Shown piece by piece: positions 1 through 64,000 of a stretch of DNA of 64,000 nucleotides (position 1 is its first letter; each line of letters opens with the position of its first letter). Source of the stretch: an uncultured Candidatus Saccharimonas sp. (GTDB lineage Bacteria; Patescibacteriota; Saccharimonadia; Saccharimonadales; AWTP1-31); NCBI GenBank assembly GCA_943354005.1, contig CALRBE010000006.1:11674-75673 (forward strand), written 5' to 3'. The notes under the pieces were generated by a model, which ran no database searches, was not told the origin of the DNA, and worked only from the letters and a program-made list of their open reading frames with translations. The translations under genes and the position numbers were made by a program.

Positions 1-268
1 GTGGTGTATAAAGCTTGCTAACGAGTAATACCATAAGTCCATTTATGACTATCATGAAAAGACCAAGGCTTAGAAGAATTGCAGGAAGTGACAGAATAAT
101 TACTATCGGCTTAATAATTGCATTCATTACGGCCAAAACCAATCCAGCAATTACAACTGCCAAAAAGCGAGTAAATGAAATATCGTCACCAAGAATCAAT
201 GAGGCGACCCATAGGCCTAGACCACATACGAACCAACGAATTAGAAAACGCGAAAACGGCTTATTCAT
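1..268 (-). CDS. PF04020-like (YvlD / phage-holin-4_2 family) small membrane protein; 3-prime end cut by window edge
   Basis: I translated the minus strand from ATG 268..266: MNKPFSRFLIRWFVCGLGLWVASLILGDDISF..AVMNAIIKPIVIILSLPAILLSLGLFMIVINGLMVLLVSKLY. The frame stays open to position 1. Multiple hydrophobic helices and the NAxIKP..LSLP motif are typical of this family. It is absent from the ORF track because no stop lies in the window. Confidence 0.6.
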   Translation of the reverse strand, partial: MNKPFSRFLIRWFVCGLGLWVASLILGDDISFTRFLAVVIAGLVLAVMNAIIKPIVIILSLPAILLSLGLFMIVINGLMVLLVSKLYTP

Positions 269-313
269 AGTTGTTAATAGTATACCATGCTGGGTACTAT
301 GTCGCTACTGGCT

Positions 314-1558
314 TTAGAGGTCTCTAGGGAGTTGCTCAGTTAGTATTTCAATGCCTGTCGTAGTAATTAATACGTCATCCTCAATTCGCACTCCAATACC
401 TTCTTCAGGGATGTATATGCCTGGTTCTACCGTCATTACTACCCCAGCTTCTAGCGGGCGACTATAATCTCCAACATCATGAACGTCATAGCCTAAGAAA
501 TGCGAAGTAGCATGTGGAAAGTACTTACGAATCTCATCATCTTCAACATTTTTTATCAGTCCTAGACTTCGTAGTTTCTCGCCCATAAAGTGAGTAACCT
601 GTTTCTCATACTCTGCAAGCATTACTCCTGGTTTCAAAAGTCCAAATGCATAATCTTGGACCTCAATAACTGCCTCATGAATTTGCTGCTGTCTCTTTGT
701 TGGCTCACTGACGGCATAGGTCCTAGAAATATCTGCAGCGTATTGTGAAGATTCAGCACCCACGTCCAGTAGCACGAGAGCTTTCTTAGGGATCAGGCTC
801 TGGTTATGTTCATAGTGAATAACGCAGGCGTTCTTACCTGATGCGACTATTGGATCAAATGCATGACCACGCGCTCCCTTATTTCTGAATCTGTGAGATA
901 GTGTGGCTTCTATTTCGTACTCGTATTTATAGTCTTTAATATCTTTTCTTATATCTAATAAGGCTTCCGATGTAATTCTAATAGCATCTTTAATAGCGCT
1001 TATTTCTTCTGGCTGCTTTACAGTTCGCATTAAAGCAAACTGCTGTCGAAGATCAAGTAGCTCTATGCTAGGGTTAATATCCTTAATGGTTTGGTTAAGT
1101 ACTGCTCGTGCAGGATTAGTATAGTATCCAAAAGTATCTAAGTAGGCAGCTGGTGGCGCGATTGTAGCTACATGTTTAACTCTCTCCAGGCGGTTAGTGA
1201 GCTGTTTCCAACCCCGCTTAGCATCTAGAATCGTTTCTATTCCCGATCTCTGGCTAAGTGCGCCACGGTCTATCGCTCCATAAAAATCTTGTTTTGCCTG
1301 TGATTCTTCGGGAAGTATCAGATACTCTTTGTCCTTATCCAAAACTAAAATGATATCTGGCAAATCAATACCCGTTAAGTACCAGAAGTTTCCGTCCTGC
1401 TTAAACCGATAGGTTGAATCTGTTGATTTTTGCAATTGGCCATTAGCCGTCAATACAATTGGTGCTGTCCCTTGGAAGAGTGCACGTAATCGTTTTCTAT
1501 TATCCTGGAAAAAAGCCTCTGAGAAGTTGTCTTTCATAGCAGAATGATAGTATACCAT
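314..1558 (-). CDS. pepP: Xaa-Pro aminopeptidase (M24B metallopeptidase)
   Basis: 414 aa. It has the pita-bread metal-ligand motifs LLDVGAE..YAADISRT, HATSHFLGYDVHD, VEPGIYIPEEGIGVRIEDDVLIT, plus an N-terminal creatinase-like domain. Confidence 0.85.
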   Translation of the reverse strand: MVYYHSAMKDNFSEAFFQDNRKRLRALFQGTAPIVLTANGQLQKSTDSTYRFKQDGNFWYLTGIDLPDIILVLDKDKEYLILPEESQAKQDFYGAIDRGALSQRSGIETILDAKRGWKQLTNRLERVKHVATIAPPAAYLDTFGYYTNPARAVLNQTIKDINPSIELLDLRQQFALMRTVKQPEEISAIKDAIRITSEALLDIRKDIKDYKYEYEIEATLSHRFRNKGARGHAFDPIVASGKNACVIHYEHNQSLIPKKALVLLDVGAESSQYAADISRTYAVSEPTKRQQQIHEAVIEVQDYAFGLLKPGVMLAEYEKQVTHFMGEKLRSLGLIKNVEDDEIRKYFPHATSHFLGYDVHDVGDYSRPLEAGVVMTVEPGIYIPEEGIGVRIEDDVLITTTGIEILTEQLPRDL

Positions 1559-1577
1559 TAATCAACGATGGCTGCGG

Positions 1578-3089
1578 TTACAGACTTTTTTTAATGCGGT
1601 TTTCTGCTCGGATATACTGCGTGAGTATCGTCGCCTGCTTCGGCCCTAATAATAATTCAAGTTCTTCATGACGAGCCTGCATTACCCCTCGCATACTACC
1701 AAACGTACGAATCAATTTTTTCCGGGTAGCCGGTCCAACGCCTGGGACATCATCAAGAATGCTAGAAGTTTGTCGTTTTACCTTTAGATTGCTGTGGTAA
1801 CTCACTGCGAAACGATGTGACTCGTCACGTATGCGTTGAAGTAGTTTTACGGTATGGGACGTATTGGGTATATCAATAACACTAAAGTCTGGAGTCTCAC
1901 GGATAAAAGCTCGGAGCTTTGTAGCCACTTCTGTATCAATGGAAACTGGTTTCCAGTCTTTTTTTACGACTACTTCTTCATACTTTTTCGCTAGACCAAC
2001 TGCAGGAATTTGAAAATCTTTTTCAGATAATACACTTAGCGCAGCGCGGAGCTGACCCTTGCCGCCATCAATAAGTATAAAGTCTGGTTTTCCCCACTTT
2101 TTAACATTAATATCGCTAAACCTGCGTCTCATAACTTCTCGCATATGTTCAAAGTCATTATTGCCTGGAATACGTGACTTAAACTTTCGGTATTGTGACT
2201 TATCTGCAACTCCGTTAGTAAATACAACCATACTTGCGACCACATCTGTGCCACTCATATGGCTAATATCGTAACCTTCTATTCGTCGGGGAACTTTTGG
2301 TAACTGTAAAAGTTCACTCAGCTCTGTAAGGGCATGGTCTTTAGAAAGATCCATAAATTCCTTGTCGCTAAATAAAATACGTTTATCGAGTTCTTTTAAT
2401 GAACGTATCTGGTCACGGTATTGTGCTGCCTGTTCAAAATCTTTACTGGAAGATGACTGTTTCATAGATTTTTCTAGCTCAGCAATTATTGTTGCTCGTT
2501 GTCCATTTAAAACTCTACCGAGTTTTTTTAGTGATCCAACGTAAGTTTTTGAATCTAATGTTCCAGTTTCTGGACCAGGACATAAATGCAAATGTACTAG
2601 CAGGCAGGCCCTTTGTGGCATAACGAGATGTGTAGAATACGGAAATATTTTTCGTAAATACTTCAAGGCTCTTTTTACTGCAAAGGAGCTTAAATATGGT
2701 CCGTAGTATGTAGCCCCATCGTCAAGTGGCTGCCTGGTCATTGTTACGCTTGGGTATTTACTCTTAAAATCTATACGTACAAAACTTTGGCTCTTATCAT
2801 CACGCAATAGAATATTGTATTTAGGCATATAGCGGCTTACGAGTTCGGATTCGAGAAATAGCGCTTCGAACTCACTCTCAACAACTTGCCAGTCGGTATC
2901 TGCAATTTCTGATACTAATAGCTCAGTTTTAGGATCTCGGTTTCCTGACTTTTGAAAGTACTGTCGAACGCGATTCTTTAAAACTGCTGCCTTGCCAACA
3001 TATATAATTTTTCCTTCAGCATCCTTATGAAAGTAAACACCAGGTGCATTGGGCAAAGTCTTTAATTTTTCAGAAAGCTGTTTGTTCAT
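1578..3089 (-). CDS. uvrC: excinuclease ABC subunit C (short form, 503 aa)
   Basis: It has a GIY-YIG start (GVYFHKDAEGKIIYVGKA..LKNRVRQY), a UVR motif (FEQAAQYRDQIRSLKEL), an RNase H-like endonuclease region (EGYDISH) and a C-terminal HhH (LDDVPGVGPATRKKLIRTFGS). Confidence 0.95.
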   Translation of the reverse strand: MNKQLSEKLKTLPNAPGVYFHKDAEGKIIYVGKAAVLKNRVRQYFQKSGNRDPKTELLVSEIADTDWQVVESEFEALFLESELVSRYMPKYNILLRDDKSQSFVRIDFKSKYPSVTMTRQPLDDGATYYGPYLSSFAVKRALKYLRKIFPYSTHLVMPQRACLLVHLHLCPGPETGTLDSKTYVGSLKKLGRVLNGQRATIIAELEKSMKQSSSSKDFEQAAQYRDQIRSLKELDKRILFSDKEFMDLSKDHALTELSELLQLPKVPRRIEGYDISHMSGTDVVASMVVFTNGVADKSQYRKFKSRIPGNNDFEHMREVMRRRFSDINVKKWGKPDFILIDGGKGQLRAALSVLSEKDFQIPAVGLAKKYEEVVVKKDWKPVSIDTEVATKLRAFIRETPDFSVIDIPNTSHTVKLLQRIRDESHRFAVSYHSNLKVKRQTSSILDDVPGVGPATRKKLIRTFGSMRGVMQARHEELELLLGPKQATILTQYIRAENRIKKSL

Positions 3090-3107
3090 AGATTTCTTTC
3101 AGCAACA

Positions 3108-3989
3108 CTAGGCTACTTTTAACGATACGCTACAGTCTTTACAATATGTTTGCTGTTGGCAGTCATCACATACGAGTACAAGGCGATTACAAGGCATGTC
3201 GGCACAGTTAATGTAGCGGCTGGTGTTTGATTCGCAGTGTACGCAAATGCCAATATCTTTAGACTTATCGCTAAATCGGTGACTCATTCGATCGTCAAAG
3301 ATATGTAGCGAGCCCTCCCAAAGACCTTCGTCTCCATATGCTTCGCCATACTTTACGATACCTCCATCAATTTGATAGACCTCTTTGAAGCCCCTATTTT
3401 TCATAAGAACGCTTAGTGCTTCACAGCGAATGCCACCCGTACAATAAGTCACAACCGGCTTATCTTTGATGTCATCATACTTATCACTTTCAATCTCAGT
3501 AATAAAGTCGCGGGTTGTTTTTGTATCTGGCACTACAGCATTTTTAAACTTACCAACTTCAGCTTCATACGCATTTCGGCCGTCAAAGAATATTACGTCA
3601 TCACCTTTTTCTTCTATAAGCTTATGTAGTGCTTCAGGTTTTAGATGTTTTCCGCCACCGATAACACCGCTCTTATCTACTTTGATTTCGTCAGGTGCCC
3701 CAAAAGAAACAAGCTCATCTCTTACTTTTACGCTCAAACGAGGAAAAGGTTCCGTCCCGGCATCACTCCACTTATACATAATGTCTTTGAAAACAACAGA
3801 CCGATTCATTTCTCGCTTATACTCGCGTAAGTTTTCAATTTCACCTCCGAGGGTGCCATTAATTCCATGTACACTAAGAATAATCCTACCTTTTAGATTA
3901 AGGCGGCTACATAGTTCCTTTTGCCAGCGCATGGTCATTTCTGGGTCGCTCACAGGGACAAATTTGTAATATAGGATTACTTTTTGCAT
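3108..3989 (-). CDS. trhO: rhodanese-domain tRNA U34 hydroxylase TrhO/YceA family (UPF0176)
   Basis: It has the N-terminal YYKF..GRIILSVHGINGTLGG motif, the rhodanese active-site loop YCTGGIRCE and a C-terminal Cys-rich cluster. Confidence 0.85.
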   Translation of the reverse strand: MQKVILYYKFVPVSDPEMTMRWQKELCSRLNLKGRIILSVHGINGTLGGEIENLREYKREMNRSVVFKDIMYKWSDAGTEPFPRLSVKVRDELVSFGAPDEIKVDKSGVIGGGKHLKPEALHKLIEEKGDDVIFFDGRNAYEAEVGKFKNAVVPDTKTTRDFITEIESDKYDDIKDKPVVTYCTGGIRCEALSVLMKNRGFKEVYQIDGGIVKYGEAYGDEGLWEGSLHIFDDRMSHRFSDKSKDIGICVHCESNTSRYINCADMPCNRLVLVCDDCQQQTYCKDCSVSLKVA

Positions 3990-3995
3990 AAGCCT

Positions 3996-4001
3996 ATTAT
4001 A
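3996..4001 (-). promoter_or_regulatory. -10 box (TATAAT) 6 nt upstream of trhO ATG; leaderless geometry
   Basis: The minus-sense sequence reads TATAAT-aggctt-ATG(3989). No SD is present. Confidence 0.45.
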
Positions 4002-4133
4002 TACTAACTACCCCTGTTGAGCAAAATCATTAAACTTATGATATAAACCACCAACTCCCTTTGTAGTTGGTATCCAGACCCCGTAATTGGAACCAAGTGC
4101 TATTTGCTGTGATTTGTATTTTTTTGATTATGT

Positions 4134-4162
4134 TTGTTATAGGGGTGCGCTTATGGTATAGT
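4134..4162 (+). promoter_or_regulatory. sigma70-type promoter candidate upstream of ABC exporter leader
   Basis: The layout is TTGTTA (4134-4139), a 17-nt spacer, then TATAGT (4157-4162) preceded by TGG (extended -10). This implies a roughly 200-nt leader before ATG 4368. Confidence 0.4.
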
Positions 4163-4206
4163 TGGCTTAACTAGCTAAATTAACGGAAAGGGTGAACAGC
4201 ATAACT

Positions 4207-4299
4207 ATGGCAACAAAGTCACAAAACGAAATCTTTTTACCCTATTCGGCCGCTCTTAACTTTAAAGGTGCCATGCGCCGATCAGTTACACTCGTATAA
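4207..4299 (+). CDS. candidate 30-codon upstream ORF / leader peptide (MATKSQNEIFLPYSAALNFKGAMRRSVTLV)
   Basis: ATG 4207 to TAA 4297-4299 by my own translation. It lies between the candidate promoter and the ABC exporter. There is a purine-rich GGAAAGGGTG about 15 nt upstream. It is below the ORF-track size cut-off, and I have no homology evidence. Confidence 0.2.
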   Translation: MATKSQNEIFLPYSAALNFKGAMRRSVTLV

Positions 4300-4367
4300 A
4301 ACGTAAAAAACAAAAGTTCAATAGTAATATTAATCAATTAAAACGAGAGCACTAGGAGGCTCACGTT

Positions 4368-6143
4368 ATGTCAAAACAATTAAACTCTAAGCGTGTAGTC
4401 AGTATCTATTGGGAACATTCAAAGCGCTATAAAAAGAAGCTATGGATAATATACCCATCGATGGTGCTTGCACAGGTGGTGGAAGATTTTATCCAACCAT
4501 TGATCATTAGCTACATCCTTACTAGCCTTGCAACAAGAAATCTAGACCAATTAAAAAATAATAATTTAGTATTGATTCTGCTTGCTCTTGCGCTTACAGA
4601 AGCTTTTGGACTATTCATGTGGAATAGGCTTATTATTCCACTGTTTTGGCGAACCCAAGAAAAGATAATGCGTGACCTCAGTATGACATCCTTTGACCAT
4701 CTCCAGCTAATGAGCGCTCGTTTTTTTGGTGATCGTTTCGCCGGCAGTTTAGTAAGCCAAGTTAATAAATTTGTTAACTCTTTTGAAAGACTGTCTGACG
4801 CTTTGACATGGAACGTCTTTAAACTCATTGTTTCTTTAGTTGCTACTACAATAATACTATTCCCTAAGGCGCCACAAATTTCGATTGCAATATTGGTAAT
4901 TAGCGCAATCTATACTCCGCTCGTTTGGAGATACCGCAAGAAACAACTTCCAACTAATCAGGCTTGGGCTGCAGCCGAAACTGAACGTACCGGCCAATTA
5001 GCTGATGCAATATCGAATATTATGGCTGTGAAGTCTTTTGCAGGCGAGAAAGCTGAACATAAGCGAATGCAGAGTAAAGTTGATGCTGTATTTGATAGAT
5101 CAATGGACACTTTGCGGATGAACACGCGGCATGAAAGCATAACTGGAAGTGTGCAGCGTAGCATAAATGTTTCTGTAATTGTTCTTTCTGTTCTTCTAGC
5201 TATTAATGGGAATATTGATATTGGGGTTATTTACCTAGCATTAACATTTGGGATCGCAATAATGCGTCGTCTTTGGGATCTTAATATGACATTCCGTACT
5301 GTGACACGTGTCTTCGGAGATGCTCATGACATGGCAGAGATTCTTGATACTAAGCCGGAGATTGTTGACATAGATAACCCACAAGAACTAGAGATTAAAG
5401 ATGCTCACATTGATTTCAAAGATGTGACCTTTGCCCATGAAAAAGATGCCGAGCCACTATTTAAGAAACTGTCTATGCATATTGATAACGGAGAAAAAAT
5501 CGGCCTAGTTGGACATAGTGGTGGCGGTAAAACTACTATTACCAAACTACTAATGCGCTTTATGGACATTCAGAACGGCGCTATAAGTATCGACGATCAA
5601 AATATTGCCAATGTAAAGCAGACTGATCTGCGCCGTCATATTGCCTATGTGCCTCAAGAGCCAATCCTGTTTCACCGTACTCTTTCCGAGAATATTGCAT
5701 ACGGACAGCCTAACGCAACACAAGAACAGATAGAACATGTCGCAAAGCTAGCTCATGCACATGAGTTCATCAAAGACCTACCACTTGGATATAAAACTCT
5801 TGTGGGTGAACGTGGAGTTAAACTCTCAGGCGGTCAACGACAGCGTATCGTAATAGCCCGAGCTATGATTAAAGATGCACATATACTAGTTCTAGATGAA
5901 GCCACAAGCGCACTAGATAGTGAGAGTGAAGTACTTATTCAAAAGGCGCTATGGACGCTTATGGAAGGTAAAACAGCTATTGTTATTGCCCACCGTTTAA
6001 GTACCATACAAAAAATGGACCGAATCATAGTTCTCAGTGAAGGTAAAATTATTGAGGAAGGCAGCCATACGCAGTTGCTTGCTAAAAAAGGTGCTTACGC
6101 AAACCTTTGGAAGCACCAATCTGGTGGTTTTATAGAAGATTAA
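4368..6143 (+). CDS. ABC exporter, fused permease/ATPase (MsbA/ABCB type)
   Basis: 591 aa. It has a six-helix TMD followed by an NBD with Walker A GHSGGGKTT, signature LSGGQRQR, Walker B ILVLDEATSALD and H-loop AHRLST. An AGGAGG SD lies 8 nt upstream. Confidence 0.9.
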   Translation: MSKQLNSKRVVSIYWEHSKRYKKKLWIIYPSMVLAQVVEDFIQPLIISYILTSLATRNLDQLKNNNLVLILLALALTEAFGLFMWNRLIIPLFWRTQEKIMRDLSMTSFDHLQLMSARFFGDRFAGSLVSQVNKFVNSFERLSDALTWNVFKLIVSLVATTIILFPKAPQISIAILVISAIYTPLVWRYRKKQLPTNQAWAAAETERTGQLADAISNIMAVKSFAGEKAEHKRMQSKVDAVFDRSMDTLRMNTRHESITGSVQRSINVSVIVLSVLLAINGNIDIGVIYLALTFGIAIMRRLWDLNMTFRTVTRVFGDAHDMAEILDTKPEIVDIDNPQELEIKDAHIDFKDVTFAHEKDAEPLFKKLSMHIDNGEKIGLVGHSGGGKTTITKLLMRFMDIQNGAISIDDQNIANVKQTDLRRHIAYVPQEPILFHRTLSENIAYGQPNATQEQIEHVAKLAHAHEFIKDLPLGYKTLVGERGVKLSGGQRQRIVIARAMIKDAHILVLDEATSALDSESEVLIQKALWTLMEGKTAIVIAHRLSTIQKMDRIIVLSEGKIIEEGSHTQLLAKKGAYANLWKHQSGGFIED

Positions 6144-6145
6144 AT

Positions 6146-6170
6146 AACCCCGCTTTTGCGGGGCTATTTA
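6146..6170. terminator. bidirectional intrinsic terminator between convergent ABC exporter and L25 genes
   Basis: The hairpin is CCCCGC (6148-6153), TTTT loop, GCGGGG (6158-6163). It is flanked by an A-run and a T-run. Confidence 0.75.
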
Positions 6171-6193
6171 AGAGCATAAAGAATTGACAGTTA

Positions 6194-6865
6194 CTATTTA
6201 GCTGCTTCGCTTTTTTCGCCCTCTGCTGGTGCTTCACCACCATTTTCGGATGGTACATCACCTGCTTCGGCTGCGGCCTCGGCAGCTTCGTCTTCTTCGC
6301 TCATTTGAGCTTTGGTTTCTTCTACGACTGCGATAGGATGGTCGGCTGCTGTAATAATAGTTACGCCAGTCGGCACGCTAATATCTGCAACGGTGAGCTT
6401 ATCTCCAATTTCTGCAAGTGAACTAGCGTCTAGAACGATCTCATCAATTAGATCTTTAGGTAGTGCTTCAATTTCGACAGCATCAAGTTGTCGTATGACA
6501 AGATAGCCTGCTTTTTCTGCTGGTATATCTTCGCTTAAGTGAATTGGTACTTCAGTTTGCTGTTTTTCTTTTGCAGAGATCGCATTAAATACAATGTGAG
6601 TTATGGTGTGCTTGCGTGGCTCAAAGGCTACGTCCTTAATAAGTGCCATAAACTTTTTAGTACCAAGCGTTAGATTAACAGGATGATGCTTGCCTGCTGA
6701 TTGGTAGACTTTGTCTATAGCAGTAGAAGGAGCCATGATGTGATGTGATTCTTTTCCATGATCATGAATGACTGCTGGAGTCATGCCATCTCTACGTAGC
6801 TGCCTGACACCCTTACCGACAACGGTTCGTTCTTCAACTTTTAGTGAAATATCTGTTCCTGACAT
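6194..6865 (-). CDS. rplY: 50S ribosomal protein L25, Ctc (long) form with acidic tail
   Basis: The N-terminus reads LKVEERTVVGKGVRQLRRDGMTPAVIH. A two-domain Ctc architecture is followed by an E/A-rich C-terminus. An SD GAGAGGG lies upstream. Confidence 0.85.
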   Translation of the reverse strand: MSGTDISLKVEERTVVGKGVRQLRRDGMTPAVIHDHGKESHHIMAPSTAIDKVYQSAGKHHPVNLTLGTKKFMALIKDVAFEPRKHTITHIVFNAISAKEKQQTEVPIHLSEDIPAEKAGYLVIRQLDAVEIEALPKDLIDEIVLDASSLAEIGDKLTVADISVPTGVTIITAADHPIAVVEETKAQMSEEDEAAEAAAEAGDVPSENGGEAPAEGEKSEAAK

Positions 6866-6950
6866 TATAGTACCCTCTCTTTTTCTGTGTAACTCAAGTA
6901 TACCAAAGAAGTTGCGACTGTTCCGTTGTTATTTGTACGTGCATAAATAA

Positions 6951-6959
6951 TGTTATAAT
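6951..6959 (+). promoter_or_regulatory. extended -10 (TGTTATAAT) 6 nt upstream of dedA ATG; leaderless geometry
   Basis: The sequence reads TGT-TATAAT (6954-6959)-taaagc-ATG(6966). No SD is present. Confidence 0.5.
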
Positions 6960-6965
6960 TAAAGC

Positions 6966-7619
6966 ATGTTTGATATTGATACTTTGATCGCAACTGGAGG
7001 CATAGCATTAATAGCCGCTATTGTATTTGCTGAGTCAGGACTATTGATCGGATTCTTCCTTCCCGGTGATACTTTACTGTTTGGAGCAGGGCTTGCAGCC
7101 TCACAAGGAAAGATATCGCTACCATGGCTACTAGTAGCAGTCATTATCGCAGCTATTGTTGGCGACAATGTTGGTTACAGTATAGGACGACGCGCAGGAC
7201 CCCGCATTTTTAAGAGAAAAGATGGAATTTTATTTAGACAAGAGTACCTGACGAAGTCGGAGAGCTTCTATGAGAAGCATGGCGGTAAAACAATAATCCT
7301 TGCCCGTTTCACTCCAATAGTCAGAACTTTCGCTCCAGTAGTTGCAGGTGCTGGAAAGATGACTCGTAAAAGATTTATGTTGTTCAATGTTTTAGGTGCA
7401 TTTTTGTGGGGAGGCCTACTGCCTATACTCGGATACAGTGTTGGTGGAAGAATACCTCATCTAGATAAGTACATTGAGATTGTAATTATTGGCGTGATGG
7501 TTGCCAGTATCGCGCTTGCCTTTGCGCACATCTTGAAAGATCCAAAGACAAGAGACATGATTATTACTTCGATTAAAAACCAGCTCAGTAAACTAGGTCT
7601 CAATAAGCACGTAAAGTAA
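6966..7619 (+). CDS. dedA: DedA/SNARE-associated family membrane protein
   Basis: It has the motifs GLLIGFFLPGDTLLFGAG and ILARFTPIVRTFAPVVAG, with a multi-pass hydrophobic profile. Confidence 0.85.
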   Translation: MFDIDTLIATGGIALIAAIVFAESGLLIGFFLPGDTLLFGAGLAASQGKISLPWLLVAVIIAAIVGDNVGYSIGRRAGPRIFKRKDGILFRQEYLTKSESFYEKHGGKTIILARFTPIVRTFAPVVAGAGKMTRKRFMLFNVLGAFLWGGLLPILGYSVGGRIPHLDKYIEIVIIGVMVASIALAFAHILKDPKTRDMIITSIKNQLSKLGLNKHVK

Positions 7620-7620
7620 C

Positions 7621-8043
7621 TTACTGACGGAATGTAATTGTTTCGCCGAATGATTCGCGGAAATATTCCGGAATAAGTTTTGGAACTCTAACTGTCTGAT
7701 ATGAACCAGTAGCGTCATATAACACTTGATTAACAAGTAATGCAGAAGCGATAAAGAATGCTTCATTGCGTCCAATAGTCATTTTTATTTTATTTTTTTC
7801 AGCGTATATTCTATCCATACCCCAACTTACATGGTGTAAAAGCTCTGCTGGGTTTTCCGGGTCCTTGGGGTTATCTGGCGGTTTATTATCAATAAACCAC
7901 TCTTTACGTAGCGCATCTAGATGTTCTTGCTGAGCGCCAGCAATATAAACTGCCTGAAGCTCCACTGCCTCGTTACATAGCTTAAATTCCTTGGATAATA
8001 GATTCGCCTGAGCGACGGAAGGTCTATCTTGATCTCTTTCCAT
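7621..8043 (-). CDS. hypothetical cytoplasmic protein (140 aa)
   Basis: The ORF-track entry 7621..8154 overlaps the uvrA 3-prime end. I trimmed it to the internal ATG 8043, which lies 10 nt after the uvrA stop. I recognise no family. Confidence 0.5.
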   Translation of the reverse strand: MERDQDRPSVAQANLLSKEFKLCNEAVELQAVYIAGAQQEHLDALRKEWFIDNKPPDNPKDPENPAELLHHVSWGMDRIYAEKNKIKMTIGRNEAFFIASALLVNQVLYDATGSYQTVRVPKLIPEYFRESFGETITFRQ

Positions 8044-8053
8044 AATAAGTATA

Positions 8054-10864
8054 TTATAGCATATTTTTAAGATATTTACCAGTGTAGGAGGTAGACACCT
8101 TTGATACTGCTTCTGGAGTACCAGTTGCAACCACATAACCACCACCTGATCCACCTTCTGGGCCCATATCTATAAGGTGATCGGCAGACTTAATAACGTC
8201 AAGGTTATGCTCAATTACTATCATACTGTTTCCGGCATCAACCAGAGCGTTAAGAACATGCAATAGCTTATCGACGTCCGCAACATGAAGCCCTGTAGTT
8301 GGCTCATCCAGAATATAGAGAGTTCTTCCAGTAGGTCTCCGTGAAAGCTCAGTCGCCAGCTTAATACGCTGTGCTTCACCTCCACTTAGCGTTGTTGCAG
8401 ATTGACCAAGAGCGATGTAGCCAAGGCCTACTTCAACAAGTGTCTGTAGTTTACGGGCGATACTTGGTAGATTACTAAAGAATTCTAAGGCCTGTTCACA
8501 GGTCATTTCAAGGATGTCACTAATTGTTTTGCCCTTGTAGTGAATCTCAAGTGCTTCTCGGTTATAGCGCTTGCCTTTACATACCTCACAAGGTACATAA
8601 ACATTCGGTAAAAAGTGCATTTCGATTTTAATAATTCCGTCTCCAGCACAATTCTCACATCGGCCACCACGAACGTTAAAACTAAATCGCCCTGGTCCAT
8701 AGCCACGAAGTTTTGCTTCGGGGACGCTAGCAAAGAGTTCCCTAATTGGAGTAAATAGCCCAGTGTATGTTGCAGGGTTAGATCGTGGTGTCCGACCAAT
8801 AGCTGACTGATCGATATTTATAACTTTGTCTAAGTGTTCAATACCTTGTATTTCATCATGTTTACCTGGAACACTATTCGCACGCATTAATCGGGCTGCA
8901 AGTTCTTTTGCAAGAATATCATTTATTAGACTGGACTTACCAGAACCAGAAACACCACTTACAACGACAAGCTGTCCTAATGGCAACGAAACATTAATAT
9001 TTTTAAGATTATTTTCTTGTGCACCTACGACTGTTAGCTCTTTGCCGTTACCACTACGTCGCTTCTTTGGAACTGCGATCTTTTTGGCACCACGTAAGTA
9101 CTGTCCAGTTATACTTTCCTGCACTTTTGCCACTTCTTCAGGGGTTCCTTCAGCTACTACATGACCACCGTGAATACCTGCACCTGGACCAATATCAAGA
9201 AGATGGTCGGCAGTTCGGATAGTATCTTCATCATGTTCAACAACAATTACGCTGTTTCCAAGATCTCGCAAGTGTTTTAGTGTTTTAATAAGGCGCTCAT
9301 TATCTCTTTGATGCAGTCCAATAGAAGGCTCATCGAGAACATACAAGACTCCTTGGAGACCAGATCCGATTTGAGTTGCCAATCGGATACGCTGAGCTTC
9401 ACCACCGCTTAATGTTGCTGCGCTGCGTAAAAGATTTAGATAGTTTAAGCCTACATCCTGTAGAAATTGCAGTCGTGCTTTAATTTCTTTAAAAATCAAA
9501 GCAGCAATTTGCTCTTCTCTTGCATTAAGCTTAATGTCATTGAAAAAACTAATAGCGTCATCAATTGACAGCTCACAAATATCCATAATAGAATGCTTAG
9601 CTATTGTTACGGCTAATACTTCAGGCTTTAGTCTCTTGCCGTTACATGCATGACATGGCTTTTCTTGCATGAAGCGTTCTATGTCGCGACGAATAAAATC
9701 ACTATCTGTTTCTTTGTGGCGTCGTTCAAGGTTATTGACGACTCCCTCATATGTAGAGTCGAACACTCGTCCTGAACCAAGGCTAACCTTATATTTCTGT
9801 TCACCAGTTCCGTACATCAATATTTTAATATGCGCATCGCTAAGCTCACCTGTCGGGACATGAAGACTAAAATCATATGCTTCTGCAACAGCTTGAATCT
9901 TTTTCATGTACCAAGCATCGACATTTATACGATTAAACGGCCGTATTGCGCCCTCAGCGATTGTTAATCTACCATTTGGTATAACTAGTTCTGGGTCTAC
10001 TTCTAGTCGTGAGCCAAGCCCAGTACAGACACTACAGGCACCATGTGGACTATTGAAGCTGAAGGTTCGTGGCTCAAGCTCAGGAATTGTAACTTCTGGA
10101 TGATCGATGCAAGCATACATTAGGCTATAGAGTTTCTCGTTTCCATTATCTGCATTTGAAATGATAACTTTGCCTTCACCGATTTCTAATGCCTGCTCGA
10201 TAGATTGACTTAGCCGTCCACGGCTCTCTTCATTGTTAACGAGTCGATCAACAACAACGTCGATTGAGTGTTTGAGCTTTTTATCAAGAGTTGGGAATTC
10301 ATCTAGAGCATAGACGACACCATCAATTCGGACACGAACAAAACCTAGTCGCTGGAACTGTTCTGGGATATGCTCAAAAGCACCTTTTTTATCTATAACT
10401 GCAGGAGCTAAAACTAAAAGACGAGCTTTTTGGTATTGAGCAATAACCTGGTCGACTATTGCCTGGGTTGTTTGGCGTGTAACTGGCTTACCACACTCCG
10501 GACAATGTGGCGTACCGATGCGTGCGTATAAAAGACGTAAATAATCATAAATTTCTGTAACAGTTGCGACAGTACTTCGTGGGTTTCGACTTGTAGATTT
10601 CTGATCGATACTTATAGCCGGGCTTAATCCATCTATCTGGTCGACGTCAGGCTTTTCCATGAGGCCTAAGAATTGACGAGCATAGCTACTAAGTGATTCA
10701 ACGTATCGGCGTTGACCTTCAGCGTAAATTGTATCGAATGCGAGACTAGATTTACCGGAACCACTTAGGCCTGTAATTACGACAAGCTTATTACGCGGAA
10801 TACGAACATCCACATTTTTTAGGTTGTGCTCACGTGCACCTTTTACGTCAATATACTCATTCAT
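8054..10864 (-). CDS. uvrA: excinuclease ABC subunit A
   Basis: 936 aa. It has two ABC modules ([24 protein letters not shown]; LSGGEAQRI twice), zinc modules ([29 protein letters not shown]). Confidence 0.97.
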
Positions 10865-10875
10865 AAAGTCAATGT

Positions 10876-10883
10876 ATTATACA
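10876..10883 (-). promoter_or_regulatory. extended -10 (TGTATAAT) 11 nt upstream of uvrA ATG; very short leader, no SD
   Basis: The minus-sense sequence reads TGTATAAT-acattgacttt-ATG(10864). Confidence 0.4.
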
Positions 10884-10901
10884 CTGAAATTACATTATTT
10901 T

Positions 10902-11534
10902 CTAGTCTATATTGACTGTCTGGACTTCTAGACTACCCAACGTGAGTTCACCGACCTGATGGATAACTAGTGCTGTATCAATGGCAGCTACGATTTCTTC
11001 TCTCTGTTCTCTGTCATATATTGGCTCAGCGAAAGTTGCAAGGTGCAGTAATGGCGCTCCAGCTCGCTTTATTTTTTTACCTCTAAAGCCTGAGAGTCCT
11101 TCTTCGCCTAAGATACCATAGATTGCTTGTCGTTCTTTGACGACTTCTGTACTTTGAACATAGGCACATAATAATCGATTACTACTTTTGTTCTTGCCAA
11201 TAATTGATATTTTGCCAATCTGGCTCAATATCTCATCTTCATAATCTTGACTTTTAATTTTCTCCTTGGCACGGGAGAAACTGTAGCCAGATAAAAAGCC
11301 TTGACTGAAGTCTTTACGAACAATATGCGGGTCAAGGATATAGGCAAGGTGTGAGTGCGGAATTGTTTCAGTCCTAGGTATTGTATTATCTTCTTCTAGA
11401 TTACGCACAACACCAGCAATCGTTAATGAGCTTTCTTGATCAACTGGTCGGAAAGCTTTGAGCATCCGAAGTCCGTTTTTTTCTTTATTTGCTTGTGGGT
11501 TATAGCGACCTGGCATACGAGTTCTTCGGGGCAT
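10902..11534 (-). CDS. hypothetical protein (210 aa), possible degenerate 2H-phosphoesterase-like duplication
   Basis: There is an AGGAAA SD 7 nt upstream. Two similar motifs, PHSHLAYIL and LLHLATFA, lie about 100 aa apart and resemble HxT/Sx pairs with Ala in place of Thr/Ser. The family assignment is unverified. Confidence 0.55.
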   Translation of the reverse strand: MPRRTRMPGRYNPQANKEKNGLRMLKAFRPVDQESSLTIAGVVRNLEEDNTIPRTETIPHSHLAYILDPHIVRKDFSQGFLSGYSFSRAKEKIKSQDYEDEILSQIGKISIIGKNKSSNRLLCAYVQSTEVVKERQAIYGILGEEGLSGFRGKKIKRAGAPLLHLATFAEPIYDREQREEIVAAIDTALVIHQVGELTLGSLEVQTVNID

Positions 11535-11698
11535 AATAATTTCCTGTTTGTTGTTTATGTACCCACATTAGATTTTTTATTCTACTCTCTGCTTCAATAA
11601 AGTGCAATAAAGAGCCATCAACTAGCATTAGCGTAATGCAATATAATTGACTTATCATCAATAATATTTATAATTACAATTAATATATAAACGGGTGC

Positions 11699-11881
11699 GT
11701 GCAGATGTTAAATTTCATAGTCTCAGGTGTTGTTCCAGGTACTTCAATAGAGGTTACATTAAACTGGTTTCTAATTTTTTTGAGCATATTAATTGTCGCG
11801 GTTTACATAATACGAGGATTAAGACACCGTCAAGTAAAGCGAACTAGCGAACAAACAGAATCTATCAGTCAATTGGCATAA
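11699..11881 (+). CDS. small single-pass membrane protein (60 aa), hypothetical
   Basis: It starts at GTG 11699 or ATG 11705. One TM helix (WFLIFLSILIVAVYII) is followed by a basic stretch. A TTGACT-16-TATAAT promoter-like sequence lies upstream. It overlaps the sbcB 3-prime end by 17 nt. Confidence 0.3.
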   Translation: MQMLNFIVSGVVPGTSIEVTLNWFLIFLSILIVAVYIIRGLRHRQVKRTSEQTESISQLA

Positions 11882-13310
11882 GACTTTGGCCGTAGAGTTG
11901 CAAGTCTTCAAGTAAGTGCTGCTGAGCTACAGTAAGGCCTGGTCGCGATGATATTTCTTGAAGTTTCATAAAGTATTTGGCTAATTGGCTATTATCTCCG
12001 CCTTCAAATAATTTTTTATTCTTATGCGCTTCCCATTGAGATCGTTCTTCGTCAGTCAATGTAAGTGGAAAATTTCGGGCCTTATACAGAGGGAGTAGCT
12101 GCTGTAATCTTTTATCTCGTAATTTGTCTAAGTAACTATCTAATTCCTTGGGTTGTGCGTTACGTACTTTAGTCATTGTAGTCTGGTCGTCATTACCTAT
12201 AAAACCTGAATACAACTGGCCATCGGCATCTGTGCTCTTAGATTTGAAGTGTTGCAACTGCTGCTGCGTTCTCTTGCCATGAGCTGTGAGTACTCGGTTT
12301 ATAAACTCGGTGGCTGAAGCTAATTTTTTCTTATTTTTTAATACTAGTTCTATGTCCAGATGGATTCTTTCCTGTGAGTCTTGATCAAGAGTAGCAAGAG
12401 GGGCGACTGCCGGGCATTGATTAAGTGCAATTTCAAATATCGGTAGCCTAATGTCATCCTCAGTTCTATCTTCAATCGCCTTCCATTGCCACGCCTCTAG
12501 AATCTGCTCCTCAGTCATATCAAAAAATGTTTCCGGATCAACGCGAAGGTCATATGCCAATACTGCACTTTTTTGTTGAACTTCTGCAATCGTCCTAACG
12601 ACAGTTGTCTTTTCATTGTCAGATGAAACTCTTCCGGCTGTATATACATAAGGGTCATTAGAATGTAATAACTTACTAACTACTTTCTTGTCACGAATAG
12701 AAAGCAGGTAGTCGAATAGTTTTGGCTGCTTTTCACGAAGTAATCTTGCAAGCGAAATAGTTGCTTCAACATCGCTTAGTGCATCATGGGCCTTTGCGTG
12801 GTCAAGCCCATTCTCGATAGTCAAGAGTTCAAGACGATTTGTTGCTTTTCCAGTTTTATCAACTGGCCAATTGATTCCTTTTGGTCGCAGCGCACGAGTC
12901 ATTCGAACTACATCAAGAAGATCCCATTTAGATCTATCATCTTTCCATTGCCAAGAGTAGGCGTCATAAAAGTTTCTATACCTCATGAAGCGCATGAAGA
13001 CGTCATCGAATCTAATACTATTAAAGCCGACCATTATGGTTCCTGGAACTGCAATTTCATCTTCAAAGATTTTCATGAATTCTACTTCAGTTATACCTTC
13101 TTCGAGAGTTTGCTGGGGCGTAATACCCGTAATTAGAATAGCTTCTGGGTCCGGAAGAATGTCCTCATTTAAGGCAATAATAATGTTGTGGGGCTCACCA
13201 ATAGCATTAAGGTCAAGATCGACTCTTTGGCCTGCGAATTGCATAACCCGAGCCTGCTTAGGGTCAATACCGCTTGTTTCAAGGTCATAAAAGTATAAGG
13301 AATTAGCCAT
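11865..13310 (-). CDS. sbcB: exodeoxyribonuclease I
   Basis: It has the DnaQ-like exo motifs FYDLETSG, GFNSIRFDD and AHDALSDV, followed by a SH3-like/helical ExoI C-terminal region. Confidence 0.9.
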   Translation of the reverse strand: MANSLYFYDLETSGIDPKQARVMQFAGQRVDLDLNAIGEPHNIIIALNEDILPDPEAILITGITPQQTLEEGITEVEFMKIFEDEIAVPGTIMVGFNSIRFDDVFMRFMRYRNFYDAYSWQWKDDRSKWDLLDVVRMTRALRPKGINWPVDKTGKATNRLELLTIENGLDHAKAHDALSDVEATISLARLLREKQPKLFDYLLSIRDKKVVSKLLHSNDPYVYTAGRVSSDNEKTTVVRTIAEVQQKSAVLAYDLRVDPETFFDMTEEQILEAWQWKAIEDRTEDDIRLPIFEIALNQCPAVAPLATLDQDSQERIHLDIELVLKNKKKLASATEFINRVLTAHGKRTQQQLQHFKSKSTDADGQLYSGFIGNDDQTTMTKVRNAQPKELDSYLDKLRDKRLQQLLPLYKARNFPLTLTDEERSQWEAHKNKKLFEGGDNSQLAKYFMKLQEISSRPGLTVAQQHLLEDLQLYGQSLMPID

Positions 13311-14760
13311 TATGTTTTTCTATGTAGCTAGTGATGTTAAACTTGCGTTTTAACCCGTTGTAATTCATATAGCGTATTGAGCCGAATATCGGTCGTCCGA
13401 ACCAAGCTCTATCATGCAAGCCAGCAATACTCCATAAAATTCCTACATAGCCATTAGGGTCACCACCGTCGATGCTATAGAAATCATTTAATGCAATGGC
13501 AACTTTGATAGCCCATTCTGCGCCACAAGACTTTGAAAGTTCATCATGAATAGGATTAAAGCAACTATCCTTACTGGCAGTCTTATCGTTGACTGGTTTA
13601 GCTGGTGACCATTCTAATATTTTCTTGGCCCAGTACATTCTCATATAGCCATGCATCTTTCCATGCTGTGTCAATTGATGCTGTGCTGCATTCCAGGCTT
13701 GATCTTCTGTAGTACCATCCTCTAGTTGCCGAAGCGTATAGTTATGCTCTCTTTTGTCGTCAGCATGAGATGCAAGAGTTTTTCTAGCCCAATCAGCTGC
13801 ACCATCTAATGAATCGTAATGGTTATTGAAGTAACAATAATTATCACTCAAAGCACTCCGTACATTAAGTTCTTCAATGAAAGCATCGGCATCCTTACGG
13901 AGAGTATGATCATGCTGTGCTGCATGCTCAACGTCAATAAATGCGCGTAAACGTGATAGTTGTCCGAAGTGTAGATATGGACTAAGCTCACTTAGGTGTT
14001 CTAAGGATGGATCATTGCGCTCCGCTTCATATCCCTGGAGGCCATGTGTTATAAATCTTTTAAGAGCTTTTTGGCCCGCTTTTTCACCAGAAGCAAAAAC
14101 TAAATCCTGAGAATTACTTGGAATACTGGCGAGTAACTTATCGATTAATTCTTCCATCTCAGCAATTTTTTTAACTTTTCCAGGCCATTTTAATTCTTGT
14201 TTTACGAGATGCTGTGGTTCATCAATATACTTATTAAGAAGTTTCTGGATTTTAGGACGAATCGTTCGTGCAGCAAATTCTTGCTTGTCACTAACTTCCC
14301 AGGTCGGAACAATGTTATGAGTATCAACAACATATACAGGGCAGTCAACGTTATCTGCGATATTCTTCTGCATCATTACTGGACCTTTAAGGGGGTTAAA
14401 ATCAAAAAATATTGCAGCAGGCTTAAGATGATGCGCAATACCAAGTAAGGTTTCGGATGGCTTTCCTACAAGAAGCATGAAAGGTATATTCATAAGGTCA
14501 AGTTCTTGCTCAAGTTCTTTAAGACCTTCAAGCATCCACTGGTAATGTTCACGAGCACGATTAGATGAGCCATGGTGTAGGCAAAAAATAACTGCAAAGG
14601 GCACGTTCAGTTCCCGTGCTGTCTTGTAAGCCTCAAGCAATGCGTAATTATCATGAGCCCTTTGATCCCTGCTCATAACATATACGACGCACGTTTTACT
14701 CGATTGAGGCAACACAAGTGTATTTAATGGAAATATACGTCCTAAGTCATTCATACACAT
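13303..14760 (-). CDS. phr: deoxyribodipyrimidine photolyase, class II type
   Basis: 485 aa. The N-terminal region CVVYVMSRDQRAHDNYALLEA and C-terminal region MHGYMRMYWAKKILEW..WSIAGLHDRAW are class II CPD photolyase hallmarks. The start may be the third codon (ATG 14754). Confidence 0.9.
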   Translation of the reverse strand: MCMNDLGRIFPLNTLVLPQSSKTCVVYVMSRDQRAHDNYALLEAYKTARELNVPFAVIFCLHHGSSNRAREHYQWMLEGLKELEQELDLMNIPFMLLVGKPSETLLGIAHHLKPAAIFFDFNPLKGPVMMQKNIADNVDCPVYVVDTHNIVPTWEVSDKQEFAARTIRPKIQKLLNKYIDEPQHLVKQELKWPGKVKKIAEMEELIDKLLASIPSNSQDLVFASGEKAGQKALKRFITHGLQGYEAERNDPSLEHLSELSPYLHFGQLSRLRAFIDVEHAAQHDHTLRKDADAFIEELNVRSALSDNYCYFNNHYDSLDGAADWARKTLASHADDKREHNYTLRQLEDGTTEDQAWNAAQHQLTQHGKMHGYMRMYWAKKILEWSPAKPVNDKTASKDSCFNPIHDELSKSCGAEWAIKVAIALNDFYSIDGGDPNGYVGILWSIAGLHDRAWFGRPIFGSIRYMNYNGLKRKFNITSYIEKHNG

Positions 14761-14795
14761 CTAGTGTATCAGACTTAATGTATCACTTTATATAA

Positions 14796-16073
14796 CTAAT
14801 ACTGGATAGAGCCGATGGTAGGCTTACCAATTGAGATTTTTTGCTCAGGAGCAACATCCATACGTCGTAACTGGTGCATGATTCCCATTTTACCCATAAT
14901 ATCGCGTAGACGCTCAACGCCATGATTGCTGTCAAAATCTGTCCGTTCTGCAAATCGCTCTATCTTACGTCCCGTAACTACAAAGTGATTCTCATCTTTC
15001 TCTATAGTCCAACTATTCATGTTCTCAGGAAGACGTAGTGTTGGGATTACTTCCTGATCATCGATTTCTTTTTGAGCAGCTTGCTGTACGTCTACAATCT
15101 TCTTGATCTCAAAGAACATTGGTTTTACGTTCAGGCCACTACTTGCAGATATCGCGAAAAGTTGCGTTCCTTTTGGTATGACTCGCTTCAGTTCTTTCAT
15201 TTTTGCTTGAATTAGCTCGTCGTCAAAGCCATCTATTTTATTAAGGACGACAACTTGAGGTCGCTCGGTGAGGTCTACCTCATAGCCTTTTAGCTCTGTC
15301 TGAATTGTTTTATAAACTGCAGCTACATCTTCATTATAAATATCAATTAGATGCACAAGTACTTTAGTGCGTTCAACGTGACGCAAGAAATCAATGCCGA
15401 GTCCTTTACCATCGCTTGCTCCTTCAATTAATCCGGGAACATCGGCAATCAGAAGACTAGAAGAGTTGTCTAGATCAATAACTCCGAGATTCGGGATTAA
15501 TGTCGTGAAAGCATAGTCAGCAATTTCAGGACGTGCATTACTGACGCGTCCAAGTAATGTTGACTTACCAGCATTAGGCATTCCAATTAGGCCAACATCT
15601 GCAATGACCTTAAGTTCTAGATAGAGTTCAAGTTGTTCGCCCTTTTCGCCCTTTTCAGCAACCCTTGGAGTTTGCCTGCGTGATGATACAAAGTGAGCAT
15701 TTCCAAATCCGCCCTTACCGCCATAGGCGATAATTTGTTTCTGTTGATCCTCATTGAAGTCAGCTAATACAACTCCTTCAGCATTCTTTACGATTGTGCC
15801 AACAGGAATATGAATAACGAGGTCCTTACCACTTCGGCCATGCTTTTTCTGCTTATCGCCAGGTTTGCCTTCTTCTGCCAAAAGTTCTTTGTGATATCGA
15901 AAAGAAGCCAAAGTGTTCTGATTACGGCTAGCAAACATAATAACGTTGCCGCCGTCGCCACCGTCGCCACCATCTGGACCGCCCCGGTCTACAAACTTTT
16001 CATGACGAAAGTTAACTCGACCGTTACCGCCGTCGCCTGCAATCACTTTTACTGAAGCTTTATCTATAAACAT
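14796..16073 (-). CDS. obg: GTPase Obg/CgtA
   Basis: It has an Obg fold with Gly-rich repeats (GGDGGNG, GGPDGGDGGDGG), G motifs GMPNAGKST, DVPGLIEGA and NKID, and a C-terminal OCT domain. Confidence 0.95.
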   Translation of the reverse strand: MFIDKASVKVIAGDGGNGRVNFRHEKFVDRGGPDGGDGGDGGNVIMFASRNQNTLASFRYHKELLAEEGKPGDKQKKHGRSGKDLVIHIPVGTIVKNAEGVVLADFNEDQQKQIIAYGGKGGFGNAHFVSSRRQTPRVAEKGEKGEQLELYLELKVIADVGLIGMPNAGKSTLLGRVSNARPEIADYAFTTLIPNLGVIDLDNSSSLLIADVPGLIEGASDGKGLGIDFLRHVERTKVLVHLIDIYNEDVAAVYKTIQTELKGYEVDLTERPQVVVLNKIDGFDDELIQAKMKELKRVIPKGTQLFAISASSGLNVKPMFFEIKKIVDVQQAAQKEIDDQEVIPTLRLPENMNSWTIEKDENHFVVTGRKIERFAERTDFDSNHGVERLRDIMGKMGIMHQLRRMDVAPEQKISIGKPTIGSIQY

Positions 16074-16081
16074 ATCAATAT

Positions 16082-16110
16082 AGTATACAATTTTTAACTA
16101 ATTTTTGCAA
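16082..16110 (-). promoter_or_regulatory. sigma70-type promoter, leaderless geometry for obg
   Basis: The minus-sense layout is TTGCAA (16110-16105), a 17-nt spacer, TATACT (16087-16082), 8 nt, then ATG(16073). Confidence 0.55.
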
Positions 16111-16116
16111 TTGTAC

Positions 16117-17211
16117 TTAATAGATGTACGAGTAGCTTGCAGCTGATGCTGCTGAGAGAGTTTTAGTACTTCTCACTGCAAATCCGGCGACGTTCATTTC
16201 AGACACGTTTACACTACCATCAGCGTTAACTGATTCAACGAATCCAACGTGACCGTAGTAGTCACGAGGTGGAGTCCAGATAACTGCTCCAGCTCGAGGA
16301 ACATTTCCAGTAGGAATACCTACTCCTCGTGATATGCCAAGCCATGTTCGTGCATTACCAAGGTTTGCTGGTACGGAGTTACCTGATTGAGCTCGTCTAT
16401 TAGCAACATACCAAGTACAGTATCCATAATCGTAACCGTTGTAGCCGTAAATAGCGGATGATCCCCATGCAAAACTACTGCCAGATGAATATGATGTACG
16501 AGGAGAAGCGGCCGCAATAGACGCATCTCGGAGTAGAATGTTAGATCCGACGATTAAGTTACCACTTTCAGCATCGTTATCGGCTATAATCTGGTCCTTA
16601 TTGGCACGAAACTTAGCAGCAACTGAATCAATAGTGTCTCCACTCTTTACAGTGTAGACAATTCCGTTAACTGGAGAGATAAGTAAAACCTTACCTGCTA
16701 CAACAGTGTCGCCAGAAAGACCATTAGACCAACGAATAGTGTCTGATGTAATGCCAAATTTAGCAGCCAAAGACGGGATAGTGTCACCCTCAACAGTAGT
16801 ATAACTAATAATGTCCTTGTAAGATTTTAGGCTCGTTGAAACAACCTGCGGCTTTGAAACTACTGTATCGTCAGCAGCAGACACTGCAAGTTGAGCGTTA
16901 ATAGTATCGGCGTTGTTGGTAACAGCAGCTGTCTCTGGCAGATCAGTTAGCCTGGCAACATGTACCGCAATATCAGCACTAGATACCTGATCAAGGGCAC
17001 GGGCTGATTCAGTTTCGTTGCTAGTATCGACGACATTGGAACTAACCGTTCCGCTTGTATCTGGAGAGCGAAGAACAAAACCGAGCACTGCAATTAGCAA
17101 TACAATATTAGCCGCTAATACTCCATAGCGAATAAGACGTTTTTGATTTTTTTTGGAGACTTTTTTTTGTTTTGCTATACCAGTGATATTAGAACTAATG
17201 CTCTGATTCAT
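16117..17211 (-). CDS. secreted peptidoglycan hydrolase: signal anchor, two LysM repeats, C-terminal CHAP domain
   Basis: It has a TM/signal anchor (VLAANIVLLIAVLGFVL), LysM repeats (YTTVEGDTIPSLAAKFGITSDTI; YTVKSGDTIDSVAAKF) and CHAP motifs (CTWYVANRR .. GHVGFVESV). Confidence 0.85.
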   Translation of the reverse strand: MNQSISSNITGIAKQKKVSKKNQKRLIRYGVLAANIVLLIAVLGFVLRSPDTSGTVSSNVVDTSNETESARALDQVSSADIAVHVARLTDLPETAAVTNNADTINAQLAVSAADDTVVSKPQVVSTSLKSYKDIISYTTVEGDTIPSLAAKFGITSDTIRWSNGLSGDTVVAGKVLLISPVNGIVYTVKSGDTIDSVAAKFRANKDQIIADNDAESGNLIVGSNILLRDASIAAASPRTSYSSGSSFAWGSSAIYGYNGYDYGYCTWYVANRRAQSGNSVPANLGNARTWLGISRGVGIPTGNVPRAGAVIWTPPRDYYGHVGFVESVNADGSVNVSEMNVAGFAVRSTKTLSAASAASYSYIY

Positions 17212-17420
17212 GGATCGATTTATGATACGAATAGTATTCTCCCGGTGATATTCACCAGATCAAGGGGGATATTATATATTATTTCAAGATAGTTCGACCA
17301 ATCTTGTATTTTCTAACGTTCTATCCCTTGATACAACAGAGGTGCTGCCACTTTTTCGCACGCTTGTTGACCCCTGTATTGTAGCATATTTTGTCAATAA
17401 AACCAATACTTCAGCGTTAG

Positions 17421-18479
17421 TTAGTTGCAAAGTTTCTTGCAATATTTTCGGGTTGCAGCTTCATGTTCTTCAAGTGTTCTAGAGAAATATGTCTTACCAT
17501 CTTCTCCCGCGACAAAGAAAAGCCAGTCTGTATTTGCAGGGTTTGCTGCCGCTTTTAAAGACTCTTGTGTGACATTGCTAATTGGGCCAGGTGGAAGCCC
17601 TTTTACGAGATATGTATTGTATGCGGAATCATATCTTAAGGAAGGTTCTTGGCCTGCAATGATTGCACCATAGAATGCTGTCGGATCTGATTCTAAACCC
17701 ATATCCATAGAAAGTCGCTTGTAAAATACTTGTGATACAAGAGCCTTGTCACTTATAACAGATACCTCTTGCTCAATAATAGACGCAAGGGTTATACCTT
17801 GATATACATTAAGGCCTTTTTTTGCAAACTGAGCACGTAGTTCTGGCGTGAGACGTTTTTGCATCTCATCCAGTGAACTAGTAATAATTTGAGTTGGTTT
17901 CGTAATGCCATCTTTTTGGAATGATTCAGGATATAGGTATCCTTCAAGATTTGCGCCACGCGGCTTGTCGACTAGTGCAGGGTGTCCCTCATATTGTGCT
18001 GGCTCAAATGCAGCTTCAGTTTCCTTAACGCCAAACCCAGAATTTATGAATGTCTGCTTTATCTGATCGAGTCTTTGACCAGGTTTAATTGTAACTAGCT
18101 CATTATCTACTCGGCCTTCTGTTAAAATATTAACAATATCTGACACACTTTGACTTGGCTTTAGGGCATAGGTACCAGCTAAAATCTTATCCTGCAAACC
18201 TTTGCTTCTAACATATTGTTTAAAGACCCATTCATTACGAATTAGTTTATTTTTCTTTAATATCACAGAGACATCAGCCAGTGAAGAACCAGTTGGAATC
18301 GTAATGGTGACCGTTGTCTGATTAGTACTGACTGGCTCTAGATTGTTATTACGATATCTAACAGCAACGTAACCCAGGCCAGAAAACAAAATAGCAAGTA
18401 CAATGCCAATAATTATTAATGGCCTGAAAGGTAATGATCTTTTAGCCTTAGGCATGCTGAACCCTAAAGTTTTCTTCAA
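17421..18479 (-). CDS. mltG: endolytic murein transglycosylase MltG (YceG-like)
   Basis: It has an N-terminal TM and the YceG motifs LASIIEQE, YNTYLVKGLPPGPISN and FFVAGEDGKTYFSRTLEEH. Confidence 0.9.
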   Translation of the reverse strand: MKKTLGFSMPKAKRSLPFRPLIIIGIVLAILFSGLGYVAVRYRNNNLEPVSTNQTTVTITIPTGSSLADVSVILKKNKLIRNEWVFKQYVRSKGLQDKILAGTYALKPSQSVSDIVNILTEGRVDNELVTIKPGQRLDQIKQTFINSGFGVKETEAAFEPAQYEGHPALVDKPRGANLEGYLYPESFQKDGITKPTQIITSSLDEMQKRLTPELRAQFAKKGLNVYQGITLASIIEQEVSVISDKALVSQVFYKRLSMDMGLESDPTAFYGAIIAGQEPSLRYDSAYNTYLVKGLPPGPISNVTQESLKAAANPANTDWLFFVAGEDGKTYFSRTLEEHEAATRKYCKKLCN

Positions 18480-18876
18480 TATAGTCTTGCAGTATATAAG
18501 TTGCAGCTAGCGAATCTATGTCGCCCTTTTCGTAAGGACTTTTGCGGCCTTTTAGTTCTTCTTCGGCCTTAACTGAAGTCAATGCTTCGTCTTGCATAAA
18601 CACTGGGACATCAATATTTGATTTTAGTTTCTCGACAAAACCATCAACGTAGCGCGTCTGTTCCGTATCGTTACCTTGCATGTTACGAGGATTACCAACT
18701 ACAAGCGTTGTAACATTATGGTCACTTATCAATGAGGCTATTGTTTCGATTACCTTAGCGTCGTTATCAATAGTCATTAAAGGCTGCGCAATTGAAACAC
18801 CAGGAGGATTCATGGCAATTCCAATACGTACCTCTCCTACATCTAAAGCTGCAATAACACCAACAGACTCGGTCAT
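18448..18876 (-). CDS. ruvX: Holliday junction resolvase-like RuvX/YqgF
   Basis: It has ALDVGEVRIGIA near the N-terminus and DEALTS plus DSLAATYILQ at the C-terminus. Its ATG overlaps the upstream stop (TAATG). Confidence 0.9.
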   Translation of the reverse strand: MTESVGVIAALDVGEVRIGIAMNPPGVSIAQPLMTIDNDAKVIETIASLISDHNVTTLVVGNPRNMQGNDTEQTRYVDGFVEKLKSNIDVPVFMQDEALTSVKAEEELKGRKSPYEKGDIDSLAATYILQDYIEENFRVQHA

Positions 18877-20555
18877 TACTGTGCCTGCTCTATAGTAATT
18901 GTTATTTTACCTGGCTTGGATGGTGTCTTATATACCCAGAACGGGCTATACGAAACAGTTACGTCCTTAACTCCTGGAAGTTTACCAATAAGATCCTGAA
19001 CGTCACCCTTCTTCTTTCCGGCGATTTCTTTCTTTAGTGCTTCTTGGTCAATTTGAGTACCCGTAGAAACTGTAGACTGTACTCGGAATCTTTGGTCAGT
19101 TGCAGATTTCTTGTCTTCAAGCCTGAAGATCGCTTTAGAAAGTCCATTATCACTTATTGATTGCTTCGTCGTATCGATTTGTTTTTTAGCGCTATTTTCG
19201 ACTAGTGTATTTAGGTATGACTCTTTTACGCCTAGACCGGTATATACAGTCGTGCTTGATACAGTAACTTCGGATGCTTCTTCGCCTACTTTAGGTGTCG
19301 CAGTCACATTCGCTGCACTTGAAGTAATTGATTCGGGTATTAGAAATAGGTCGTCATTACTGAACTGTTGCTTAAGATCAGTTGTTGCGGAGTCTTTGCT
19401 CTTATCGGATATCTTTTGCTTTGCGGTCTCAACATCCTGGTCGCTTACAACTGATACGAGCTTATTGGTTCCGCCAGACATAGCACTACTGTCGATCCCT
19501 GTAATACTAGCTACACCCGACACAGCAAAGGTTCGGCCTCCGCTTATATTATATTGATCTCCGGCGGCAGTAGAGGTAACATTAACCGTCTTGCCTGCTG
19601 TAGTACAAGTATTTGTACCGCTGAACGTACTAGATGGTAAAAGTGTAGTTTCATTTACACTGAATGAACTTGCTCCAGTCGTCACGACTGTACCAGCTGG
19701 AATTGTGAATGCACCGTCAACTTTGGCGCAGTTCTTGAGGGTAACTGTGCCAGTCGCTTTATCACCAATATTTTTTTGTCCGGTTGCGGGAACTTTTGTG
19801 CTATCTGTTTTACTAACGTCTTTTTTTGTGGCAGGAACTTTTCCGGCATCTGCATCAAAGGATGTGAATGCAGTATTGGCGGTAAATGGAACATCTGTAT
19901 TAACACTAATGTTATCTGACTTAATAACGATTTTAGCTTTAGGAAGAATAGTATTAAAGATAAAGAATAGGACTATTAGACCTACAAATACTCCTCCACC
20001 TATTAGTAATCTCTTACGGAAGGTATCAAAATTAGGAATCTTTTTCTTACTTGACTTCTTTTTAGACTTCTTTGAATCATCCTTATCAACATCAATGTCT
20101 TCAAGGTCTTCATCAAGCTCAATAGTCTCCTCATCATTGTTGATTGCAGAAGCCGCTGCAAGAGAACCGACTGACTGAGACGCATCAAGTCCATCTTCAT
20201 CTTCATCCTCATCTTGCTGCAATCCATCATTATCATCAGCTTGAATATCATCCGATAGTGTTTGTGGCGCTGGTGGGATAATTGGCTTAGATTGAATTGT
20301 TTTTGCCACATGGACTTTAACCGCTCCTGCTATAGGTAATAGGCTAGCTTCACTTGTAATGAGTACAATCTTTTTATTTTTAGCATCAGCAGATCGCTTA
20401 AGGAGCTTCATATTAACGATACTCTGTAGAACAGTTGCACGCTTAGGCAAGACAAGTGCGACAATCTTATGTTCACTTTGCCCAAGTTTATCTATTATGG
20501 CGGTGATCTCGTCATCTATGTCGATATAAATTGTATCTTTTGCTGTATCGCTCAT
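18876..20555 (-). CDS. hypothetical bitopic membrane protein (559 aa): cytoplasmic N-domain, acidic/lysine-rich linker, TM, Thr/Ser-rich extracytoplasmic beta-rich domain
   Basis: It has a long ORF, one TM (LLIGGGVFVGLIVLFFIF) and low-complexity DEDEDED and KKSKKKSSKKK tracts. Translational coupling links it to ftsA-like upstream and ruvX downstream. Confidence 0.7.
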   Translation of the reverse strand: MSDTAKDTIYIDIDDEITAIIDKLGQSEHKIVALVLPKRATVLQSIVNMKLLKRSADAKNKKIVLITSEASLLPIAGAVKVHVAKTIQSKPIIPPAPQTLSDDIQADDNDGLQQDEDEDEDGLDASQSVGSLAAASAINNDEETIELDEDLEDIDVDKDDSKKSKKKSSKKKIPNFDTFRKRLLIGGGVFVGLIVLFFIFNTILPKAKIVIKSDNISVNTDVPFTANTAFTSFDADAGKVPATKKDVSKTDSTKVPATGQKNIGDKATGTVTLKNCAKVDGAFTIPAGTVVTTGASSFSVNETTLLPSSTFSGTNTCTTAGKTVNVTSTAAGDQYNISGGRTFAVSGVASITGIDSSAMSGGTNKLVSVVSDQDVETAKQKISDKSKDSATTDLKQQFSNDDLFLIPESITSSAANVTATPKVGEEASEVTVSSTTVYTGLGVKESYLNTLVENSAKKQIDTTKQSISDNGLSKAIFRLEDKKSATDQRFRVQSTVSTGTQIDQEALKKEIAGKKKGDVQDLIGKLPGVKDVTVSYSPFWVYKTPSKPGKITITIEQAQ

Positions 20556-20569
20556 GTAGTGCCTTTTTA

Positions 20570-21874
20570 TTAAACCTTTAGTATTTTATCAATCTTTTGA
20601 CGAAAAGAACCATTCATTGACTGAGTAGTTTCTTGTTGGAGCGTATCAAGCCCTACTCGGAGTAGCCCCATGGCAGTTATGAACGTATGGTCTGTAACTG
20701 TATTCGTAGTATCCTTCATTCCAACAACGTTGCCGGGCTTTATGTGCTGCACTACTGGCTTACGTGTGAATGGAAGGTCAGTATACCAGTCAGAAGATTC
20801 CAGTTGTCTCATAAGCATATCGAGGCTTGAGCCTCCACCGCACAGATAGATTCTTCTTGGTAGATGATCAAGGGCTGTAAATTCAGCTAGGGCAAGTTCA
20901 ACTCCAGATGTCCATACGTCAAGAGTCTTGCGCAGACTTTGCTCAACGATTGGCACCTTAGATGTTGGTACTTTATGAGAAGATAATCCTAACTTAATTT
21001 CTTCAGCCTGCACAAATGAAATTCCAAGATCACGCTCTAAAGATCTTGTGTAAGCACGTCCCCCAATACCAAACATCTTGGTACCCTGGACACCGCCATC
21101 ATTAATTACGGCGATATCGGTAGTACCACCACCAACATCCATTAAAATTGCACTCATCGACGCATTTGGATCATCTCCAATAACTGCTCGAGATACAGCA
21201 AATGGTTCTGCTGCTACGGCAACAAGGTCAAGATTAAGTTCTTTTGCCGTACGCTCGAGAGCTCCAATGTGAATCATTGGTGCAAAGGCAGTATATAGCT
21301 GCACGACTACTTCTTTGCCTTTAAAGCCAACAGGGCTGGTTACAGGATAACCGTCTATTTCTATATGTACGAGTGCACTGTTAACAAGTCTTATTTCAAC
21401 ATCCTTACCGCCAAGCTCCCATGCAAGTTGCTGCTTGGCACGCTGTTGAGCACGATCTTGTACGACAGCAATTATTCGCTCAACTTCCTTCATATCAAGT
21501 TCACGTTCAGGATTTTTTCGTTTAACGCGGACTGTTGTAGTAAGTCCCTTTACAAGCTCGCCAGCAATACCAATAACTGCCGTGTTAGTACTGACTCCAG
21601 CCTGTTCTTCGGCTTGCGTTAAGGCTTCATCACAATTACTTACAACTGAAGCGATGTCTGCAATAGCCCCTGCCTGCATATCGGTTAGCTCTTGATGCGC
21701 TCTACCGACACCAATAATCTCTAGTCCAATATCTGTTACGCGACCGATGAGGACTTTGACAAATTCAGTACCAATATCAAGAGCTACAATAAGCTGGTCA
21801 TCATCTTCAGATTGTTTACCAGATTTTCTTGTTACTGAATCTTTTATTTTTTTTATTTTATGTAGCATAAGCAC
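20570..21874 (-). CDS. ftsA: actin-like ATPase, FtsA family
   Basis: The motifs ALDIGTEFVKVLIG, GAIADI, GIAGE, DVGGGTTDIAV, GGRAYTRSLERDL..AEEIK and LCGGGS match the FtsA phosphate/adenosine motifs. The first codon is GTG 21874, and ATG 21868 is an alternative. Confidence 0.75.
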   Translation of the reverse strand: MLMLHKIKKIKDSVTRKSGKQSEDDDQLIVALDIGTEFVKVLIGRVTDIGLEIIGVGRAHQELTDMQAGAIADIASVVSNCDEALTQAEEQAGVSTNTAVIGIAGELVKGLTTTVRVKRKNPERELDMKEVERIIAVVQDRAQQRAKQQLAWELGGKDVEIRLVNSALVHIEIDGYPVTSPVGFKGKEVVVQLYTAFAPMIHIGALERTAKELNLDLVAVAAEPFAVSRAVIGDDPNASMSAILMDVGGGTTDIAVINDGGVQGTKMFGIGGRAYTRSLERDLGISFVQAEEIKLGLSSHKVPTSKVPIVEQSLRKTLDVWTSGVELALAEFTALDHLPRRIYLCGGGSSLDMLMRQLESSDWYTDLPFTRKPVVQHIKPGNVVGMKDTTNTVTDHTFITAMGLLRVGLDTLQQETTQSMNGSFRQKIDKILKV

Positions 21875-21879
21875 CTATC

Positions 21880-21888
21880 ATTATACCA
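21880..21888 (-). promoter_or_regulatory. extended -10 (TGGTATAAT) 5 nt from GTG 21874 / 11 nt from ATG 21868
   Basis: The minus-sense sequence reads TGGTATAAT-gatag-GTGcttATG. Confidence 0.4.
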
Positions 21889-21928
21889 GCTCTTGAAGGC
21901 AGTTTAAAGATGAAGTTGGCTTGTTTGA

Positions 21929-22153
21929 TTATGATTCAACAACCGGACCATTAATGACACTTTTTACGTCAGCTAATGAATGGGCTCCGGTCAGATCAAT
22001 TGCGAAATTTCCAATTTGATGTGCAGTTTGTAATTTTATTCCAGAGTCGGCACATTCTTCGATCGCCTTCTGAATATTCTCTGCGGTTTCAGGCTGAACT
22101 ACAACTTCACACATTTCATTATTATTAGTTAAATACAATGTTCCAAAAGCCAC
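21929..22153 (-). CDS. hypothetical small protein (74 aa)
   Basis: It sits between alaS and ftsA-like. It has a GTG start with AGGAAGAG upstream. I recognise no family. Confidence 0.4.
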   Translation of the reverse strand: MAFGTLYLTNNNEMCEVVVQPETAENIQKAIEECADSGIKLQTAHQIGNFAIDLTGAHSLADVKSVINGPVVES

Positions 22154-22215
22154 AATATATAATCTCTTCCTATCTTAAAAAATTAAACGACAGTTTCAAT
22201 ACTACACTGATACTT

Positions 22216-24108
22216 TCAAATTACAAGTGCAGCCTTAATGCGGCGGATTCCGGCACTTGAAGCTTCTTCCTTGAGGATTTTAAATTTCTTGCCTTCTTCG
22301 GACAGTACACTAGTGTGCTCGACATGAGGGCCACCACAAATTTCAAAGCTAAATGGCTTATCCTCGTTATCAGCTATCATCGTATATACCTTAACAGTAT
22401 CTCCGTATCTGTCACCAAACTGGCCAAGTGCACCTAGTTCATTAGTTGCTTTGGTAGTTGGGTATTCTGCCCATGATACTTTCAAGTCTTTACTGATTTG
22501 CTCATTTACGATTGATTCAACTCGTTCAAGTTCTTCTTTTGTTACTTTTTGCGGGTGGCTAAAGTCGAAACGAAGTCGTTCTTCAGTTATATTTGATCCT
22601 CGCTGAATAACATGATCACCGAGTACGTCGCGCAATGCTTGATACATGAGGTGAGTGGCTGTGTGATATTTCTTGTGCTGCATTGTTTGTCCGCCAAGAC
22701 CGCCCTTGAATGTACCCTTGGTTGCAGTTTGGCTTCGTAGACGCTGGATCTGCATTTGCTCATCAAACTCTTTCTGCCAATTCTTACTAGTTTCATGACC
22801 CTGCATAGCTGCTTCTTCAACGCTTAGTTCACTCGGAAAGCCGTAGGTATCATAGAGCGTGAATACCTGAGCTCCAGTAATAACCCCATTTTGAGCCATC
22901 TTTTCAAGTTCCCGTACACCCTTACGCAGTGTTTGACGGAATATTTTTTCTTCTCTAATAAGTATGTCGATAACTTTATCTCGGCTCTCGGTAACTTCTG
23001 GAAAATCATCACGATAAAGGTCAGTAATAATTGGCACAATGTAATCGAGGAAGTTTTGTTCAATGCCAAGCTCAAAGGCAAAGCGAATTGCTCTACGTAG
23101 TAAGCGTCGCATAACGTAGCCCTGTTCTTTATTGCTTGGGGTAACGCCATCGACAGCTAGGAATGTAGCAGCTCGTAAGTGATCAGCTATAACCTGCATG
23201 GCATTTGTATGACTTGCGTACTTTTTACCAGATAAATGCTCAAGACCTTCGATAATTGGCCAAAGTAGACTTATTCTAAACATATCGGCTGAATCGATTG
23301 AGGCCTGAGCTATGCGCTCTAGGCCAGCACCGAAATCTACGTTAGGCTTAGGTAAAAGTTCAAATCCAGATTCAGTGCGCTTATATTGCATAAAGACATT
23401 GTTGCCAATTTCTACGAATCTACCAGAGTCGCTTGCTGGATGTGCTTTACCAAAACCCTCGGCGTGGTTTTGATCACCAAAATCGTAAAATACTTCTGAA
23501 TCAGGTCCACATGGATCACCAATTGGAGTCTTGGCAATGCCTCCTGCGCGGCTCCACCAATTCTCGCCGTCGTCATAAAAGAAAATACGTTCACCTGGGT
23601 TAACCCCACGCTTATTACCATCAGATTGTGAACCAATTTCTACAATATCGGCTGTAATTCCTTTACTCTTAAAAAGACTCTGCCATATTTCTGCAGCTTC
23701 ATCATCTCTTGGAATTCCTGCTTCCTTATCGCCAATAAAACAAGTTACATATAGCTTTTCAGGGTTAAGGCCTACTTCTTCTACTAGAAAATTGAAGAAC
23801 CAGGTTATCTGATCCTCCTTAAAGTAATCACCAAGACTCCAGTTGCCAAGCATTTCAAAAAATGTCGTATGTCGATTGTCTCCAACATCTTCAATATCCT
23901 GAGCACGAAAGCACGTCTGGCTGTTAACGAGTCTACTACCTTCTTGATGCGGTTCACCTAAAAGATACGGGATTAATGGCTGCATACCTGAACCAGTGAA
24001 TAGTGTCGTCGGATCATTATTCGGCACCAATAGGGCTCTGGGGATACTTTTATGAGCCTTTTCCTCAAAGTAAGCTAGGTATTTCTTACGAATTTCTTGT
24101 GTAGTCAT
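22216..24108 (-). CDS. alaS: alanine--tRNA ligase, short form (630 aa; catalytic, tRNA-recognition and editing domains, no C-Ala domain)
   Basis: Start motif MTTQEIRKKYLAYFEEKAH; catalytic motifs FTGSGM, FRAQDIEDVG, FFEMLGNWS; editing-site motifs HTATHLMYQAL and CGGPHV. I trimmed the start to ATG 24108 (the track begins 8 codons earlier). Confidence 0.95.
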   Translation of the reverse strand: MTTQEIRKKYLAYFEEKAHKSIPRALLVPNNDPTTLFTGSGMQPLIPYLLGEPHQEGSRLVNSQTCFRAQDIEDVGDNRHTTFFEMLGNWSLGDYFKEDQITWFFNFLVEEVGLNPEKLYVTCFIGDKEAGIPRDDEAAEIWQSLFKSKGITADIVEIGSQSDGNKRGVNPGERIFFYDDGENWWSRAGGIAKTPIGDPCGPDSEVFYDFGDQNHAEGFGKAHPASDSGRFVEIGNNVFMQYKRTESGFELLPKPNVDFGAGLERIAQASIDSADMFRISLLWPIIEGLEHLSGKKYASHTNAMQVIADHLRAATFLAVDGVTPSNKEQGYVMRRLLRRAIRFAFELGIEQNFLDYIVPIITDLYRDDFPEVTESRDKVIDILIREEKIFRQTLRKGVRELEKMAQNGVITGAQVFTLYDTYGFPSELSVEEAAMQGHETSKNWQKEFDEQMQIQRLRSQTATKGTFKGGLGGQTMQHKKYHTATHLMYQALRDVLGDHVIQRGSNITEERLRFDFSHPQKVTKEELERVESIVNEQISKDLKVSWAEYPTTKATNELGALGQFGDRYGDTVKVYTMIADNEDKPFSFEICGGPHVEHTSVLSEEGKKFKILKEEASSAGIRRIKAALVI

Positions 24109-24114
24109 ATACCA

Positions 24115-24142
24115 ATTATAACAGAGGTACACATATTGACAA
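24115..24142 (-). promoter_or_regulatory. sigma70-type promoter, leaderless geometry for alaS
   Basis: The minus-sense layout is TTGTCA (24142-24137), a 16-nt spacer, TGT-TATAAT (24120-24115), tggtat, then ATG(24108). Confidence 0.55.
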
Positions 24143-24164
24143 TTTTATATAATTAGACTATTAT
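24136..24164 (+). promoter_or_regulatory. divergent promoter for ORF 24174, sharing its -35 with the alaS promoter
   Basis: The layout is TTGACA (24136-24141), a 17-nt spacer, TATTAT (24159-24164), 9 nt, then ATG 24174. The -35 hexamers of the two divergent promoters overlap in TTGACAA/TTGTCAA. Confidence 0.45.
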
Positions 24165-24173
24165 ATAGCCATT

Positions 24174-24512
24174 ATGTCAAGCCCATCACCAGAAATACCT
24201 ATAAATCCACTCACAAGTGATACTGAACTCGTGAATCCGAAAGACTTTCTTGATATTGAAACTATTACTCAAGCAAGGTGTATTGGCTGTCCCGTAGTTC
24301 AAAGCTGTATTGATAAAAGTGGTGATACTTCTGATATCATGATCTCAACAGCATATATACGTTACGCTATGGAGATTCAAGAAAAGTGCTCAGGTTATGT
24401 TACAACTGAACGAAAAATACCTTTTTCTAAAAAAGTAGTAGAAGGAAAACCAGTCTGCAACAGCCCATCAGTACCCGAACTCCCAAAAAGTTTTAAGCGC
24501 GGTATAAAATAG
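24174..24512 (+). CDS. hypothetical Cys-containing protein (112 aa)
   Basis: It is an isolated plus-strand ORF with its own promoter-like sequence. It contains a CIGCPVVQSC motif. I recognise no family. Confidence 0.4.
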   Translation: MSSPSPEIPINPLTSDTELVNPKDFLDIETITQARCIGCPVVQSCIDKSGDTSDIMISTAYIRYAMEIQEKCSGYVTTERKIPFSKKVVEGKPVCNSPSVPELPKSFKRGIK

Positions 24513-24528
24513 TTCCTGATTTTAGATA

Positions 24529-27500
24529 TTATTTATCTGATGAGTCTGTATTATGGCTTTTTCTGTAATACAGTAAAATTGAACCTGATAAGACTAATCC
24601 AACAATTCCATACCATGAAGACAATATATCACCGGTCTTTCCTAGGGGGCCTCCATTATCTGGTGTAATGTAAACAGAAATTGCACCAAGTACCTCGCTA
24701 AATTCACTGGTAGAACCGTAACCTGTACCTGTATTTGAAAGTGCTGTTGTAGTTGCAGATAATACTTTACCGCTAAGATTTGTTCCCGAAGGAAGCGTTA
24801 TCTCAACATTCTTATTATTACCATTTGTAATATTTGCAGCACCAAGATATGTTCTACCTTCACCATAGCCTGATTCATCAGCTACGTCATTAGAAAATAT
24901 TTCAACGCGATACTGATCATTCAGAGTGCTATCGGCAGCGTCTAAATTTAGATTAACTACCAGAGTGTTGTCTGTCTGCTGTGCACTGTTCAAAACAGGA
25001 AAGTTCTCATAATTATTTGAACCAGTGTCTGGATCTTGGGCATCGTTTAAAGTAGGTCCGATATTAAGGCCACCTACAATATTAAAATTCTCGTCAAGAA
25101 TTAGGCCGCCGCTATCTATTGCTAATCCTGGGAATGAAATGTCAAATACTGTATCGCTATCATTATCAAATATTGAATTGTTTAATATGGAGTTATCGAT
25201 AGGTGCAAGTGTTCCAAATACTGATTCATTAATTAACGAATTGATGAATATTCCTGCGCCCTTATTGCCAGCGATTATATTGCCTGAGCCTGGTGTAGTA
25301 CCACCTATTGTGTTAGAGGTCGCAAGTGCCGATAATATAATCCCAAAATTTTGCGATATAGATGTGTCACTTAATCCATTATCATCAGTACCGATATAGT
25401 TGCCTTGAATAGTATTGTTCGATGACTGATTAGTGAGTCCAATAATTCCAACGTTAGCTAAACCCTGATTACCGCTAATGATATTTCTTTCAGCAGATGA
25501 AGTACCGCCTACTATAGAGTTCGAGGACCCATCGATGGAAATTCCGTAGTTTGAATTATTGAGTACCATAGAGCCCTTAATTATTGTATTATTGACATTG
25601 TCTAGAGATATACCTATATCACTATTGTTATAAATTAAGCTATCAATTATGGATGTGGTAGAACTGGTATTTGTAATCCATATTCCGTCATCGCCGTTCA
25701 TACTTATTTCTATCTCAGAAATAACTACGTTATCTGACTCTGTAATCACTATACCTTCGCTTGAGCTACCCGTAACGACTCCTCCATTGATAATAGCAGC
25801 GTTTGAAAAACTTAGCATGATACCATTGACACCATTATCTTCTATTACATTGTTTCGCATCTCAAATCCATCAGTGATGTCCGCATTTAAACCAGAGTTA
25901 ACATTATTTTTGATGTTGTTACCGGCTTCGATCGTGGTACCTCCTACGGTAATTGAGCTAGAATCATAAATATAAAAACCATACCCATTATTGGTATCTA
26001 CAATGTTACCCTCAAAAACTGTACTAGACGATGAGTATACTGCAACACCATTACTGTTATTTAGACTAATGTTGTTACTGCTCGACCCAGCTCCACCAAC
26101 GGTAATATTGTTACTACCGTCGATCGACAAGCCATTATTAATGTTGCTATTTAATTCATTGCCTTGAATAACAGTATCTGTAACTGTGTTATACAGATCT
26201 ATGCCGTTAGACGCGTTATTATTTGAGGTGTTAGCCTGCACTGTCACATTGGATGATAAGTTGTGTATGCCAATACCGTTGTTATCGTTACCATTTACGG
26301 TATTGCCGGCATTTGTAGCGGTGCCCCCTATAGTAATATCCGTAGAGTTATTCACTTGTATGCCAGTATTGGCATTATCATTCACGGTATTAGACTCTAC
26401 TACTACGAAGGAAGTATTATTTAATAATATACCTGTCGATAGATTAAAGCTCACAGTGTTGCCAGCATTTGTAGCGGTGCCCCCTATATTAATATTGGTA
26501 CCACCGTCTACATTAATTCCGTGAGCAAGGTTAGAATCAATATTGTTACCTTCAATAACTACTCCATCATTGTTGGAGCCAAGATAGATTCCGTCCAATA
26601 CGTTATTTTTGATTATATTTTTGGCTTCTACGGAAGGTCCGCCTATGGTGGCCTCCGTAGAATTCGTTAAAACAATACCACCGCCTCCGTTAGGTATAGA
26701 AGTGGAGCCGTCGGCGCCAACTCCAATATAATTACCTTGTACAACTAATCCATCAGTAATATCTGGTGCTAAGCCGTGAGAATAATTACCTGATAAAACA
26801 TTAGTAGCTCCTGTTTGTATCCCTCCAACTACTACACCCGTACAATTATCAATAGATATGCCGCCTGAATATCCAGGAACTGAGTTGCCCATGGCCACTA
26901 ATCCCGTGGCATCGACACCGATATAATTACCCCTAAATACCCAGCCATCGCCTGGGTATGAAGCTGAATCCTCGTTTCCAGAGATTAGGTTACGATCAGC
27001 AGCATTAAGCCCTCCTATATTTGCGTTTGAACTATTAGTACTGATAAATTCCTCAGCTATTCCAGGCCCTGCGTTACCAAGATCCACTAGGCCAGTAGGA
27101 TCAGTACCAATATAGTTGCCCGCGACAGTCACATTACTGGCACCGATAATGATAGCACCGCCTTCTCCGAACCTATTTATAACAAGACCTCGAACACTAC
27201 TAGACGCACTTCCGCTGCTATTACCGCTAAATAGCAGCGCATAGTTAGCTACGTTCGTGCCGTCAATTTCTATCAATAAAGTACCGTTTAGAGGAGCTGG
27301 TGAAACAGCAGTATTGGCAGATGCTCCAGTCTGAGAATAGCCATTTATATTTACCTGGGATTCAATTGGAGGCAGTGCAGTTAGGGGAGTAATCGTCCTC
27401 ACGCCAGCTCCCGGGATACTGAATACAATGTCGTCAGTTCCCGATCCGGCTGTACATTCGCCAGCTAAGGCACCGGAAACAGAATCTAGGTTAGCTGAAA

Positions 27501-27693
27501 TTATAGCCTCACGTAATGTACATTCACCGTCATTATCTACGTCGTCAGCAGTTGAGTTAACAGTTATAGTTGATGCAGCAAAGGCAATTTTATTAGTCCT
27601 AGCGTTAATGAGTACTGCTGAAATAGCTACCAAAAAAGCAACTACAAAAATGAAACCTAGATAGACCCGTGTGCCAGAAAATTTATTACCCAT
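24529..27693 (-). CDS. large surface protein: signal anchor, CSLREA-type N-terminal motif, about 800 aa of parallel beta-helix (PbH1-like) repeats, C-terminal LPXTG-like anchor
   Basis: The N-terminal TM is VYLGFIFVVAFLVAISAVLI. The CSLREA-type motif is DGECTLREAIISAN. Dozens of repeats of about 22 aa carry N/G/I/T patterns (GNxI..N..xGI). The C-terminus reads PLGKTGD, then a hydrophobic helix, then YYRKSH. Confidence 0.85.
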   Translation of the reverse strand: MGNKFSGTRVYLGFIFVVAFLVAISAVLINARTNKIAFAASTITVNSTADDVDNDGECTLREAIISANLDSVSGALAGECTAGSGTDDIVFSIPGAGVRTITPLTALPPIESQVNINGYSQTGASANTAVSPAPLNGTLLIEIDGTNVANYALLFSGNSSGSASSSVRGLVINRFGEGGAIIIGASNVTVAGNYIGTDPTGLVDLGNAGPGIAEEFISTNSSNANIGGLNAADRNLISGNEDSASYPGDGWVFRGNYIGVDATGLVAMGNSVPGYSGGISIDNCTGVVVGGIQTGATNVLSGNYSHGLAPDITDGLVVQGNYIGVGADGSTSIPNGGGGIVLTNSTEATIGGPSVEAKNIIKNNVLDGIYLGSNNDGVVIEGNNIDSNLAHGINVDGGTNINIGGTATNAGNTVSFNLSTGILLNNTSFVVVESNTVNDNANTGIQVNNSTDITIGGTATNAGNTVNGNDNNGIGIHNLSSNVTVQANTSNNNASNGIDLYNTVTDTVIQGNELNSNINNGLSIDGSNNITVGGAGSSSNNISLNNSNGVAVYSSSSTVFEGNIVDTNNGYGFYIYDSSSITVGGTTIEAGNNIKNNVNSGLNADITDGFEMRNNVIEDNGVNGIMLSFSNAAIINGGVVTGSSSEGIVITESDNVVISEIEISMNGDDGIWITNTSSTTSIIDSLIYNNSDIGISLDNVNNTIIKGSMVLNNSNYGISIDGSSNSIVGGTSSAERNIISGNQGLANVGIIGLTNQSSNNTIQGNYIGTDDNGLSDTSISQNFGIILSALATSNTIGGTTPGSGNIIAGNKGAGIFINSLINESVFGTLAPIDNSILNNSIFDNDSDTVFDISFPGLAIDSGGLILDENFNIVGGLNIGPTLNDAQDPDTGSNNYENFPVLNSAQQTDNTLVVNLNLDAADSTLNDQYRVEIFSNDVADESGYGEGRTYLGAANITNGNNKNVEITLPSGTNLSGKVLSATTTALSNTGTGYGSTSEFSEVLGAISVYITPDNGGPLGKTGDILSSWYGIVGLVLSGSILLYYRKSHNTDSSDK
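26297..26495 (-). repeat. intragenic near-identical 43-nt copies (26297-26339 and 26453-26495), 156 nt apart, encoding I(G)GTATNAGNTV
   Basis: Direct comparison shows a 23-nt identical core, catttgtagcggtgccccctata, with about 38/43 identity overall. Confidence 0.8.
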
Positions 27694-27730
27694 ATATCTT
27701 GTTTAAATATATAAGGCTAATGCTAATCTG

Positions 27731-28774
27731 TCAAAATATAATTCCACCGCCTAAGACTATACCGTCTTGATATAGAACGGCAGATTGACCTGGAGTGAGC
27801 GCTCGAATTTCGTTTTCCAACTTTATTGTGTAACCTTCTGATGTTTTTTCAATTGTGCCTTGAATAAGTGGAGCACGATGCCTAGTTCTAACTAAAACAT
27901 TAGGGTTTGATGGCTCTTCGTTTATCCAATGTACGTTAGTCATTTTCAGTTTGTTGTGCCAGAGCTTTTTGTCATTTATGTCAGTAGTCACAAAGACCTG
28001 ATTTTTTTTCATATCTTTACCTATGACGTAATACGGAAGTCCACCACCTACATTAAGTCCATGACGCTGTCCAATTGTATAAAATATCGCTCCCTCATGC
28101 GTACCGACACTTGTACCGTGCTGGTCAATGACATCTCCTGGCTTAGTCGTTACATATTGTTCCAGAAATTCTTTAATTCCAACCTTACCAACAAAACAAA
28201 TACCCATACTCTCTTTCTTGGAGGCAGTAATTAGCTTGAACTTTTCTGCTAGCTTACGAACCTCTGGCTTCGTATAATCTCCAAGTGGGAAAAGTGTTTT
28301 TGCAAGCGCTGATTCTCGTATGCGATATAAGAAATACGTTTGATCCTTATTATCATCTTTTGCGATACGAAGCTGAGGTATTGGCGCATGAGAGACACTA
28401 GCGTAGTGACCAGTTGCTACATAATCTGCGCCATCTTCCAATGCAGTGTTTAAAAATAATTTAAACTTTATTTCCTGGTTACACATGATGTCTGGATTCG
28501 GAGTGCGTCCTTCTTTATATTCCTGAACCATGTAGTCAACAACTTTGTGTTTGTAGTCTGTTTCGAAGTCATACATTTTAAAAGGGATACCAAGTTGTAC
28601 TGCTACTCGTTTAGCATCTAAGTAATCTTCCTTCCATGGACATGGCATGCCCGGAAGATCTTGACTCCAATTTTTCATGTATACGCCGGTAACAGCATAG
28701 CCCTGCTCCTGTAAAAGAGCAGCGGTTACGGAGCTGTCTACGCCTCCACTAAGACCAACATATACTTTCTTCAT
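27731..28774 (-). CDS. mnmA: tRNA-specific 2-thiouridylase MnmA
   Basis: It has the PP-loop GLSGGVDSSV and the motifs TGHYA, DQTYFL and CFVG. Confidence 0.95.
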   Translation of the reverse strand: MKKVYVGLSGGVDSSVTAALLQEQGYAVTGVYMKNWSQDLPGMPCPWKEDYLDAKRVAVQLGIPFKMYDFETDYKHKVVDYMVQEYKEGRTPNPDIMCNQEIKFKLFLNTALEDGADYVATGHYASVSHAPIPQLRIAKDDNKDQTYFLYRIRESALAKTLFPLGDYTKPEVRKLAEKFKLITASKKESMGICFVGKVGIKEFLEQYVTTKPGDVIDQHGTSVGTHEGAIFYTIGQRHGLNVGGGLPYYVIGKDMKKNQVFVTTDINDKKLWHNKLKMTNVHWINEEPSNPNVLVRTRHRAPLIQGTIEKTSEGYTIKLENEIRALTPGQSAVLYQDGIVLGGGIIF

Positions 28775-28780
28775 ACTCCT

Positions 28781-28789
28781 ATTATAACA
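28781..28789 (-). promoter_or_regulatory. extended -10 (TGTTATAAT) 6 nt upstream of mnmA ATG; leaderless geometry
   Basis: The minus-sense sequence reads tacctcTGTTATAAT-aggagt-ATG(28774). The 15 nt TACCTCTGTTATAAT are identical to the alaS promoter. Confidence 0.5.
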
Positions 28790-28819
28790 GAGGTAGCCAG
28801 TTTTTTATATATTAGAATA

Positions 28820-29311
28820 CTATATTAGCTTTTTTGCAAGTTCAGACTGGTTAATCTGAAGTAGTTTTTGCAGGCTAAAGTCGAATGTTTTTGTAGTTGT
28901 CCTTACGATGCAACCCCCTGCGATATGTGGTTGGACGCCGACCGCAATAAGAGTATTTGGATGACCATTTTCACGGAACCAACGAACCAAAACCCTGAGT
29001 GCCTGTCTACTTGGTTCAGCGCCAAAACTTACCTGAACCACAGGAGCAGTACGACGGACAAAATCAAGTTGCTGTTTAAACCTATTGCGGTGATCTGGCA
29101 GTAGTAGATTTATATTTTGAGCATTAATGATCGATTGCAAAGCTGGACTAATTGCAGGCAGCTTTAAACCTGACTGAATGCCATGGAATTTAGCATTTAG
29201 AAACTCGTCGAGCATAAAAACCTCTCTAAGCATTTTACCTAGTTCAATGGGAGTCATAATAGAATCAATAAGCTGTACGCCTGGTTCAGATTTCACGCTT
29301 GATGTCCTCAA
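28820..29311 (-). CDS. hypothetical protein with ATP synthase delta/OSCP-like C-terminal pattern
   Basis: The C-terminal half reads VVQVSFGAEPSRQALRVLVRWFRENGHPNTLIAVGVQPHIAGGCIVRTTTKTFDFSLQKLL. This follows the delta-subunit pattern V.SA..L......L...L......V.L...VDP.LIGG..V..G....D.S....L. The start could be ATG 29257 instead. The assignment comes from pattern memory only. Confidence 0.5.
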   Translation of the reverse strand: MRTSSVKSEPGVQLIDSIMTPIELGKMLREVFMLDEFLNAKFHGIQSGLKLPAISPALQSIINAQNINLLLPDHRNRFKQQLDFVRRTAPVVQVSFGAEPSRQALRVLVRWFRENGHPNTLIAVGVQPHIAGGCIVRTTTKTFDFSLQKLLQINQSELAKKLI

Positions 29312-29894
29312 CTATTGCTTGTTTATTAGCTTCTAGATTAGCCAGTATGTATTTCATCTGCTGTCCGATATCCATGTGTGTACTCAGCGTTTGCTCAACG
29401 TGTTTTGTTACTATTTCAGCCATATTAGCGCTAAAGTCTTGTAATCGGCGCTCTTTTTCTGCTTGTAATTCCTTGAGGTACTGGGCCGATATTTCTTTCT
29501 GCTGCTGCTTTATAGCTGTATCGACCTGTAGGAAAGTCTGAGCTAAATGTTGCTGCGCTGTTGCTATAGCCTTCTTTTGTTCGCTAAATTCTTCTTTGAG
29601 GATATCACCAGCTCGTTCTTTAATGAATTCAGTTACTTCTTCACCTATACTATGCAAATCTTGCTGTAAAAAGGTCGCATTCTGATCTAGAGTGCGCTCG
29701 AATCGTGTTATGCCTCGCTCTCTTAGTTCATTGCGAAAATTATCGTCAAAGAGCTCACCATTGTTAGTGTGATTCGCTCCATTACGACGCCCTTTAGGGC
29801 CTAGACGAACAGCAACCCAAATAAAAGAAAGCAGTGTTGCAAGTATACTGCTAATTGCTACTAAGAAAAGTGCAAGTTCTGTATTTATCTCCAC
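29286..29894 (-). CDS. N-terminally anchored long coiled-coil protein (ATP synthase b-subunit-like architecture)
   Basis: It has a GTG start with a GAAGGA SD and TGCTATACT upstream. One TM (LALFLVAISSILATLLSFIWVAV) is followed by about 160 aa of charged helical sequence. Confidence 0.45.
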   Translation of the reverse strand: MEINTELALFLVAISSILATLLSFIWVAVRLGPKGRRNGANHTNNGELFDDNFRNELRERGITRFERTLDQNATFLQQDLHSIGEEVTEFIKERAGDILKEEFSEQKKAIATAQQHLAQTFLQVDTAIKQQQKEISAQYLKELQAEKERRLQDFSANMAEIVTKHVEQTLSTHMDIGQQMKYILANLEANKQAIVEDIKREI

Positions 29895-29956
29895 CCAAGT
29901 ATCCTTCTAAGCTTATGCTTTTTAGTATAGCAGAAAGGACGCGGTACTTGCGTACT

Positions 29957-31105
29957 TTATAGGTTTGTTGAGACACATTCGCGCAATGCAAGAACTGTTG
30001 TCTCGATGTCTTCTTTTGTAGTTTCTAGTCCCATAGTGAATCTAAGGCTAGACTGTGCGTCTGAATCGGTCATACCGAGTGCCTTGAGCACGTGAGAAGG
30101 CTCATCATTACTAGCACTACAGGCTGAACCTACAGCACACTCAATACCGCTTTCATCAAGCTCCATCATGATACGTTCGTTATCGATTCCTGGAATAGTG
30201 ATATGGATATTATTCGGCAATCTATAATCAGCTGAACCGTTTAAACTAGCCTGGGGTACATGCTGGGAGAGCAGATTAATAAATATCTTTTGCAGGTCAG
30301 TTAGTTTCTTGTAACTAGATTCATGTCGCTTAACTGCCTTTCGTAACGCAACCGAGAATCCTATAATACTTGGCACATTTTCAGTGCCACTTCGCAGATT
30401 GCGCTCCTGGCCACCCCCCTGTATTAAAGAATCGAGCACTATGCCTGTCTTTACATAAAGTAGCCCACTCTGCTTGGGCCCGTATATTTTACCGCCATTG
30501 AATGTCATTAGATCTACGCCAAGACGAGCTGGATGGACATCAAGATAAAGCACAGCCTGGCAGATATCACTATGAAGATACAGTGGTAATTCGTTACCTG
30601 CTTTAATGCGCGCTTCACGAATTTTCTTGATGATATTGGCTACTTTTTTGATTGGTGCAATTGTACCGATCTCATTATTTGCAAGCATTATACTTACAAG
30701 TACTGTATTGTCTGTAATACTTTTTTTAAGATTTTCGAGGTCGGTACGGCCATCTGAATGTACCGCTACAAGCGAATGGTCATAAGCTTTTGCAGGTTCA
30801 ATAATAGATGAATGCTCTGTTGCCCCTAGAACCATATGCTTTCCTGGGTAGTGTCGCATTACGCCATGTAAGGCTAAATTATTAGCCTCACTGCCTCCGG
30901 CTGTAAATATAATTTCAGAAGTACGAACTCCTAAGGATTGAGCAATTTCATGACGGGCAGATTGTACGTCCTTGGCTACAGAGCGTGCTCGTAAATATGT
31001 GGCGCTTGGATTAAAAAATGTATCGCTGAAATACGGTTGCATAGCAGACAAGACCTTTGAATCAATCGGTGTTGCAGCTGCATAATCGAGATATATGTGT
31101 TTCAT
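29957..31105 (-). CDS. cysteine desulfurase (class V aminotransferase, NifS/IscS/YrvO-like)
   Basis: It starts IYLDYAAATP, and has FTAGGSEANN and a PLP region LHSDICQA..FNGGKIYGPKQSG. The catalytic loop is GSACSAS. Confidence 0.9.
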   Translation of the reverse strand: MKHIYLDYAAATPIDSKVLSAMQPYFSDTFFNPSATYLRARSVAKDVQSARHEIAQSLGVRTSEIIFTAGGSEANNLALHGVMRHYPGKHMVLGATEHSSIIEPAKAYDHSLVAVHSDGRTDLENLKKSITDNTVLVSIMLANNEIGTIAPIKKVANIIKKIREARIKAGNELPLYLHSDICQAVLYLDVHPARLGVDLMTFNGGKIYGPKQSGLLYVKTGIVLDSLIQGGGQERNLRSGTENVPSIIGFSVALRKAVKRHESSYKKLTDLQKIFINLLSQHVPQASLNGSADYRLPNNIHITIPGIDNERIMMELDESGIECAVGSACSASNDEPSHVLKALGMTDSDAQSSLRFTMGLETTKEDIETTVLALRECVSTNL

Positions 31106-31127
31106 AATAAGTTTAGAGCTACTAAAT

Positions 31128-31496
31128 CTAGACGAAACTATACATTTCAGTCTTTGTTCGTTGCTGATAAAGCTGAACAGCTAGTCTTAGGTGAATAGCC
31201 TCTTCTTCACTTATCTCCTGGTAGTGTCCGCCGTCTTGAGTTTTCAGGATTGAGTTTGGACGTACTGTATAGCGGGTTGTTCGATTGCGGTGCTGGCCTT
31301 GAGTATCAGTCCATTCTTCGTGCCAAACCCAAGTCCTTTCGTCTAGGCAGAAAAAGTCTCTTCGCCCACCTTCTGGGATTGGACCAAAGAGCGCTCCACC
31401 AATTTGTGCTTCATGACGAATAAGATTACGCTGCAGCTCAGCTCTTCGCTCTTCTTCGGAGCTTCCCACGATTGAGTTGATAATTTTTCTAAACAT
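31128..31496 (-). CDS. hypothetical protein (122 aa)
   Basis: I trimmed the track entry 31128..31598 to ATG 31496, 4 nt after the upstream stop. The Trp/Arg-rich core reads FFCLDERTWVWHEEWTD. I recognise no family. Confidence 0.55.
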   Translation of the reverse strand: MFRKIINSIVGSSEEERRAELQRNLIRHEAQIGGALFGPIPEGGRRDFFCLDERTWVWHEEWTDTQGQHRNRTTRYTVRPNSILKTQDGGHYQEISEEEAIHLRLAVQLYQQRTKTEMYSFV

Positions 31497-31500
31497 AATA

Positions 31501-31860
31501 TTATGCCTTGAATGAAAAGTTCGTATTTGTCTCTGGGTTATTATAGGCAGCTGCAACGGCTGCAAGTGCTGCGTCCATTTGTAGATCTTCAGATGCATCT
31601 ACGGGTAAGGTCGCCTCAGTGGCCATAGTATTAGATTGTTCTAAACCATCTGTATCATCTTCTACTTTGGCGGCTGGATATGCTGCATCCATTGGTATTT
31701 CTTTAGATGAATACTTCGCTAAATGTTGTTCTGTTGCACCTAGTACGAATCCGACAGCTCGGCCAATTGTTTCTACTCGATCTTTTGCTGCATAGGCAGC
31801 GCCACCCCTTATTTCAGGGGACTGTCCGGCTTTTTCTGGTGATTGATATGGATTATTCAT
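31501..31860 (-). CDS. hypothetical acidic, Ala-rich protein (119 aa)
   Basis: The ORF is tightly packed between tatD and the next gene. Its composition is low in complexity. Confidence 0.45.
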   Translation of the reverse strand: MNNPYQSPEKAGQSPEIRGGAAYAAKDRVETIGRAVGFVLGATEQHLAKYSSKEIPMDAAYPAAKVEDDTDGLEQSNTMATEATLPVDASEDLQMDAALAAVAAAYNNPETNTNFSFKA

Positions 31861-31867
31861 AATTTGT

Positions 31868-32635
31868 TTAACTTAGATTAAATAGGGCCTGTGCGTTCTG
31901 GGTAGTCGCTCGTGCGAAGTCTTCTAATGATTCTTGTCGAAGACCGCTTATAAACTCCGCCGTAGTAACTACATGCTTAGGCTGACAGATTGTACCACGA
32001 TAAGGGGTCGGAGTCAAGTATGGAGCGTCTGTTTCAACCACTATATTTGCGAGCGGTATATCCCTTACAGCGTCAAGTTGTTCTTGGTTTTTAGTGAATG
32101 TCATAATGCCGTTTAGGCCAACGTATAGTCCTCTCTCAATAATTGACTGTACTTCCTTTTTTCCAGCAGAAAAGCTATGAATTACACCAGGAACCTTAAA
32201 CTCGTCGTATATCGGCCAGAAGTCTTCAAATGCGTCGCGTACATGAAATATGACTGGTAATGAGTGTTCCTGAGCTAAAGATAGCTGGAAGCGTAGTAAT
32301 TCCTTTTGGGATTCTTTAGAAGAATGTTCGTAATAGTAGTCTAAGCCAATTTCACCAATTGCAATTACCTTTGGTTTTGTAGCATAGTCGCGAAGCTCCT
32401 GAAGAGCCTTCTCGTTATTTACATATGAGTCCGCTTCATGTGGATGAAGTCCAACTGCTGCCCAAATATGATCATGCCTCTTGGCAAATTCAATGCCTAA
32501 CTTACTATCTTGAATCGTGCAGCCAACACAAATCATATCTGTTACCCCGGCGATTTGGGCTTCTTTTATTACATCTTCAGGATTAATTTCATAATCTGCA
32601 AAGTGTATATGACAGTGTGTATCAATGAGCTGCAT
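31868..32635 (-). CDS. tatD: TatD family metal-dependent hydrolase/DNase
   Basis: It has the motifs LIDTHCHIHF, GLHPH, GEIGLDY, HVRDA, HSFSG and ETDAPYL. I trimmed the start to ATG 32635, 1 nt after the metG stop. Confidence 0.9.
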   Translation of the reverse strand: MQLIDTHCHIHFADYEINPEDVIKEAQIAGVTDMICVGCTIQDSKLGIEFAKRHDHIWAAVGLHPHEADSYVNNEKALQELRDYATKPKVIAIGEIGLDYYYEHSSKESQKELLRFQLSLAQEHSLPVIFHVRDAFEDFWPIYDEFKVPGVIHSFSAGKKEVQSIIERGLYVGLNGIMTFTKNQEQLDAVRDIPLANIVVETDAPYLTPTPYRGTICQPKHVVTTAEFISGLRQESLEDFARATTQNAQALFNLS

Positions 32636-32636
32636 A

Positions 32637-34091
32637 CTATTTCTTAGCAGTTTTTTTATCTGTTTCATGCTTTGGGAAAAGAGTACCCTCTATTGGACGG
32701 ATGACACCTTCTTCAAATGTATGTTTAATTTTTGCAGCAGTTTCAGGCATAAATGGATCAAGTAAGTCAGCGATCTGTAATAGACAGCTTGTTTGGTAGG
32801 CTAATACATCCTGTAGGTGTTCTTTATCCCCGCTCTTTGCTACCGCCCATGGCTTCTCCTGTTCGATATATTGGTTGAGTCCACGTACTTGGTCCCAAAC
32901 TTGGTCAAGTGCTCGATCAAATTTACATGCTTCTAGGCTTGTCCAGTACTCGGCGTTGTCGTGATTAGCCGGAGGGATATCTCCAACGATACCTGCCTGG
33001 TATTGATTAATCATGGCAGCTGTTCTCTGAACTGCGTTACCAAGTTCATTTGCTAGTTCAGTATTGTAGGCGTTTTCAATACGATCCCATGAGAAGTCTC
33101 CATCGTCATAACTTGGAATATGTCGTAAGACGTAATACCTAAACACATCACTGTTATACTTTGAAATAATCTCTTGCGGACTAACCACGTTACCAAGGCT
33201 TTTGCTCATTTTTTGGTTGTCCATATTAATAAATCCGTGTACGAATAGTTTTTCTGGAAGTGGAAGACCAAGACCGAGGAGCATGCCAGGCCAATTTGCG
33301 GCATGAAAACGAAGGATATCTTTTCCTATCACCTGTACATTTGCTGGCCAGAATTTTTTAAAATCGTCGTGTTCAGGGTATCCAAGAACTGTAATATAAT
33401 TCATGAGAGCTTCAGTCCAGACATACATGACCTGCTCTGTATCTCCAGGCACAGGCAAACCCCAAGATATTTTTGAAGATGGCCTCGAGATACTTATGTC
33501 CTCTAACCCATCAAGAATGACTGACAGAATCTCATTACGTCTTGTGCTAGGAATGACTTCGAAAGTGCCTGACTGAATTGCTGCACGAATTTGGTCGCTA
33601 TATTTACTAAGTTTAAAGAAATAGTTCTCTTCCTCAATTCGTTCATACTCTTTTTTGTGATGTGGACAGACATTCTTATTGGATTTTGCTACATTCTCAG
33701 CTACAAAAGCTTCGCAACCAGAACAATAGAGTCCAATGTACTTACTTTTGTAGATATCTTTTTCGAGTTGCTTCCAAATTATTTGAGCTCGCTGTTCGTG
33801 ACCCTTGTCTGTAGTACGAGTAAAGCGATCAATACTTATATTAAGTAGCTTCGCAAGATCTCGAAACTTTTGGCTCTGTAAATCAGCAAGTGCTTTTGGA
33901 GTCAGCTTAAGTTCGACAGCCTTGTCTGCTATTTTAGAACCGTGTTCGTCAGTACCACTGCTAAAAATAACGGGCTTACCTTGTTTACGAGCAACTCGGG
34001 CTAGTACATCGGCCATTACAAACTCTAGTGCATGTCCAATATGCGGATCACCGTTGACGTATGGTATAGAGGTTGTAACAAAATAATTCAT
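32637..34091 (-). CDS. metG: methionine--tRNA ligase (short, class I)
   Basis: It has the HIGH motif PYVNGDPHIGH, the KMSKS motif KMSKSLGN, and a zinc knuckle remnant YCSGCEAF..CPHH. Confidence 0.95.
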   Translation of the reverse strand: MNYFVTTSIPYVNGDPHIGHALEFVMADVLARVARKQGKPVIFSSGTDEHGSKIADKAVELKLTPKALADLQSQKFRDLAKLLNISIDRFTRTTDKGHEQRAQIIWKQLEKDIYKSKYIGLYCSGCEAFVAENVAKSNKNVCPHHKKEYERIEEENYFFKLSKYSDQIRAAIQSGTFEVIPSTRRNEILSVILDGLEDISISRPSSKISWGLPVPGDTEQVMYVWTEALMNYITVLGYPEHDDFKKFWPANVQVIGKDILRFHAANWPGMLLGLGLPLPEKLFVHGFINMDNQKMSKSLGNVVSPQEIISKYNSDVFRYYVLRHIPSYDDGDFSWDRIENAYNTELANELGNAVQRTAAMINQYQAGIVGDIPPANHDNAEYWTSLEACKFDRALDQVWDQVRGLNQYIEQEKPWAVAKSGDKEHLQDVLAYQTSCLLQIADLLDPFMPETAAKIKHTFEEGVIRPIEGTLFPKHETDKKTAKK

Positions 34092-34098
34092 ATCGTTT

Positions 34099-34104
34099 AT
34101 TGTA
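34099..34104 (-). promoter_or_regulatory. -10 box (TACAAT) 7 nt upstream of metG ATG; leaderless geometry
   Basis: The minus-sense sequence reads TACAAT-aaacgat-ATG(34091). No SD and no T-box-sized leader are present. Confidence 0.45.
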
Positions 34105-34152
34105 CCTGTTTTTTAGGGTTTATTCTAATTTTTACCGAAGTAAAATCATATT

Positions 34153-34314
34153 CTAGTTACTACTAGCTAAATGCCAGAGACTGCAATATGTACACCTATA
34201 GCTCTTAAGTTTGGCATTATGCTGAAGCTCAGCTACTAGCCCTGCAACGTCTGCTTGTTTCTTAGTGTCAAAGGCTAACTTATCCTGGCAAGGTGTCTTA
34301 GGTGTGCTATCCAT
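34153..34314 (-). CDS. unannotated 53-aa zinc-ribbon-like protein (MDSTPKTPCQDKLAFDTKKQADVAGLVAELQHNAKLKSYRCTYCSLWHLASSN)
   Basis: By my own translation it runs from ATG 34314 to TAG 34155-34153. It starts 43 nt downstream of the PafA-like gene on the same strand. The pattern C..K.AF.T...A....(n)..YxCxxCxxWHL[TS] recalls small Cys4-type proteins seen in actinobacteria and their phages. It is below the ORF-track length cut-off. Confidence 0.5.
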   Translation of the reverse strand: MDSTPKTPCQDKLAFDTKKQADVAGLVAELQHNAKLKSYRCTYCSLWHLASSN

Positions 34315-34357
34315 AGTAATTAGCATACGGTGAACGACTCTTGAAGGTCAATTGCTG

Positions 34358-35869
34358 CTAGCTACCTAGTTTTTTAATATAAGATATGGCTTCTATATCT
34401 TCCTGGCCAAGATCAGGTAAATTTACATTATTCAGCTCAATCATTGCAGGTGAACTATCGCCAACAAATACCTTATGCCAGTAGCAATGTTTTGCGAAGT
34501 AATTTTTTAAAAGGTAGGCCCGAGCGTGTGCTCTTGTTTGAGTAGGAGCTTTGTTATAGGCGGTCTGTATTGCTGATTCACTAACCGTGTATTTAAAAGC
34601 GCCTTTTTCACGTAAACGGTACCCGCTTCCACGGCGTACTTGTTCTTTATCATCATCGGGGGATCGTGTGATTCTAACTATGTCATAATTCATATCTGCA
34701 GCCTGCGATGCATAATCTCCTAGCTCTCGTTTAATTCCGAAGCTTCTGTCTCTCTCAATACCGTGTTGAATTACACTTAGTTTTGCTGCCCAATCTGCGC
34801 GATCTGCAAGAATACTAAAATGCTCATCATTCTTATCTACCTTGCGAAGATCTACACAAAAATTCAGCAGTTCCTTTGCGATCGTGTGGTAGCTAATAGG
34901 TAAGTCGGCATACAATTGCAGCTTATCCATAGTAAGGGTAGCTAGTTGCTCCATGAATTCTAGACCCTGTAATTGTGGTTTTGAAAGTAGAATTTCATCT
35001 GAACCTTGTAGGGTTGCCATATTAAGTTCATTTGCTTCTGTTAAAACAGCTTCCTCACTTTTAGTATATTTAAATGACTGTTCTAGTTTTTTGCCAAGAG
35101 GTGTTTGGTAAAGGGCTAATAATAGAGCAACACTGCCTACTCGCATGACAGTTGCCCAATCGGATATATTCTGGTCACTACAACGAATCTCTAATCGACT
35201 ACCGTGTTCTTTATCAGTGCGGTACATAGAACCTGAGTACCCATAGCTATTGACTGAACTAAGACCACCAATTTTTTGAGCATACTCGTAACCGTTTTCA
35301 GTTACAAGGCCTGCACCCATTACTAAAGATCGAGCAGATAGTAAATAGACCAGCGACTGGGGCATCTTTATTCTGTCAATAAACTCTTCTTCGATAGAAT
35401 AGTTATCATGGCAACCTTTTCGATTTCCAAATGCATCTACTACTCGCCGATGCATCCTAATATCTACTTCATTTTTATAATAGTCTGCTTGTTTAAATGC
35501 ATAGTTCTTTAATACTTCTTCAATCAGTACCTCACTACCGCGACTATATTCTGCTAGTTGCCACGGCGATATAGTTTCTGGAGTAGCACGCTCGAGATTT
35601 GTATTATCTTTTGGTACACCGTTAGTGCCTCCAGGATATATACGAGATCCGTTTAATAAGTATTCGTCTTGGCCCTGACCTTTTAATGATCCTGGTAAAT
35701 ACGCACTAAGGCTATCGCACAAGTCGTACGGTTCATCGTATAGCCCGTCGAGCCCTACAAGCAGGCCGGTTTCTTCTTCGGTTCCAATCGCTCTTGGGAA
35801 TGGATAGGTATTTGGCAATGATTCCTGCATTTTTTCAATATAGAACTCTACTGCACCATATGCAAGCAT
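34358..35869 (-). CDS. Pup-ligase/deamidase family protein (PafA/Dop/PafA2-like, glutamine-synthetase fold)
   Basis: 503 aa. Several blocks line up with my recollection of M. tuberculosis PafA. The N-terminal block is RAIGTEEETG (cf RIMGIETEFG). The others are NGSRIY, GNRKGCHDNYSI (cf GNSYGCHENYLI), SLVMGAGLV (cf QLICGAGKV), RLEIRCSDQNISD..MRVGSVALLLALYQ (cf RLHVIVGDSNMSE..LKVGTAALVLEMIE), DMNYDI (cf DLAYHDI) and PTQTRAHARAYLL (cf PQTTRARLRGEFI). Confidence 0.75.
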   Translation of the reverse strand: MLAYGAVEFYIEKMQESLPNTYPFPRAIGTEEETGLLVGLDGLYDEPYDLCDSLSAYLPGSLKGQGQDEYLLNGSRIYPGGTNGVPKDNTNLERATPETISPWQLAEYSRGSEVLIEEVLKNYAFKQADYYKNEVDIRMHRRVVDAFGNRKGCHDNYSIEEEFIDRIKMPQSLVYLLSARSLVMGAGLVTENGYEYAQKIGGLSSVNSYGYSGSMYRTDKEHGSRLEIRCSDQNISDWATVMRVGSVALLLALYQTPLGKKLEQSFKYTKSEEAVLTEANELNMATLQGSDEILLSKPQLQGLEFMEQLATLTMDKLQLYADLPISYHTIAKELLNFCVDLRKVDKNDEHFSILADRADWAAKLSVIQHGIERDRSFGIKRELGDYASQAADMNYDIVRITRSPDDDKEQVRRGSGYRLREKGAFKYTVSESAIQTAYNKAPTQTRAHARAYLLKNYFAKHCYWHKVFVGDSSPAMIELNNVNLPDLGQEDIEAISYIKKLGS

Positions 35870-35906
35870 AAGCTAACATGTTTTCTGACTTTACTACTTA
35901 ATCTTG

Positions 35907-36545
35907 CTAGGGGTTATAAACAGCCTGAGTTACATACTGAATATTAACAACTGCACCAATTGCTGCTGCCGTTGAAGCTAGGACATCACTACCTATCTTA
36001 ACCATTGACTGATCAGCATTATATTTTTCTGTTGAAGCTATAGCATAGCCGCCAATTGCTGCCCATTGTAGTAACGTAGTTATCTTGCCCTCAGCGGAAG
36101 GGTGTAACTCGGTACCACGTTTCTTTGAGAGGGCAGTAGCAGCAGTGTTAATAATATTTTGAGAAAGGAATGAAGCGGAGGCAAGAGAGGGCAGGGTATT
36201 TGTTTTAGACATAACGTAGAGGCCATGCGCCATACTAATCTTATCCACCGTCGCGTCTACGGCTTCACCTAAAGGACTTTTTGTTTTAGTCCGCTCAGCG
36301 ACATAGCCATCTGCAATATCACAAAGACGACCAGAAATTACTTTAGTTATAGCTTTTTTCTTGTCTCCCCTTTTAAAATCTTGGAGGCCTGAGATCGTTA
36401 GGGCTAGTCCTGCAATACTGATTGCATTGGCTGGGGTAATAACACCGTGAGTTTTTTTAGCTACTTTTTGCCAGATATTTTGCATGCTTTCAGGAGTTCG
36501 CTCCCACTGAGGATTATCGTCGGTTCGATGTAGGTTCATAATCAT
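35907..36545 (-). CDS. CDP-alcohol phosphatidyltransferase family membrane protein
   Basis: The motif DIADGYVAERTKTKSPLGEAVDATVDK approximates D(x)2DG(x)2AR(x)7-8G(x)3D(x)3D, and hydrophobic helices are present. I chose ATG 36545 as the start (the track starts at TTG 36563). It lies 37 nt upstream of the PafA-like gene. Confidence 0.7.
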   Translation of the reverse strand: MIMNLHRTDDNPQWERTPESMQNIWQKVAKKTHGVITPANAISIAGLALTISGLQDFKRGDKKKAITKVISGRLCDIADGYVAERTKTKSPLGEAVDATVDKISMAHGLYVMSKTNTLPSLASASFLSQNIINTAATALSKKRGTELHPSAEGKITTLLQWAAIGGYAIASTEKYNADQSMVKIGSDVLASTAAAIGAVVNIQYVTQAVYNP

Positions 36546-36561
36546 ACTGTAATCTAAAAAC

Positions 36562-36592
36562 AAAAAAACTCGAACTAAATATTCGAGTTTTT
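36562..36592 (-). terminator. intrinsic terminator directly after tmRNA 3-prime end
   Basis: The hairpin is ACTCGAA (36568-36574), a 7-nt loop, then TTCGAGT (36582-36588). On the minus strand it is followed by T7. It is symmetric, with an A-run and a T-run. Confidence 0.75.
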
Positions 36593-36593
36593 A

Positions 36594-36998
36594 TGGTGGA
36601 GCTGGCGGGTACTGCCCCCGCGTCCGTCAGTTAACGTACTCAATGACTACAGGCTTAGTTTATCTTATGCTACTTAGGCTACAATCCTAGAGATAAACAA
36701 AACAGAAAGTAGCTGCAACCCTAAAGCTTAGGTAGAAAAGGGGGTAACCAGATCTACAGCAATCAGATAATATGGCGCTTGAAAGACTCTATCTGATGTC
36801 GAGTCAAAAGCGGCAACCAAAGATTAGGCTGCTGTTGCGAATGCTGGTGTTGGGAAAAGCTTTGCAGCTAGTTCCTTGATCAGCGATTCGCGATCAGTTG
36901 TTTTTGCAACTATTTGGTTAATCCGGCTAACGTGCAGATTAATCCGGCCTGCCATTTGAGTTTGTTAAGGTCCAACGTCGAGCTTAAAATTCAGCCCC
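36594..36998 (-). ncRNA. ssrA: tmRNA (ssrA), about 405 nt, one-piece
   Basis: The minus-sense 5-prime end is GGGGCUGAAUUUUAAGCUCGACG. The 3-prime end is GGACGCGGGGGCAGUACCCGCCAGCUCCACCA, identical to E. coli except for the T-loop. The acceptor stem is GGGGCUG/CAGCUCC with G3:U70. The resume context AAAUAGUU-GCA lies at 36907-36905. The tag reading frame runs 36907..36824 and encodes AKTTDRESLIKELAAKLFPTPAFATAA followed by a stop. Confidence 0.9.
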
Positions 36999-37023
36999 AT
37001 GTTTATTGCCTTTCAGCTCGCTA

Positions 37024-37053
37024 ATTATACCACATTTATCATGCTTATGTCTA
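37024..37053 (-). promoter_or_regulatory. sigma70-type promoter for ssrA
   Basis: The minus-sense layout is TAGACA (37053-37048), an 18-nt spacer, then TGG-TATAAT (37029-37024). It lies about 25 nt upstream of the mature 5-prime G at 36998. Confidence 0.5.
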
Positions 37054-37067
37054 TAGTAGCAAATCTA

Positions 37068-37505
37068 CTAAGCAAGGCCCGAATAAGTACTTATTAGTTC
37101 AGCGAAGTTTTTATAGCTTTTATCACCAATCTTTTCAAATACCGACTTATGGAATTCATCAAGAATATTGTTTGCCTCATCAATGATTCTCTCACCCTTT
37201 GTAGTCAGAATAATTACGTGCTCTCTCCTGTTCTGAGGATTTGTACGTACTTCCAATAGTGATTGGTTTGCTAGTATTTTCATTTGACGACTAATACTTG
37301 CCTCAGTTTGACCAAGTTGTGTCGCTATAACTCTTTGCTGAATAGAAGATTGGAGCTGCAAGATATGCATAATGATGTACTGAGACATGCCTATACCTAA
37401 CCGCTCTAATAAAATTTGGTCGGATTGACGAGAAAGAGAGAAGGCAAGGCGATTGAGCAGGTAGCCGGTTGTTTGATAGGGAAGAGAGGTAGTTAGTTCT
37501 GCCAT
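37068..37505 (-). CDS. MarR family transcriptional regulator
   Basis: 145 aa. The winged-HTH region reads MSQYIIMHILQL..QRVIATQLGQTEASISRQMKILANQSLLEVRTNPQNRREHVIILTTKG. Confidence 0.85.
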   Translation of the reverse strand: MAELTTSLPYQTTGYLLNRLAFSLSRQSDQILLERLGIGMSQYIIMHILQLQSSIQQRVIATQLGQTEASISRQMKILANQSLLEVRTNPQNRREHVIILTTKGERIIDEANNILDEFHKSVFEKIGDKSYKNFAELISTYSGLA

Positions 37506-37511
37506 ATACTC

Positions 37512-37540
37512 ATAATATTTTTATATACTTAACATGTCAA
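37512..37540 (-). promoter_or_regulatory. near-consensus sigma70 promoter, leaderless geometry for the MarR gene
   Basis: The minus-sense layout is TTGACA (37540-37535), a 17-nt spacer, TATTAT (37517-37512), gagtat, then ATG(37505). Confidence 0.6.
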
Positions 37541-37557
37541 GTGTTTGTCTTATCCTG

Positions 37558-38340
37558 TTATTTGTAGTACTGCTCGTACAACGCGTGCCATTGAGATAGA
37601 TCGAGCATCTGGGGACGATCGTTAGGATCAATATTAGCCGAAGTAAGAAGATTTTCGGCTTGGTCTTTTGTTATCCCTAGCCCTGCACTGATACTTGATC
37701 GTAATTTTTTTCTTCGCTGGGAGAAACCTGCTCTAACTAAGCTAAAGAATTGCTTCGAGTCGACACCCTTAAATAATGGTGTTTTACGCGTTCGCATAAT
37801 GAGTACTTGTGAATCAACTTTAGGGGGAGGAGTAAACAGTATAGCCGGAACTTCAACGCCAAGACTAACCTCGCAGTAATACTGCACACTGATACTTAAT
37901 AAAGAAGTGTCGCCTGGCTTTGCGGAAACGCGTTGGGCAACCTCTTTTTGAACGAGCAATACAATTAAAGCCGGTGGGTTAGACGATTCGCATAAAGTTC
38001 TTAGTAAGTTACTTGTTAAGTAATATGGGATGTTGGCCACGACCTTATAGCCTTTTGGCATTGTGGTGTAGTCGAATGTTAGGCAGTCCTCATGCTTTAC
38101 TTCAAGGTTATCGCTACGCACTCTAGAAGGTAGTTGTCTGTAAAGATCTTTGTCATATTCTAAAGCTAAAACGCTCTTCACCTGCCTCACGAGCAATGAT
38201 GTCAGCGTCCCGAGCCCTGGCCCAATTTCCAACACTACATCTGTATTATTAAGCTCTGCTGCATAACACATTGCTTGCAAGCTTAATTCGTCATGCAACC
38301 AATGCTGTCCAAGCGACTTCTTTGGAGAATAATCATACAT
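37558..38340 (-). CDS. rsmA: 16S rRNA (adenine1518/1519-N6)-dimethyltransferase
   Basis: It has the motifs KSLGQHWL, a SAM site VLEIGPGLGTLT, and NIPYYLTS. Confidence 0.92.
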   Translation of the reverse strand: MYDYSPKKSLGQHWLHDELSLQAMCYAAELNNTDVVLEIGPGLGTLTSLLVRQVKSVLALEYDKDLYRQLPSRVRSDNLEVKHEDCLTFDYTTMPKGYKVVANIPYYLTSNLLRTLCESSNPPALIVLLVQKEVAQRVSAKPGDTSLLSISVQYYCEVSLGVEVPAILFTPPPKVDSQVLIMRTRKTPLFKGVDSKQFFSLVRAGFSQRRKKLRSSISAGLGITKDQAENLLTSANIDPNDRPQMLDLSQWHALYEQYYK

Positions 38341-38346
38341 CTGTTA

Positions 38347-38355
38347 ATTATACCA
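38347..38355 (-). promoter_or_regulatory. extended -10 (TGGTATAAT) 6 nt upstream of rsmA ATG; leaderless geometry
   Basis: The minus-sense sequence reads TGGTATAAT-taacag-ATG(38340). No SD is present. Confidence 0.5.
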
Positions 38356-38489
38356 GTATATTGAAAAGAGGCTCACCCCTTTTGCCGCCCTGGGAAATGA
38401 ATTACATTTTCCTCTGGGCTATCCTCCTAGATGCGGCCCATTGCACAGCTTGAATTATATACGTTTCATGTATAAACTATCGCACAACT

Positions 38490-38518
38490 CTTGTATGCAT
38501 TAATGTAGCTCTAGTCAA
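38490..38518 (-). promoter_or_regulatory. second promoter-like element in the rsmA upstream spacer
   Basis: The minus-sense layout is TTGACT (38518-38513), a 17-nt spacer, then TACAAG (38495-38490). About 100 nt downstream lies the weak hairpin AAAAGGGG-UGAG-CCUCUUUU (plus-strand coordinates 38364-38383). Confidence 0.3.
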
Positions 38519-38528
38519 AAAAATAGCG

Positions 38529-39437
38529 TTAGCAACCTGCTCCGGCTCCTTCAAATAGTAAGGCTTCTTCCTTGGTGAATAGCGAGCAATCTGGAGGAAG
38601 TTCAGCCCCTCTTCCTTCTCCATTTTGTGCGATATACTTCCATGTTTTAGTGTCAGAGCTTGTAAGATAGACTCTAGGGAAGAAAAAATCTTCACCAACT
38701 TTTTTCGTAGCGTACGTAGCGCCCACGAGTTTACCCCCATCAAGTTGTTCATAGAAAGACACTTGAAATGGTGCTTCCGTCTTAAAGCCAAGCTTATTCT
38801 CTACAGCTTTAGTGATTGCAGGGACTTGGTCGGCATACGCTTTATATCGACTTACACTGACACAAATAACTCGTCCATAATAAATATTAGCAAATGCAGT
38901 ACACCGAACAGTGTCACTACTGTAGTTGTCTTCACCTCTAGATTTATCGGCAGTTAGTCCATTTGCTTTTAACACATCCGTAATAGATGAAAAAATAAGT
39001 GTAGCATCCTGTTGAGCGAAGTTGTTACATAATTCTGACGGAACACTAGTATCGCTCTTACCGGATGTCGTTTCGCGATAGCCGCAGTTCGACAGAGATG
39101 TTTGCGTAGGATTGAGCTCTGCCAGCCCAGTTCGGATAGATTCAAGAACGGAAGCGCTTGTTTTAGTAGTCTCAGTTGATGGAGTTGTGGTAGTAGACTG
39201 ACTAGAATTTTTAGATTTGTCTTTGTTAGTTAGTAGAATTAATGCGCCAACAATGGCTATCAGAAATAAAAATACCACAATTCCTATAATTATTATTTTT
39301 TTAGATCCAGAAGATTTTGGCATACCGGAAGCAGGAGATGTTAACAAGGTAGTAGCCGGTGTTTCCGTAGTTCGAGTAGGCGATGGAGTATTTGGAATAG
39401 TTGTTTCGGGCGGTGTATTTTTTTGATCTGGAGACAT
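38529..39437 (-). CDS. hypothetical membrane-anchored extracytoplasmic protein (PT-rich N-terminus, TM, Cys-containing globular domain)
   Basis: I trimmed the start to ATG 39437 (AAAGG SD 8 nt upstream). The TM is IIIIGIVVFLFLIAIVGALILL. I recognise no family. Confidence 0.6.
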   Translation of the reverse strand: MSPDQKNTPPETTIPNTPSPTRTTETPATTLLTSPASGMPKSSGSKKIIIIGIVVFLFLIAIVGALILLTNKDKSKNSSQSTTTTPSTETTKTSASVLESIRTGLAELNPTQTSLSNCGYRETTSGKSDTSVPSELCNNFAQQDATLIFSSITDVLKANGLTADKSRGEDNYSSDTVRCTAFANIYYGRVICVSVSRYKAYADQVPAITKAVENKLGFKTEAPFQVSFYEQLDGGKLVGATYATKKVGEDFFFPRVYLTSSDTKTWKYIAQNGEGRGAELPPDCSLFTKEEALLFEGAGAGC

Positions 39438-39653
39438 TGTTTTACCTTTTATGCTTATGGCTACTATACCATAATCATTTACCAATTCTCTAATATCGGT
39501 ACATTAAGATTTAATTTTGATAGTAGAGCAGCCAGTACGATGCTTACCACGTGCTCAGACTTGAGTTAGTTCTGTAATACAGTGCGAAGCGCAGGAATAT
39601 TTTAATTATCATGTGCTGCGGATTTACTCCCCTATACACAATTCAGTTTGAGT

Positions 39654-39680
39654 GGAGAAAAGTTCCGATACATCGGAACT
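39654..39680 (-). terminator. intrinsic terminator after the G5/DUF348 gene
   Basis: The hairpin is AGTTCCGAT-aca-TCGGAACT (39661-39680). On the minus strand it is followed by TTTTCT. Confidence 0.65.
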
Positions 39681-39732
39681 ATTAGAGAGGAAATCATACC
39701 CTCCTATGAGCAAGTGGGCGAGGCGAACGAGG

Positions 39733-41004
39733 CTACCACCATCGATTTACTACCCAGAAGTTGTAAGCTTGTTGCCAACCGCCAAAGCGTCGTTTTGCAT
39801 AGTCTGTACACCAACGCAATTGCGTCACTGGATTAGTCGCCCAATCTGCTCCGGCACTTGCCATCTTATACCCTGGAGTTGCCTGGCAAAGTCCATACCC
39901 CACTCCTCCAGATGTCGGTGCTCCATGATAAGCTGGACAACCTCCGTATTCGCCTTGCCATTTCGTAGGACACCAGCCTGATTCTTTACTTATAATATAA
40001 TCCACGGCGGCATATTCTGCAGGTGATACTCCTGCTCCGATAAGCCAATCTGCTCTTGTTCCTAGAATAACCGCTTTAGATCCTTTAGCAATTATCTTCT
40101 TGATTGGAATCCTTGATTCAAATTGTTGCAATGGCACTTTTGCGGCAGTTCCGTCTTGAGTAACTTCATAGACAACTACCTTCATGCCTGGCACACCTTC
40201 TTGGACCACCTTAGTCTCGCCAGCAGGTAATAACGGATCGTTACGAGTTTCAGTCTCGAACGGAATAACCTCTTCAATAACTTCAACCCGCTTACCGGTA
40301 TTCGCAACTACAATGTTTAGTTCCGGTGTAAGCTTTGTATCTGGACCGGGGAAAACTTGCTGATCAGTAGTTAGCTTAATATTTTTACTTTCGAGTAAGC
40401 CTTTTACGGTATCCTCACGTGTGCGGACAGGAACTCGTGTTCCATATAGGTTTAGTTGCACTGTAATTGCACGGTCAATAGCAAGATTTTCACCAATAAT
40501 ATCCTGATTGGTAATATCATCGATTGGAGCCTGTACGATTCCATCTTCGGGCTCAAGTTTGATTCCCGCCTTCTCAGCAATTGTTCGTGGATCCTGATAT
40601 GCACTAAGTACTGTAATCTTTCTACCTTTATCTTCAATGGTTACAGGGCGTGCCTTATATACATTAACGCTAAAATTATCTTCCAGAATCTTAGTGTCCA
40701 AAGATGGCTCGATGATATCTTGCTCATTAACTTCAACATTTTGCTTGGCTAGTAAGTCTTTTACTGTTTTTGCGCGAGTCGGAAATGTCTGTTTTTGGTT
40801 ATCAACAGTCAATGAAACGACGTGTAGGTCTTCAGGCTTTACAGTCTGTCCGTTGAATAAGACCAGTCCAATGGAGGTCATGAAAAATAGTGCCAAAAAT
40901 GTAATTACTGGAACTACAAACGGGTGATGCCTTAATCTACGAGGCTCTTTGCTAGCACCGGGGCTTTCAACAGCAGTTCGTGTATTTTTTTTCTTCGTTT
41001 TCAT
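39733..41004 (-). CDS. cell-wall protein: TM, DUF348 repeats, G5 domain, C-terminal lysozyme/transglycosylase-like Cys-Trp-rich domain (RpfB/YabE-like architecture)
   Basis: The TM is VVPVITFLALFFMTSIGLVLF. The DUF348-like repeats include TVKDLLAKQNVEVNEQDII and TVKGLLESKNIKL. The G5 core is ETKVVQEGVPGMKVVVYEV. The C-terminus reads YIISKESGWCPTKW..GYGLCQATPG..WW. Confidence 0.8.
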   Translation of the reverse strand: MKTKKKNTRTAVESPGASKEPRRLRHHPFVVPVITFLALFFMTSIGLVLFNGQTVKPEDLHVVSLTVDNQKQTFPTRAKTVKDLLAKQNVEVNEQDIIEPSLDTKILEDNFSVNVYKARPVTIEDKGRKITVLSAYQDPRTIAEKAGIKLEPEDGIVQAPIDDITNQDIIGENLAIDRAITVQLNLYGTRVPVRTREDTVKGLLESKNIKLTTDQQVFPGPDTKLTPELNIVVANTGKRVEVIEEVIPFETETRNDPLLPAGETKVVQEGVPGMKVVVYEVTQDGTAAKVPLQQFESRIPIKKIIAKGSKAVILGTRADWLIGAGVSPAEYAAVDYIISKESGWCPTKWQGEYGGCPAYHGAPTSGGVGYGLCQATPGYKMASAGADWATNPVTQLRWCTDYAKRRFGGWQQAYNFWVVNRWW

Positions 41005-41068
41005 ATATATAGTTTTGATTCGGCAGAAAAGGTATGTAATCAGTAGAACAACCTGACGTAATCACCGC

Positions 41069-41548
41069 TTATTGTAGCAAATTAGAGGTGTTAGAGAAAG
41101 CTTCGACAACCGGCATGACCGTAGTGCTAAGCTTAACTTTATCCAATTCGTCACGACTTACCCATTTGTAGGCAAGTATTTCTGGTCGCTGCAGATAGAT
41201 TCGTGGCTTATCTGTGAGATGAATATAGAAGCAGTGGTTGTGGCTTGTAATACCCCTCCCTTTGAGTTTCTTCATGCCTATAAAGTTGCAGCGATTTGGC
41301 GCGATCTTAATTCCCGTTTCTTCCATGAGCTCTCTCATTGCTCCCTCGGCAGGATTCTCGCCTCTTCGTAATCCTCCGCCTGGAAGACTCCAGTCCCCTG
41401 CTCCAAGCCAATCTTGAGTGATTAGTAATTTTTTGTCATGGATAATTATAACTCTGGTTCGGGGTGGAGTAATACGAACGATAAACCAGATACCTGGCCA
41501 AGTGACCCAAAAACTGATTCTTCCTAAAACCATCCATATTTTTTTCAT
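41069..41548 (-). CDS. NUDIX hydrolase with N-terminal hydrophobic segment
   Basis: The Nudix box is GGGLRRGENPAEGAMRELMEETGI. An ATGA overlap links it to pcrA. Confidence 0.85.
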   Translation of the reverse strand: MKKIWMVLGRISFWVTWPGIWFIVRITPPRTRVIIIHDKKLLITQDWLGAGDWSLPGGGLRRGENPAEGAMRELMEETGIKIAPNRCNFIGMKKLKGRGITSHNHCFYIHLTDKPRIYLQRPEILAYKWVSRDELDKVKLSTTVMPVVEAFSNTSNLLQ

Positions 41549-43722
41549 ATTTTATCCAGCGGTGCAAAAGCAACATTTAGTTTCTTAGATCCTCTACCCT
41601 TAAAGTATACACTTGCGACTGATCCTTCAAGCTCCATTATTTGTCCATCGCCAAATACGCTATGACGTACCATATCGCCAACTTCATAATCCTGTACATA
41701 GTGCGGCTCGTCGTCCGCTGTCTTATTAAAAGCGTCGGGTGAAGGCGGGTTAGACCCAAACTGAGCATTTGTATCCACGTAACTTAGCTGACTTTGCTCT
41801 AAGGCATCTCCACCAATTTCAGATAAAAACCTACTAGGCGCATTATGATGGATTCCACCATAGAGCACGCGGCTGCTAGCATAATACAAATAAAGTTCCT
41901 GGCGGGCTCGCGTCATACCGACGTAACATAATCTACGTTCTTCTTCCATTTCGGATTGGTCGTATAAAGCTCTTGAATGTGGAAATATTGTTTCTTCCAT
42001 GCCGATCATGCAGACTACTGGGAACTCCAGACCTTTGGCTGCATGCAATGTCATGAGTGTAATTGCATTGTTACCAAATTCAACATTATCTAAATCACTT
42101 ACTAAAGCTACTTCTTCTAAGAAACCCTCTAAACCAACTTCTTGGTATTCCTGGGCGACACTCTGCAGCTCACGTACGTTTTCCTGCCGAGATTCACCTT
42201 GAGCAGTACCATCGTTAAGAAAGTGTATGTAATCTATAGATCGAACAAGTGCTTCAATAAGTTCGCTAACTGATATTTCGGAATTAATTGACCGGAGCGT
42301 AGCTAGCTGATCGCCAAGTTCACTAAGACTCTTGCGAGCACGTGGAGTAATATTAAGACACTCCGCTACCCTGCCAAGCGCCTGGCTTAGAACAAGTTGT
42401 TCCTGATCTATCCAGGCAAAGAATCCTTGTAAAGATTTTGCTCCAACTCCCCTTGTAGGAACGTTAACGATTCGTTCAAAACTTATCCTATCATCAGCCT
42501 GGAAAATAAGTCTTAAATAGGCCATCAGGTCTTTTATTTCTTTTCGATCGTAGAATCTTTGACCTCCAACTATTTTATATGGAATTCCGTAATGAATACA
42601 TGCTTCTTCAATTGAGCGGCTTTGGGCATTAGTTCTATAAAGCACAGCGTAGTCTTTATATGAGCGTTGGGAAGCGTCAACATGATTACGTACCAAACGA
42701 ACAATTGCTTCACCTTCTGCACGTTCACTAGATACTTGTGTTATACGTACCGGAGAGCCACCTTCAACTGCAGTCCATAGCTCTTTATGGCTACGCTGGT
42801 CATTCTTAGTAATAATGGCGTGAGCAGCATCTAGAATCGGTTTCGTGCTACGGTAGTTTTGTTCTAGCTTTACGACCGTGCAGTCTTTAAAGTCTTTTTC
42901 AAACTTAAGAATATTTTTAAAATCTGCACCTCTCCAGCTATATATTGACTGCCAATCGTCGCCAACAACCGCAATATTGTTGTGAGGACCAGTTAATAAT
43001 TTTACGAGTTTATACTGTGCTGTGTTTGTATCTTGGTACTCGTCGATCATCACATATTTAAATTGCTGCTGCCAGCGATCTCGAACATTTGTATGCTTAC
43101 GTAACATGTTAACTGTTTTTGCTATGAGATCATCGAAGTCTAGTCCACCAGCTTCTTTGAGCATTTTTTCATAGAGTGGATAGACCTGTGCAGCTGCATC
43201 TTGCGCCGGACTTGATGCAGAAGTTTTATATTCATTAGGCCCAATCATTTCGTTCTTGGCTGAACTAATAAGACCTCCAATTGTTCGAGCCGGAAAAGTC
43301 TTATCATCTATTTGAAGCTGCTTAATAATTCGCTTTATTGCAGTAGTACGATCTGCTTCATCAAAAATAACAAACGTTCGTGGTACGCCGATGTATTCTC
43401 CATCTTGGCGTAGCAGGCGGACACAAATAGAGTGGAATGTCCCCATGTATGGCATGAAGTGTCGCGGTGCTTCATGTTGAACGCCTGAAGAAAGTAATTT
43501 CCAGACTCTCTCGCGCATTTCCTTGGCGGCCTTATTTGTAAAAGTTACAGCTAGAATTTCAGGCGGGGTAGCTTTGTGTTCCGTAATTATATGTGCGATG
43601 CGGTGTGTTAAAACCATAGTTTTACCACTTCCAGCACCTGCTTGGATTAGGAGTGGTCCCTCGGTTGTTTCAATTGCCCGCTTTTGTTCAGGATTCAGGC
43701 CGGTAAAAAGGTCTTGTTGCAT
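41545..43722 (-). CDS. pcrA: ATP-dependent DNA helicase PcrA/UvrD (SF1A)
   Basis: It has the motifs AGAGSGKT, TFTNKAAKEM, DEYQDTN, NYRS, LHAAKGLEF and VGMTRA. I chose ATG 43722 as the start (the track starts one codon earlier at TTG). Confidence 0.95.
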   Translation of the reverse strand: MQQDLFTGLNPEQKRAIETTEGPLLIQAGAGSGKTMVLTHRIAHIITEHKATPPEILAVTFTNKAAKEMRERVWKLLSSGVQHEAPRHFMPYMGTFHSICVRLLRQDGEYIGVPRTFVIFDEADRTTAIKRIIKQLQIDDKTFPARTIGGLISSAKNEMIGPNEYKTSASSPAQDAAAQVYPLYEKMLKEAGGLDFDDLIAKTVNMLRKHTNVRDRWQQQFKYVMIDEYQDTNTAQYKLVKLLTGPHNNIAVVGDDWQSIYSWRGADFKNILKFEKDFKDCTVVKLEQNYRSTKPILDAAHAIITKNDQRSHKELWTAVEGGSPVRITQVSSERAEGEAIVRLVRNHVDASQRSYKDYAVLYRTNAQSRSIEEACIHYGIPYKIVGGQRFYDRKEIKDLMAYLRLIFQADDRISFERIVNVPTRGVGAKSLQGFFAWIDQEQLVLSQALGRVAECLNITPRARKSLSELGDQLATLRSINSEISVSELIEALVRSIDYIHFLNDGTAQGESRQENVRELQSVAQEYQEVGLEGFLEEVALVSDLDNVEFGNNAITLMTLHAAKGLEFPVVCMIGMEETIFPHSRALYDQSEMEEERRLCYVGMTRARQELYLYYASSRVLYGGIHHNAPSRFLSEIGGDALEQSQLSYVDTNAQFGSNPPSPDAFNKTADDEPHYVQDYEVGDMVRHSVFGDGQIMELEGSVASVYFKGRGSKKLNVAFAPLDKI

Positions 43723-43728
43723 CAATCA

Positions 43729-43734
43729 ATTATA
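43729..43734 (-). promoter_or_regulatory. -10 box (TATAAT) 6 nt upstream of pcrA ATG; leaderless geometry
   Basis: The minus-sense sequence reads gaTATAAT-tgattg-ATG(43722). Confidence 0.45.
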
Positions 43735-43750
43735 TCAAATAACAGGGTGA

Positions 43751-44152
43751 TTAACGCCATAATGCGCTGGCGCTCCTCACGAACATGATATAAAAAGCAA
43801 TGCTAAGACTTAAGAAGATCAAGAAACCAATGATAATTTTGCGCTTTTTAATAGGTCGTTTGCCTACATGCCCGATATGACCTTCCTCATGTTTGAGCTT
43901 ATGTACAGGTGTACTATCTGATGTATTGGCAGTAGGATTAATTTCTGGAGTCAACAATGATGCAGGAACAGCAGCTACTGGGTTATTCATAGTAGGCTGA
44001 GTGCTAGGAGTGGTAGTCATCATAGGATCTTTTTGTTCAGGCACATTAGTAGTTATGAGAGGACGTGAGCTTGGGTTCGCTGCTGTCGCTCCTGGTCGGG
44101 CGACATCTGAGAATGTCTTAGGTGTTGGTATCGGGGATGGTGTATTTTCCAT
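43751..44152 (-). CDS. hypothetical tail-anchored Pro/Thr-rich protein (133 aa)
   Basis: It has a PT-rich, probably disordered N-terminal 100 aa and a C-terminal TM (IIIGFLIFLSLSIAFYIMFV). Its ATG overlaps the tpiA stop (TAATG). Confidence 0.5.
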   Translation of the reverse strand: MENTPSPIPTPKTFSDVARPGATAANPSSRPLITTNVPEQKDPMMTTTPSTQPTMNNPVAAVPASLLTPEINPTANTSDSTPVHKLKHEEGHIGHVGKRPIKKRKIIIGFLIFLSLSIAFYIMFVRSASALWR

Positions 44153-44958
44153 TATATTTCTCCTGAAATTGCAGTTTGCATTCTGTAAGCAGCGTCGACG
44201 ATACCGGAAAATTCCTGATAATTTAAGCTGGCGCCACCTACTAGAAGACCGTCAACACCTTCTGATTCCATAAGGCCTCGGGCAGTAGATGCACTTGCAC
44301 TTCCGCCGTAAAGAATACGCATTTCCTTAGCAGCAGTTGGGCCGTATAGTTCACTTACATTGTGGCGAATTGCACGTATAGCTTCTGCAATGATGTCAGG
44401 AGTTGGTATTTCATGATGCGAATAATCGGTGCCGTTGCTTAATGCCCATACAGGCTCATAGGCAATGACAACCTTGGAGACATCTCGTGATGCTAAATTA
44501 CTAAGAGCAGTTGTAACCTGGTCATGAATGACTTGCTTAGTTTCACCGTCTTTTCGCTCTTCGGCCGTTTCACCAACACAGAGAATCGGAGAAATATCAT
44601 TACGAATTGCAGCGGCAACCTTATCTCGAATCATTTCAAGAGGTTCGTTAAATTTATGTCGGCGATCTGAATGACCAACAATTACGTAATGGACTAGATC
44701 TTGAAGCATTGAAAATGAAACTTCACCTGTGTAAGCTCCTTCGTCTACAAAATACGCATTTTGCGCACAGAGTCTAAACTTTCGGCGATCAATTTGTAAG
44801 CTGAGAGGCTGCAGAGCTAGCATACTTGGAGCTAATACAAGTTCGATGTCACGACGAATACGGATGCGCTCGTGTAAACGGTGCACTAATATACTGGCCT
44901 GTTGTACATTCAGGTTCATTTTCCAGTTGCCGACGATAAGTAGTCTGTTTTGATTCAT
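44152..44958 (-). CDS. tpiA: triosephosphate isomerase
   Basis: It has the motifs GNWKMN, VGHSDRR, AYEPVWA and YGGS. Confidence 0.93.
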   Translation of the reverse strand: MNQNRLLIVGNWKMNLNVQQASILVHRLHERIRIRRDIELVLAPSMLALQPLSLQIDRRKFRLCAQNAYFVDEGAYTGEVSFSMLQDLVHYVIVGHSDRRHKFNEPLEMIRDKVAAAIRNDISPILCVGETAEERKDGETKQVIHDQVTTALSNLASRDVSKVVIAYEPVWALSNGTDYSHHEIPTPDIIAEAIRAIRHNVSELYGPTAAKEMRILYGGSASASTARGLMESEGVDGLLVGGASLNYQEFSGIVDAAYRMQTAISGEI

Positions 44959-45025
44959 AAATATTGTGCTTATGTTTATATATAGAATTGTATCATGGTT
45001 GGACGCATATAGATCGCGACTATTT

Positions 45026-46312
45026 TCACTTATTTAGTAACGCTTCGACGCCCGGCAATCTTTTACCACTCATTAATTCTAGACTCGCACCACCCCCTGT
45101 TGATACATGATTAAAACTTTCAGTTAATTTTCGGTTTTCTATATAGCCAACAGTATCACCACCGCCAACAATACTAAAAGGTCGATTACCGTGGCTACCT
45201 AGCATTGAGTCGACAAGTTGGTCGGTGCCATGAGAAAAAGGACCAATTGGGTTATGCACTGCAGGTATTTCAGTTACGCCAAGGGACCCATTCCATATAA
45301 CTGTTTTACATAGTTGCATGGCGCCTGAAATAAATGCACTTGAAAAGGGACCGATATCTAATATAAACTCACCTGCTTCAACTCTAGATGAGTGCAAAGA
45401 TGGCTGGCGAGGATAATCTTCAATATCAGCAATTACATGAGCGTCCCAATCAACAATTCGGGTTGTTGTCTTGGTATCAATTTTCTTAGCGACGACGCCA
45501 TCTTGAGGTAGATAGAATACAAAGTTACGTTGCTTAGAGGCTGCCTGGGCTCTTTTCATTATGTCCTTTGCGAGATGAATATCGTCTGACTCTGCGATGC
45601 TTTTTCCAATTGGAATGCCTCTGGCTAGTAAGAAGGTATTAGCCATTGCCCCTCCCACTACAAGTACATCAGCTATATCAATAAATCTGTTCAGTACCCC
45701 AATCTTATCTGCAATCTTAGCGCCACCAATAACAGCCATTAGAGGACGTTCCGGCTTAACCATAGCATTAGTAATAACATCGACCTCGTGCGCCAGTAAA
45801 AGCCCTGAAACACTAGGCAGGTAGCGTGTAATCGCATCCGTGGAGGCATGAGCCCTATGCACAATCCCAAAACCATCCTGCACAAATACATCTGCAAGGC
45901 TTGCTAACTGTTTTGCAAAATTCGCATCATTCTTTTCTTCTTCAGGATGGAAACGCAAGTTCTCTAACAATAAGATGTCACCCTGGTTAAGTTTCTTGAC
46001 GGCGTCCTCAGCCTTTTCTCCAATACAGTCTTCAGCAAAAGCCACGGGTGTTTTTAATAATGACTGCAGCTTTTTAGCAACTGGCCTCAGACTACAGGAG
46101 CTATCTTGACTATTTTTTGGTCGACCAAGATGAGAACAAATAACAATCTTGCACTTTTGGGATTGGAGATATTTAATTGTTTGCAGTGATTGAGTAATGC
46201 GATAATCGTCCGTAATATTTCCTTTGTCGGTTACCGGCACATTGTAGTCGGCACGAAGCAAGACTGTCTTACCTTGGAGGTCTATATCCCTTAAAGTCTT
46301 CTTGGTAAACAT
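45026..46312 (-). CDS. pgk: phosphoglycerate kinase
   Basis: It has the motifs RADYNVP, SHLGRP, NLRFHPEEE, IGGAKIADKI and STGGGASLE. Confidence 0.95.
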   Translation of the reverse strand: MFTKKTLRDIDLQGKTVLLRADYNVPVTDKGNITDDYRITQSLQTIKYLQSQKCKIVICSHLGRPKNSQDSSCSLRPVAKKLQSLLKTPVAFAEDCIGEKAEDAVKKLNQGDILLLENLRFHPEEEKNDANFAKQLASLADVFVQDGFGIVHRAHASTDAITRYLPSVSGLLLAHEVDVITNAMVKPERPLMAVIGGAKIADKIGVLNRFIDIADVLVVGGAMANTFLLARGIPIGKSIAESDDIHLAKDIMKRAQAASKQRNFVFYLPQDGVVAKKIDTKTTTRIVDWDAHVIADIEDYPRQPSLHSSRVEAGEFILDIGPFSSAFISGAMQLCKTVIWNGSLGVTEIPAVHNPIGPFSHGTDQLVDSMLGSHGNRPFSIVGGGDTVGYIENRKLTESFNHVSTGGGASLELMSGKRLPGVEALLNK

Positions 46313-47745
46313 TACAGTTCTCGAATCTTAATTGTATCTGTTGTGCCTACTCGGCCTGGGTACTTACCTGAGACTGTCACAACCATATCTCGTTTTTTCA
46401 GAACTTTATTTGTCAGCATCCAATTAGTTAACTTAGTTGCAGCCAACTTATCTACCGGTCGATTATATACTTTTACTCCATATACGACAGCCATTTGTTG
46501 AGCTGTTTCAATACTAGATGTAACGACAATTACAGGCGTCGATGGACGATGGGACACGATATGTAGGGCAGTTTCTCCTGTCAGCGTTTCTACGACGATT
46601 GCTGCAGCATCAATACTTTTAGCAAGACTAAGTACTGCACTTGGTATGGCTTGGATTGGTGAAGTAGCATGATCGACATCGTCAAAGGTGACATGAATAG
46701 GATTATGATTTTGAACGTACATAATGACACGCTTCATTATTTCAACTGCTTGAATGGGGTACTTGCCGTTGGCAGTCTCGTCACTCAGCATGACGCAGTC
46801 AGCACCAAGAATGACAGCAGTCGCTATATCGGATACTTCTGCTCGTGTTGGCTCCGGCATCTCGGTCATACTGGCCAGCATCTGGGTAGCAACAATGGTC
46901 GGCGTTGCATATTTAATACCAAGACCTATTATTTGCCTCTGAATTACCGGCACAGATTCAGGAAGCGTTTCAATTGCTAGATCACCTCGAGCGACCATGA
47001 CCATGTCTGCGGATTGTACAATAGCGTCGAGATCATGCGTTGCCGCTTCTGTTTCGATTTTGGCAATTATCTTAGCGTTGCATCTGAAGTTACGTAGTAG
47101 TTTTCGTACTTTTTCGACATCACTTGCGTGCTGGATAAAGCTTAATGCAAAGTAATCGACGTCATGTGTTGTACCGAATACAAGATCTTCCCTATCTTTC
47201 TTTGTGAATATATCTCCAGCAAAATCAGTGTCAGGCAAGTTAATACCTTTACGCTTCACGAGTATTCCATCATTTTCGGCACGTGCATAAACTACGCCGT
47301 CACGTACGCTAGTAATTGTCGTTCGGATGCGGCCATCTGCTATATAGAGTCGCTCTCCTCTTTTAACTTTTTTAGAAAGATCATATTGAGTCGGAATTAT
47401 ATTTTCTTCATTATCGCTTTTTCCAAATTTAAAACAGAGGTTTTGTCCAATCCGCACATTAATAATGCCCTCAAAATCACCAAGTCTAATTTTAGGCCCT
47501 TGCAGATCCATCATGATAGCAACCGGTTTTTTTATTGAGTTACTAGCTTCTCTGATCCATTTTATTTGTTGGACTCTTTCTTCGTTAGTACCATGACTAC
47601 AGTTAAGTCTAAATCCATTTGCACCAGCCTTCATCATTGCAAGAATTGATTCATAGCTGTTGGTAGGCGGACCAATAGTAACGATAATCTTTGACCGCTT
47701 AAATTGAGTAATTGGCACATCAGGGGCGCGACTTGTAACATCCAT
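46312..47745 (-). CDS. pyk: pyruvate kinase
   Basis: It has the motifs KIIVTIGP, FRLNCSHG, MMDLQGPKIR, IAKIE, MVARGDL and ATQMLASM. Confidence 0.95.
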   Translation of the reverse strand: MDVTSRAPDVPITQFKRSKIIVTIGPPTNSYESILAMMKAGANGFRLNCSHGTNEERVQQIKWIREASNSIKKPVAIMMDLQGPKIRLGDFEGIINVRIGQNLCFKFGKSDNEENIIPTQYDLSKKVKRGERLYIADGRIRTTITSVRDGVVYARAENDGILVKRKGINLPDTDFAGDIFTKKDREDLVFGTTHDVDYFALSFIQHASDVEKVRKLLRNFRCNAKIIAKIETEAATHDLDAIVQSADMVMVARGDLAIETLPESVPVIQRQIIGLGIKYATPTIVATQMLASMTEMPEPTRAEVSDIATAVILGADCVMLSDETANGKYPIQAVEIMKRVIMYVQNHNPIHVTFDDVDHATSPIQAIPSAVLSLAKSIDAAAIVVETLTGETALHIVSHRPSTPVIVVTSSIETAQQMAVVYGVKVYNRPVDKLAATKLTNWMLTNKVLKKRDMVVTVSGKYPGRVGTTDTIKIREL

Positions 47746-47753
47746 ATCCTACT

Positions 47754-47759
47754 ATTTTA
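47754..47759 (-). promoter_or_regulatory. -10-like box (TAAAAT) 8 nt upstream of pyk ATG
   Basis: The minus-sense sequence reads TAAAAT-agtaggat-ATG(47745). Confidence 0.35.
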
Positions 47760-47791
47760 GATGCTTATGCTTATAAATACCAGGCTAAAGA

Positions 47792-48637
47792 CTATTTAAA
47801 GCAATCGATTGGGGTAGCTTTATCTGTTCCCCTTACAAAAGAACACAGTATGGAAAATTGTTGGGGTTCTAATGGATACAATGAACCTATATCTTGTGGC
47901 TGAAAAATACTACCTTCAGTCATCAGATTATAATGGTAGCTTTTAAGATTACTGACAAACGCTTCTGTATTAATTCTCTGGTCTGTTAAACGAACTAGTA
48001 GCCATCCGCCAAAAGCACTAAATCTTTCAGGTCGCGTTGTATTATAATAGTTACTTATTGCTTCAGGAGAAGGGTTGTAGTCCCCAATGTTGTCGTTAGG
48101 GTCCCTTGCCTGCAAGTCATCCAGAACTGCAGTAAATAATCCTTTTGCCTCAGAAATACTAGGAGGAATAGGCAATGCAGTTCCCTCAATATTTTCCGTT
48201 ATTAGCTTGTAGACCTTTCTAGAAACAAAATCACCTAATTGATAAATTACTGCGGTATTTGCAGCTGCATCACGTATTTGCTCAGCGCTTAAATCTATGA
48301 TTCCTGGGTTGCGCTGCTCCAGAGTTTTTTGGAAAACTCTAACTAATCCACTACGTATAACTATCTTGTCTGGACTTGGCATTACTGAGTCTATAAGGCG
48401 AGGAACTGACTCGTCGTGAGCAGGAACATTAGGAAAGTTAATTGCCATTGCATCACTTTGTGCAATTACAACCTGAGCGTTACGAACAGAGTTGGCAATA
48501 TTTGTACCATCCTGAGTGCTCAATCCAATTTCATCTTGAAGAAACGAATCAAGTGTAAGCCCAGGGTTTAAATGAGCTATATGCTTCTCAATGGAGTGAC
48601 CTGTGTATTGGGCGCGAGATGGTTCTAGTTCGTTCAT
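47792..48637 (-). CDS. hypothetical cytoplasmic protein (281 aa)
   Basis: It is a clean ORF with an AGAGGAAAA SD. It has no TM or signal sequence. I recognise no family. Confidence 0.6.
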   Translation of the reverse strand: MNELEPSRAQYTGHSIEKHIAHLNPGLTLDSFLQDEIGLSTQDGTNIANSVRNAQVVIAQSDAMAINFPNVPAHDESVPRLIDSVMPSPDKIVIRSGLVRVFQKTLEQRNPGIIDLSAEQIRDAAANTAVIYQLGDFVSRKVYKLITENIEGTALPIPPSISEAKGLFTAVLDDLQARDPNDNIGDYNPSPEAISNYYNTTRPERFSAFGGWLLVRLTDQRINTEAFVSNLKSYHYNLMTEGSIFQPQDIGSLYPLEPQQFSILCSFVRGTDKATPIDCFK

Positions 48638-48722
48638 CTACTTTTTTTCCTCTATATTTACTCAACTGTAGCATATTTAACAGATAACAAAACGTTAAGC
48701 ATTTTCATAGCACTGATTAATT

Positions 48723-48751
48723 TTGCTATAAGCGTAAAAACTATCTATAGT
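48723..48751 (+). promoter_or_regulatory. sigma70-type promoter for the plus-strand secreted-protein cluster
   Basis: The layout is TTGCTA (48723-48728), a 17-nt spacer, then TATAGT (48746-48751). Confidence 0.5.
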
Positions 48752-48773
48752 CTTATCTATAAGTTCAATAACT

Positions 48774-50840
48774 ATGATTAGGATCTTTATGAACAATATG
48801 AATAGGAAAAACCTCAAGAAACGTACTCTATTTACAAAGCCCAAAATACTAGCCTTATTGTTGTTTGCTGCTGTCGGATCATGGCTAATCTATACGTCTT
48901 TTGCGGCTACAACCAGCAACTTTAAGCACCCCGGTGTATTATTATCCAAAGGTCAAATTGATTTTATTAAAGCTAAAGTCAACACTAGTGAACAGCCGTG
49001 GAAATCTGCATTTGATCAAATGAGTGGCGGATTCCTCGCATCAAAAAACTATGTTCCAAAGCCAGTACCAAAATTACAATGTACAACAAGCGGATTGGTC
49101 AATGCATACCCTCAGCTAGGTTGTACAGATTTGAATAATGATTCTGCCGCTGTTTACACCCAAGCACTTATGTGGCAACTCACTGGAGATCAAGCCTATG
49201 CAAATAAAGCCGTAGAGATTATGAACGCCTGGTCATCAACCCTCAAAGAAGCCCCACTTGATGACCCAAATGGATCAGACCCCAAGAATGATGCTGAGTT
49301 CTTCCAGAATAGACTGCTTCTAGGCTGGTCTGCAGAGTCAATGGTACGCGGAGCAGAAATAATTCGCCATTCAAATGCAGGTTGGAAACAAGGAGATATT
49401 GATAAATTTGAAAATATGCTCAGGACGATTTACTACCCACAACTCTCACAAGGCTGGACTGGCTCAAACAATGGAGGAGCGACTTGGGCAGATGGATTAG
49501 TTAACATGGGTGTTTTCTTAAATGATAAAGACATATACGACATGGGGATCCAGCACTGGAAGCAAAATACACGCTCTATGGTCTACCTAAAAACTGACGG
49601 TAATCTACCATTGCCTTACTTATCTCCCCGAGATAATAAATATAAGGTAATAAGTTATTATTCTCCTACTCAGTACGTTAATGGATTAGAGGGTGAAACA
49701 TGCAGAGACATGGGTCACACATTCATGGGTCTTGGTGCTATGACCAACGTGGCTGAAACATCATATATTCAAGGGACGCACGACCTTTACTCAGATCCTG
49801 AGTTTAAAGAGCGCTTTATTGCTGGTTACGAGCTAAACGCAGGCTACGTAAATGAACTGCTAGATTATATGGCTGCTAATAACATAACCGACACGACACT
49901 ATTCGACGATAATCCAAGTAGTAGCCCACGTAATGCAACGATTGCTAATTGGAAACCAGTAAACTTTCCCTGTAATGACTTTAAAGTAGGTGGCAGTAGC
50001 GCTTTTCTGGGTAACGAAATTGCTCTAAACCATTTCTCTAATCGCCTAAATATTGCTATGCCTAACACTAAAAAATTGGCTGAAAGAAAACGTCCTCAAA
50101 AGGGAGGGAACCACCTTTTTTACGAGACCCTTACTCATGCCAACACGGGAAATGCGGGGATTACTCCAACTGTAATTGTACCGCCTCCAGCTCCTTTGCC
50201 GGATACGACAATGGCCTTGAATGGCGTTACTCAAGGGTCACTGGTTAGCTCTCCGATACGGCTGAGCGCTGTTGTTACGAATGCTCCTAATTTTGATCGT
50301 ATAGAGTTTAAGGTAGATGGCATACTAATTAATACTGAAAGAACTGCTCCATACTGTCTTTCAGGTGACGCGAACGGAGTATGTAACGATTACACAGTTG
50401 CTGCAGGCACACACACAGTCACTGCAACCCTCTTCTACGACACATCGAAGACTATTACTAAAGATGTTTCCTTTACGGTTTCTCAGCCTCCTGTAGTGAT
50501 ACCACAGGATACTACTGCTCCGACGCCTCCTACCAATATAACGCGTGCTTTCCGAACTGATTTGGCTAACTTCCGTTACGTTCTAAATCTTAAATGGACA
50601 GCATCTCAAGATAACGTAGGCGGAACAGGAATCAAAGAATATCAAATTCGCAGAAACGGAAAGTTGATTGGCATAAATAGCCCTACTTCCACATCCTTCG
50701 CTGACACTACCATAGGAGTCAATATAGCCTACACTTACAGCATAATCGCAATAGATGGAGCCACGCCGCCGAATGCATCAACTCCAGTTACAACAACCGT
50801 GAAAGCATCATGTGTCTTAGTTTGGTGTAGTATAAAGTAG
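48774..50840 (+). CDS. secreted alginate-lyase-family (PF05426-like) polysaccharide lyase-like protein with C-terminal Ig-like and fibronectin type III domains
   Basis: The signal anchor is ILALLLFAAVGSWLIYTSFA. The core reads FKHPGVLLSKGQIDFIKAKV..EQPWKSAFDQM .. AAVYTQALMWQLTGDQAYANKAVEIMNAWSSTL. The FN3 region is DTTAPTPPTNI..LKWTASQDNVGGTGIKEYQIRRNG..YTYSIIAIDGA. ATG 48789, preceded by AGGA, is an alternative start. Confidence 0.7.
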   Translation: MIRIFMNNMNRKNLKKRTLFTKPKILALLLFAAVGSWLIYTSFAATTSNFKHPGVLLSKGQIDFIKAKVNTSEQPWKSAFDQMSGGFLASKNYVPKPVPKLQCTTSGLVNAYPQLGCTDLNNDSAAVYTQALMWQLTGDQAYANKAVEIMNAWSSTLKEAPLDDPNGSDPKNDAEFFQNRLLLGWSAESMVRGAEIIRHSNAGWKQGDIDKFENMLRTIYYPQLSQGWTGSNNGGATWADGLVNMGVFLNDKDIYDMGIQHWKQNTRSMVYLKTDGNLPLPYLSPRDNKYKVISYYSPTQYVNGLEGETCRDMGHTFMGLGAMTNVAETSYIQGTHDLYSDPEFKERFIAGYELNAGYVNELLDYMAANNITDTTLFDDNPSSSPRNATIANWKPVNFPCNDFKVGGSSAFLGNEIALNHFSNRLNIAMPNTKKLAERKRPQKGGNHLFYETLTHANTGNAGITPTVIVPPPAPLPDTTMALNGVTQGSLVSSPIRLSAVVTNAPNFDRIEFKVDGILINTERTAPYCLSGDANGVCNDYTVAAGTHTVTATLFYDTSKTITKDVSFTVSQPPVVIPQDTTAPTPPTNITRAFRTDLANFRYVLNLKWTASQDNVGGTGIKEYQIRRNGKLIGINSPTSTSFADTTIGVNIAYTYSIIAIDGATPPNASTPVTTTVKASCVLVWCSIK

Positions 50841-50863
50841 ATAAATATATTTGGGGGGGTGTA

Positions 50864-51964
50864 GTGATTCATAAGAATAATAAAAAACAGATAGAAGATG
50901 AGCAAATTAATGTCAGTAACCCCAGGATAATTAGCAGTGTTATTCTTATTGCCCTCGTCATTTTTGCAGTATTTTACTTCATAAATAACAGCAATAAAAA
51001 AACAGCCACACCCGAGCAGCCAGTTACTGTCAGCAACCCCGAGCCCAGTAGTCCTACGGTACCGGATAGTACTACAGAAGCTTCAACTGCCACAGAAACG
51101 AATCCTACTACAGCCACAAGGAATAGGACCGTAAGAGTCTCGACAGTTGCATCACCGGATACTAAAACTCCAGTCCCTGATCCAGTTGTTTCATCGCCGC
51201 AAATTGTTAATTCAGACAGAACAGTATCGGCTGACCTAACTGGATTAACGCAAATTGATTTAACTGGCATTGATGATGCGGGATATGGCTCAGAATCTCC
51301 AATACCTGGAGTAGTTGACGATAGCTTCATACAAATTCCTATGGCAGGAAATAGCTTTAATTTTTTTGGAACAAATTATGGTACCGCGGATACGGTCTAT
51401 TGGAACTCGAATAATGCACTGGCTTTCGGTTCAGGATTTAGTCCATATACAGTAAGTATATCTAGCGACACAGCACCAGCAATTCTATTGGGTAATTACG
51501 ATAGGTTAACATCAGATATTTACTATTCTCATTCAACAAGTGCCGACAGCAATTTCAATATAACAAAAATACTTGTCAAATTTTCAGACTATTATACTGA
51601 TACTTCGAATCTAGATGCTGGTATATATCAAATTAGGCTAATAAAAGAGGTTTCGGGAGAAAAGAGACAATGGATTGAAGTTTCAATAATTTCTAGCCCT
51701 CCTTCCCCAGGATACTCAAATAACCTTACTGTTAGCTATCCATCCGGCGTTAACGGCTCAGGTCAACCACAAGATTCAAATGGTCTTGAAATAGATGCTA
51801 CTAAGGACTCTCCTTATAACATCACCGACGGAGTGACCTTCCTGAATCCATTGGGTACACTTTACTCATCTGCAAGCCCTGCTGCTGGAACAAGCTTCAT
51901 ATTGCAGAGCGATGAGCTAGGTAATGCCTGGACCTTCACAAATAACTCATACGTAAACTTATAG
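50864..51964 (+). CDS. hypothetical secreted/anchored protein (366 aa)
   Basis: It has a GTG start with a G-rich SD (GGGGGGTG). The TM is ISSVILIALVIFAVFYFI. A PT/ST-rich linker is followed by a globular domain. I recognise no family. Confidence 0.6.
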   Translation: MIHKNNKKQIEDEQINVSNPRIISSVILIALVIFAVFYFINNSNKKTATPEQPVTVSNPEPSSPTVPDSTTEASTATETNPTTATRNRTVRVSTVASPDTKTPVPDPVVSSPQIVNSDRTVSADLTGLTQIDLTGIDDAGYGSESPIPGVVDDSFIQIPMAGNSFNFFGTNYGTADTVYWNSNNALAFGSGFSPYTVSISSDTAPAILLGNYDRLTSDIYYSHSTSADSNFNITKILVKFSDYYTDTSNLDAGIYQIRLIKEVSGEKRQWIEVSIISSPPSPGYSNNLTVSYPSGVNGSGQPQDSNGLEIDATKDSPYNITDGVTFLNPLGTLYSSASPAAGTSFILQSDELGNAWTFTNNSYVNL

Positions 51965-52038
51965 AGAACCGCAATGTTTTTTTAAGTAATTATGTTTGTG
52001 TGTTATTATTATGAAATCACTAACCATAAGGATAATAA

Positions 52039-53469
52039 ATGGCAAAAACAAAAAATAATAAATTATCGATGTTAAGCAGTAAACGTAACATATCAATCTT
52101 GCTTATAGTTATCATTGCAGCTTTCGGTGCCTGGAGAGTTTTCCTAAGTGGAGCCTCACCAAATAACTGTCAGCCTGAAAAAGGTGTTAATATATGCGAT
52201 ATAGATCAAGTACAAGGACTTGTTGATAACATACTTAGCAACGGACCAGAAGCTCAAAATCTTGGGAAAGACACAGCAAATTGGCCCTTATACTTTGGAG
52301 CAGCTTTTAGAGCTCCAACGAGCCCACTAGACGGAGCACAGCCGGTATATAGGGTTTATAATGGCAACGCTACATGGCATGATTATATGTTTGAAGCTGG
52401 GAAGAGAGATAAAGAAGCTAAAGCTCCTGGCCAGGTAACCAACGAGGGAATAGCTTTTTATGCGTGGCCTAGCGCTAGTCGGCCCGGACTTGTACCCGTC
52501 TACCGTTTAACACAAGGCGGCGCAGGATCTAAAGTCATATTCACAACCGATAGAGCCTGGAGAGATAAGTTCGTTGCAGCAGATATTAATAACAGTGCTG
52601 GGTGGAAAGATGGTGGTGTACCATTTTATGCTTTCCCTCCAAACTACCAAGCAATAGCGCCAGACAACAAACCTCAGGCTAATCCCAATGACTGTTCCAT
52701 AAGAGAGAACTTTGTTAGCGACAGGTGTACAGGTGCACGTAACGCTCTTAATGATGCTGTGGCCAACGGAAACGTTGCTGCTAGCAATGATTGTCCTACG
52801 ACTCTAGCGGCATACATTAAAGAAGCGTTTCCAAGTCGCTTCCCTCAGGCGTGTCAAGATAAGTGGAATAAAGAGCAGTCTAACTGTTCCATAAAAGAGA
52901 ACTTCGTTAGCGACAGGTGTCGAGATGCACGAGCAGCGTTTGAAAAAGCAGAAGAAGAACGTATAGCCCGTGAGAATGCAGAGAGACAAGCAGCAGCAGC
53001 GCAACAAAACAGAAGCACCGGATCAGGAAGAAACACTGGCGGCGGCGGCGGTGGTGACGGTGGCGGCGGTGGTGGCGGCGGTGGTGGCGGCGGCGGTGGT
53101 GACGGTGGCACAGATTGCAGTAAACCTCAGTATTTTTATACAGACGCGTGCAAAGAATCAAGAGATAATTTTCTTGCTAACGCGATTACTGGAATATTTT
53201 CTCTTCCTCCAGGGGGAGGGGGAAACAACTCCTCAGGACGACGAGCCTATAACTGCGTTGTTACCTATACCCTAGGCGGCGGCTTCGGTTTAGGACGTAT
53301 TGCAAACCAACAGAAACGAGAAGAATTCAGTATTACAGCAGTCAACCGTCAACAAGCCTACAACACATGCTTATCACGTTTCAGAAGCCAATTCAGAGTA
53401 GTACGCGGAAGACTCGTAGCGGGCTGGGCACAAGGTGAAGTATCAAACATTAGAGTAACAATAAAGTAG
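52039..53469 (+). CDS. hypothetical secreted protein: DUF5648-like repeats, duplicated CSI(R/K)ENFVSDRC motif, poly-Gly tract, C-terminal domain
   Basis: An AAGGA SD lies upstream. The signal anchor is ISILLIVIIAAFGAWRVFL. The repeats are PVYRVYNGN..HDYM..EGIAFYAWP and PVYRLTQGG..FTTD..GWKDGGVPFYAFP. The Gly tract is G6-D-G14-D-G2. Confidence 0.65.
   Translation: MAKTKNNKLSMLSSKRNISILLIVIIAAFGAWRVFLSGASPNNCQPEKGVNICDIDQVQGLVDNILSNGPEAQNLGKDTANWPLYFGAAFRAPTSPLDGAQPVYRVYNGNATWHDYMFEAGKRDKEAKAPGQVTNEGIAFYAWPSASRPGLVPVYRLTQGGAGSKVIFTTDRAWRDKFVAADINNSAGWKDGGVPFYAFPPNYQAIAPDNKPQANPNDCSIRENFVSDRCTGARNALNDAVANGNVAASNDCPTTLAAYIKEAFPSRFPQACQDKWNKEQSNCSIKENFVSDRCRDARAAFEKAEEERIARENAERQAAAAQQNRSTGSGRNTGGGGGGDGGGGGGGGGGGGGGDGGTDCSKPQYFYTDACKESRDNFLANAITGIFSLPPGGGGNNSSGRRAYNCVVTYTLGGGFGLGRIANQQKREEFSITAVNRQQAYNTCLSRFRSQFRVVRGRLVAGWAQGEVSNIRVTIK
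52693..52920 (+). repeat. two 36-nt near-identical copies (52693-52728, 52885-52920) encoding CSIRENFVSDRC / CSIKENFVSDRC
   Basis: Direct comparison of tgttccataagagagaactttgttagcgacaggtgt with tgttccataaaagagaacttcgttagcgacaggtgt gives 34/36 identity. Confidence 0.85.
53038..53109 (+). repeat. GGC/GGT simple-sequence tract (24 codons; 12-nt unit ggcggcggtggt repeated, 21-nt ggcggcggtggtgacggtggc at both ends)
   Basis: The tract is visible directly in the sequence. It is strongly GC-rich against the AT-rich background. Confidence 0.95.
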
Positions 53470-53476
53470 GAGTTTC

Positions 53477-53890
53477 ATGAAAAACAAAATTATATTATTA
53501 GTTTCCGCTATCTTGATAATCGTAGTAAGTATATTGAGTACTAGCTACTTAGTAAATCGATCTATAGATAGCAGTTACAACAAAAGCTACGATGCAGCAA
53601 AATTAGTAGTTAACGATGTTCTTGCGAACAAACTAGAAGATGCTTATACGCAGCTTTCTGTAACTGGAAAAGAAAATCAATCAAATGATGATTTCGTTAA
53701 ATCAGCTCAGGGTGCCAAATTAGAATCTGGAGATTCAAAATATTATCTTCAGTATATGGGTCAAACTAGTAATAGTATTATTACTTTTACTATTACCGAC
53801 AAGGAAGGCGTTACTATCGGTACAATATACACTGCAGTATCTGCGCAAAAAGATGGCAAATGGCAGGTTGACGATATTCGATTCTTCTAA
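53477..53890 (+). CDS. hypothetical N-terminally anchored protein (137 aa)
   Basis: An AGGAG SD lies 6 nt upstream. The TM is IILLVSAILIIVVSILS. It is the last gene of the plus-strand cluster. Confidence 0.55.
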   Translation: MKNKIILLVSAILIIVVSILSTSYLVNRSIDSSYNKSYDAAKLVVNDVLANKLEDAYTQLSVTGKENQSNDDFVKSAQGAKLESGDSKYYLQYMGQTSNSIITFTITDKEGVTIGTIYTAVSAQKDGKWQVDDIRFF

Positions 53891-53919
53891 TGATAGAGTA
53901 TTAGACACCTAATCATTAA

Positions 53920-53949
53920 AAATGACCCATACGTATGGGTCATTTTTTA
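53920..53949 (+). terminator. intrinsic terminator ending the plus-strand cluster
   Basis: The hairpin is ATGACCCATA-cg-TATGGGTCAT (53922-53943), followed by TTTTTT. Confidence 0.85.
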
Positions 53950-53960
53950 TTATAAGCATA

Positions 53961-54035
53961 TGGTGATCCCAAGGAGAATCGAACTCCTATTGCCAGGATG
54001 AAAACCTGGTGTCCTAACCGTTAGACGATGGGACC
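53961..54035 (-). tRNA. tRNA-Glu (anticodon UUC), CCA encoded
   Basis: The minus-sense sequence is GGTCCCATCGTCTAACGGTTAGGACACCAGGTTTTCATCCTGGCAATAGGAGTTCGATTCTCCTTGGGATCACCA. The cloverleaf folds by hand with a 7-bp acceptor stem, anticodon loop TTTTCAT and a canonical T-loop TTCGATT. Confidence 0.95.
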
Positions 54036-54109
54036 ACGTATCTGTTTATAACCAAAATATTATACCATAACAATCACGTTTATTACAGTCCTATATTATC
54101 CAATGTGAG

Positions 54110-54118
54110 TGCTATTAT
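54110..54118 (+). promoter_or_regulatory. extended -10 (TGCTATTAT) 6 nt upstream of lnt GTG; leaderless geometry
   Basis: The sequence reads TGC-TATTAT (54113-54118)-agataa-GTG(54125). Confidence 0.4.
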
Positions 54119-54124
54119 AGATAA

Positions 54125-55555
54125 GTGTATAAGAAGATATTAACCTTAATTAATTCGCCAAGATCGTTACTTTTATTTGGATTTGGCTTAACTGGTTTAT
54201 CGCTCATTACTTTTAGTTATTCTTGGATCGTACTTTTTAGCCTTATTCCAATATTAATGTATCTTATGAAAAGTAAGGGTCTCAGCCGAAAGCAGATTAC
54301 GCTAGACTTCTATTTAGGTGGGTTCATCCTTTGTGGATTTGCTAATATATTTCTCTTTCAGATGTCGCCCGAAAATTGGGGTATTGGGTTAAACGGATGG
54401 ATTACAGTTGTAGCCAGAGCTATTGCATGGGTCCTAGTTTGCAGCTTTAGTGCATTAGCCTATGGGGCCCTTGGATATTGCTTGTCCAGTATAAAGTTGG
54501 CGGATAGACGCATATATATCCTGCCCCTTCTGTTTCCTGTAGCTGAAGTTCTACGCAGCTACCTATTCGCGGTAATGGCATATGGACCTGACGGAAGCTT
54601 GAGTCCAAACTTTAACTGGGGATCTTTGGCAGTTCCGGCTTCAGGAACAATATTAGTATATAGTTCACGCATTGTTGGCTTCTTCGGACTAACATTTATT
54701 ACTGTTCTTGTTAACTTGGCTTTGTTCTTATTAATTAAACGTAGAGTATATCCTTCCCTGATGATATTGTGTGCTATTGCATTAGTAACTACTCTTGGAT
54801 GGAAAATGGGAGAAAGTCAGCAAACTTCAAGAAAGATACTAGTTAGTTCCGTACATTTGTCCGAGACAGATGATATGAAGACGACTGATAAAACTCTATC
54901 TCCACCGAGTGGCACGGATATTCTAGTACTGCCAGAATATTCCGGCATAGAACAGAATAAGCAAGTCTCAAAGTATTTAAGTCCTCTTTCCAGTAATGGT
55001 GTAGCAATTACCAGTATAGTGAACGGTAGAAGTCCTAAGGGAACGAACCGTATTATATATCTGTCTAGGGATGGTCGAGTAATTGAGAGGCAGGATAAGA
55101 CATTCCTAATTCCTACTGGTGAGCTTCTTCCCTACAGTCTCCAGGCTTCTTTTAAGACTATTGGACGAAGTTCGATTAATGAAGATTTCCGATATACGCA
55201 GCAGCTAGAGCGAGGCAAGCAACTAGAGCGTGTATATGTGACTAAAGATGGTATAGCTATTGGAACACTAGCCTGCAGTGGAGTAAGTGCTTTGAATGAA
55301 TATAGCCGCCTGACCAACGAAGGGGCTGATGTACTGGTTAATACTGCTTCCTTGGCATTCTTACAGCCAAATAGCTTGTATCATGTCTACGCCCGTAATA
55401 TGGCTCGCTTTCAAGCTGTTTCCAATAACCGACCCTTCGTGCAGTCTAGCCGTAGCGGACAAAGTTATATATTAGATAATCAGGGAAAGACTCTAGTAGA
55501 ATCTTCTGGCCAGAACAACCAAATATTATCTGCAGAAGTATTTATAAGGCAATAA
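54125..55555 (+). CDS. lnt: apolipoprotein N-acyltransferase-like protein (multi-TM N-domain plus CN-hydrolase domain)
   Basis: It has about 7 TM helices followed by catalytic-triad contexts ILVLPEYSG (Glu), DKTFLIPTGELLP (Lys, cf E. coli YDKHHLVPFGEFVP) and IGTLACSG (Cys). Confidence 0.8.
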   Translation: MYKKILTLINSPRSLLLFGFGLTGLSLITFSYSWIVLFSLIPILMYLMKSKGLSRKQITLDFYLGGFILCGFANIFLFQMSPENWGIGLNGWITVVARAIAWVLVCSFSALAYGALGYCLSSIKLADRRIYILPLLFPVAEVLRSYLFAVMAYGPDGSLSPNFNWGSLAVPASGTILVYSSRIVGFFGLTFITVLVNLALFLLIKRRVYPSLMILCAIALVTTLGWKMGESQQTSRKILVSSVHLSETDDMKTTDKTLSPPSGTDILVLPEYSGIEQNKQVSKYLSPLSSNGVAITSIVNGRSPKGTNRIIYLSRDGRVIERQDKTFLIPTGELLPYSLQASFKTIGRSSINEDFRYTQQLERGKQLERVYVTKDGIAIGTLACSGVSALNEYSRLTNEGADVLVNTASLAFLQPNSLYHVYARNMARFQAVSNNRPFVQSSRSGQSYILDNQGKTLVESSGQNNQILSAEVFIRQ

Positions 55556-55559
55556 AAAA

Positions 55560-55580
55560 GCCCCGATTACTTATCGGGGC
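55560..55580. terminator. GC-rich hairpin after lnt (T-run lies on the minus strand side)
   Basis: The hairpin is GCCCCGAT-tactt-ATCGGGGC. On the plus strand an A6 run precedes it. On the minus strand a T6 run follows it. Confidence 0.55.
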
Positions 55581-55660
55581 TAAGAAGTATTTGAGCGGTC
55601 AGTCACGAGTGCTCATACGATCTTATGCATCATAGCATAAGAACTAATATAAGACAATGA

Positions 55661-55689
55661 AAAAGGAACTCCGATGTGGAGTTCCTTTT
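55661..55689. terminator. bidirectional intrinsic terminator after LPXTG gene
   Basis: It is a perfect 12-bp stem, AAAAGGAACTCC-gatgt-GGAGTTCCTTTT. It lies 28 nt downstream of the stop at 55718. Confidence 0.8.
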
Positions 55690-55717
55690 AAGCTGTCACA
55701 GCTAGGACTGAACTATA

Positions 55718-56818
55718 TTAGATACTCTTGCGTCGCATTACAAATCGGTGTGCGATTGCAGCGATTGCAGCAGTAGCGGCAAAGATAACTAGAATGTTTC
55801 CAGCACCTGTATCTGGAAGATTTCCAGATGGTGGTACGACTGGAGTTGTACCATTATTGAAAGTTACAGTACGAGTACAAGTTGTGCTTGTTACCCATTT
55901 TGTAGATCCGTCAGGCATCTTTACGTTTACACGAGCAGTGATAGTATAAGTACCATCTTTAGCGTATGTGTGTTCATCTGTTTGCTTGTTACTTACTGCA
56001 GTCTTGTCGCCCCAGTTGATTTCATAACCAACGATAGATGCGCCTTGACCTGTTGTCGCAGCATTGATAGTAGCACGAGTTTTTCGAGCTGTCTGATCAA
56101 GTACAGTTACATCTGTTACGCGGCATTCGCCGTCACCTGTTATAACAACAGGAACTACTTCTACTTTTACTTCGTAAACTACGATTACACGATCATCCCA
56201 ACATGCCCATACATCACCGCTTCCCTGTACTCGGCTACCTAAATTGAGGGTACCATTTACAGAACTGTCAGGAGCGCCTTGGAATCCAAGACTTTTACTG
56301 TATGTCTGTACTGAGTTTGCTACAAGACTTAACTTAACAGTTTTACCGTTACAGTTTAGTGTTGCACTGTCTGATACTGTAGGTGCGTTATCTGCAGTAA
56401 CTGTGCTATCAAACTTGAATGAACTTTGCGCTTTGTTAAGAGCAGCAGTTTGTCGTAGAACAACATTTCTTGCTACAGCAGAGCCTGAACCGTTGCCATT
56501 AAGACTAGGGTCAGCACCGTTGTGTATATATGTTCGAACATTAAAGCTAGAACCTACATTACATGCATCATTTAATGTACTTGCATAGTCCGCGTTACCG
56601 CCAGCTTTTGGTTTAACACGTACGAAGTCTGCTTCGTCTCCAGTACCATTTGGTACATCGTAAAACTGGTTAAACACTGGAGTAGCGCTTGTACCATTTC
56701 CATTTGGACTGTATTGGATACGAGCCTGAGCCGTACTACTGAATCCAATAGTAGCTACTACTACGAGAACAGCAACAGTTGCTGCAAGTCGGGTTAGAAA
56801 TTTATTGATAGTTTTCAT
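55718..56818 (-). CDS. LPXTG-anchored surface protein with PKD-like domain
   Basis: The signal peptide ends at ..STAQA. The PKD-like region is GYEINWGDKT..HTYAKDGTYTITARV. The C-terminal sorting signal is LPDTG, then a hydrophobic helix, then RRKSI. Confidence 0.8.
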   Translation of the reverse strand: MKTINKFLTRLAATVAVLVVVATIGFSSTAQARIQYSPNGNGTSATPVFNQFYDVPNGTGDEADFVRVKPKAGGNADYASTLNDACNVGSSFNVRTYIHNGADPSLNGNGSGSAVARNVVLRQTAALNKAQSSFKFDSTVTADNAPTVSDSATLNCNGKTVKLSLVANSVQTYSKSLGFQGAPDSSVNGTLNLGSRVQGSGDVWACWDDRVIVVYEVKVEVVPVVITGDGECRVTDVTVLDQTARKTRATINAATTGQGASIVGYEINWGDKTAVSNKQTDEHTYAKDGTYTITARVNVKMPDGSTKWVTSTTCTRTVTFNNGTTPVVPPSGNLPDTGAGNILVIFAATAAIAAIAHRFVMRRKSI

Positions 56819-56847
56819 TGTATATATCCTTATATTCTTTCTAGTCT

Positions 56848-58218
56848 TTAGACTGACTTGATACCTAATGCATCGTTAATTGCTTTTTCTCCGCTTACTA
56901 GTGTGTTTGCACTAGGCATAGCTACTTCACAAACTTCAAACGCTGGGTCGCAACCTACAATTGGTGGTTTAAATGGCAGAGTTGTTGTTGTCTGAGGAAT
57001 TGTAGTTGTAGTACGTGGTGGTTGTGTTGTCTGAGGGATTGTAGGCTGTGGAGGTAGTGTCCATGTAGTTGTAGTACGTGGTGGTTGTGTTGTAGTTGGG
57101 CCGGTGCCAGGATTGCCTGGACCAGTCGTTGGTGTTCCACCGCCGTTTGCAGGTGAATCTGTTACGCCACCAGGACCGGCTTCCGGGTTTGTTCCATTTG
57201 GACCTGCTGAACCGCCGGTAGCAGTATTGCCAGGTGCTGGACCAGTATTTACAGATACCTTACCATCCATAGTAGTTGTCGTTACTTCTAGTGTGCCGTC
57301 AGGCATTAAACGAACTTCCGTTGTAGTTCCATCTTCAGATACTGATACTTGTGGAGTTCCGTTTGGATCGAGTGATACATCACCCTTAGTGAATCCTCGA
57401 ACGAATATTCGTCCATCGAGTTCACCTTCTTTGTTAGTAGCTAGCAAAATCTCATAGAATCCATCAACATTTTTAGCAGTCTTGCGAAGTTTAAATTCGA
57501 TACCTTCAAGTGTCTCAGTGCTAATACCTTGAGTAAGCTGCATGCCAACAATGTCGTTTCGCTTTTTCTCATCTGCGTTATCTACATCGCGAACAGCCTG
57601 GAACTCAGTGATTTGCTCACCTTTTTGCGCCCAGTTATCGTTATATGCAGCAACCTGGTTTAGTGTCTTCCAAGCTAACTTACAGTCAGCAATAGCAACT
57701 TTTTTACCGTCAGCACCTTGATATGCAGCGATTTTAGCATTATATGCTGCTTCATAATTAAAGTTGATGTCAGTAACAGCACCATCATGTGCAGGAACAA
57801 CAACAGTAGCCATGATTGCAGCCAAAGATGCTTCATCACCGTTTCCTGCTAATGGGCCATTTTCGTTAAATAGAGATTGTATGTATTCACGAACTTGAGA
57901 TGACTTATCGATCTTACCTGTTTTAGGCATAAATGCATTAGGAGTATTGTATTTAGAACCATTTGCAGCAGCATTGCTTGATTCAAAATCATTACACATT
58001 TCTGCTGCTTCTTTATCAGTTGTTGGAGCAGCTGCGGCCTTTTCGGCTGAGTCGCTACAAGCATTTATACCAATTGCTGAGCTGGCAACAACGAGACCAA
58101 GTGCTAAAGCTGTACGTAAACGGCTTGAAATGTTGTTTCGCTCTATTTGTTCATGATTCGATACTAAAAGTTCTTGAGGAGCTACTGCGCCACCTGCTTG
58201 AGATTCATTATTTGACAT
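56848..58218 (-). CDS. hypothetical secreted protein, probable lipoprotein, with Gly/Pro/Thr-rich C-terminal region
   Basis: A GGAGGA SD lies upstream. A long N-region is followed by LALGLVVASSAIGINAC, where INAC is lipobox-like. The C-terminal repeats are TTQPPRTTTT. Confidence 0.6.
   Translation of the reverse strand: MSNNESQAGGAVAPQELLVSNHEQIERNNISSRLRTALALGLVVASSAIGINACSDSAEKAAAAPTTDKEAAEMCNDFESSNAAANGSKYNTPNAFMPKTGKIDKSSQVREYIQSLFNENGPLAGNGDEASLAAIMATVVVPAHDGAVTDINFNYEAAYNAKIAAYQGADGKKVAIADCKLAWKTLNQVAAYNDNWAQKGEQITEFQAVRDVDNADEKKRNDIVGMQLTQGISTETLEGIEFKLRKTAKNVDGFYEILLATNKEGELDGRIFVRGFTKGDVSLDPNGTPQVSVSEDGTTTEVRLMPDGTLEVTTTTMDGKVSVNTGPAPGNTATGGSAGPNGTNPEAGPGGVTDSPANGGGTPTTGPGNPGTGPTTTQPPRTTTTWTLPPQPTIPQTTQPPRTTTTIPQTTTTLPFKPPIVGCDPAFEVCEVAMPSANTLVSGEKAINDALGIKSV
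57001..57093 (-). repeat. perfect 30-nt direct repeat (57001-57030 and 57064-57093; 63-nt period) within the PT-rich coding region
   Basis: The sequence tgtagttgtagtacgtggtggttgtgttgt occurs twice. It encodes QPPRTTTT units. Confidence 0.9.
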
Positions 58219-58371
58219 ATGCGTTCCTCCTTAAAAGGTTCTATGGGATTAAATTCTTAATTGTATTAATAACTAAATTTGACTATTTCTATAACTACAA
58301 ATTGTTAAGTAACACATGTGGATTAGACTCTCTCAGATCTTACCTACACCACACAGATTTATTACTCGCCC

Positions 58372-58400
58372 ATTGTATCACGTTATTTCTTTTTTGTCAA
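58372..58400 (-). promoter_or_regulatory. consensus-like sigma70 promoter for the lipoprotein/LPXTG operon
   Basis: The minus-sense layout is TTGACA (58400-58395), a 17-nt spacer, then TACAAT (58377-58372). This implies a leader of about 145 nt before ATG 58218. Confidence 0.65.
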
Positions 58401-58420
58401 TATTATATTTATGCTTAGTT

Positions 58421-59227
58421 TTAGCGTAAGCGAGCTACTGCCTCAGCCATAGAATTATCTGCTACAGAGTGATTAAATCCTTCCACTTCACGGGGTGTTG
58501 CAATGATATTAGCAACACTCATGCCTAACCCTGTCAACTGATCAGTTAAAACCTGATGTCGTTGAGCTAATCGACTATTAATATCGTCAAGTTGTGATAG
58601 TTTGGAAGTATCAACCTCATACCCACTACCGAGACTAAGTACCCCAATATTTGCAGGTAATCTTCGTTCTAGTTGATGGTTAACTATTACCCCTATTGCA
58701 GGAGTGACTGCTACATCTTCAGGTTGGAACCGAGAAAAGTCACTAATCATGATTGTGAGGCCTCTACGGCACAAATCCGAAGCATCCTTATCGCTGTTAA
58801 GTCTTGTAAAACGTGTACGTTGCTCATCAATACCGTCAGTGTTGGCACCAGGAAGAGTAAATAGTCTCACCCTATCACTTGACTGCGAAAGATCTTGGTG
58901 CAAAAGTCGACTAATAGTGGCCGCTACACGCTCTTTCTTTAGAACAATACGAGGATCGCTGTCTTGTTCAAAATTACCGAGTATTACATTTGTCTGTAGT
59001 TGCCGGCCGGGCTGTACCTGACGAGAGTAGTGCTGACCTAATACTTCACCTAAGAAAGAAACTGGGTTAATATCTGCAGCAGTATGCTCTCCGTGGGCAA
59101 ATTCAGTATCAGCTGCTACATTACCAATTCGTCCGACTTCTTCGCGCCGAACAAGATGACTCCCGATACCTAAACGAAGATTTGGGGGTAAACGTGTAAG
59201 TTCAGCGGTGGTTTTTGAAAAATACAT
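58421..59227 (-). CDS. DUF58-like protein (MoxR-associated)
   Basis: Its position after a MoxR ATPase and the motif region GSHLVRREEVGRIGNVAADTEFAHGEH recall the DUF58 pattern G.H.SRR.G.G.EF...R.Y. An AGGAG SD lies upstream. The assignment is weak. Confidence 0.5.
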   Translation of the reverse strand: MYFSKTTAELTRLPPNLRLGIGSHLVRREEVGRIGNVAADTEFAHGEHTAADINPVSFLGEVLGQHYSRQVQPGRQLQTNVILGNFEQDSDPRIVLKKERVAATISRLLHQDLSQSSDRVRLFTLPGANTDGIDEQRTRFTRLNSDKDASDLCRRGLTIMISDFSRFQPEDVAVTPAIGVIVNHQLERRLPANIGVLSLGSGYEVDTSKLSQLDDINSRLAQRHQVLTDQLTGLGMSVANIIATPREVEGFNHSVADNSMAEAVARLR

Positions 59228-59251
59228 ATGTACTCCTATATTCTCAATCTG

Positions 59252-60250
59252 TTAGGCTGTGCTCGAAAGGATTTGAGAAACTATCGCAGGACCGCGATTA
59301 ACTGCATCGCTATGCGCCATTCCGACTCGAGCCGAGATGATCATTCCCATAGCGTGGTTAACAGCCTCATCGTTAACAACTGTTTCGCCACTCAATATCG
59401 TAATTACACGAGCTAATTTACGTGCTTGTACGCTAATTCGCTCTTCGCCGTCGTCTAGGTTTACTTCATCCCACAACGCATCAGAAACGTCTACTGACAT
59501 CTCAGCAATTTTGCGGTCGAGACTTTGAGGTATCTGCTTAAAAGAAGCTTCTCGGCGCATCTTATGGATTGTTGCTAAATCAGTTATAGGCTCTATCTTG
59601 CCACCCTTTGGTAATTCACCAATTCGGACAACATTATCTACTCGCATTGCTCTGTCGCCGCGATCAAATATTGCACCGACGGAAAAACGTGAGACCGTAG
59701 CATGAGCAACAGGTTGAGTAACTTCAAACGCTTCGTGTGGGTTCATCGTAGCCACTGCATACTCAAGATTCGGTACATTACGTGCACCGGCGAGCGTTAC
59801 AATACGGCGTGATTCAAGCATTCCAAGTAAACTTTCTGTGGTCTTTGCTGATCCACGGTTTACCTCATCTAGAACAACAGCTTGTGTCCCTTCGTTAATA
59901 AGTCCAGGAAGTGTTGTTTTTGAACGCTCTAAAGTTGTAACACCATCAGCGCTTGTAACTTCTTTCTCAAAAACACTTTCACCACCAATGAGTTGCATTC
60001 CAGTCAAGTCATTTTGAATAGGTATTTCTGTAACGTTTTCATCATAAATGTCGTGCACTAGGTTTGGTAGCGCTAAGGCAAGTTCGGTCTTGAATTTACC
60101 GGTACCACCTGCGAATACACCATTCACTCCTGCGGCAAGCATAACAATACCTGCGAACTTAGCGTGTTCACGGCCTATCATTACATTGCCAATTTGGCTC
60201 ATTGCTTCACTTACAAATTCTCTTCCGTATGCTTGTTCTGTAGTACTCAT
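59252..60250 (-). CDS. MoxR-like AAA+ ATPase with atypical P-loop
   Basis: Walker B is VVLDEVNRG, sensor-1 is ATMNP, and VSRF is present (cf MoxR LDRF). The Walker A region reads AGGTGKFKT, where Phe replaces the usual Gly before Lys-Thr. Confidence 0.75.
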   Translation of the reverse strand: MSTTEQAYGREFVSEAMSQIGNVMIGREHAKFAGIVMLAAGVNGVFAGGTGKFKTELALALPNLVHDIYDENVTEIPIQNDLTGMQLIGGESVFEKEVTSADGVTTLERSKTTLPGLINEGTQAVVLDEVNRGSAKTTESLLGMLESRRIVTLAGARNVPNLEYAVATMNPHEAFEVTQPVAHATVSRFSVGAIFDRGDRAMRVDNVVRIGELPKGGKIEPITDLATIHKMRREASFKQIPQSLDRKIAEMSVDVSDALWDEVNLDDGEERISVQARKLARVITILSGETVVNDEAVNHAMGMIISARVGMAHSDAVNRGPAIVSQILSSTA

Positions 60251-60259
60251 AATTTCTCC

Positions 60260-61177
60260 TTAATTGCTGACTTTCTTATAGGTTGGTTCTCTGCGTCGAT
60301 TCTTGAAACCAGTAATAAATAGGCCCACTCCTGCTATTCCAGCTGCAATTTTTAATGGCCATCTGTTTGGTTGATCTTGTTTCAAATTGTTATCTTCGAG
60401 TGTACCTTGAATAGTGTCGACCATCTTGTCTGTTTTGTCGGCATCAACGTCCCAATATTTACCACCGGTTTCTTTTGCAACTTTTTTAAGCTGCTCTACT
60501 ATTACGGGGTTAGAATCACCTTCTACATTAGCTACAAAAAATGGTATTTCTTGGGCATCAGCAGCTGCAATAACTGCATCGGCAGAGCCTGGTTCGTTTC
60601 CATTCGTTATAATAAATATACCAGATTTATTTTCTCCAATATTTCCCGTTTCACTTTTTATCTTTAGTGCCTCAGCAAGTGCTAGTGTATATGCTTGGTC
60701 AAGTGGTGCATCACCAAATGGCTCAGTTTCGGCAACCATAGAAGGTTCCATAGGATTTACTTCGCTATATGCCGCTACATAGGCAGTTGCATTGAAATCT
60801 TCGCTATCAAACATAGTAGCCATTGTATTTACCCCTTCAAGCGCCTTGCCTTGGACGGCTCCTGAGTGGTCAACAACAACCCCTAGATACGGAGCGGTCT
60901 CTTGAGTTGCTTCAGTTTGCCACGCAAGTCCGTTGAGCATTCCTACGGATATACCAGCAACGACTAATGTAGCTCTTCCTGTTCGAGCAAAACGCGAGAC
61001 TAGGCTTCCGCGTGAAGTCTCAGCGATACCAATATCGTTAAGCTCTGAAGCAAGTGCCTTTTCATCAATACCTATTTGCCTAACAGCTACAGTTTCAATA
61101 CCCATACCGGCAATAGCGCCTGCTGCTGCACCAATATACGGTAAATATTCAACTCCTTGAGTGATAATTTCTGACAT
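60260..61177 (-). CDS. membrane-anchored von Willebrand factor A-like protein (BatA-like)
   Basis: It has two N-terminal TMs and one C-terminal TM. The central vWA-like fold starts at LGVVVDHSGAVQG (a MIDAS-like DxSxx, degenerate). I trimmed the start to ATG 61177 because of the promoter geometry. Confidence 0.65.
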   Translation of the reverse strand: MSEIITQGVEYLPYIGAAAGAIAGMGIETVAVRQIGIDEKALASELNDIGIAETSRGSLVSRFARTGRATLVVAGISVGMLNGLAWQTEATQETAPYLGVVVDHSGAVQGKALEGVNTMATMFDSEDFNATAYVAAYSEVNPMEPSMVAETEPFGDAPLDQAYTLALAEALKIKSETGNIGENKSGIFIITNGNEPGSADAVIAAADAQEIPFFVANVEGDSNPVIVEQLKKVAKETGGKYWDVDADKTDKMVDTIQGTLEDNNLKQDQPNRWPLKIAAGIAGVGLFITGFKNRRREPTYKKVSN

Positions 61178-61184
61178 GATACAT

Positions 61185-61213
61185 ATACTACAACAGAAGT
61201 GCATTTTTGTCAA
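61185..61213 (-). promoter_or_regulatory. consensus-like sigma70 promoter, leaderless geometry for the vWA-MoxR-DUF58 operon
   Basis: The minus-sense layout is TTGACA (61213-61208), a 17-nt spacer, TAGTAT (61190-61185), atgtatc, then ATG(61177). Confidence 0.6.
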
Positions 61214-61285
61214 TATTATTCTGCTAATGGTAGTGATGCTAAGCTAAGTTAGTGCTTAAGTTTATTTTTTAGGGGTAGAAGTGTG

Positions 61286-63505
61286 TTATTTGCTCTTGGG
61301 TATCGTAAAGCCAAAGGCACTGCCCCTACCTTCTAAGCTTGTAAATAGAACTGCACCACCCTGCGCAATAATGACTTTTTTGGCCATGAATAGACCTAAC
61401 CCCGTGCCATCCGGACGTGCTTTTTTAGCATTCTGCGCTCTAAAGAACTTCGTAAAGAGGTGTTTTTGCTCAGCTTTTGGAATACCGAGGCCATTATCTT
61501 CTACGATAAATTCTATACTCTTGTCTGTATCTTTGAGGCTTACAGTGATGTGTCCTCCTTTTTGGGTGTAATGTAGGGCATTATCCATAAAGTTCATGAT
61601 AACTTGTCTAATCTTTGTTTCATCAAGGTTCATTTCTGGGAAAGATGCGGGTTTTTTATACTCAAGTGTCTGGTTATTACTCTTTGCGGCTTCTTGCAGT
61701 TGACTGACTTCTGCCTCAATAACTTCAGCTAGATTAGTTGGCCTGTTCTCTATGACAAATTTGCCTGTTCTTAGCCTAGATACATTTAATAGGTCTGAAA
61801 TTAGGTAAACCATTCGTTGACTACTTAAGAATGCCTGCTCCAGGAGAGCTTTTTGTTGTTTTGAGATCTTTCCAGCATCTCCTTCAACAACCATACTGAC
61901 ATATCCTTTTACTGCAGTTAGTGGCGTGCGTAACTGATGTGAGGCCATTGATATGAAGTCATCTTTAGTTTCATCGAGTGCTTTTAGTTTCTCGTTACTA
62001 CTTCGTAGTAACTTTGTTGCTTCATCCACTTTTTGCTGCAGGGTAATGTTAAACGCTTGAATTTCTTCAAAGCGAAGAGCATTTTGTACGGCGATAACAA
62101 GCTCGTTAACAATAATATCTAGTACCTGCAAGTCTTGTGCCGTATATACGTTTCCGCTTTGCTTGTTGCCAAAAACAAGATATCCAAGAGCGTCCGTACC
62201 CTTACCGTTTGAAGATAATACGCCTACTATAGAGATGTTTCGGCCAAGCAGCCCCTGGCGTATTTCCATATTTAGGTTAGGTAAATCTTCGATAATGATA
62301 ACCCCTCCCTGGTGTATCTGAGATATCGCTTCAACTTGTTGAGCATCAAGAGACCCTTTTGCCGAACCAATTGTCCTGGTGGTATTTTTATTTGAGTCAA
62401 GGAGTACGAAACTACAAAACTCTGGTTTTAGTGTCTCCTGGAATAATTTGGCGCTTTGCTCTAGTAAAGGTATTACATCGACGGTCGCTACCAGGATCTT
62501 ATTAAGTTCATCAAGCAATTCTCGAGTATCGTATGCATCCCTGTAAAAAAGCTTAGTCGTGAATGAATCGAAGAAATGCTTTAAAGGATTTAGGCTAATT
62601 CCAAAGAGAAGTGTCGCAATAACGTAGATTGTAATTTGCTGACCACTGACACTATCTGTTCCAAGTAAGCTTCCAGCTACTCCAAAGATTACTAATATAT
62701 ATCCAGCCACTAGGGTTGCGATAGTGAGAACGTAAGCCAATGAACGCACAACAAGAAATCTAACATCAAATAGCTGGTGCTTAACAATAGCGTATGAAAA
62801 TCCAAAGCTTAAGATGAGAGTGAATAAAGGGCCAAAATTAGTAGCAGCAAATGAGCCTGTGATGAAAGGTATTGCGGCATTTGTTGCAACCGCCAATGCT
62901 AAAGTCATGAATAGGCTAAATAGCATGATACTAAAGCGAGCCTTATCTTGTTTTTTGGCTCGTTTAGTAGCAACAATTAATGATCCTACAATTATTAGGA
63001 CGTTGAGTAAAAGAACTAAAAAATATAGAAAAGATAAAGGTCCAAAGGTTATTGCGTATACACTTCCTTGCAGAAGGATATCTTTTACTCCTAGGTTTGT
63101 CATTGGAATAAGCGAGCTAATCACTCCGAGACTAATGAGAGGAATTTTTATCTTTTGTAATAGCGGTATTTCAGTTGCCTGTATCGAGAACAAAACTAAA
63201 TATATAACCGCTATTCCAGATACAGTCAGCACGAGTCGATTAATTAATAGGACGGTGTCATGACTCAGATTTGTTGCATTGCTAAAGTAATTGGCCATTA
63301 CCCAAGCGGCAAGTCCCGTAGTAGCGTAGAAAAAGGTTCGATTTATTTTTCTTTTTGGGTTATTTAGGAAAGATATACCGCCAATAACAAGTATAGATAA
63401 AGCCACTAATGAATTAATAAAAAATAGGCCACTGTTCATAAGCATTATTATACCTGTAAAAATGCTTCCATTGAAACTACTCGATAATTTTCGGAACAAG
63501 TCCAA
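61286..63505 (-). CDS. sensor histidine kinase: multi-TM (7TM-type) N-domain, GAF-like domain, HisKA, HATPase_c
   Basis: The H-box is SMASHQLRTPLTAVKGY, the N-box is MNFMDNALHY, and the G-boxes are DNGLGI and GTGLGL. ATG 63439 is an alternative start, 7 nt after TATAAT at 63452-63447. No response regulator lies adjacent. Confidence 0.9.
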   Translation of the reverse strand: MDLFRKLSSSFNGSIFTGIIMLMNSGLFFINSLVALSILVIGGISFLNNPKRKINRTFFYATTGLAAWVMANYFSNATNLSHDTVLLINRLVLTVSGIAVIYLVLFSIQATEIPLLQKIKIPLISLGVISSLIPMTNLGVKDILLQGSVYAITFGPLSFLYFLVLLLNVLIIVGSLIVATKRAKKQDKARFSIMLFSLFMTLALAVATNAAIPFITGSFAATNFGPLFTLILSFGFSYAIVKHQLFDVRFLVVRSLAYVLTIATLVAGYILVIFGVAGSLLGTDSVSGQQITIYVIATLLFGISLNPLKHFFDSFTTKLFYRDAYDTRELLDELNKILVATVDVIPLLEQSAKLFQETLKPEFCSFVLLDSNKNTTRTIGSAKGSLDAQQVEAISQIHQGGVIIIEDLPNLNMEIRQGLLGRNISIVGVLSSNGKGTDALGYLVFGNKQSGNVYTAQDLQVLDIIVNELVIAVQNALRFEEIQAFNITLQQKVDEATKLLRSSNEKLKALDETKDDFISMASHQLRTPLTAVKGYVSMVVEGDAGKISKQQKALLEQAFLSSQRMVYLISDLLNVSRLRTGKFVIENRPTNLAEVIEAEVSQLQEAAKSNNQTLEYKKPASFPEMNLDETKIRQVIMNFMDNALHYTQKGGHITVSLKDTDKSIEFIVEDNGLGIPKAEQKHLFTKFFRAQNAKKARPDGTGLGLFMAKKVIIAQGGAVLFTSLEGRGSAFGFTIPKSK
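63447..63452 (-). promoter_or_regulatory. -10 box (TATAAT) 7 nt upstream of internal ATG 63439 of the kinase ORF
   Basis: The minus-sense sequence reads caggTATAAT-aatgctt-ATG(63439). It lies inside the 3-prime end of the ThiF-like gene. Confidence 0.3.
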
Positions 63506-64000
63506 GTTTATTTCGAAGAACTAACGTAGCCATTGAACGATAGAAGCCAAACTTGGTATTTCGCAGTACCCGCATTCCATCTACTGGATCAACAACTATG
63601 GCTCCTGGTGCAAGGATTGGATCAGGACGTTTTGTTCCCCTTCCCCCTAAGATATGTCTTAAAGCCTGCTCGCTTGCAATACCGGAAGCTAGAGCTACAC
63701 CACCCGTTAATGAAGGGGCTGATATTTCTCCGTTTGCGACCTGACTAAAAACATTAACATCTACATAGCTAGGCAGATGTCCAAGCCAACGAGAAATAGG
63801 AATATCTAAAATTTTTACTTCGTCTAATGGCATTCCTTCAGGTATTCCAAGCCATTGCTCAAAGCTTTTTCCCTTGCCTGGGACGAATGAAGTCACCTGA
63901 GCTCCAAAGCCTATGTTCATTGCCATTAGTACGCCAATACCGTACTTACGGGCGCTTCTGTTGATCATTGTACCTAGTTCAGGCATCGTGAATTCTGTTT
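63477..64000 (-). CDS. ThiF/MoeB/E1-like adenylyltransferase family protein, C-terminal part (5-prime end beyond window)
   Basis: The frame stays open to position 64000 (..TEFTMPELGTMINRSARKYGIGVLMAMNIGFGAQVTSFVP). This resembles the E1 core pattern R.l.N..c...g.P.v.....G..Gqv..f.P. The remainder is unfamiliar. Confidence 0.5.
   Translation of the reverse strand, partial: TEFTMPELGTMINRSARKYGIGVLMAMNIGFGAQVTSFVPGKGKSFEQWLGIPEGMPLDEVKILDIPISRWLGHLPSYVDVNVFSQVANGEISAPSLTGGVALASGIASEQALRHILGGRGTKRPDPILAPGAIVVDPVDGMRVLRNTKFGFYRSMATLVLRNKLGLVPKIIE

Follow-up and report, generated by a model that had tools for sequence, protein, structure and literature searches.

Pupylation enzymes travel with Pup in every lineage described so far, and in the survey of Iyer et al. 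the Pup gene was invariably adjacent to that of PafA in all lineages then known (PMC2588565). The GCS2/YbdK-type carboxylate-amine ligases have been proposed as the ancestors of Pup ligases, whose origin is thought to lie within Actinobacteria (PMC2588565). The same study defined the GhExE and [HQ]x[NH] motifs and distinguished two strand-6 motifs, Ex[RK]x2D being that of the superfamily (glutamine synthetase/GCS-type ligases) and [QH]x4D that of PafA (PMC2588565). PafA and Dop additionally carry a C-terminal domain that is unique to their family (PMC12053664, PMC8599861). In Dop, roles have been assigned to R90, Y92 and D94, of which D94 activates water, while H241 hydrogen-bonds the phosphate, and the activities of both PafA and Dop depend on the catalytic Asp (PMC8599861). 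It was a D64N variant of PafA that was used for the 4BJR complex.

In the window, by which we mean the whole 64-kb stretch of DNA analysed here, a 503-aa protein is encoded on the minus strand at 34358..35869, with its stop codon at 34358-34360. It matches the Pfam family PF03136 Pup_ligase at E=2.2e-30 with 106.5 bits over residues 68-460, the cut-off of the family being 25 bits. The preliminary description had claimed Pup_ligase-family homology and had set the absence of such a match as its refutation, so the claim stands; the PafA-like blocks that it had listed (RAIGTEEETG, GNRKGCHDNYSI, VMGAGLV, RLEIRCSDQNISD, DMNYDI and PTQTRAHARAYLL) are all found in the open reading frame, and the reduced-genome setting that it had assumed agrees with the source, a Candidatus Saccharimonas MAG. 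The AlphaFold2 model of the protein (pLDDT 89.9, pTM 0.90) is aligned by Foldseek to both PafA 4BJR and Dop 7OXY with a TM of 0.70 over ~500 columns, and PafA and Dop were also the sole matches, each at ~1e-29, when the PDB was searched with the family profile. The profile alignment covers PafA residues 11-459, C-terminal motifs included. The Saccharimonas protein is, therefore, a true but very divergent relative of PafA and Dop and has their two-domain architecture.

With respect to orthology, comparison with the NCBIfam equivalog models, a check that had been put forward for PafA or Dop identity, gave a negative answer. The protein scores 67 bits with the PafA model (TIGR03686; PDB 4B0T, 4BJR), for which the cut-off is 551.3, and 64.5 bits with the Dop model (TIGR03688; PDB 4B0R, 7OXY), for which it is 492.3. 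Because both scores lie far under the cut-offs, and because a neighbour-joining tree separates the protein from PafA and Dop, it is not an ortholog of either. Identity to the two enzymes is ~20-25% (~20% for PafA, with similarity to Dop at the same level), and the protein is equally distant from each. The Dop-loop, a Dop feature of 40-65 residues before strand 2, is missing, only 40 residues lying between E33 and N73 where Dop has ~77, and Dop residue 70 is the first to be covered by the profile alignment. PafA is likewise devoid of this loop, with ~44 residues from GhExE to NG.R.Y. The GCS2/YbdK ligases (PDB 1R8G, 1TT4) have in common with the Saccharimonas protein the superfamily chemistry and the Ex[RK]x2D strand-6 motif, but they are much smaller single-domain proteins of ~370 aa without the PafA/Dop C-terminal domain. 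The model reaches a TM of just 0.33-0.35 to YbdK/GCS2, and the 503-aa protein has no match to Pfam GCS2 at E<=0.01. A sequence bridge from the family to GCS2 or glutamine synthetase was also sought in the PDB with the family profile, and none was found at E<=10.

The predicted active site retains most of what is shared by PafA and Dop. The strand-1 GhExE Mg/ATP motif (G29-T-E31-E-E33, 35771..35785, minus strand, as are all features below) is followed by a segment placed by profile alignment, N73-G-S-R76-I-Y78-P-G80-G81, an inserted loop and T90-N91-L-E93-R-A-T-P-E98 (35576..35653), in which R76 and Y78 form the putative nucleotide-binding pair and correspond to Dop R90 and Y92. The [HQ]x[NH] phosphate/metal motif of strand 4 reads H154-D155-N156 (35402..35410), and strands 5 and 6 read R225-L-E227-I-R229-C-S-D232-Q-N234 (35168..35197). 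Family-wide, E33, E98, D155, E227, R229, D232, N234 and R446 are invariant, and E31, E93, H154 and R225 are nearly so. All nucleotide and Mg ligands of a glutamine-synthetase-type site are kept, namely the GhExE and HxN motifs, two strand Glu residues, the Arg of strand 5 and the Arg-x-Tyr nucleotide clamp, and the active-site residues of the Saccharimonadia family are under selection. In the C-terminal region (34361..34696), where the profile alignment extends into the corresponding domains of PafA and Dop, the PafA/Dop-specific motifs are D392-x2-Y-D, G414-x-G-Y-x-L-R, P442-x2-T-R446-A-x2-R and W464, the last aligned with Dop W453. Many motifs common to PafA and Dop, such as DWxxK, YxD, P..TRA..R and W464, are retained. 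With PafA the protein shares, besides the motifs of the C-terminal domain, GhExE and HxN, the R-x-Y clamp for the nucleotide and the Arg of strand 5. Smaller differences from PafA are HEN, which is HDN in the Saccharimonas protein, and QR, which is QK.

The first major departure concerns strand 6, where ExRx2D is found in place of the [QH]x4D of PafA and Dop (RLHV..GD; HxIxGD in PafA), such that the phosphate-holding H241 of Dop is replaced by Glu227. E and R occur together at this motif in 186 of 200 aligned sequences, whereas His is found in the seven of PafA/Dop type. The other departure is at the catalytic Asp. When the register is set by profile alignment to 'NGSRLYLD' of PafA and 'NGARLYVD' of Dop, the Asp position of R-x-Y-x-D is occupied by Gly80 (R76-I-Y78-P-G80), which therefore stands for both PafA D64 (4BJR numbering) and the water-activating D94 of Dop, and a longer loop follows. 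Gly occupies this position in 110 of the 193 E-type sequences and Asp in 63, the latter mostly basal, and the Gly subtype constitutes a crown subclade that contains the Saccharimonas protein. In this subtype the loop adjoining the Gly has a median length of 15 residues compared with 8, and G81, T90, N91 and R94 are specifically conserved; in the model, pLDDT falls to 70 at residues 81-90. An acidic residue of the inserted loop was considered as a stand-in for the missing Asp and rejected, as no loop position exceeds ~40% D+E.

The family is large. Its profile matches 309 representatives at 50% identity at E<1e-30, and the clade members that carry a taxonomic name belong to Saccharimonadales, Saccharibacteria or Patescibacteria. 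In a neighbour-joining tree confined to the Pup_ligase family, with no outside outgroup, the 193 E-type sequences lie apart from 7 of PafA/Dop/UBact type; by sequence, the E-type clade is a separate large branch, mostly of Saccharimonadia. ExRx2D may have arisen by reversion and need not be the ancestral state. Recognition of the family is not new, since public pipelines (NCBI, JGI) already name its members 'Pup--protein ligase', 'Pup-ligase protein', 'PafA2 family protein' or 'proteasome accessory factor A'. Among the papers searched, none brings Saccharibacteria, TM7 or Patescibacteria into connection with Pup or pupylation, and the text and 8 supplementary files of a Tn-seq study of the host-associated Southlakia epibionticum contain no Pup, PafA or proteasome term. 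A link of the ligase to anti-phage defence or to phages was also considered and dropped, as neither PADLOC nor PHROGs gave a match.

The absence of partners from the vicinity of the gene, reported in the preliminary description, holds on a wider search. A six-frame stop-to-stop scan of the window revealed no Pup/UBact homolog and no GG[QE]-ending open reading frame, in keeping with the earlier statement that none ends in GGQ or GGE, and proteasome or Pup Pfam families are absent from the window gene products scanned or on record. The window holds no second Pup_ligase paralog, and each locus has one copy. In 47 related loci with flanks of 4-10 kb (31 after dereplication, together 407 kb), there is neither a Pup/UBact HMM match at E<1 nor a GG[QE]-ending open reading frame, and ARC/Mpa homologs are lacking from the window and from 25 related loci. 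Control loci behaved otherwise: pup adjoins the ligase genes in 7/7 Micrococcus loci, and in one Fimbriimonadales locus (L029) a small UBact-like open reading frame ending ...RQRSGE lies directly 3' of the ligase gene. The ligases of the two Fimbriimonadales loci (L029 and L030), from Gram-negative bacteria with a Pup-like tag of UBact type, resemble the Saccharimonas protein in representing the Pup_ligase family outside Actinobacteria. However, they carry the canonical Asp (YND) and an RLHV..GD strand 6, and the Saccharimonadia E-type clade contrasts with them in strand 6 and in the downstream tag open reading frame. Unlike PafA, the Saccharimonas gene has no adjacent pup and no Pup-proteasome context in the window, which encodes neither Pup nor the ARC/Mpa ATPase nor the 20S subunits PrcA/PrcB.

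The immediate neighbours are as had been described. A CDP-alcohol phosphatidyltransferase gene (35907..36539; PF01066, E=2e-14), which probably encodes 210 aa from an ATG at 36539, ends 37 nt upstream of the ligase gene, and its product scores far under every NCBIfam equivalog cut-off. A 53-aa Cys/His zinc-ribbon-like protein (C9, C41, C44, H48; 34153..34314) is encoded from 43 nt downstream. Beyond the phosphatidyltransferase gene lies the tmRNA gene ssrA (36594..36998; Rfam RF00023, 81.3 bits), with a promoter-like site at 37053-37024 (11/12 match) and a terminator hairpin at 36592-36564, which overlaps a TTG start of the phosphatidyltransferase at 36563. This tmRNA was detected by Rfam and missed by ARAGORN. 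Co-occurrence of the phosphatidyltransferase, ligase and zinc-ribbon genes had been suggested as a line of inquiry, and the three proved not to be linked in function. Only relatives at >=58% identity preserve the arrangement, the surroundings of the ligase gene being wholly different in deeper ones, and its commonest neighbour recurs in 11 of the 31 loci left after dereplication. What had looked like an operon or module is genus-level synteny, with the order lost below 58% identity and the zinc-ribbon gene found by metG elsewhere. The phosphatidyltransferase, adjacent in close relatives only, has no functional tie to the ligase. The zinc-ribbon protein represents a real conserved family, likewise without link to the ligase, comprising 46 clusters, all Saccharimonadales where named, with a conserved core and a variable C-terminal tail. 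In loci L036-L040 its gene lies upstream of metG, with no ligase at that position. In close relatives its C-terminal N/D alternation resembled the Q/E of Pup. A role as Pup analogue was nevertheless rejected because the tail varies across the 46 clusters in length and in its last residue (D, N, V, S, A and others) and because the metG-adjacent copies occur without a ligase.

The explanation that we favour, with moderate confidence, is that the Saccharimonas protein belongs to a distinct PafA/Dop-family branch, mostly of Saccharimonadia, which works without Pup as an ATP-dependent carboxylate-activating ligase. The enzyme would bind ATP and Mg and phosphorylate a carboxylate to an acyl-phosphate, a step that we infer because all characterised carboxylate-amine ligases of the fold do so, and the acyl group may then be passed to an amine. 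In the subclade of the Saccharimonas protein, where Gly-Gly and a lengthened loop of variable sequence stand in place of the general base or water-activating Asp, the second half-reaction must proceed otherwise than in PafA and Dop; the Gly subtype might use a different nucleophile, take its base from the substrate or a partner, or perform phosphotransfer alone. A ligase or a deamidase acting on another carboxylate had been envisaged in the preliminary description. Of these, the ligase is favoured, and the deamidase is weakened because Gly80 replaces the water-activating Asp of Dop and the Dop-loop is absent. Judged by architecture, the acyl donor is tentatively proposed to be the carboxylate of a peptide or protein that is not Pup, to which we lean in view of the conservation of the C-terminal domain, specific to PafA/Dop, and of its motifs. 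Nearly as likely a candidate is a small-molecule substrate of gamma-glutamyl type.

That the protein is instead a canonical Pup ligase or depupylase, its Pup and possibly its proteasome partners being encoded elsewhere in the genome or too divergent to be recognized, seems improbable. The public names of family members would fit this idea, as would the C-terminal domain with its DWxxK, YxD, P..TRA..R and W464 motifs, and the partner search covered 64 kb of the genome. However, the scores fall ~485 (PafA) and ~430 (Dop) bits short of the equivalog cut-offs, the Asp needed by both enzymes is Gly and the phosphate-contacting His is Glu. In addition, none of the 47 loci has Pup or UBact at a distance of up to 4-10 kb, although adjacency is the rule in all pupylating lineages and in the controls, and there is one paralog per locus instead of a dop/pafA pair. 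Loss of the catalytic Asp may also mean that an enzyme with Gly80 has ceased to ligate. A pseudoenzyme of the Gly subclade, either dead in catalysis or put to a new use, which as a nucleotide-binding regulator or scaffold would neither make nor cleave amide bonds, would account for the exchange in 110 of 193 E-type sequences and for a longer loop without positionally conserved acidic residue, given that both known family activities depend on the replaced Asp. We regard this as unlikely: the metal and nucleotide ligands vary hardly or not at all within the Gly subtype, which together with the new subtype-conserved G81, T90, N91 and R94 points to a remodelled active site, not a decaying one. Moreover, other ligases of the fold, for instance the GCS types, are not known to depend on such an Asp.

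The enzyme might also act on the Pup system of a host, where it would bind or process Pup itself or proteins tagged with it. Actinobacteria are the main pupylating phylum. They serve cultivated Saccharibacteria as hosts for epibiotic growth (PMC10633639), the family is concentrated in Saccharimonadia and the gene has no Pup of its own nearby. Yet with its low identity (~20-25%) to actinobacterial PafA and Dop and its position in a deep clade of its own, the family does not stem from a recent host-to-epibiont transfer, the catalytic Asp is absent, and secretion-related neighbours do not recur in the 31 dereplicated loci; nor does the Southlakia epibionticum study mention Pup, PafA or the proteasome. 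This interpretation is thus very improbable. Returning to a Pup-independent ligase, a bolder version, which we consider speculative, is that in the Saccharimonadia clade a form of the pupylation enzymes from before Pup has survived. This form would combine the PafA/Dop C-terminal domain with a glutamine-synthetase-type ExRx2D site and, in these ultra-small episymbionts, perform an ATP-dependent modification not described before, be it the tagging of proteins or peptides by a new reaction or a new amide-forming step, with a nucleophile or base in the Gly subtype unlike that of any known member.

The names 'Pup--protein ligase' and 'PafA2 family' probably represent an over-annotation of these Saccharimonadia genes, which could mislead metabolic reconstructions of Patescibacteria. 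The clade is notable for its hundreds of clusters at 50% identity in which PafA/Dop architecture is combined with an older active-site motif and Pup is not adjacent. Most named members are Saccharibacteria, whose cultivated representatives grow on Actinobacteria (PMC10633639). The clade thereby bears on the origin of Pup ligases and on the role that the Pup-ligase fold may have without Pup.

The ORF at 34358-35869 (-) is intact and encodes a 503-aa protein (hereafter the ligase) that contains every PafA/Dop block quoted from it in the preliminary description, and the Pup_ligase homology proposed there is confirmed by a PF03136 match (E=2.2e-30; 106.5 bits, cut-off 25). For a confident AlphaFold2 model (pLDDT 89.9, pTM 0.90), superposition gives TM 0.70 with PafA (4BJR) as well as with Dop (7OXY), and 0.33-0.35 with YbdK/GCS2, which ranks next among the folds. 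PafA and Dop are equally distant from the ligase by sequence (E ~1e-9 with a single sequence, ~1e-29 with a family profile; identity ~20-25%), and its NCBIfam equivalog scores are 67 bits for PafA (cut-off 551) and 64.5 bits for Dop (cut-off 492). Because of this equal distance and of scores so far under the cut-offs, the ligase is, as judged from sequence, a broad-sense member of the PafA/Dop family that is orthologous to neither enzyme. It carries the C-terminal domain that is peculiar to PafA/Dop; the Dop-loop is lacking. The family placement itself has already been made by automatic pipelines, under the names 'Pup-ligase protein' and 'PafA2 family protein'; no publication that connects Pup enzymes to Saccharibacteria or Patescibacteria turned up in a literature search.

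A word-indexed search returned 90 relatives, assigned, where organism names are given, to Saccharimonadales or plain 'bacterium', and when 1.84 billion representatives were searched exhaustively with a profile, 309 clusters (50% identity) scored E<1e-30, their bit scores declining smoothly from 650. Matches in the genome collection come from MAGs of Saccharibacteria, Saccharimonadia and Patescibacteria, together with a single MAG labelled Limnocylindrales and a single chromosome of 1.9 Mb that is unclassified. An identical protein with the same surrounding genes occurs in the Candidatus Saccharimonas MAG GCA_943358135.1, and related freshwater assemblies likewise carry the protein and its surroundings. 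When 200 sequences were aligned, among them Dop and PafA of Micrococcus and two homologs from Fimbriimonadales, position 227 was Glu in 193 and His in PafA and Dop, and position 229 was Arg in 186 of the 193, with Ile in PafA and Dop. A neighbour-joining tree, with no root outside the family, sets these 193 E-type sequences apart from 7 of the His type (PafA, Dop and UBact-type enzymes). On strand 6, Ex[RK]x2D is the motif of the superfamily and [QH]x4D that of PafA (PMC2588565); the strand-6 form of the Saccharimonadia clade, E227-x-R229-x2-D232, is that of the superfamily. Since Dop His241, the counterpart of position 227, hydrogen-bonds the catalytic phosphate (PMC8599861), the exchange of His for Glu is a change in the active site.

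The immediate neighbours are as first described: a CDP-alcohol phosphatidyltransferase gene (PF01066) ends 37 nt before the ligase gene, a 53-aa Cys/His ORF (34153-34314, -) starts 43 nt after it, and ssrA precedes all three, as a tmRNA at 36594-36998 (-) detected by Rfam (81 bits) and missed by ARAGORN. The tmRNA is flanked on one side by a strong promoter-like site (37053-37024, -; 11/12 positions matched) and on the other by a terminator hairpin (36592-36564, -). As the longest phosphatidyltransferase ORF (218 aa) has a TTG start that is overlapped by the hairpin, the ATG at 36539 is the probable start of this gene. An in-frame peptide (ORF 36824-36955) ends in ...PAFATAA and may contain the putative tag. 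Only relatives of at least 58% identity keep the sequence of genes phosphatidyltransferase, ligase, 53-aa zinc-ribbon ORF, metG, and at 46% identity or below the ligase has unrelated neighbours; the trio was therefore rejected as a module. The zinc-ribbon family comprises 46 clusters, Saccharimonadales in every named case, with the core PCxDKLAFDTKKQA...YxCxxCxLWHL and an invariant C...CxxC..H; its PHROG matches (3424, 15216) are weak only. In other Saccharimonadales, the zinc-ribbon gene lies upstream of metG in the same region without the ligase. The C-terminal tails of the zinc-ribbon proteins differ in length and in their last residue and have no fixed reactive terminus, so that the protein cannot be a Pup-like tag.

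Elsewhere in the window, the gene content is of the ordinary housekeeping kind (metG, tatD, cysteine desulfurase, mnmA, pgk, tpi, pyk, uvrA, uvrC, photolyase, exonuclease I). A 1054-aa beta-helix/NosD-type protein, possibly located at the surface, is encoded (24529-27693, -) where the GC content of the window is lowest (0.367 over 24-26 kb; ~0.41 elsewhere). The otherwise minus-strand window is broken by a plus-strand block (48774-55555, +) encoding an alginate-lyase-like protein with a Big_7 domain, a DUF5648 protein and a 476-aa CN_hydrolase-domain protein; tRNA-Glu (53961-54035, -) lies within this block, and GC skew changes sign locally at 52-56 kb. The sole AAA protein is a MoxR-like AAA_5/AAA_3 ATPase (59252-60250, -), flanked by two ORFs without Pfam match (58421-59227 and 60260-61213, -), after which comes a histidine kinase (61286-63505, -) that has an N-terminal 7TM region.

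Pup was sought in six-frame stop-to-stop translations of the complete window and of 47 Saccharimonadia-type loci, which at 90% identity collapse into 31 groups (representatives totalling 407 kb), with a Pup HMM built from Micrococcus loci and the UBact-like ORF of a Fimbriimonadales locus (L029) as queries; the Micrococcus loci and L029 doubled as positive controls. Among the controls, pup adjoins the ligase genes in 7/7 Micrococcus loci, and in M. luteus it separates dop from pafA; in L029 the gene immediately after the ligase is a small ORF with the end ...RQRSGE. Neither a Pup/UBact match at E<1 nor an ORF ending in GG[QE] was found in the window and the 47 loci, Q/E-ending ORFs near the ligase form no recurring family, and no ARC homolog was detected in the window and the first 25 loci. 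Each locus has one ligase copy. Among the window genes, neither proteasome nor Pup nor ARC-type ATPase was detected, in agreement with the preliminary description. All-against-all clustering within 4 kb gave no neighbour present in more than 11/31 groups; the commonest is a NUDIX hydrolase (11/31 dereplicated loci), followed by BipA, and this neighbourhood is synteny inside one subclade. NUDIX genes flank the ligase in L009-L013, L045, L047-L050, L061 and L018, and directly adjoin it in two distinct clades (in divergent orientation in the L009 type, co-directional in L018), which may be chance, NUDIX paralogs being numerous in these genomes. A 127-aa gene with a helical end ...LEAALEELQ directly downstream of the ligase (L003, 11632-12015; L004, 1729-2112) is confined to one distant relative's locus. 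Among the rival readings, a canonical pupylation enzyme whose partners lie elsewhere in the genome, outside the 64-kb window, is unlikely, and an enzyme directed at the Pup of an actinobacterial host is highly improbable.

A further rival, a repurposed pseudoenzyme, is argued for by the replacement of the catalytic Asp. In a profile alignment, R76-I-Y78-P-G80 corresponds to R90-L-Y92-V-D94 of Dop and R-L-Y-L-D of PafA, placing Gly80 at the position of Dop D94 and the PafA Asp. In Dop, R90 and Y92 form the nucleotide clamp, and the most likely role of D94 is to activate the water for hydrolysis (PMC8599861); a D64N mutant of PafA was used to obtain the PafA-Pup crystal complex. Across the clade, this position is Gly in 110 sequences and Asp in 63, and in a neighbour-joining tree without a root outside the family, Gly occurs in 100/121 members of the crown group while the basal branches are mainly Asp forms. 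What usually comes after this Gly is another Gly and then an extended loop, the median distance from Tyr to the next Mg-binding Glu being 15 residues in Gly forms versus 8. No positionally conserved acidic residue is present in the inserted loop among Gly-subtype sequences, and residues 81-90 are the least confident stretch of the model core (pLDDT 70). The subtype has new conserved residues of its own (G81, T90, N91, R94), and the metal and nucleotide ligands are all invariant or nearly so, which argues against simple decay; the pseudoenzyme reading is improbable, on a par with canonical pupylation.

From the conservation of all residues for ATP/Mg binding and phosphotransfer, we infer that the ligase would use ATP to activate a carboxylate, by way of an acyl-phosphate intermediate. 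Its donor may be a peptide or protein carboxylate, slightly favoured by the conserved C-terminal domain and the motifs DWxxK, YxD, P..TRA..R and W464, or, just as well, a small molecule of the gamma-glutamyl type, in favour of which speak the ExRx2D motif and the lack of any small-protein partner. In the Gly subtype, to which the window's protein belongs, the second step cannot rely on the family's usual Asp and would have to differ from that of PafA and Dop. The ligase is of the PafA/Dop architectural type and would work without Pup. What appears to be new is the size of the clade, the predominance of Saccharimonadia among its named members, the missing Pup adjacency and, at the sequence level, its ancestral-type strand-6 motif and Asp-to-Gly subtype.
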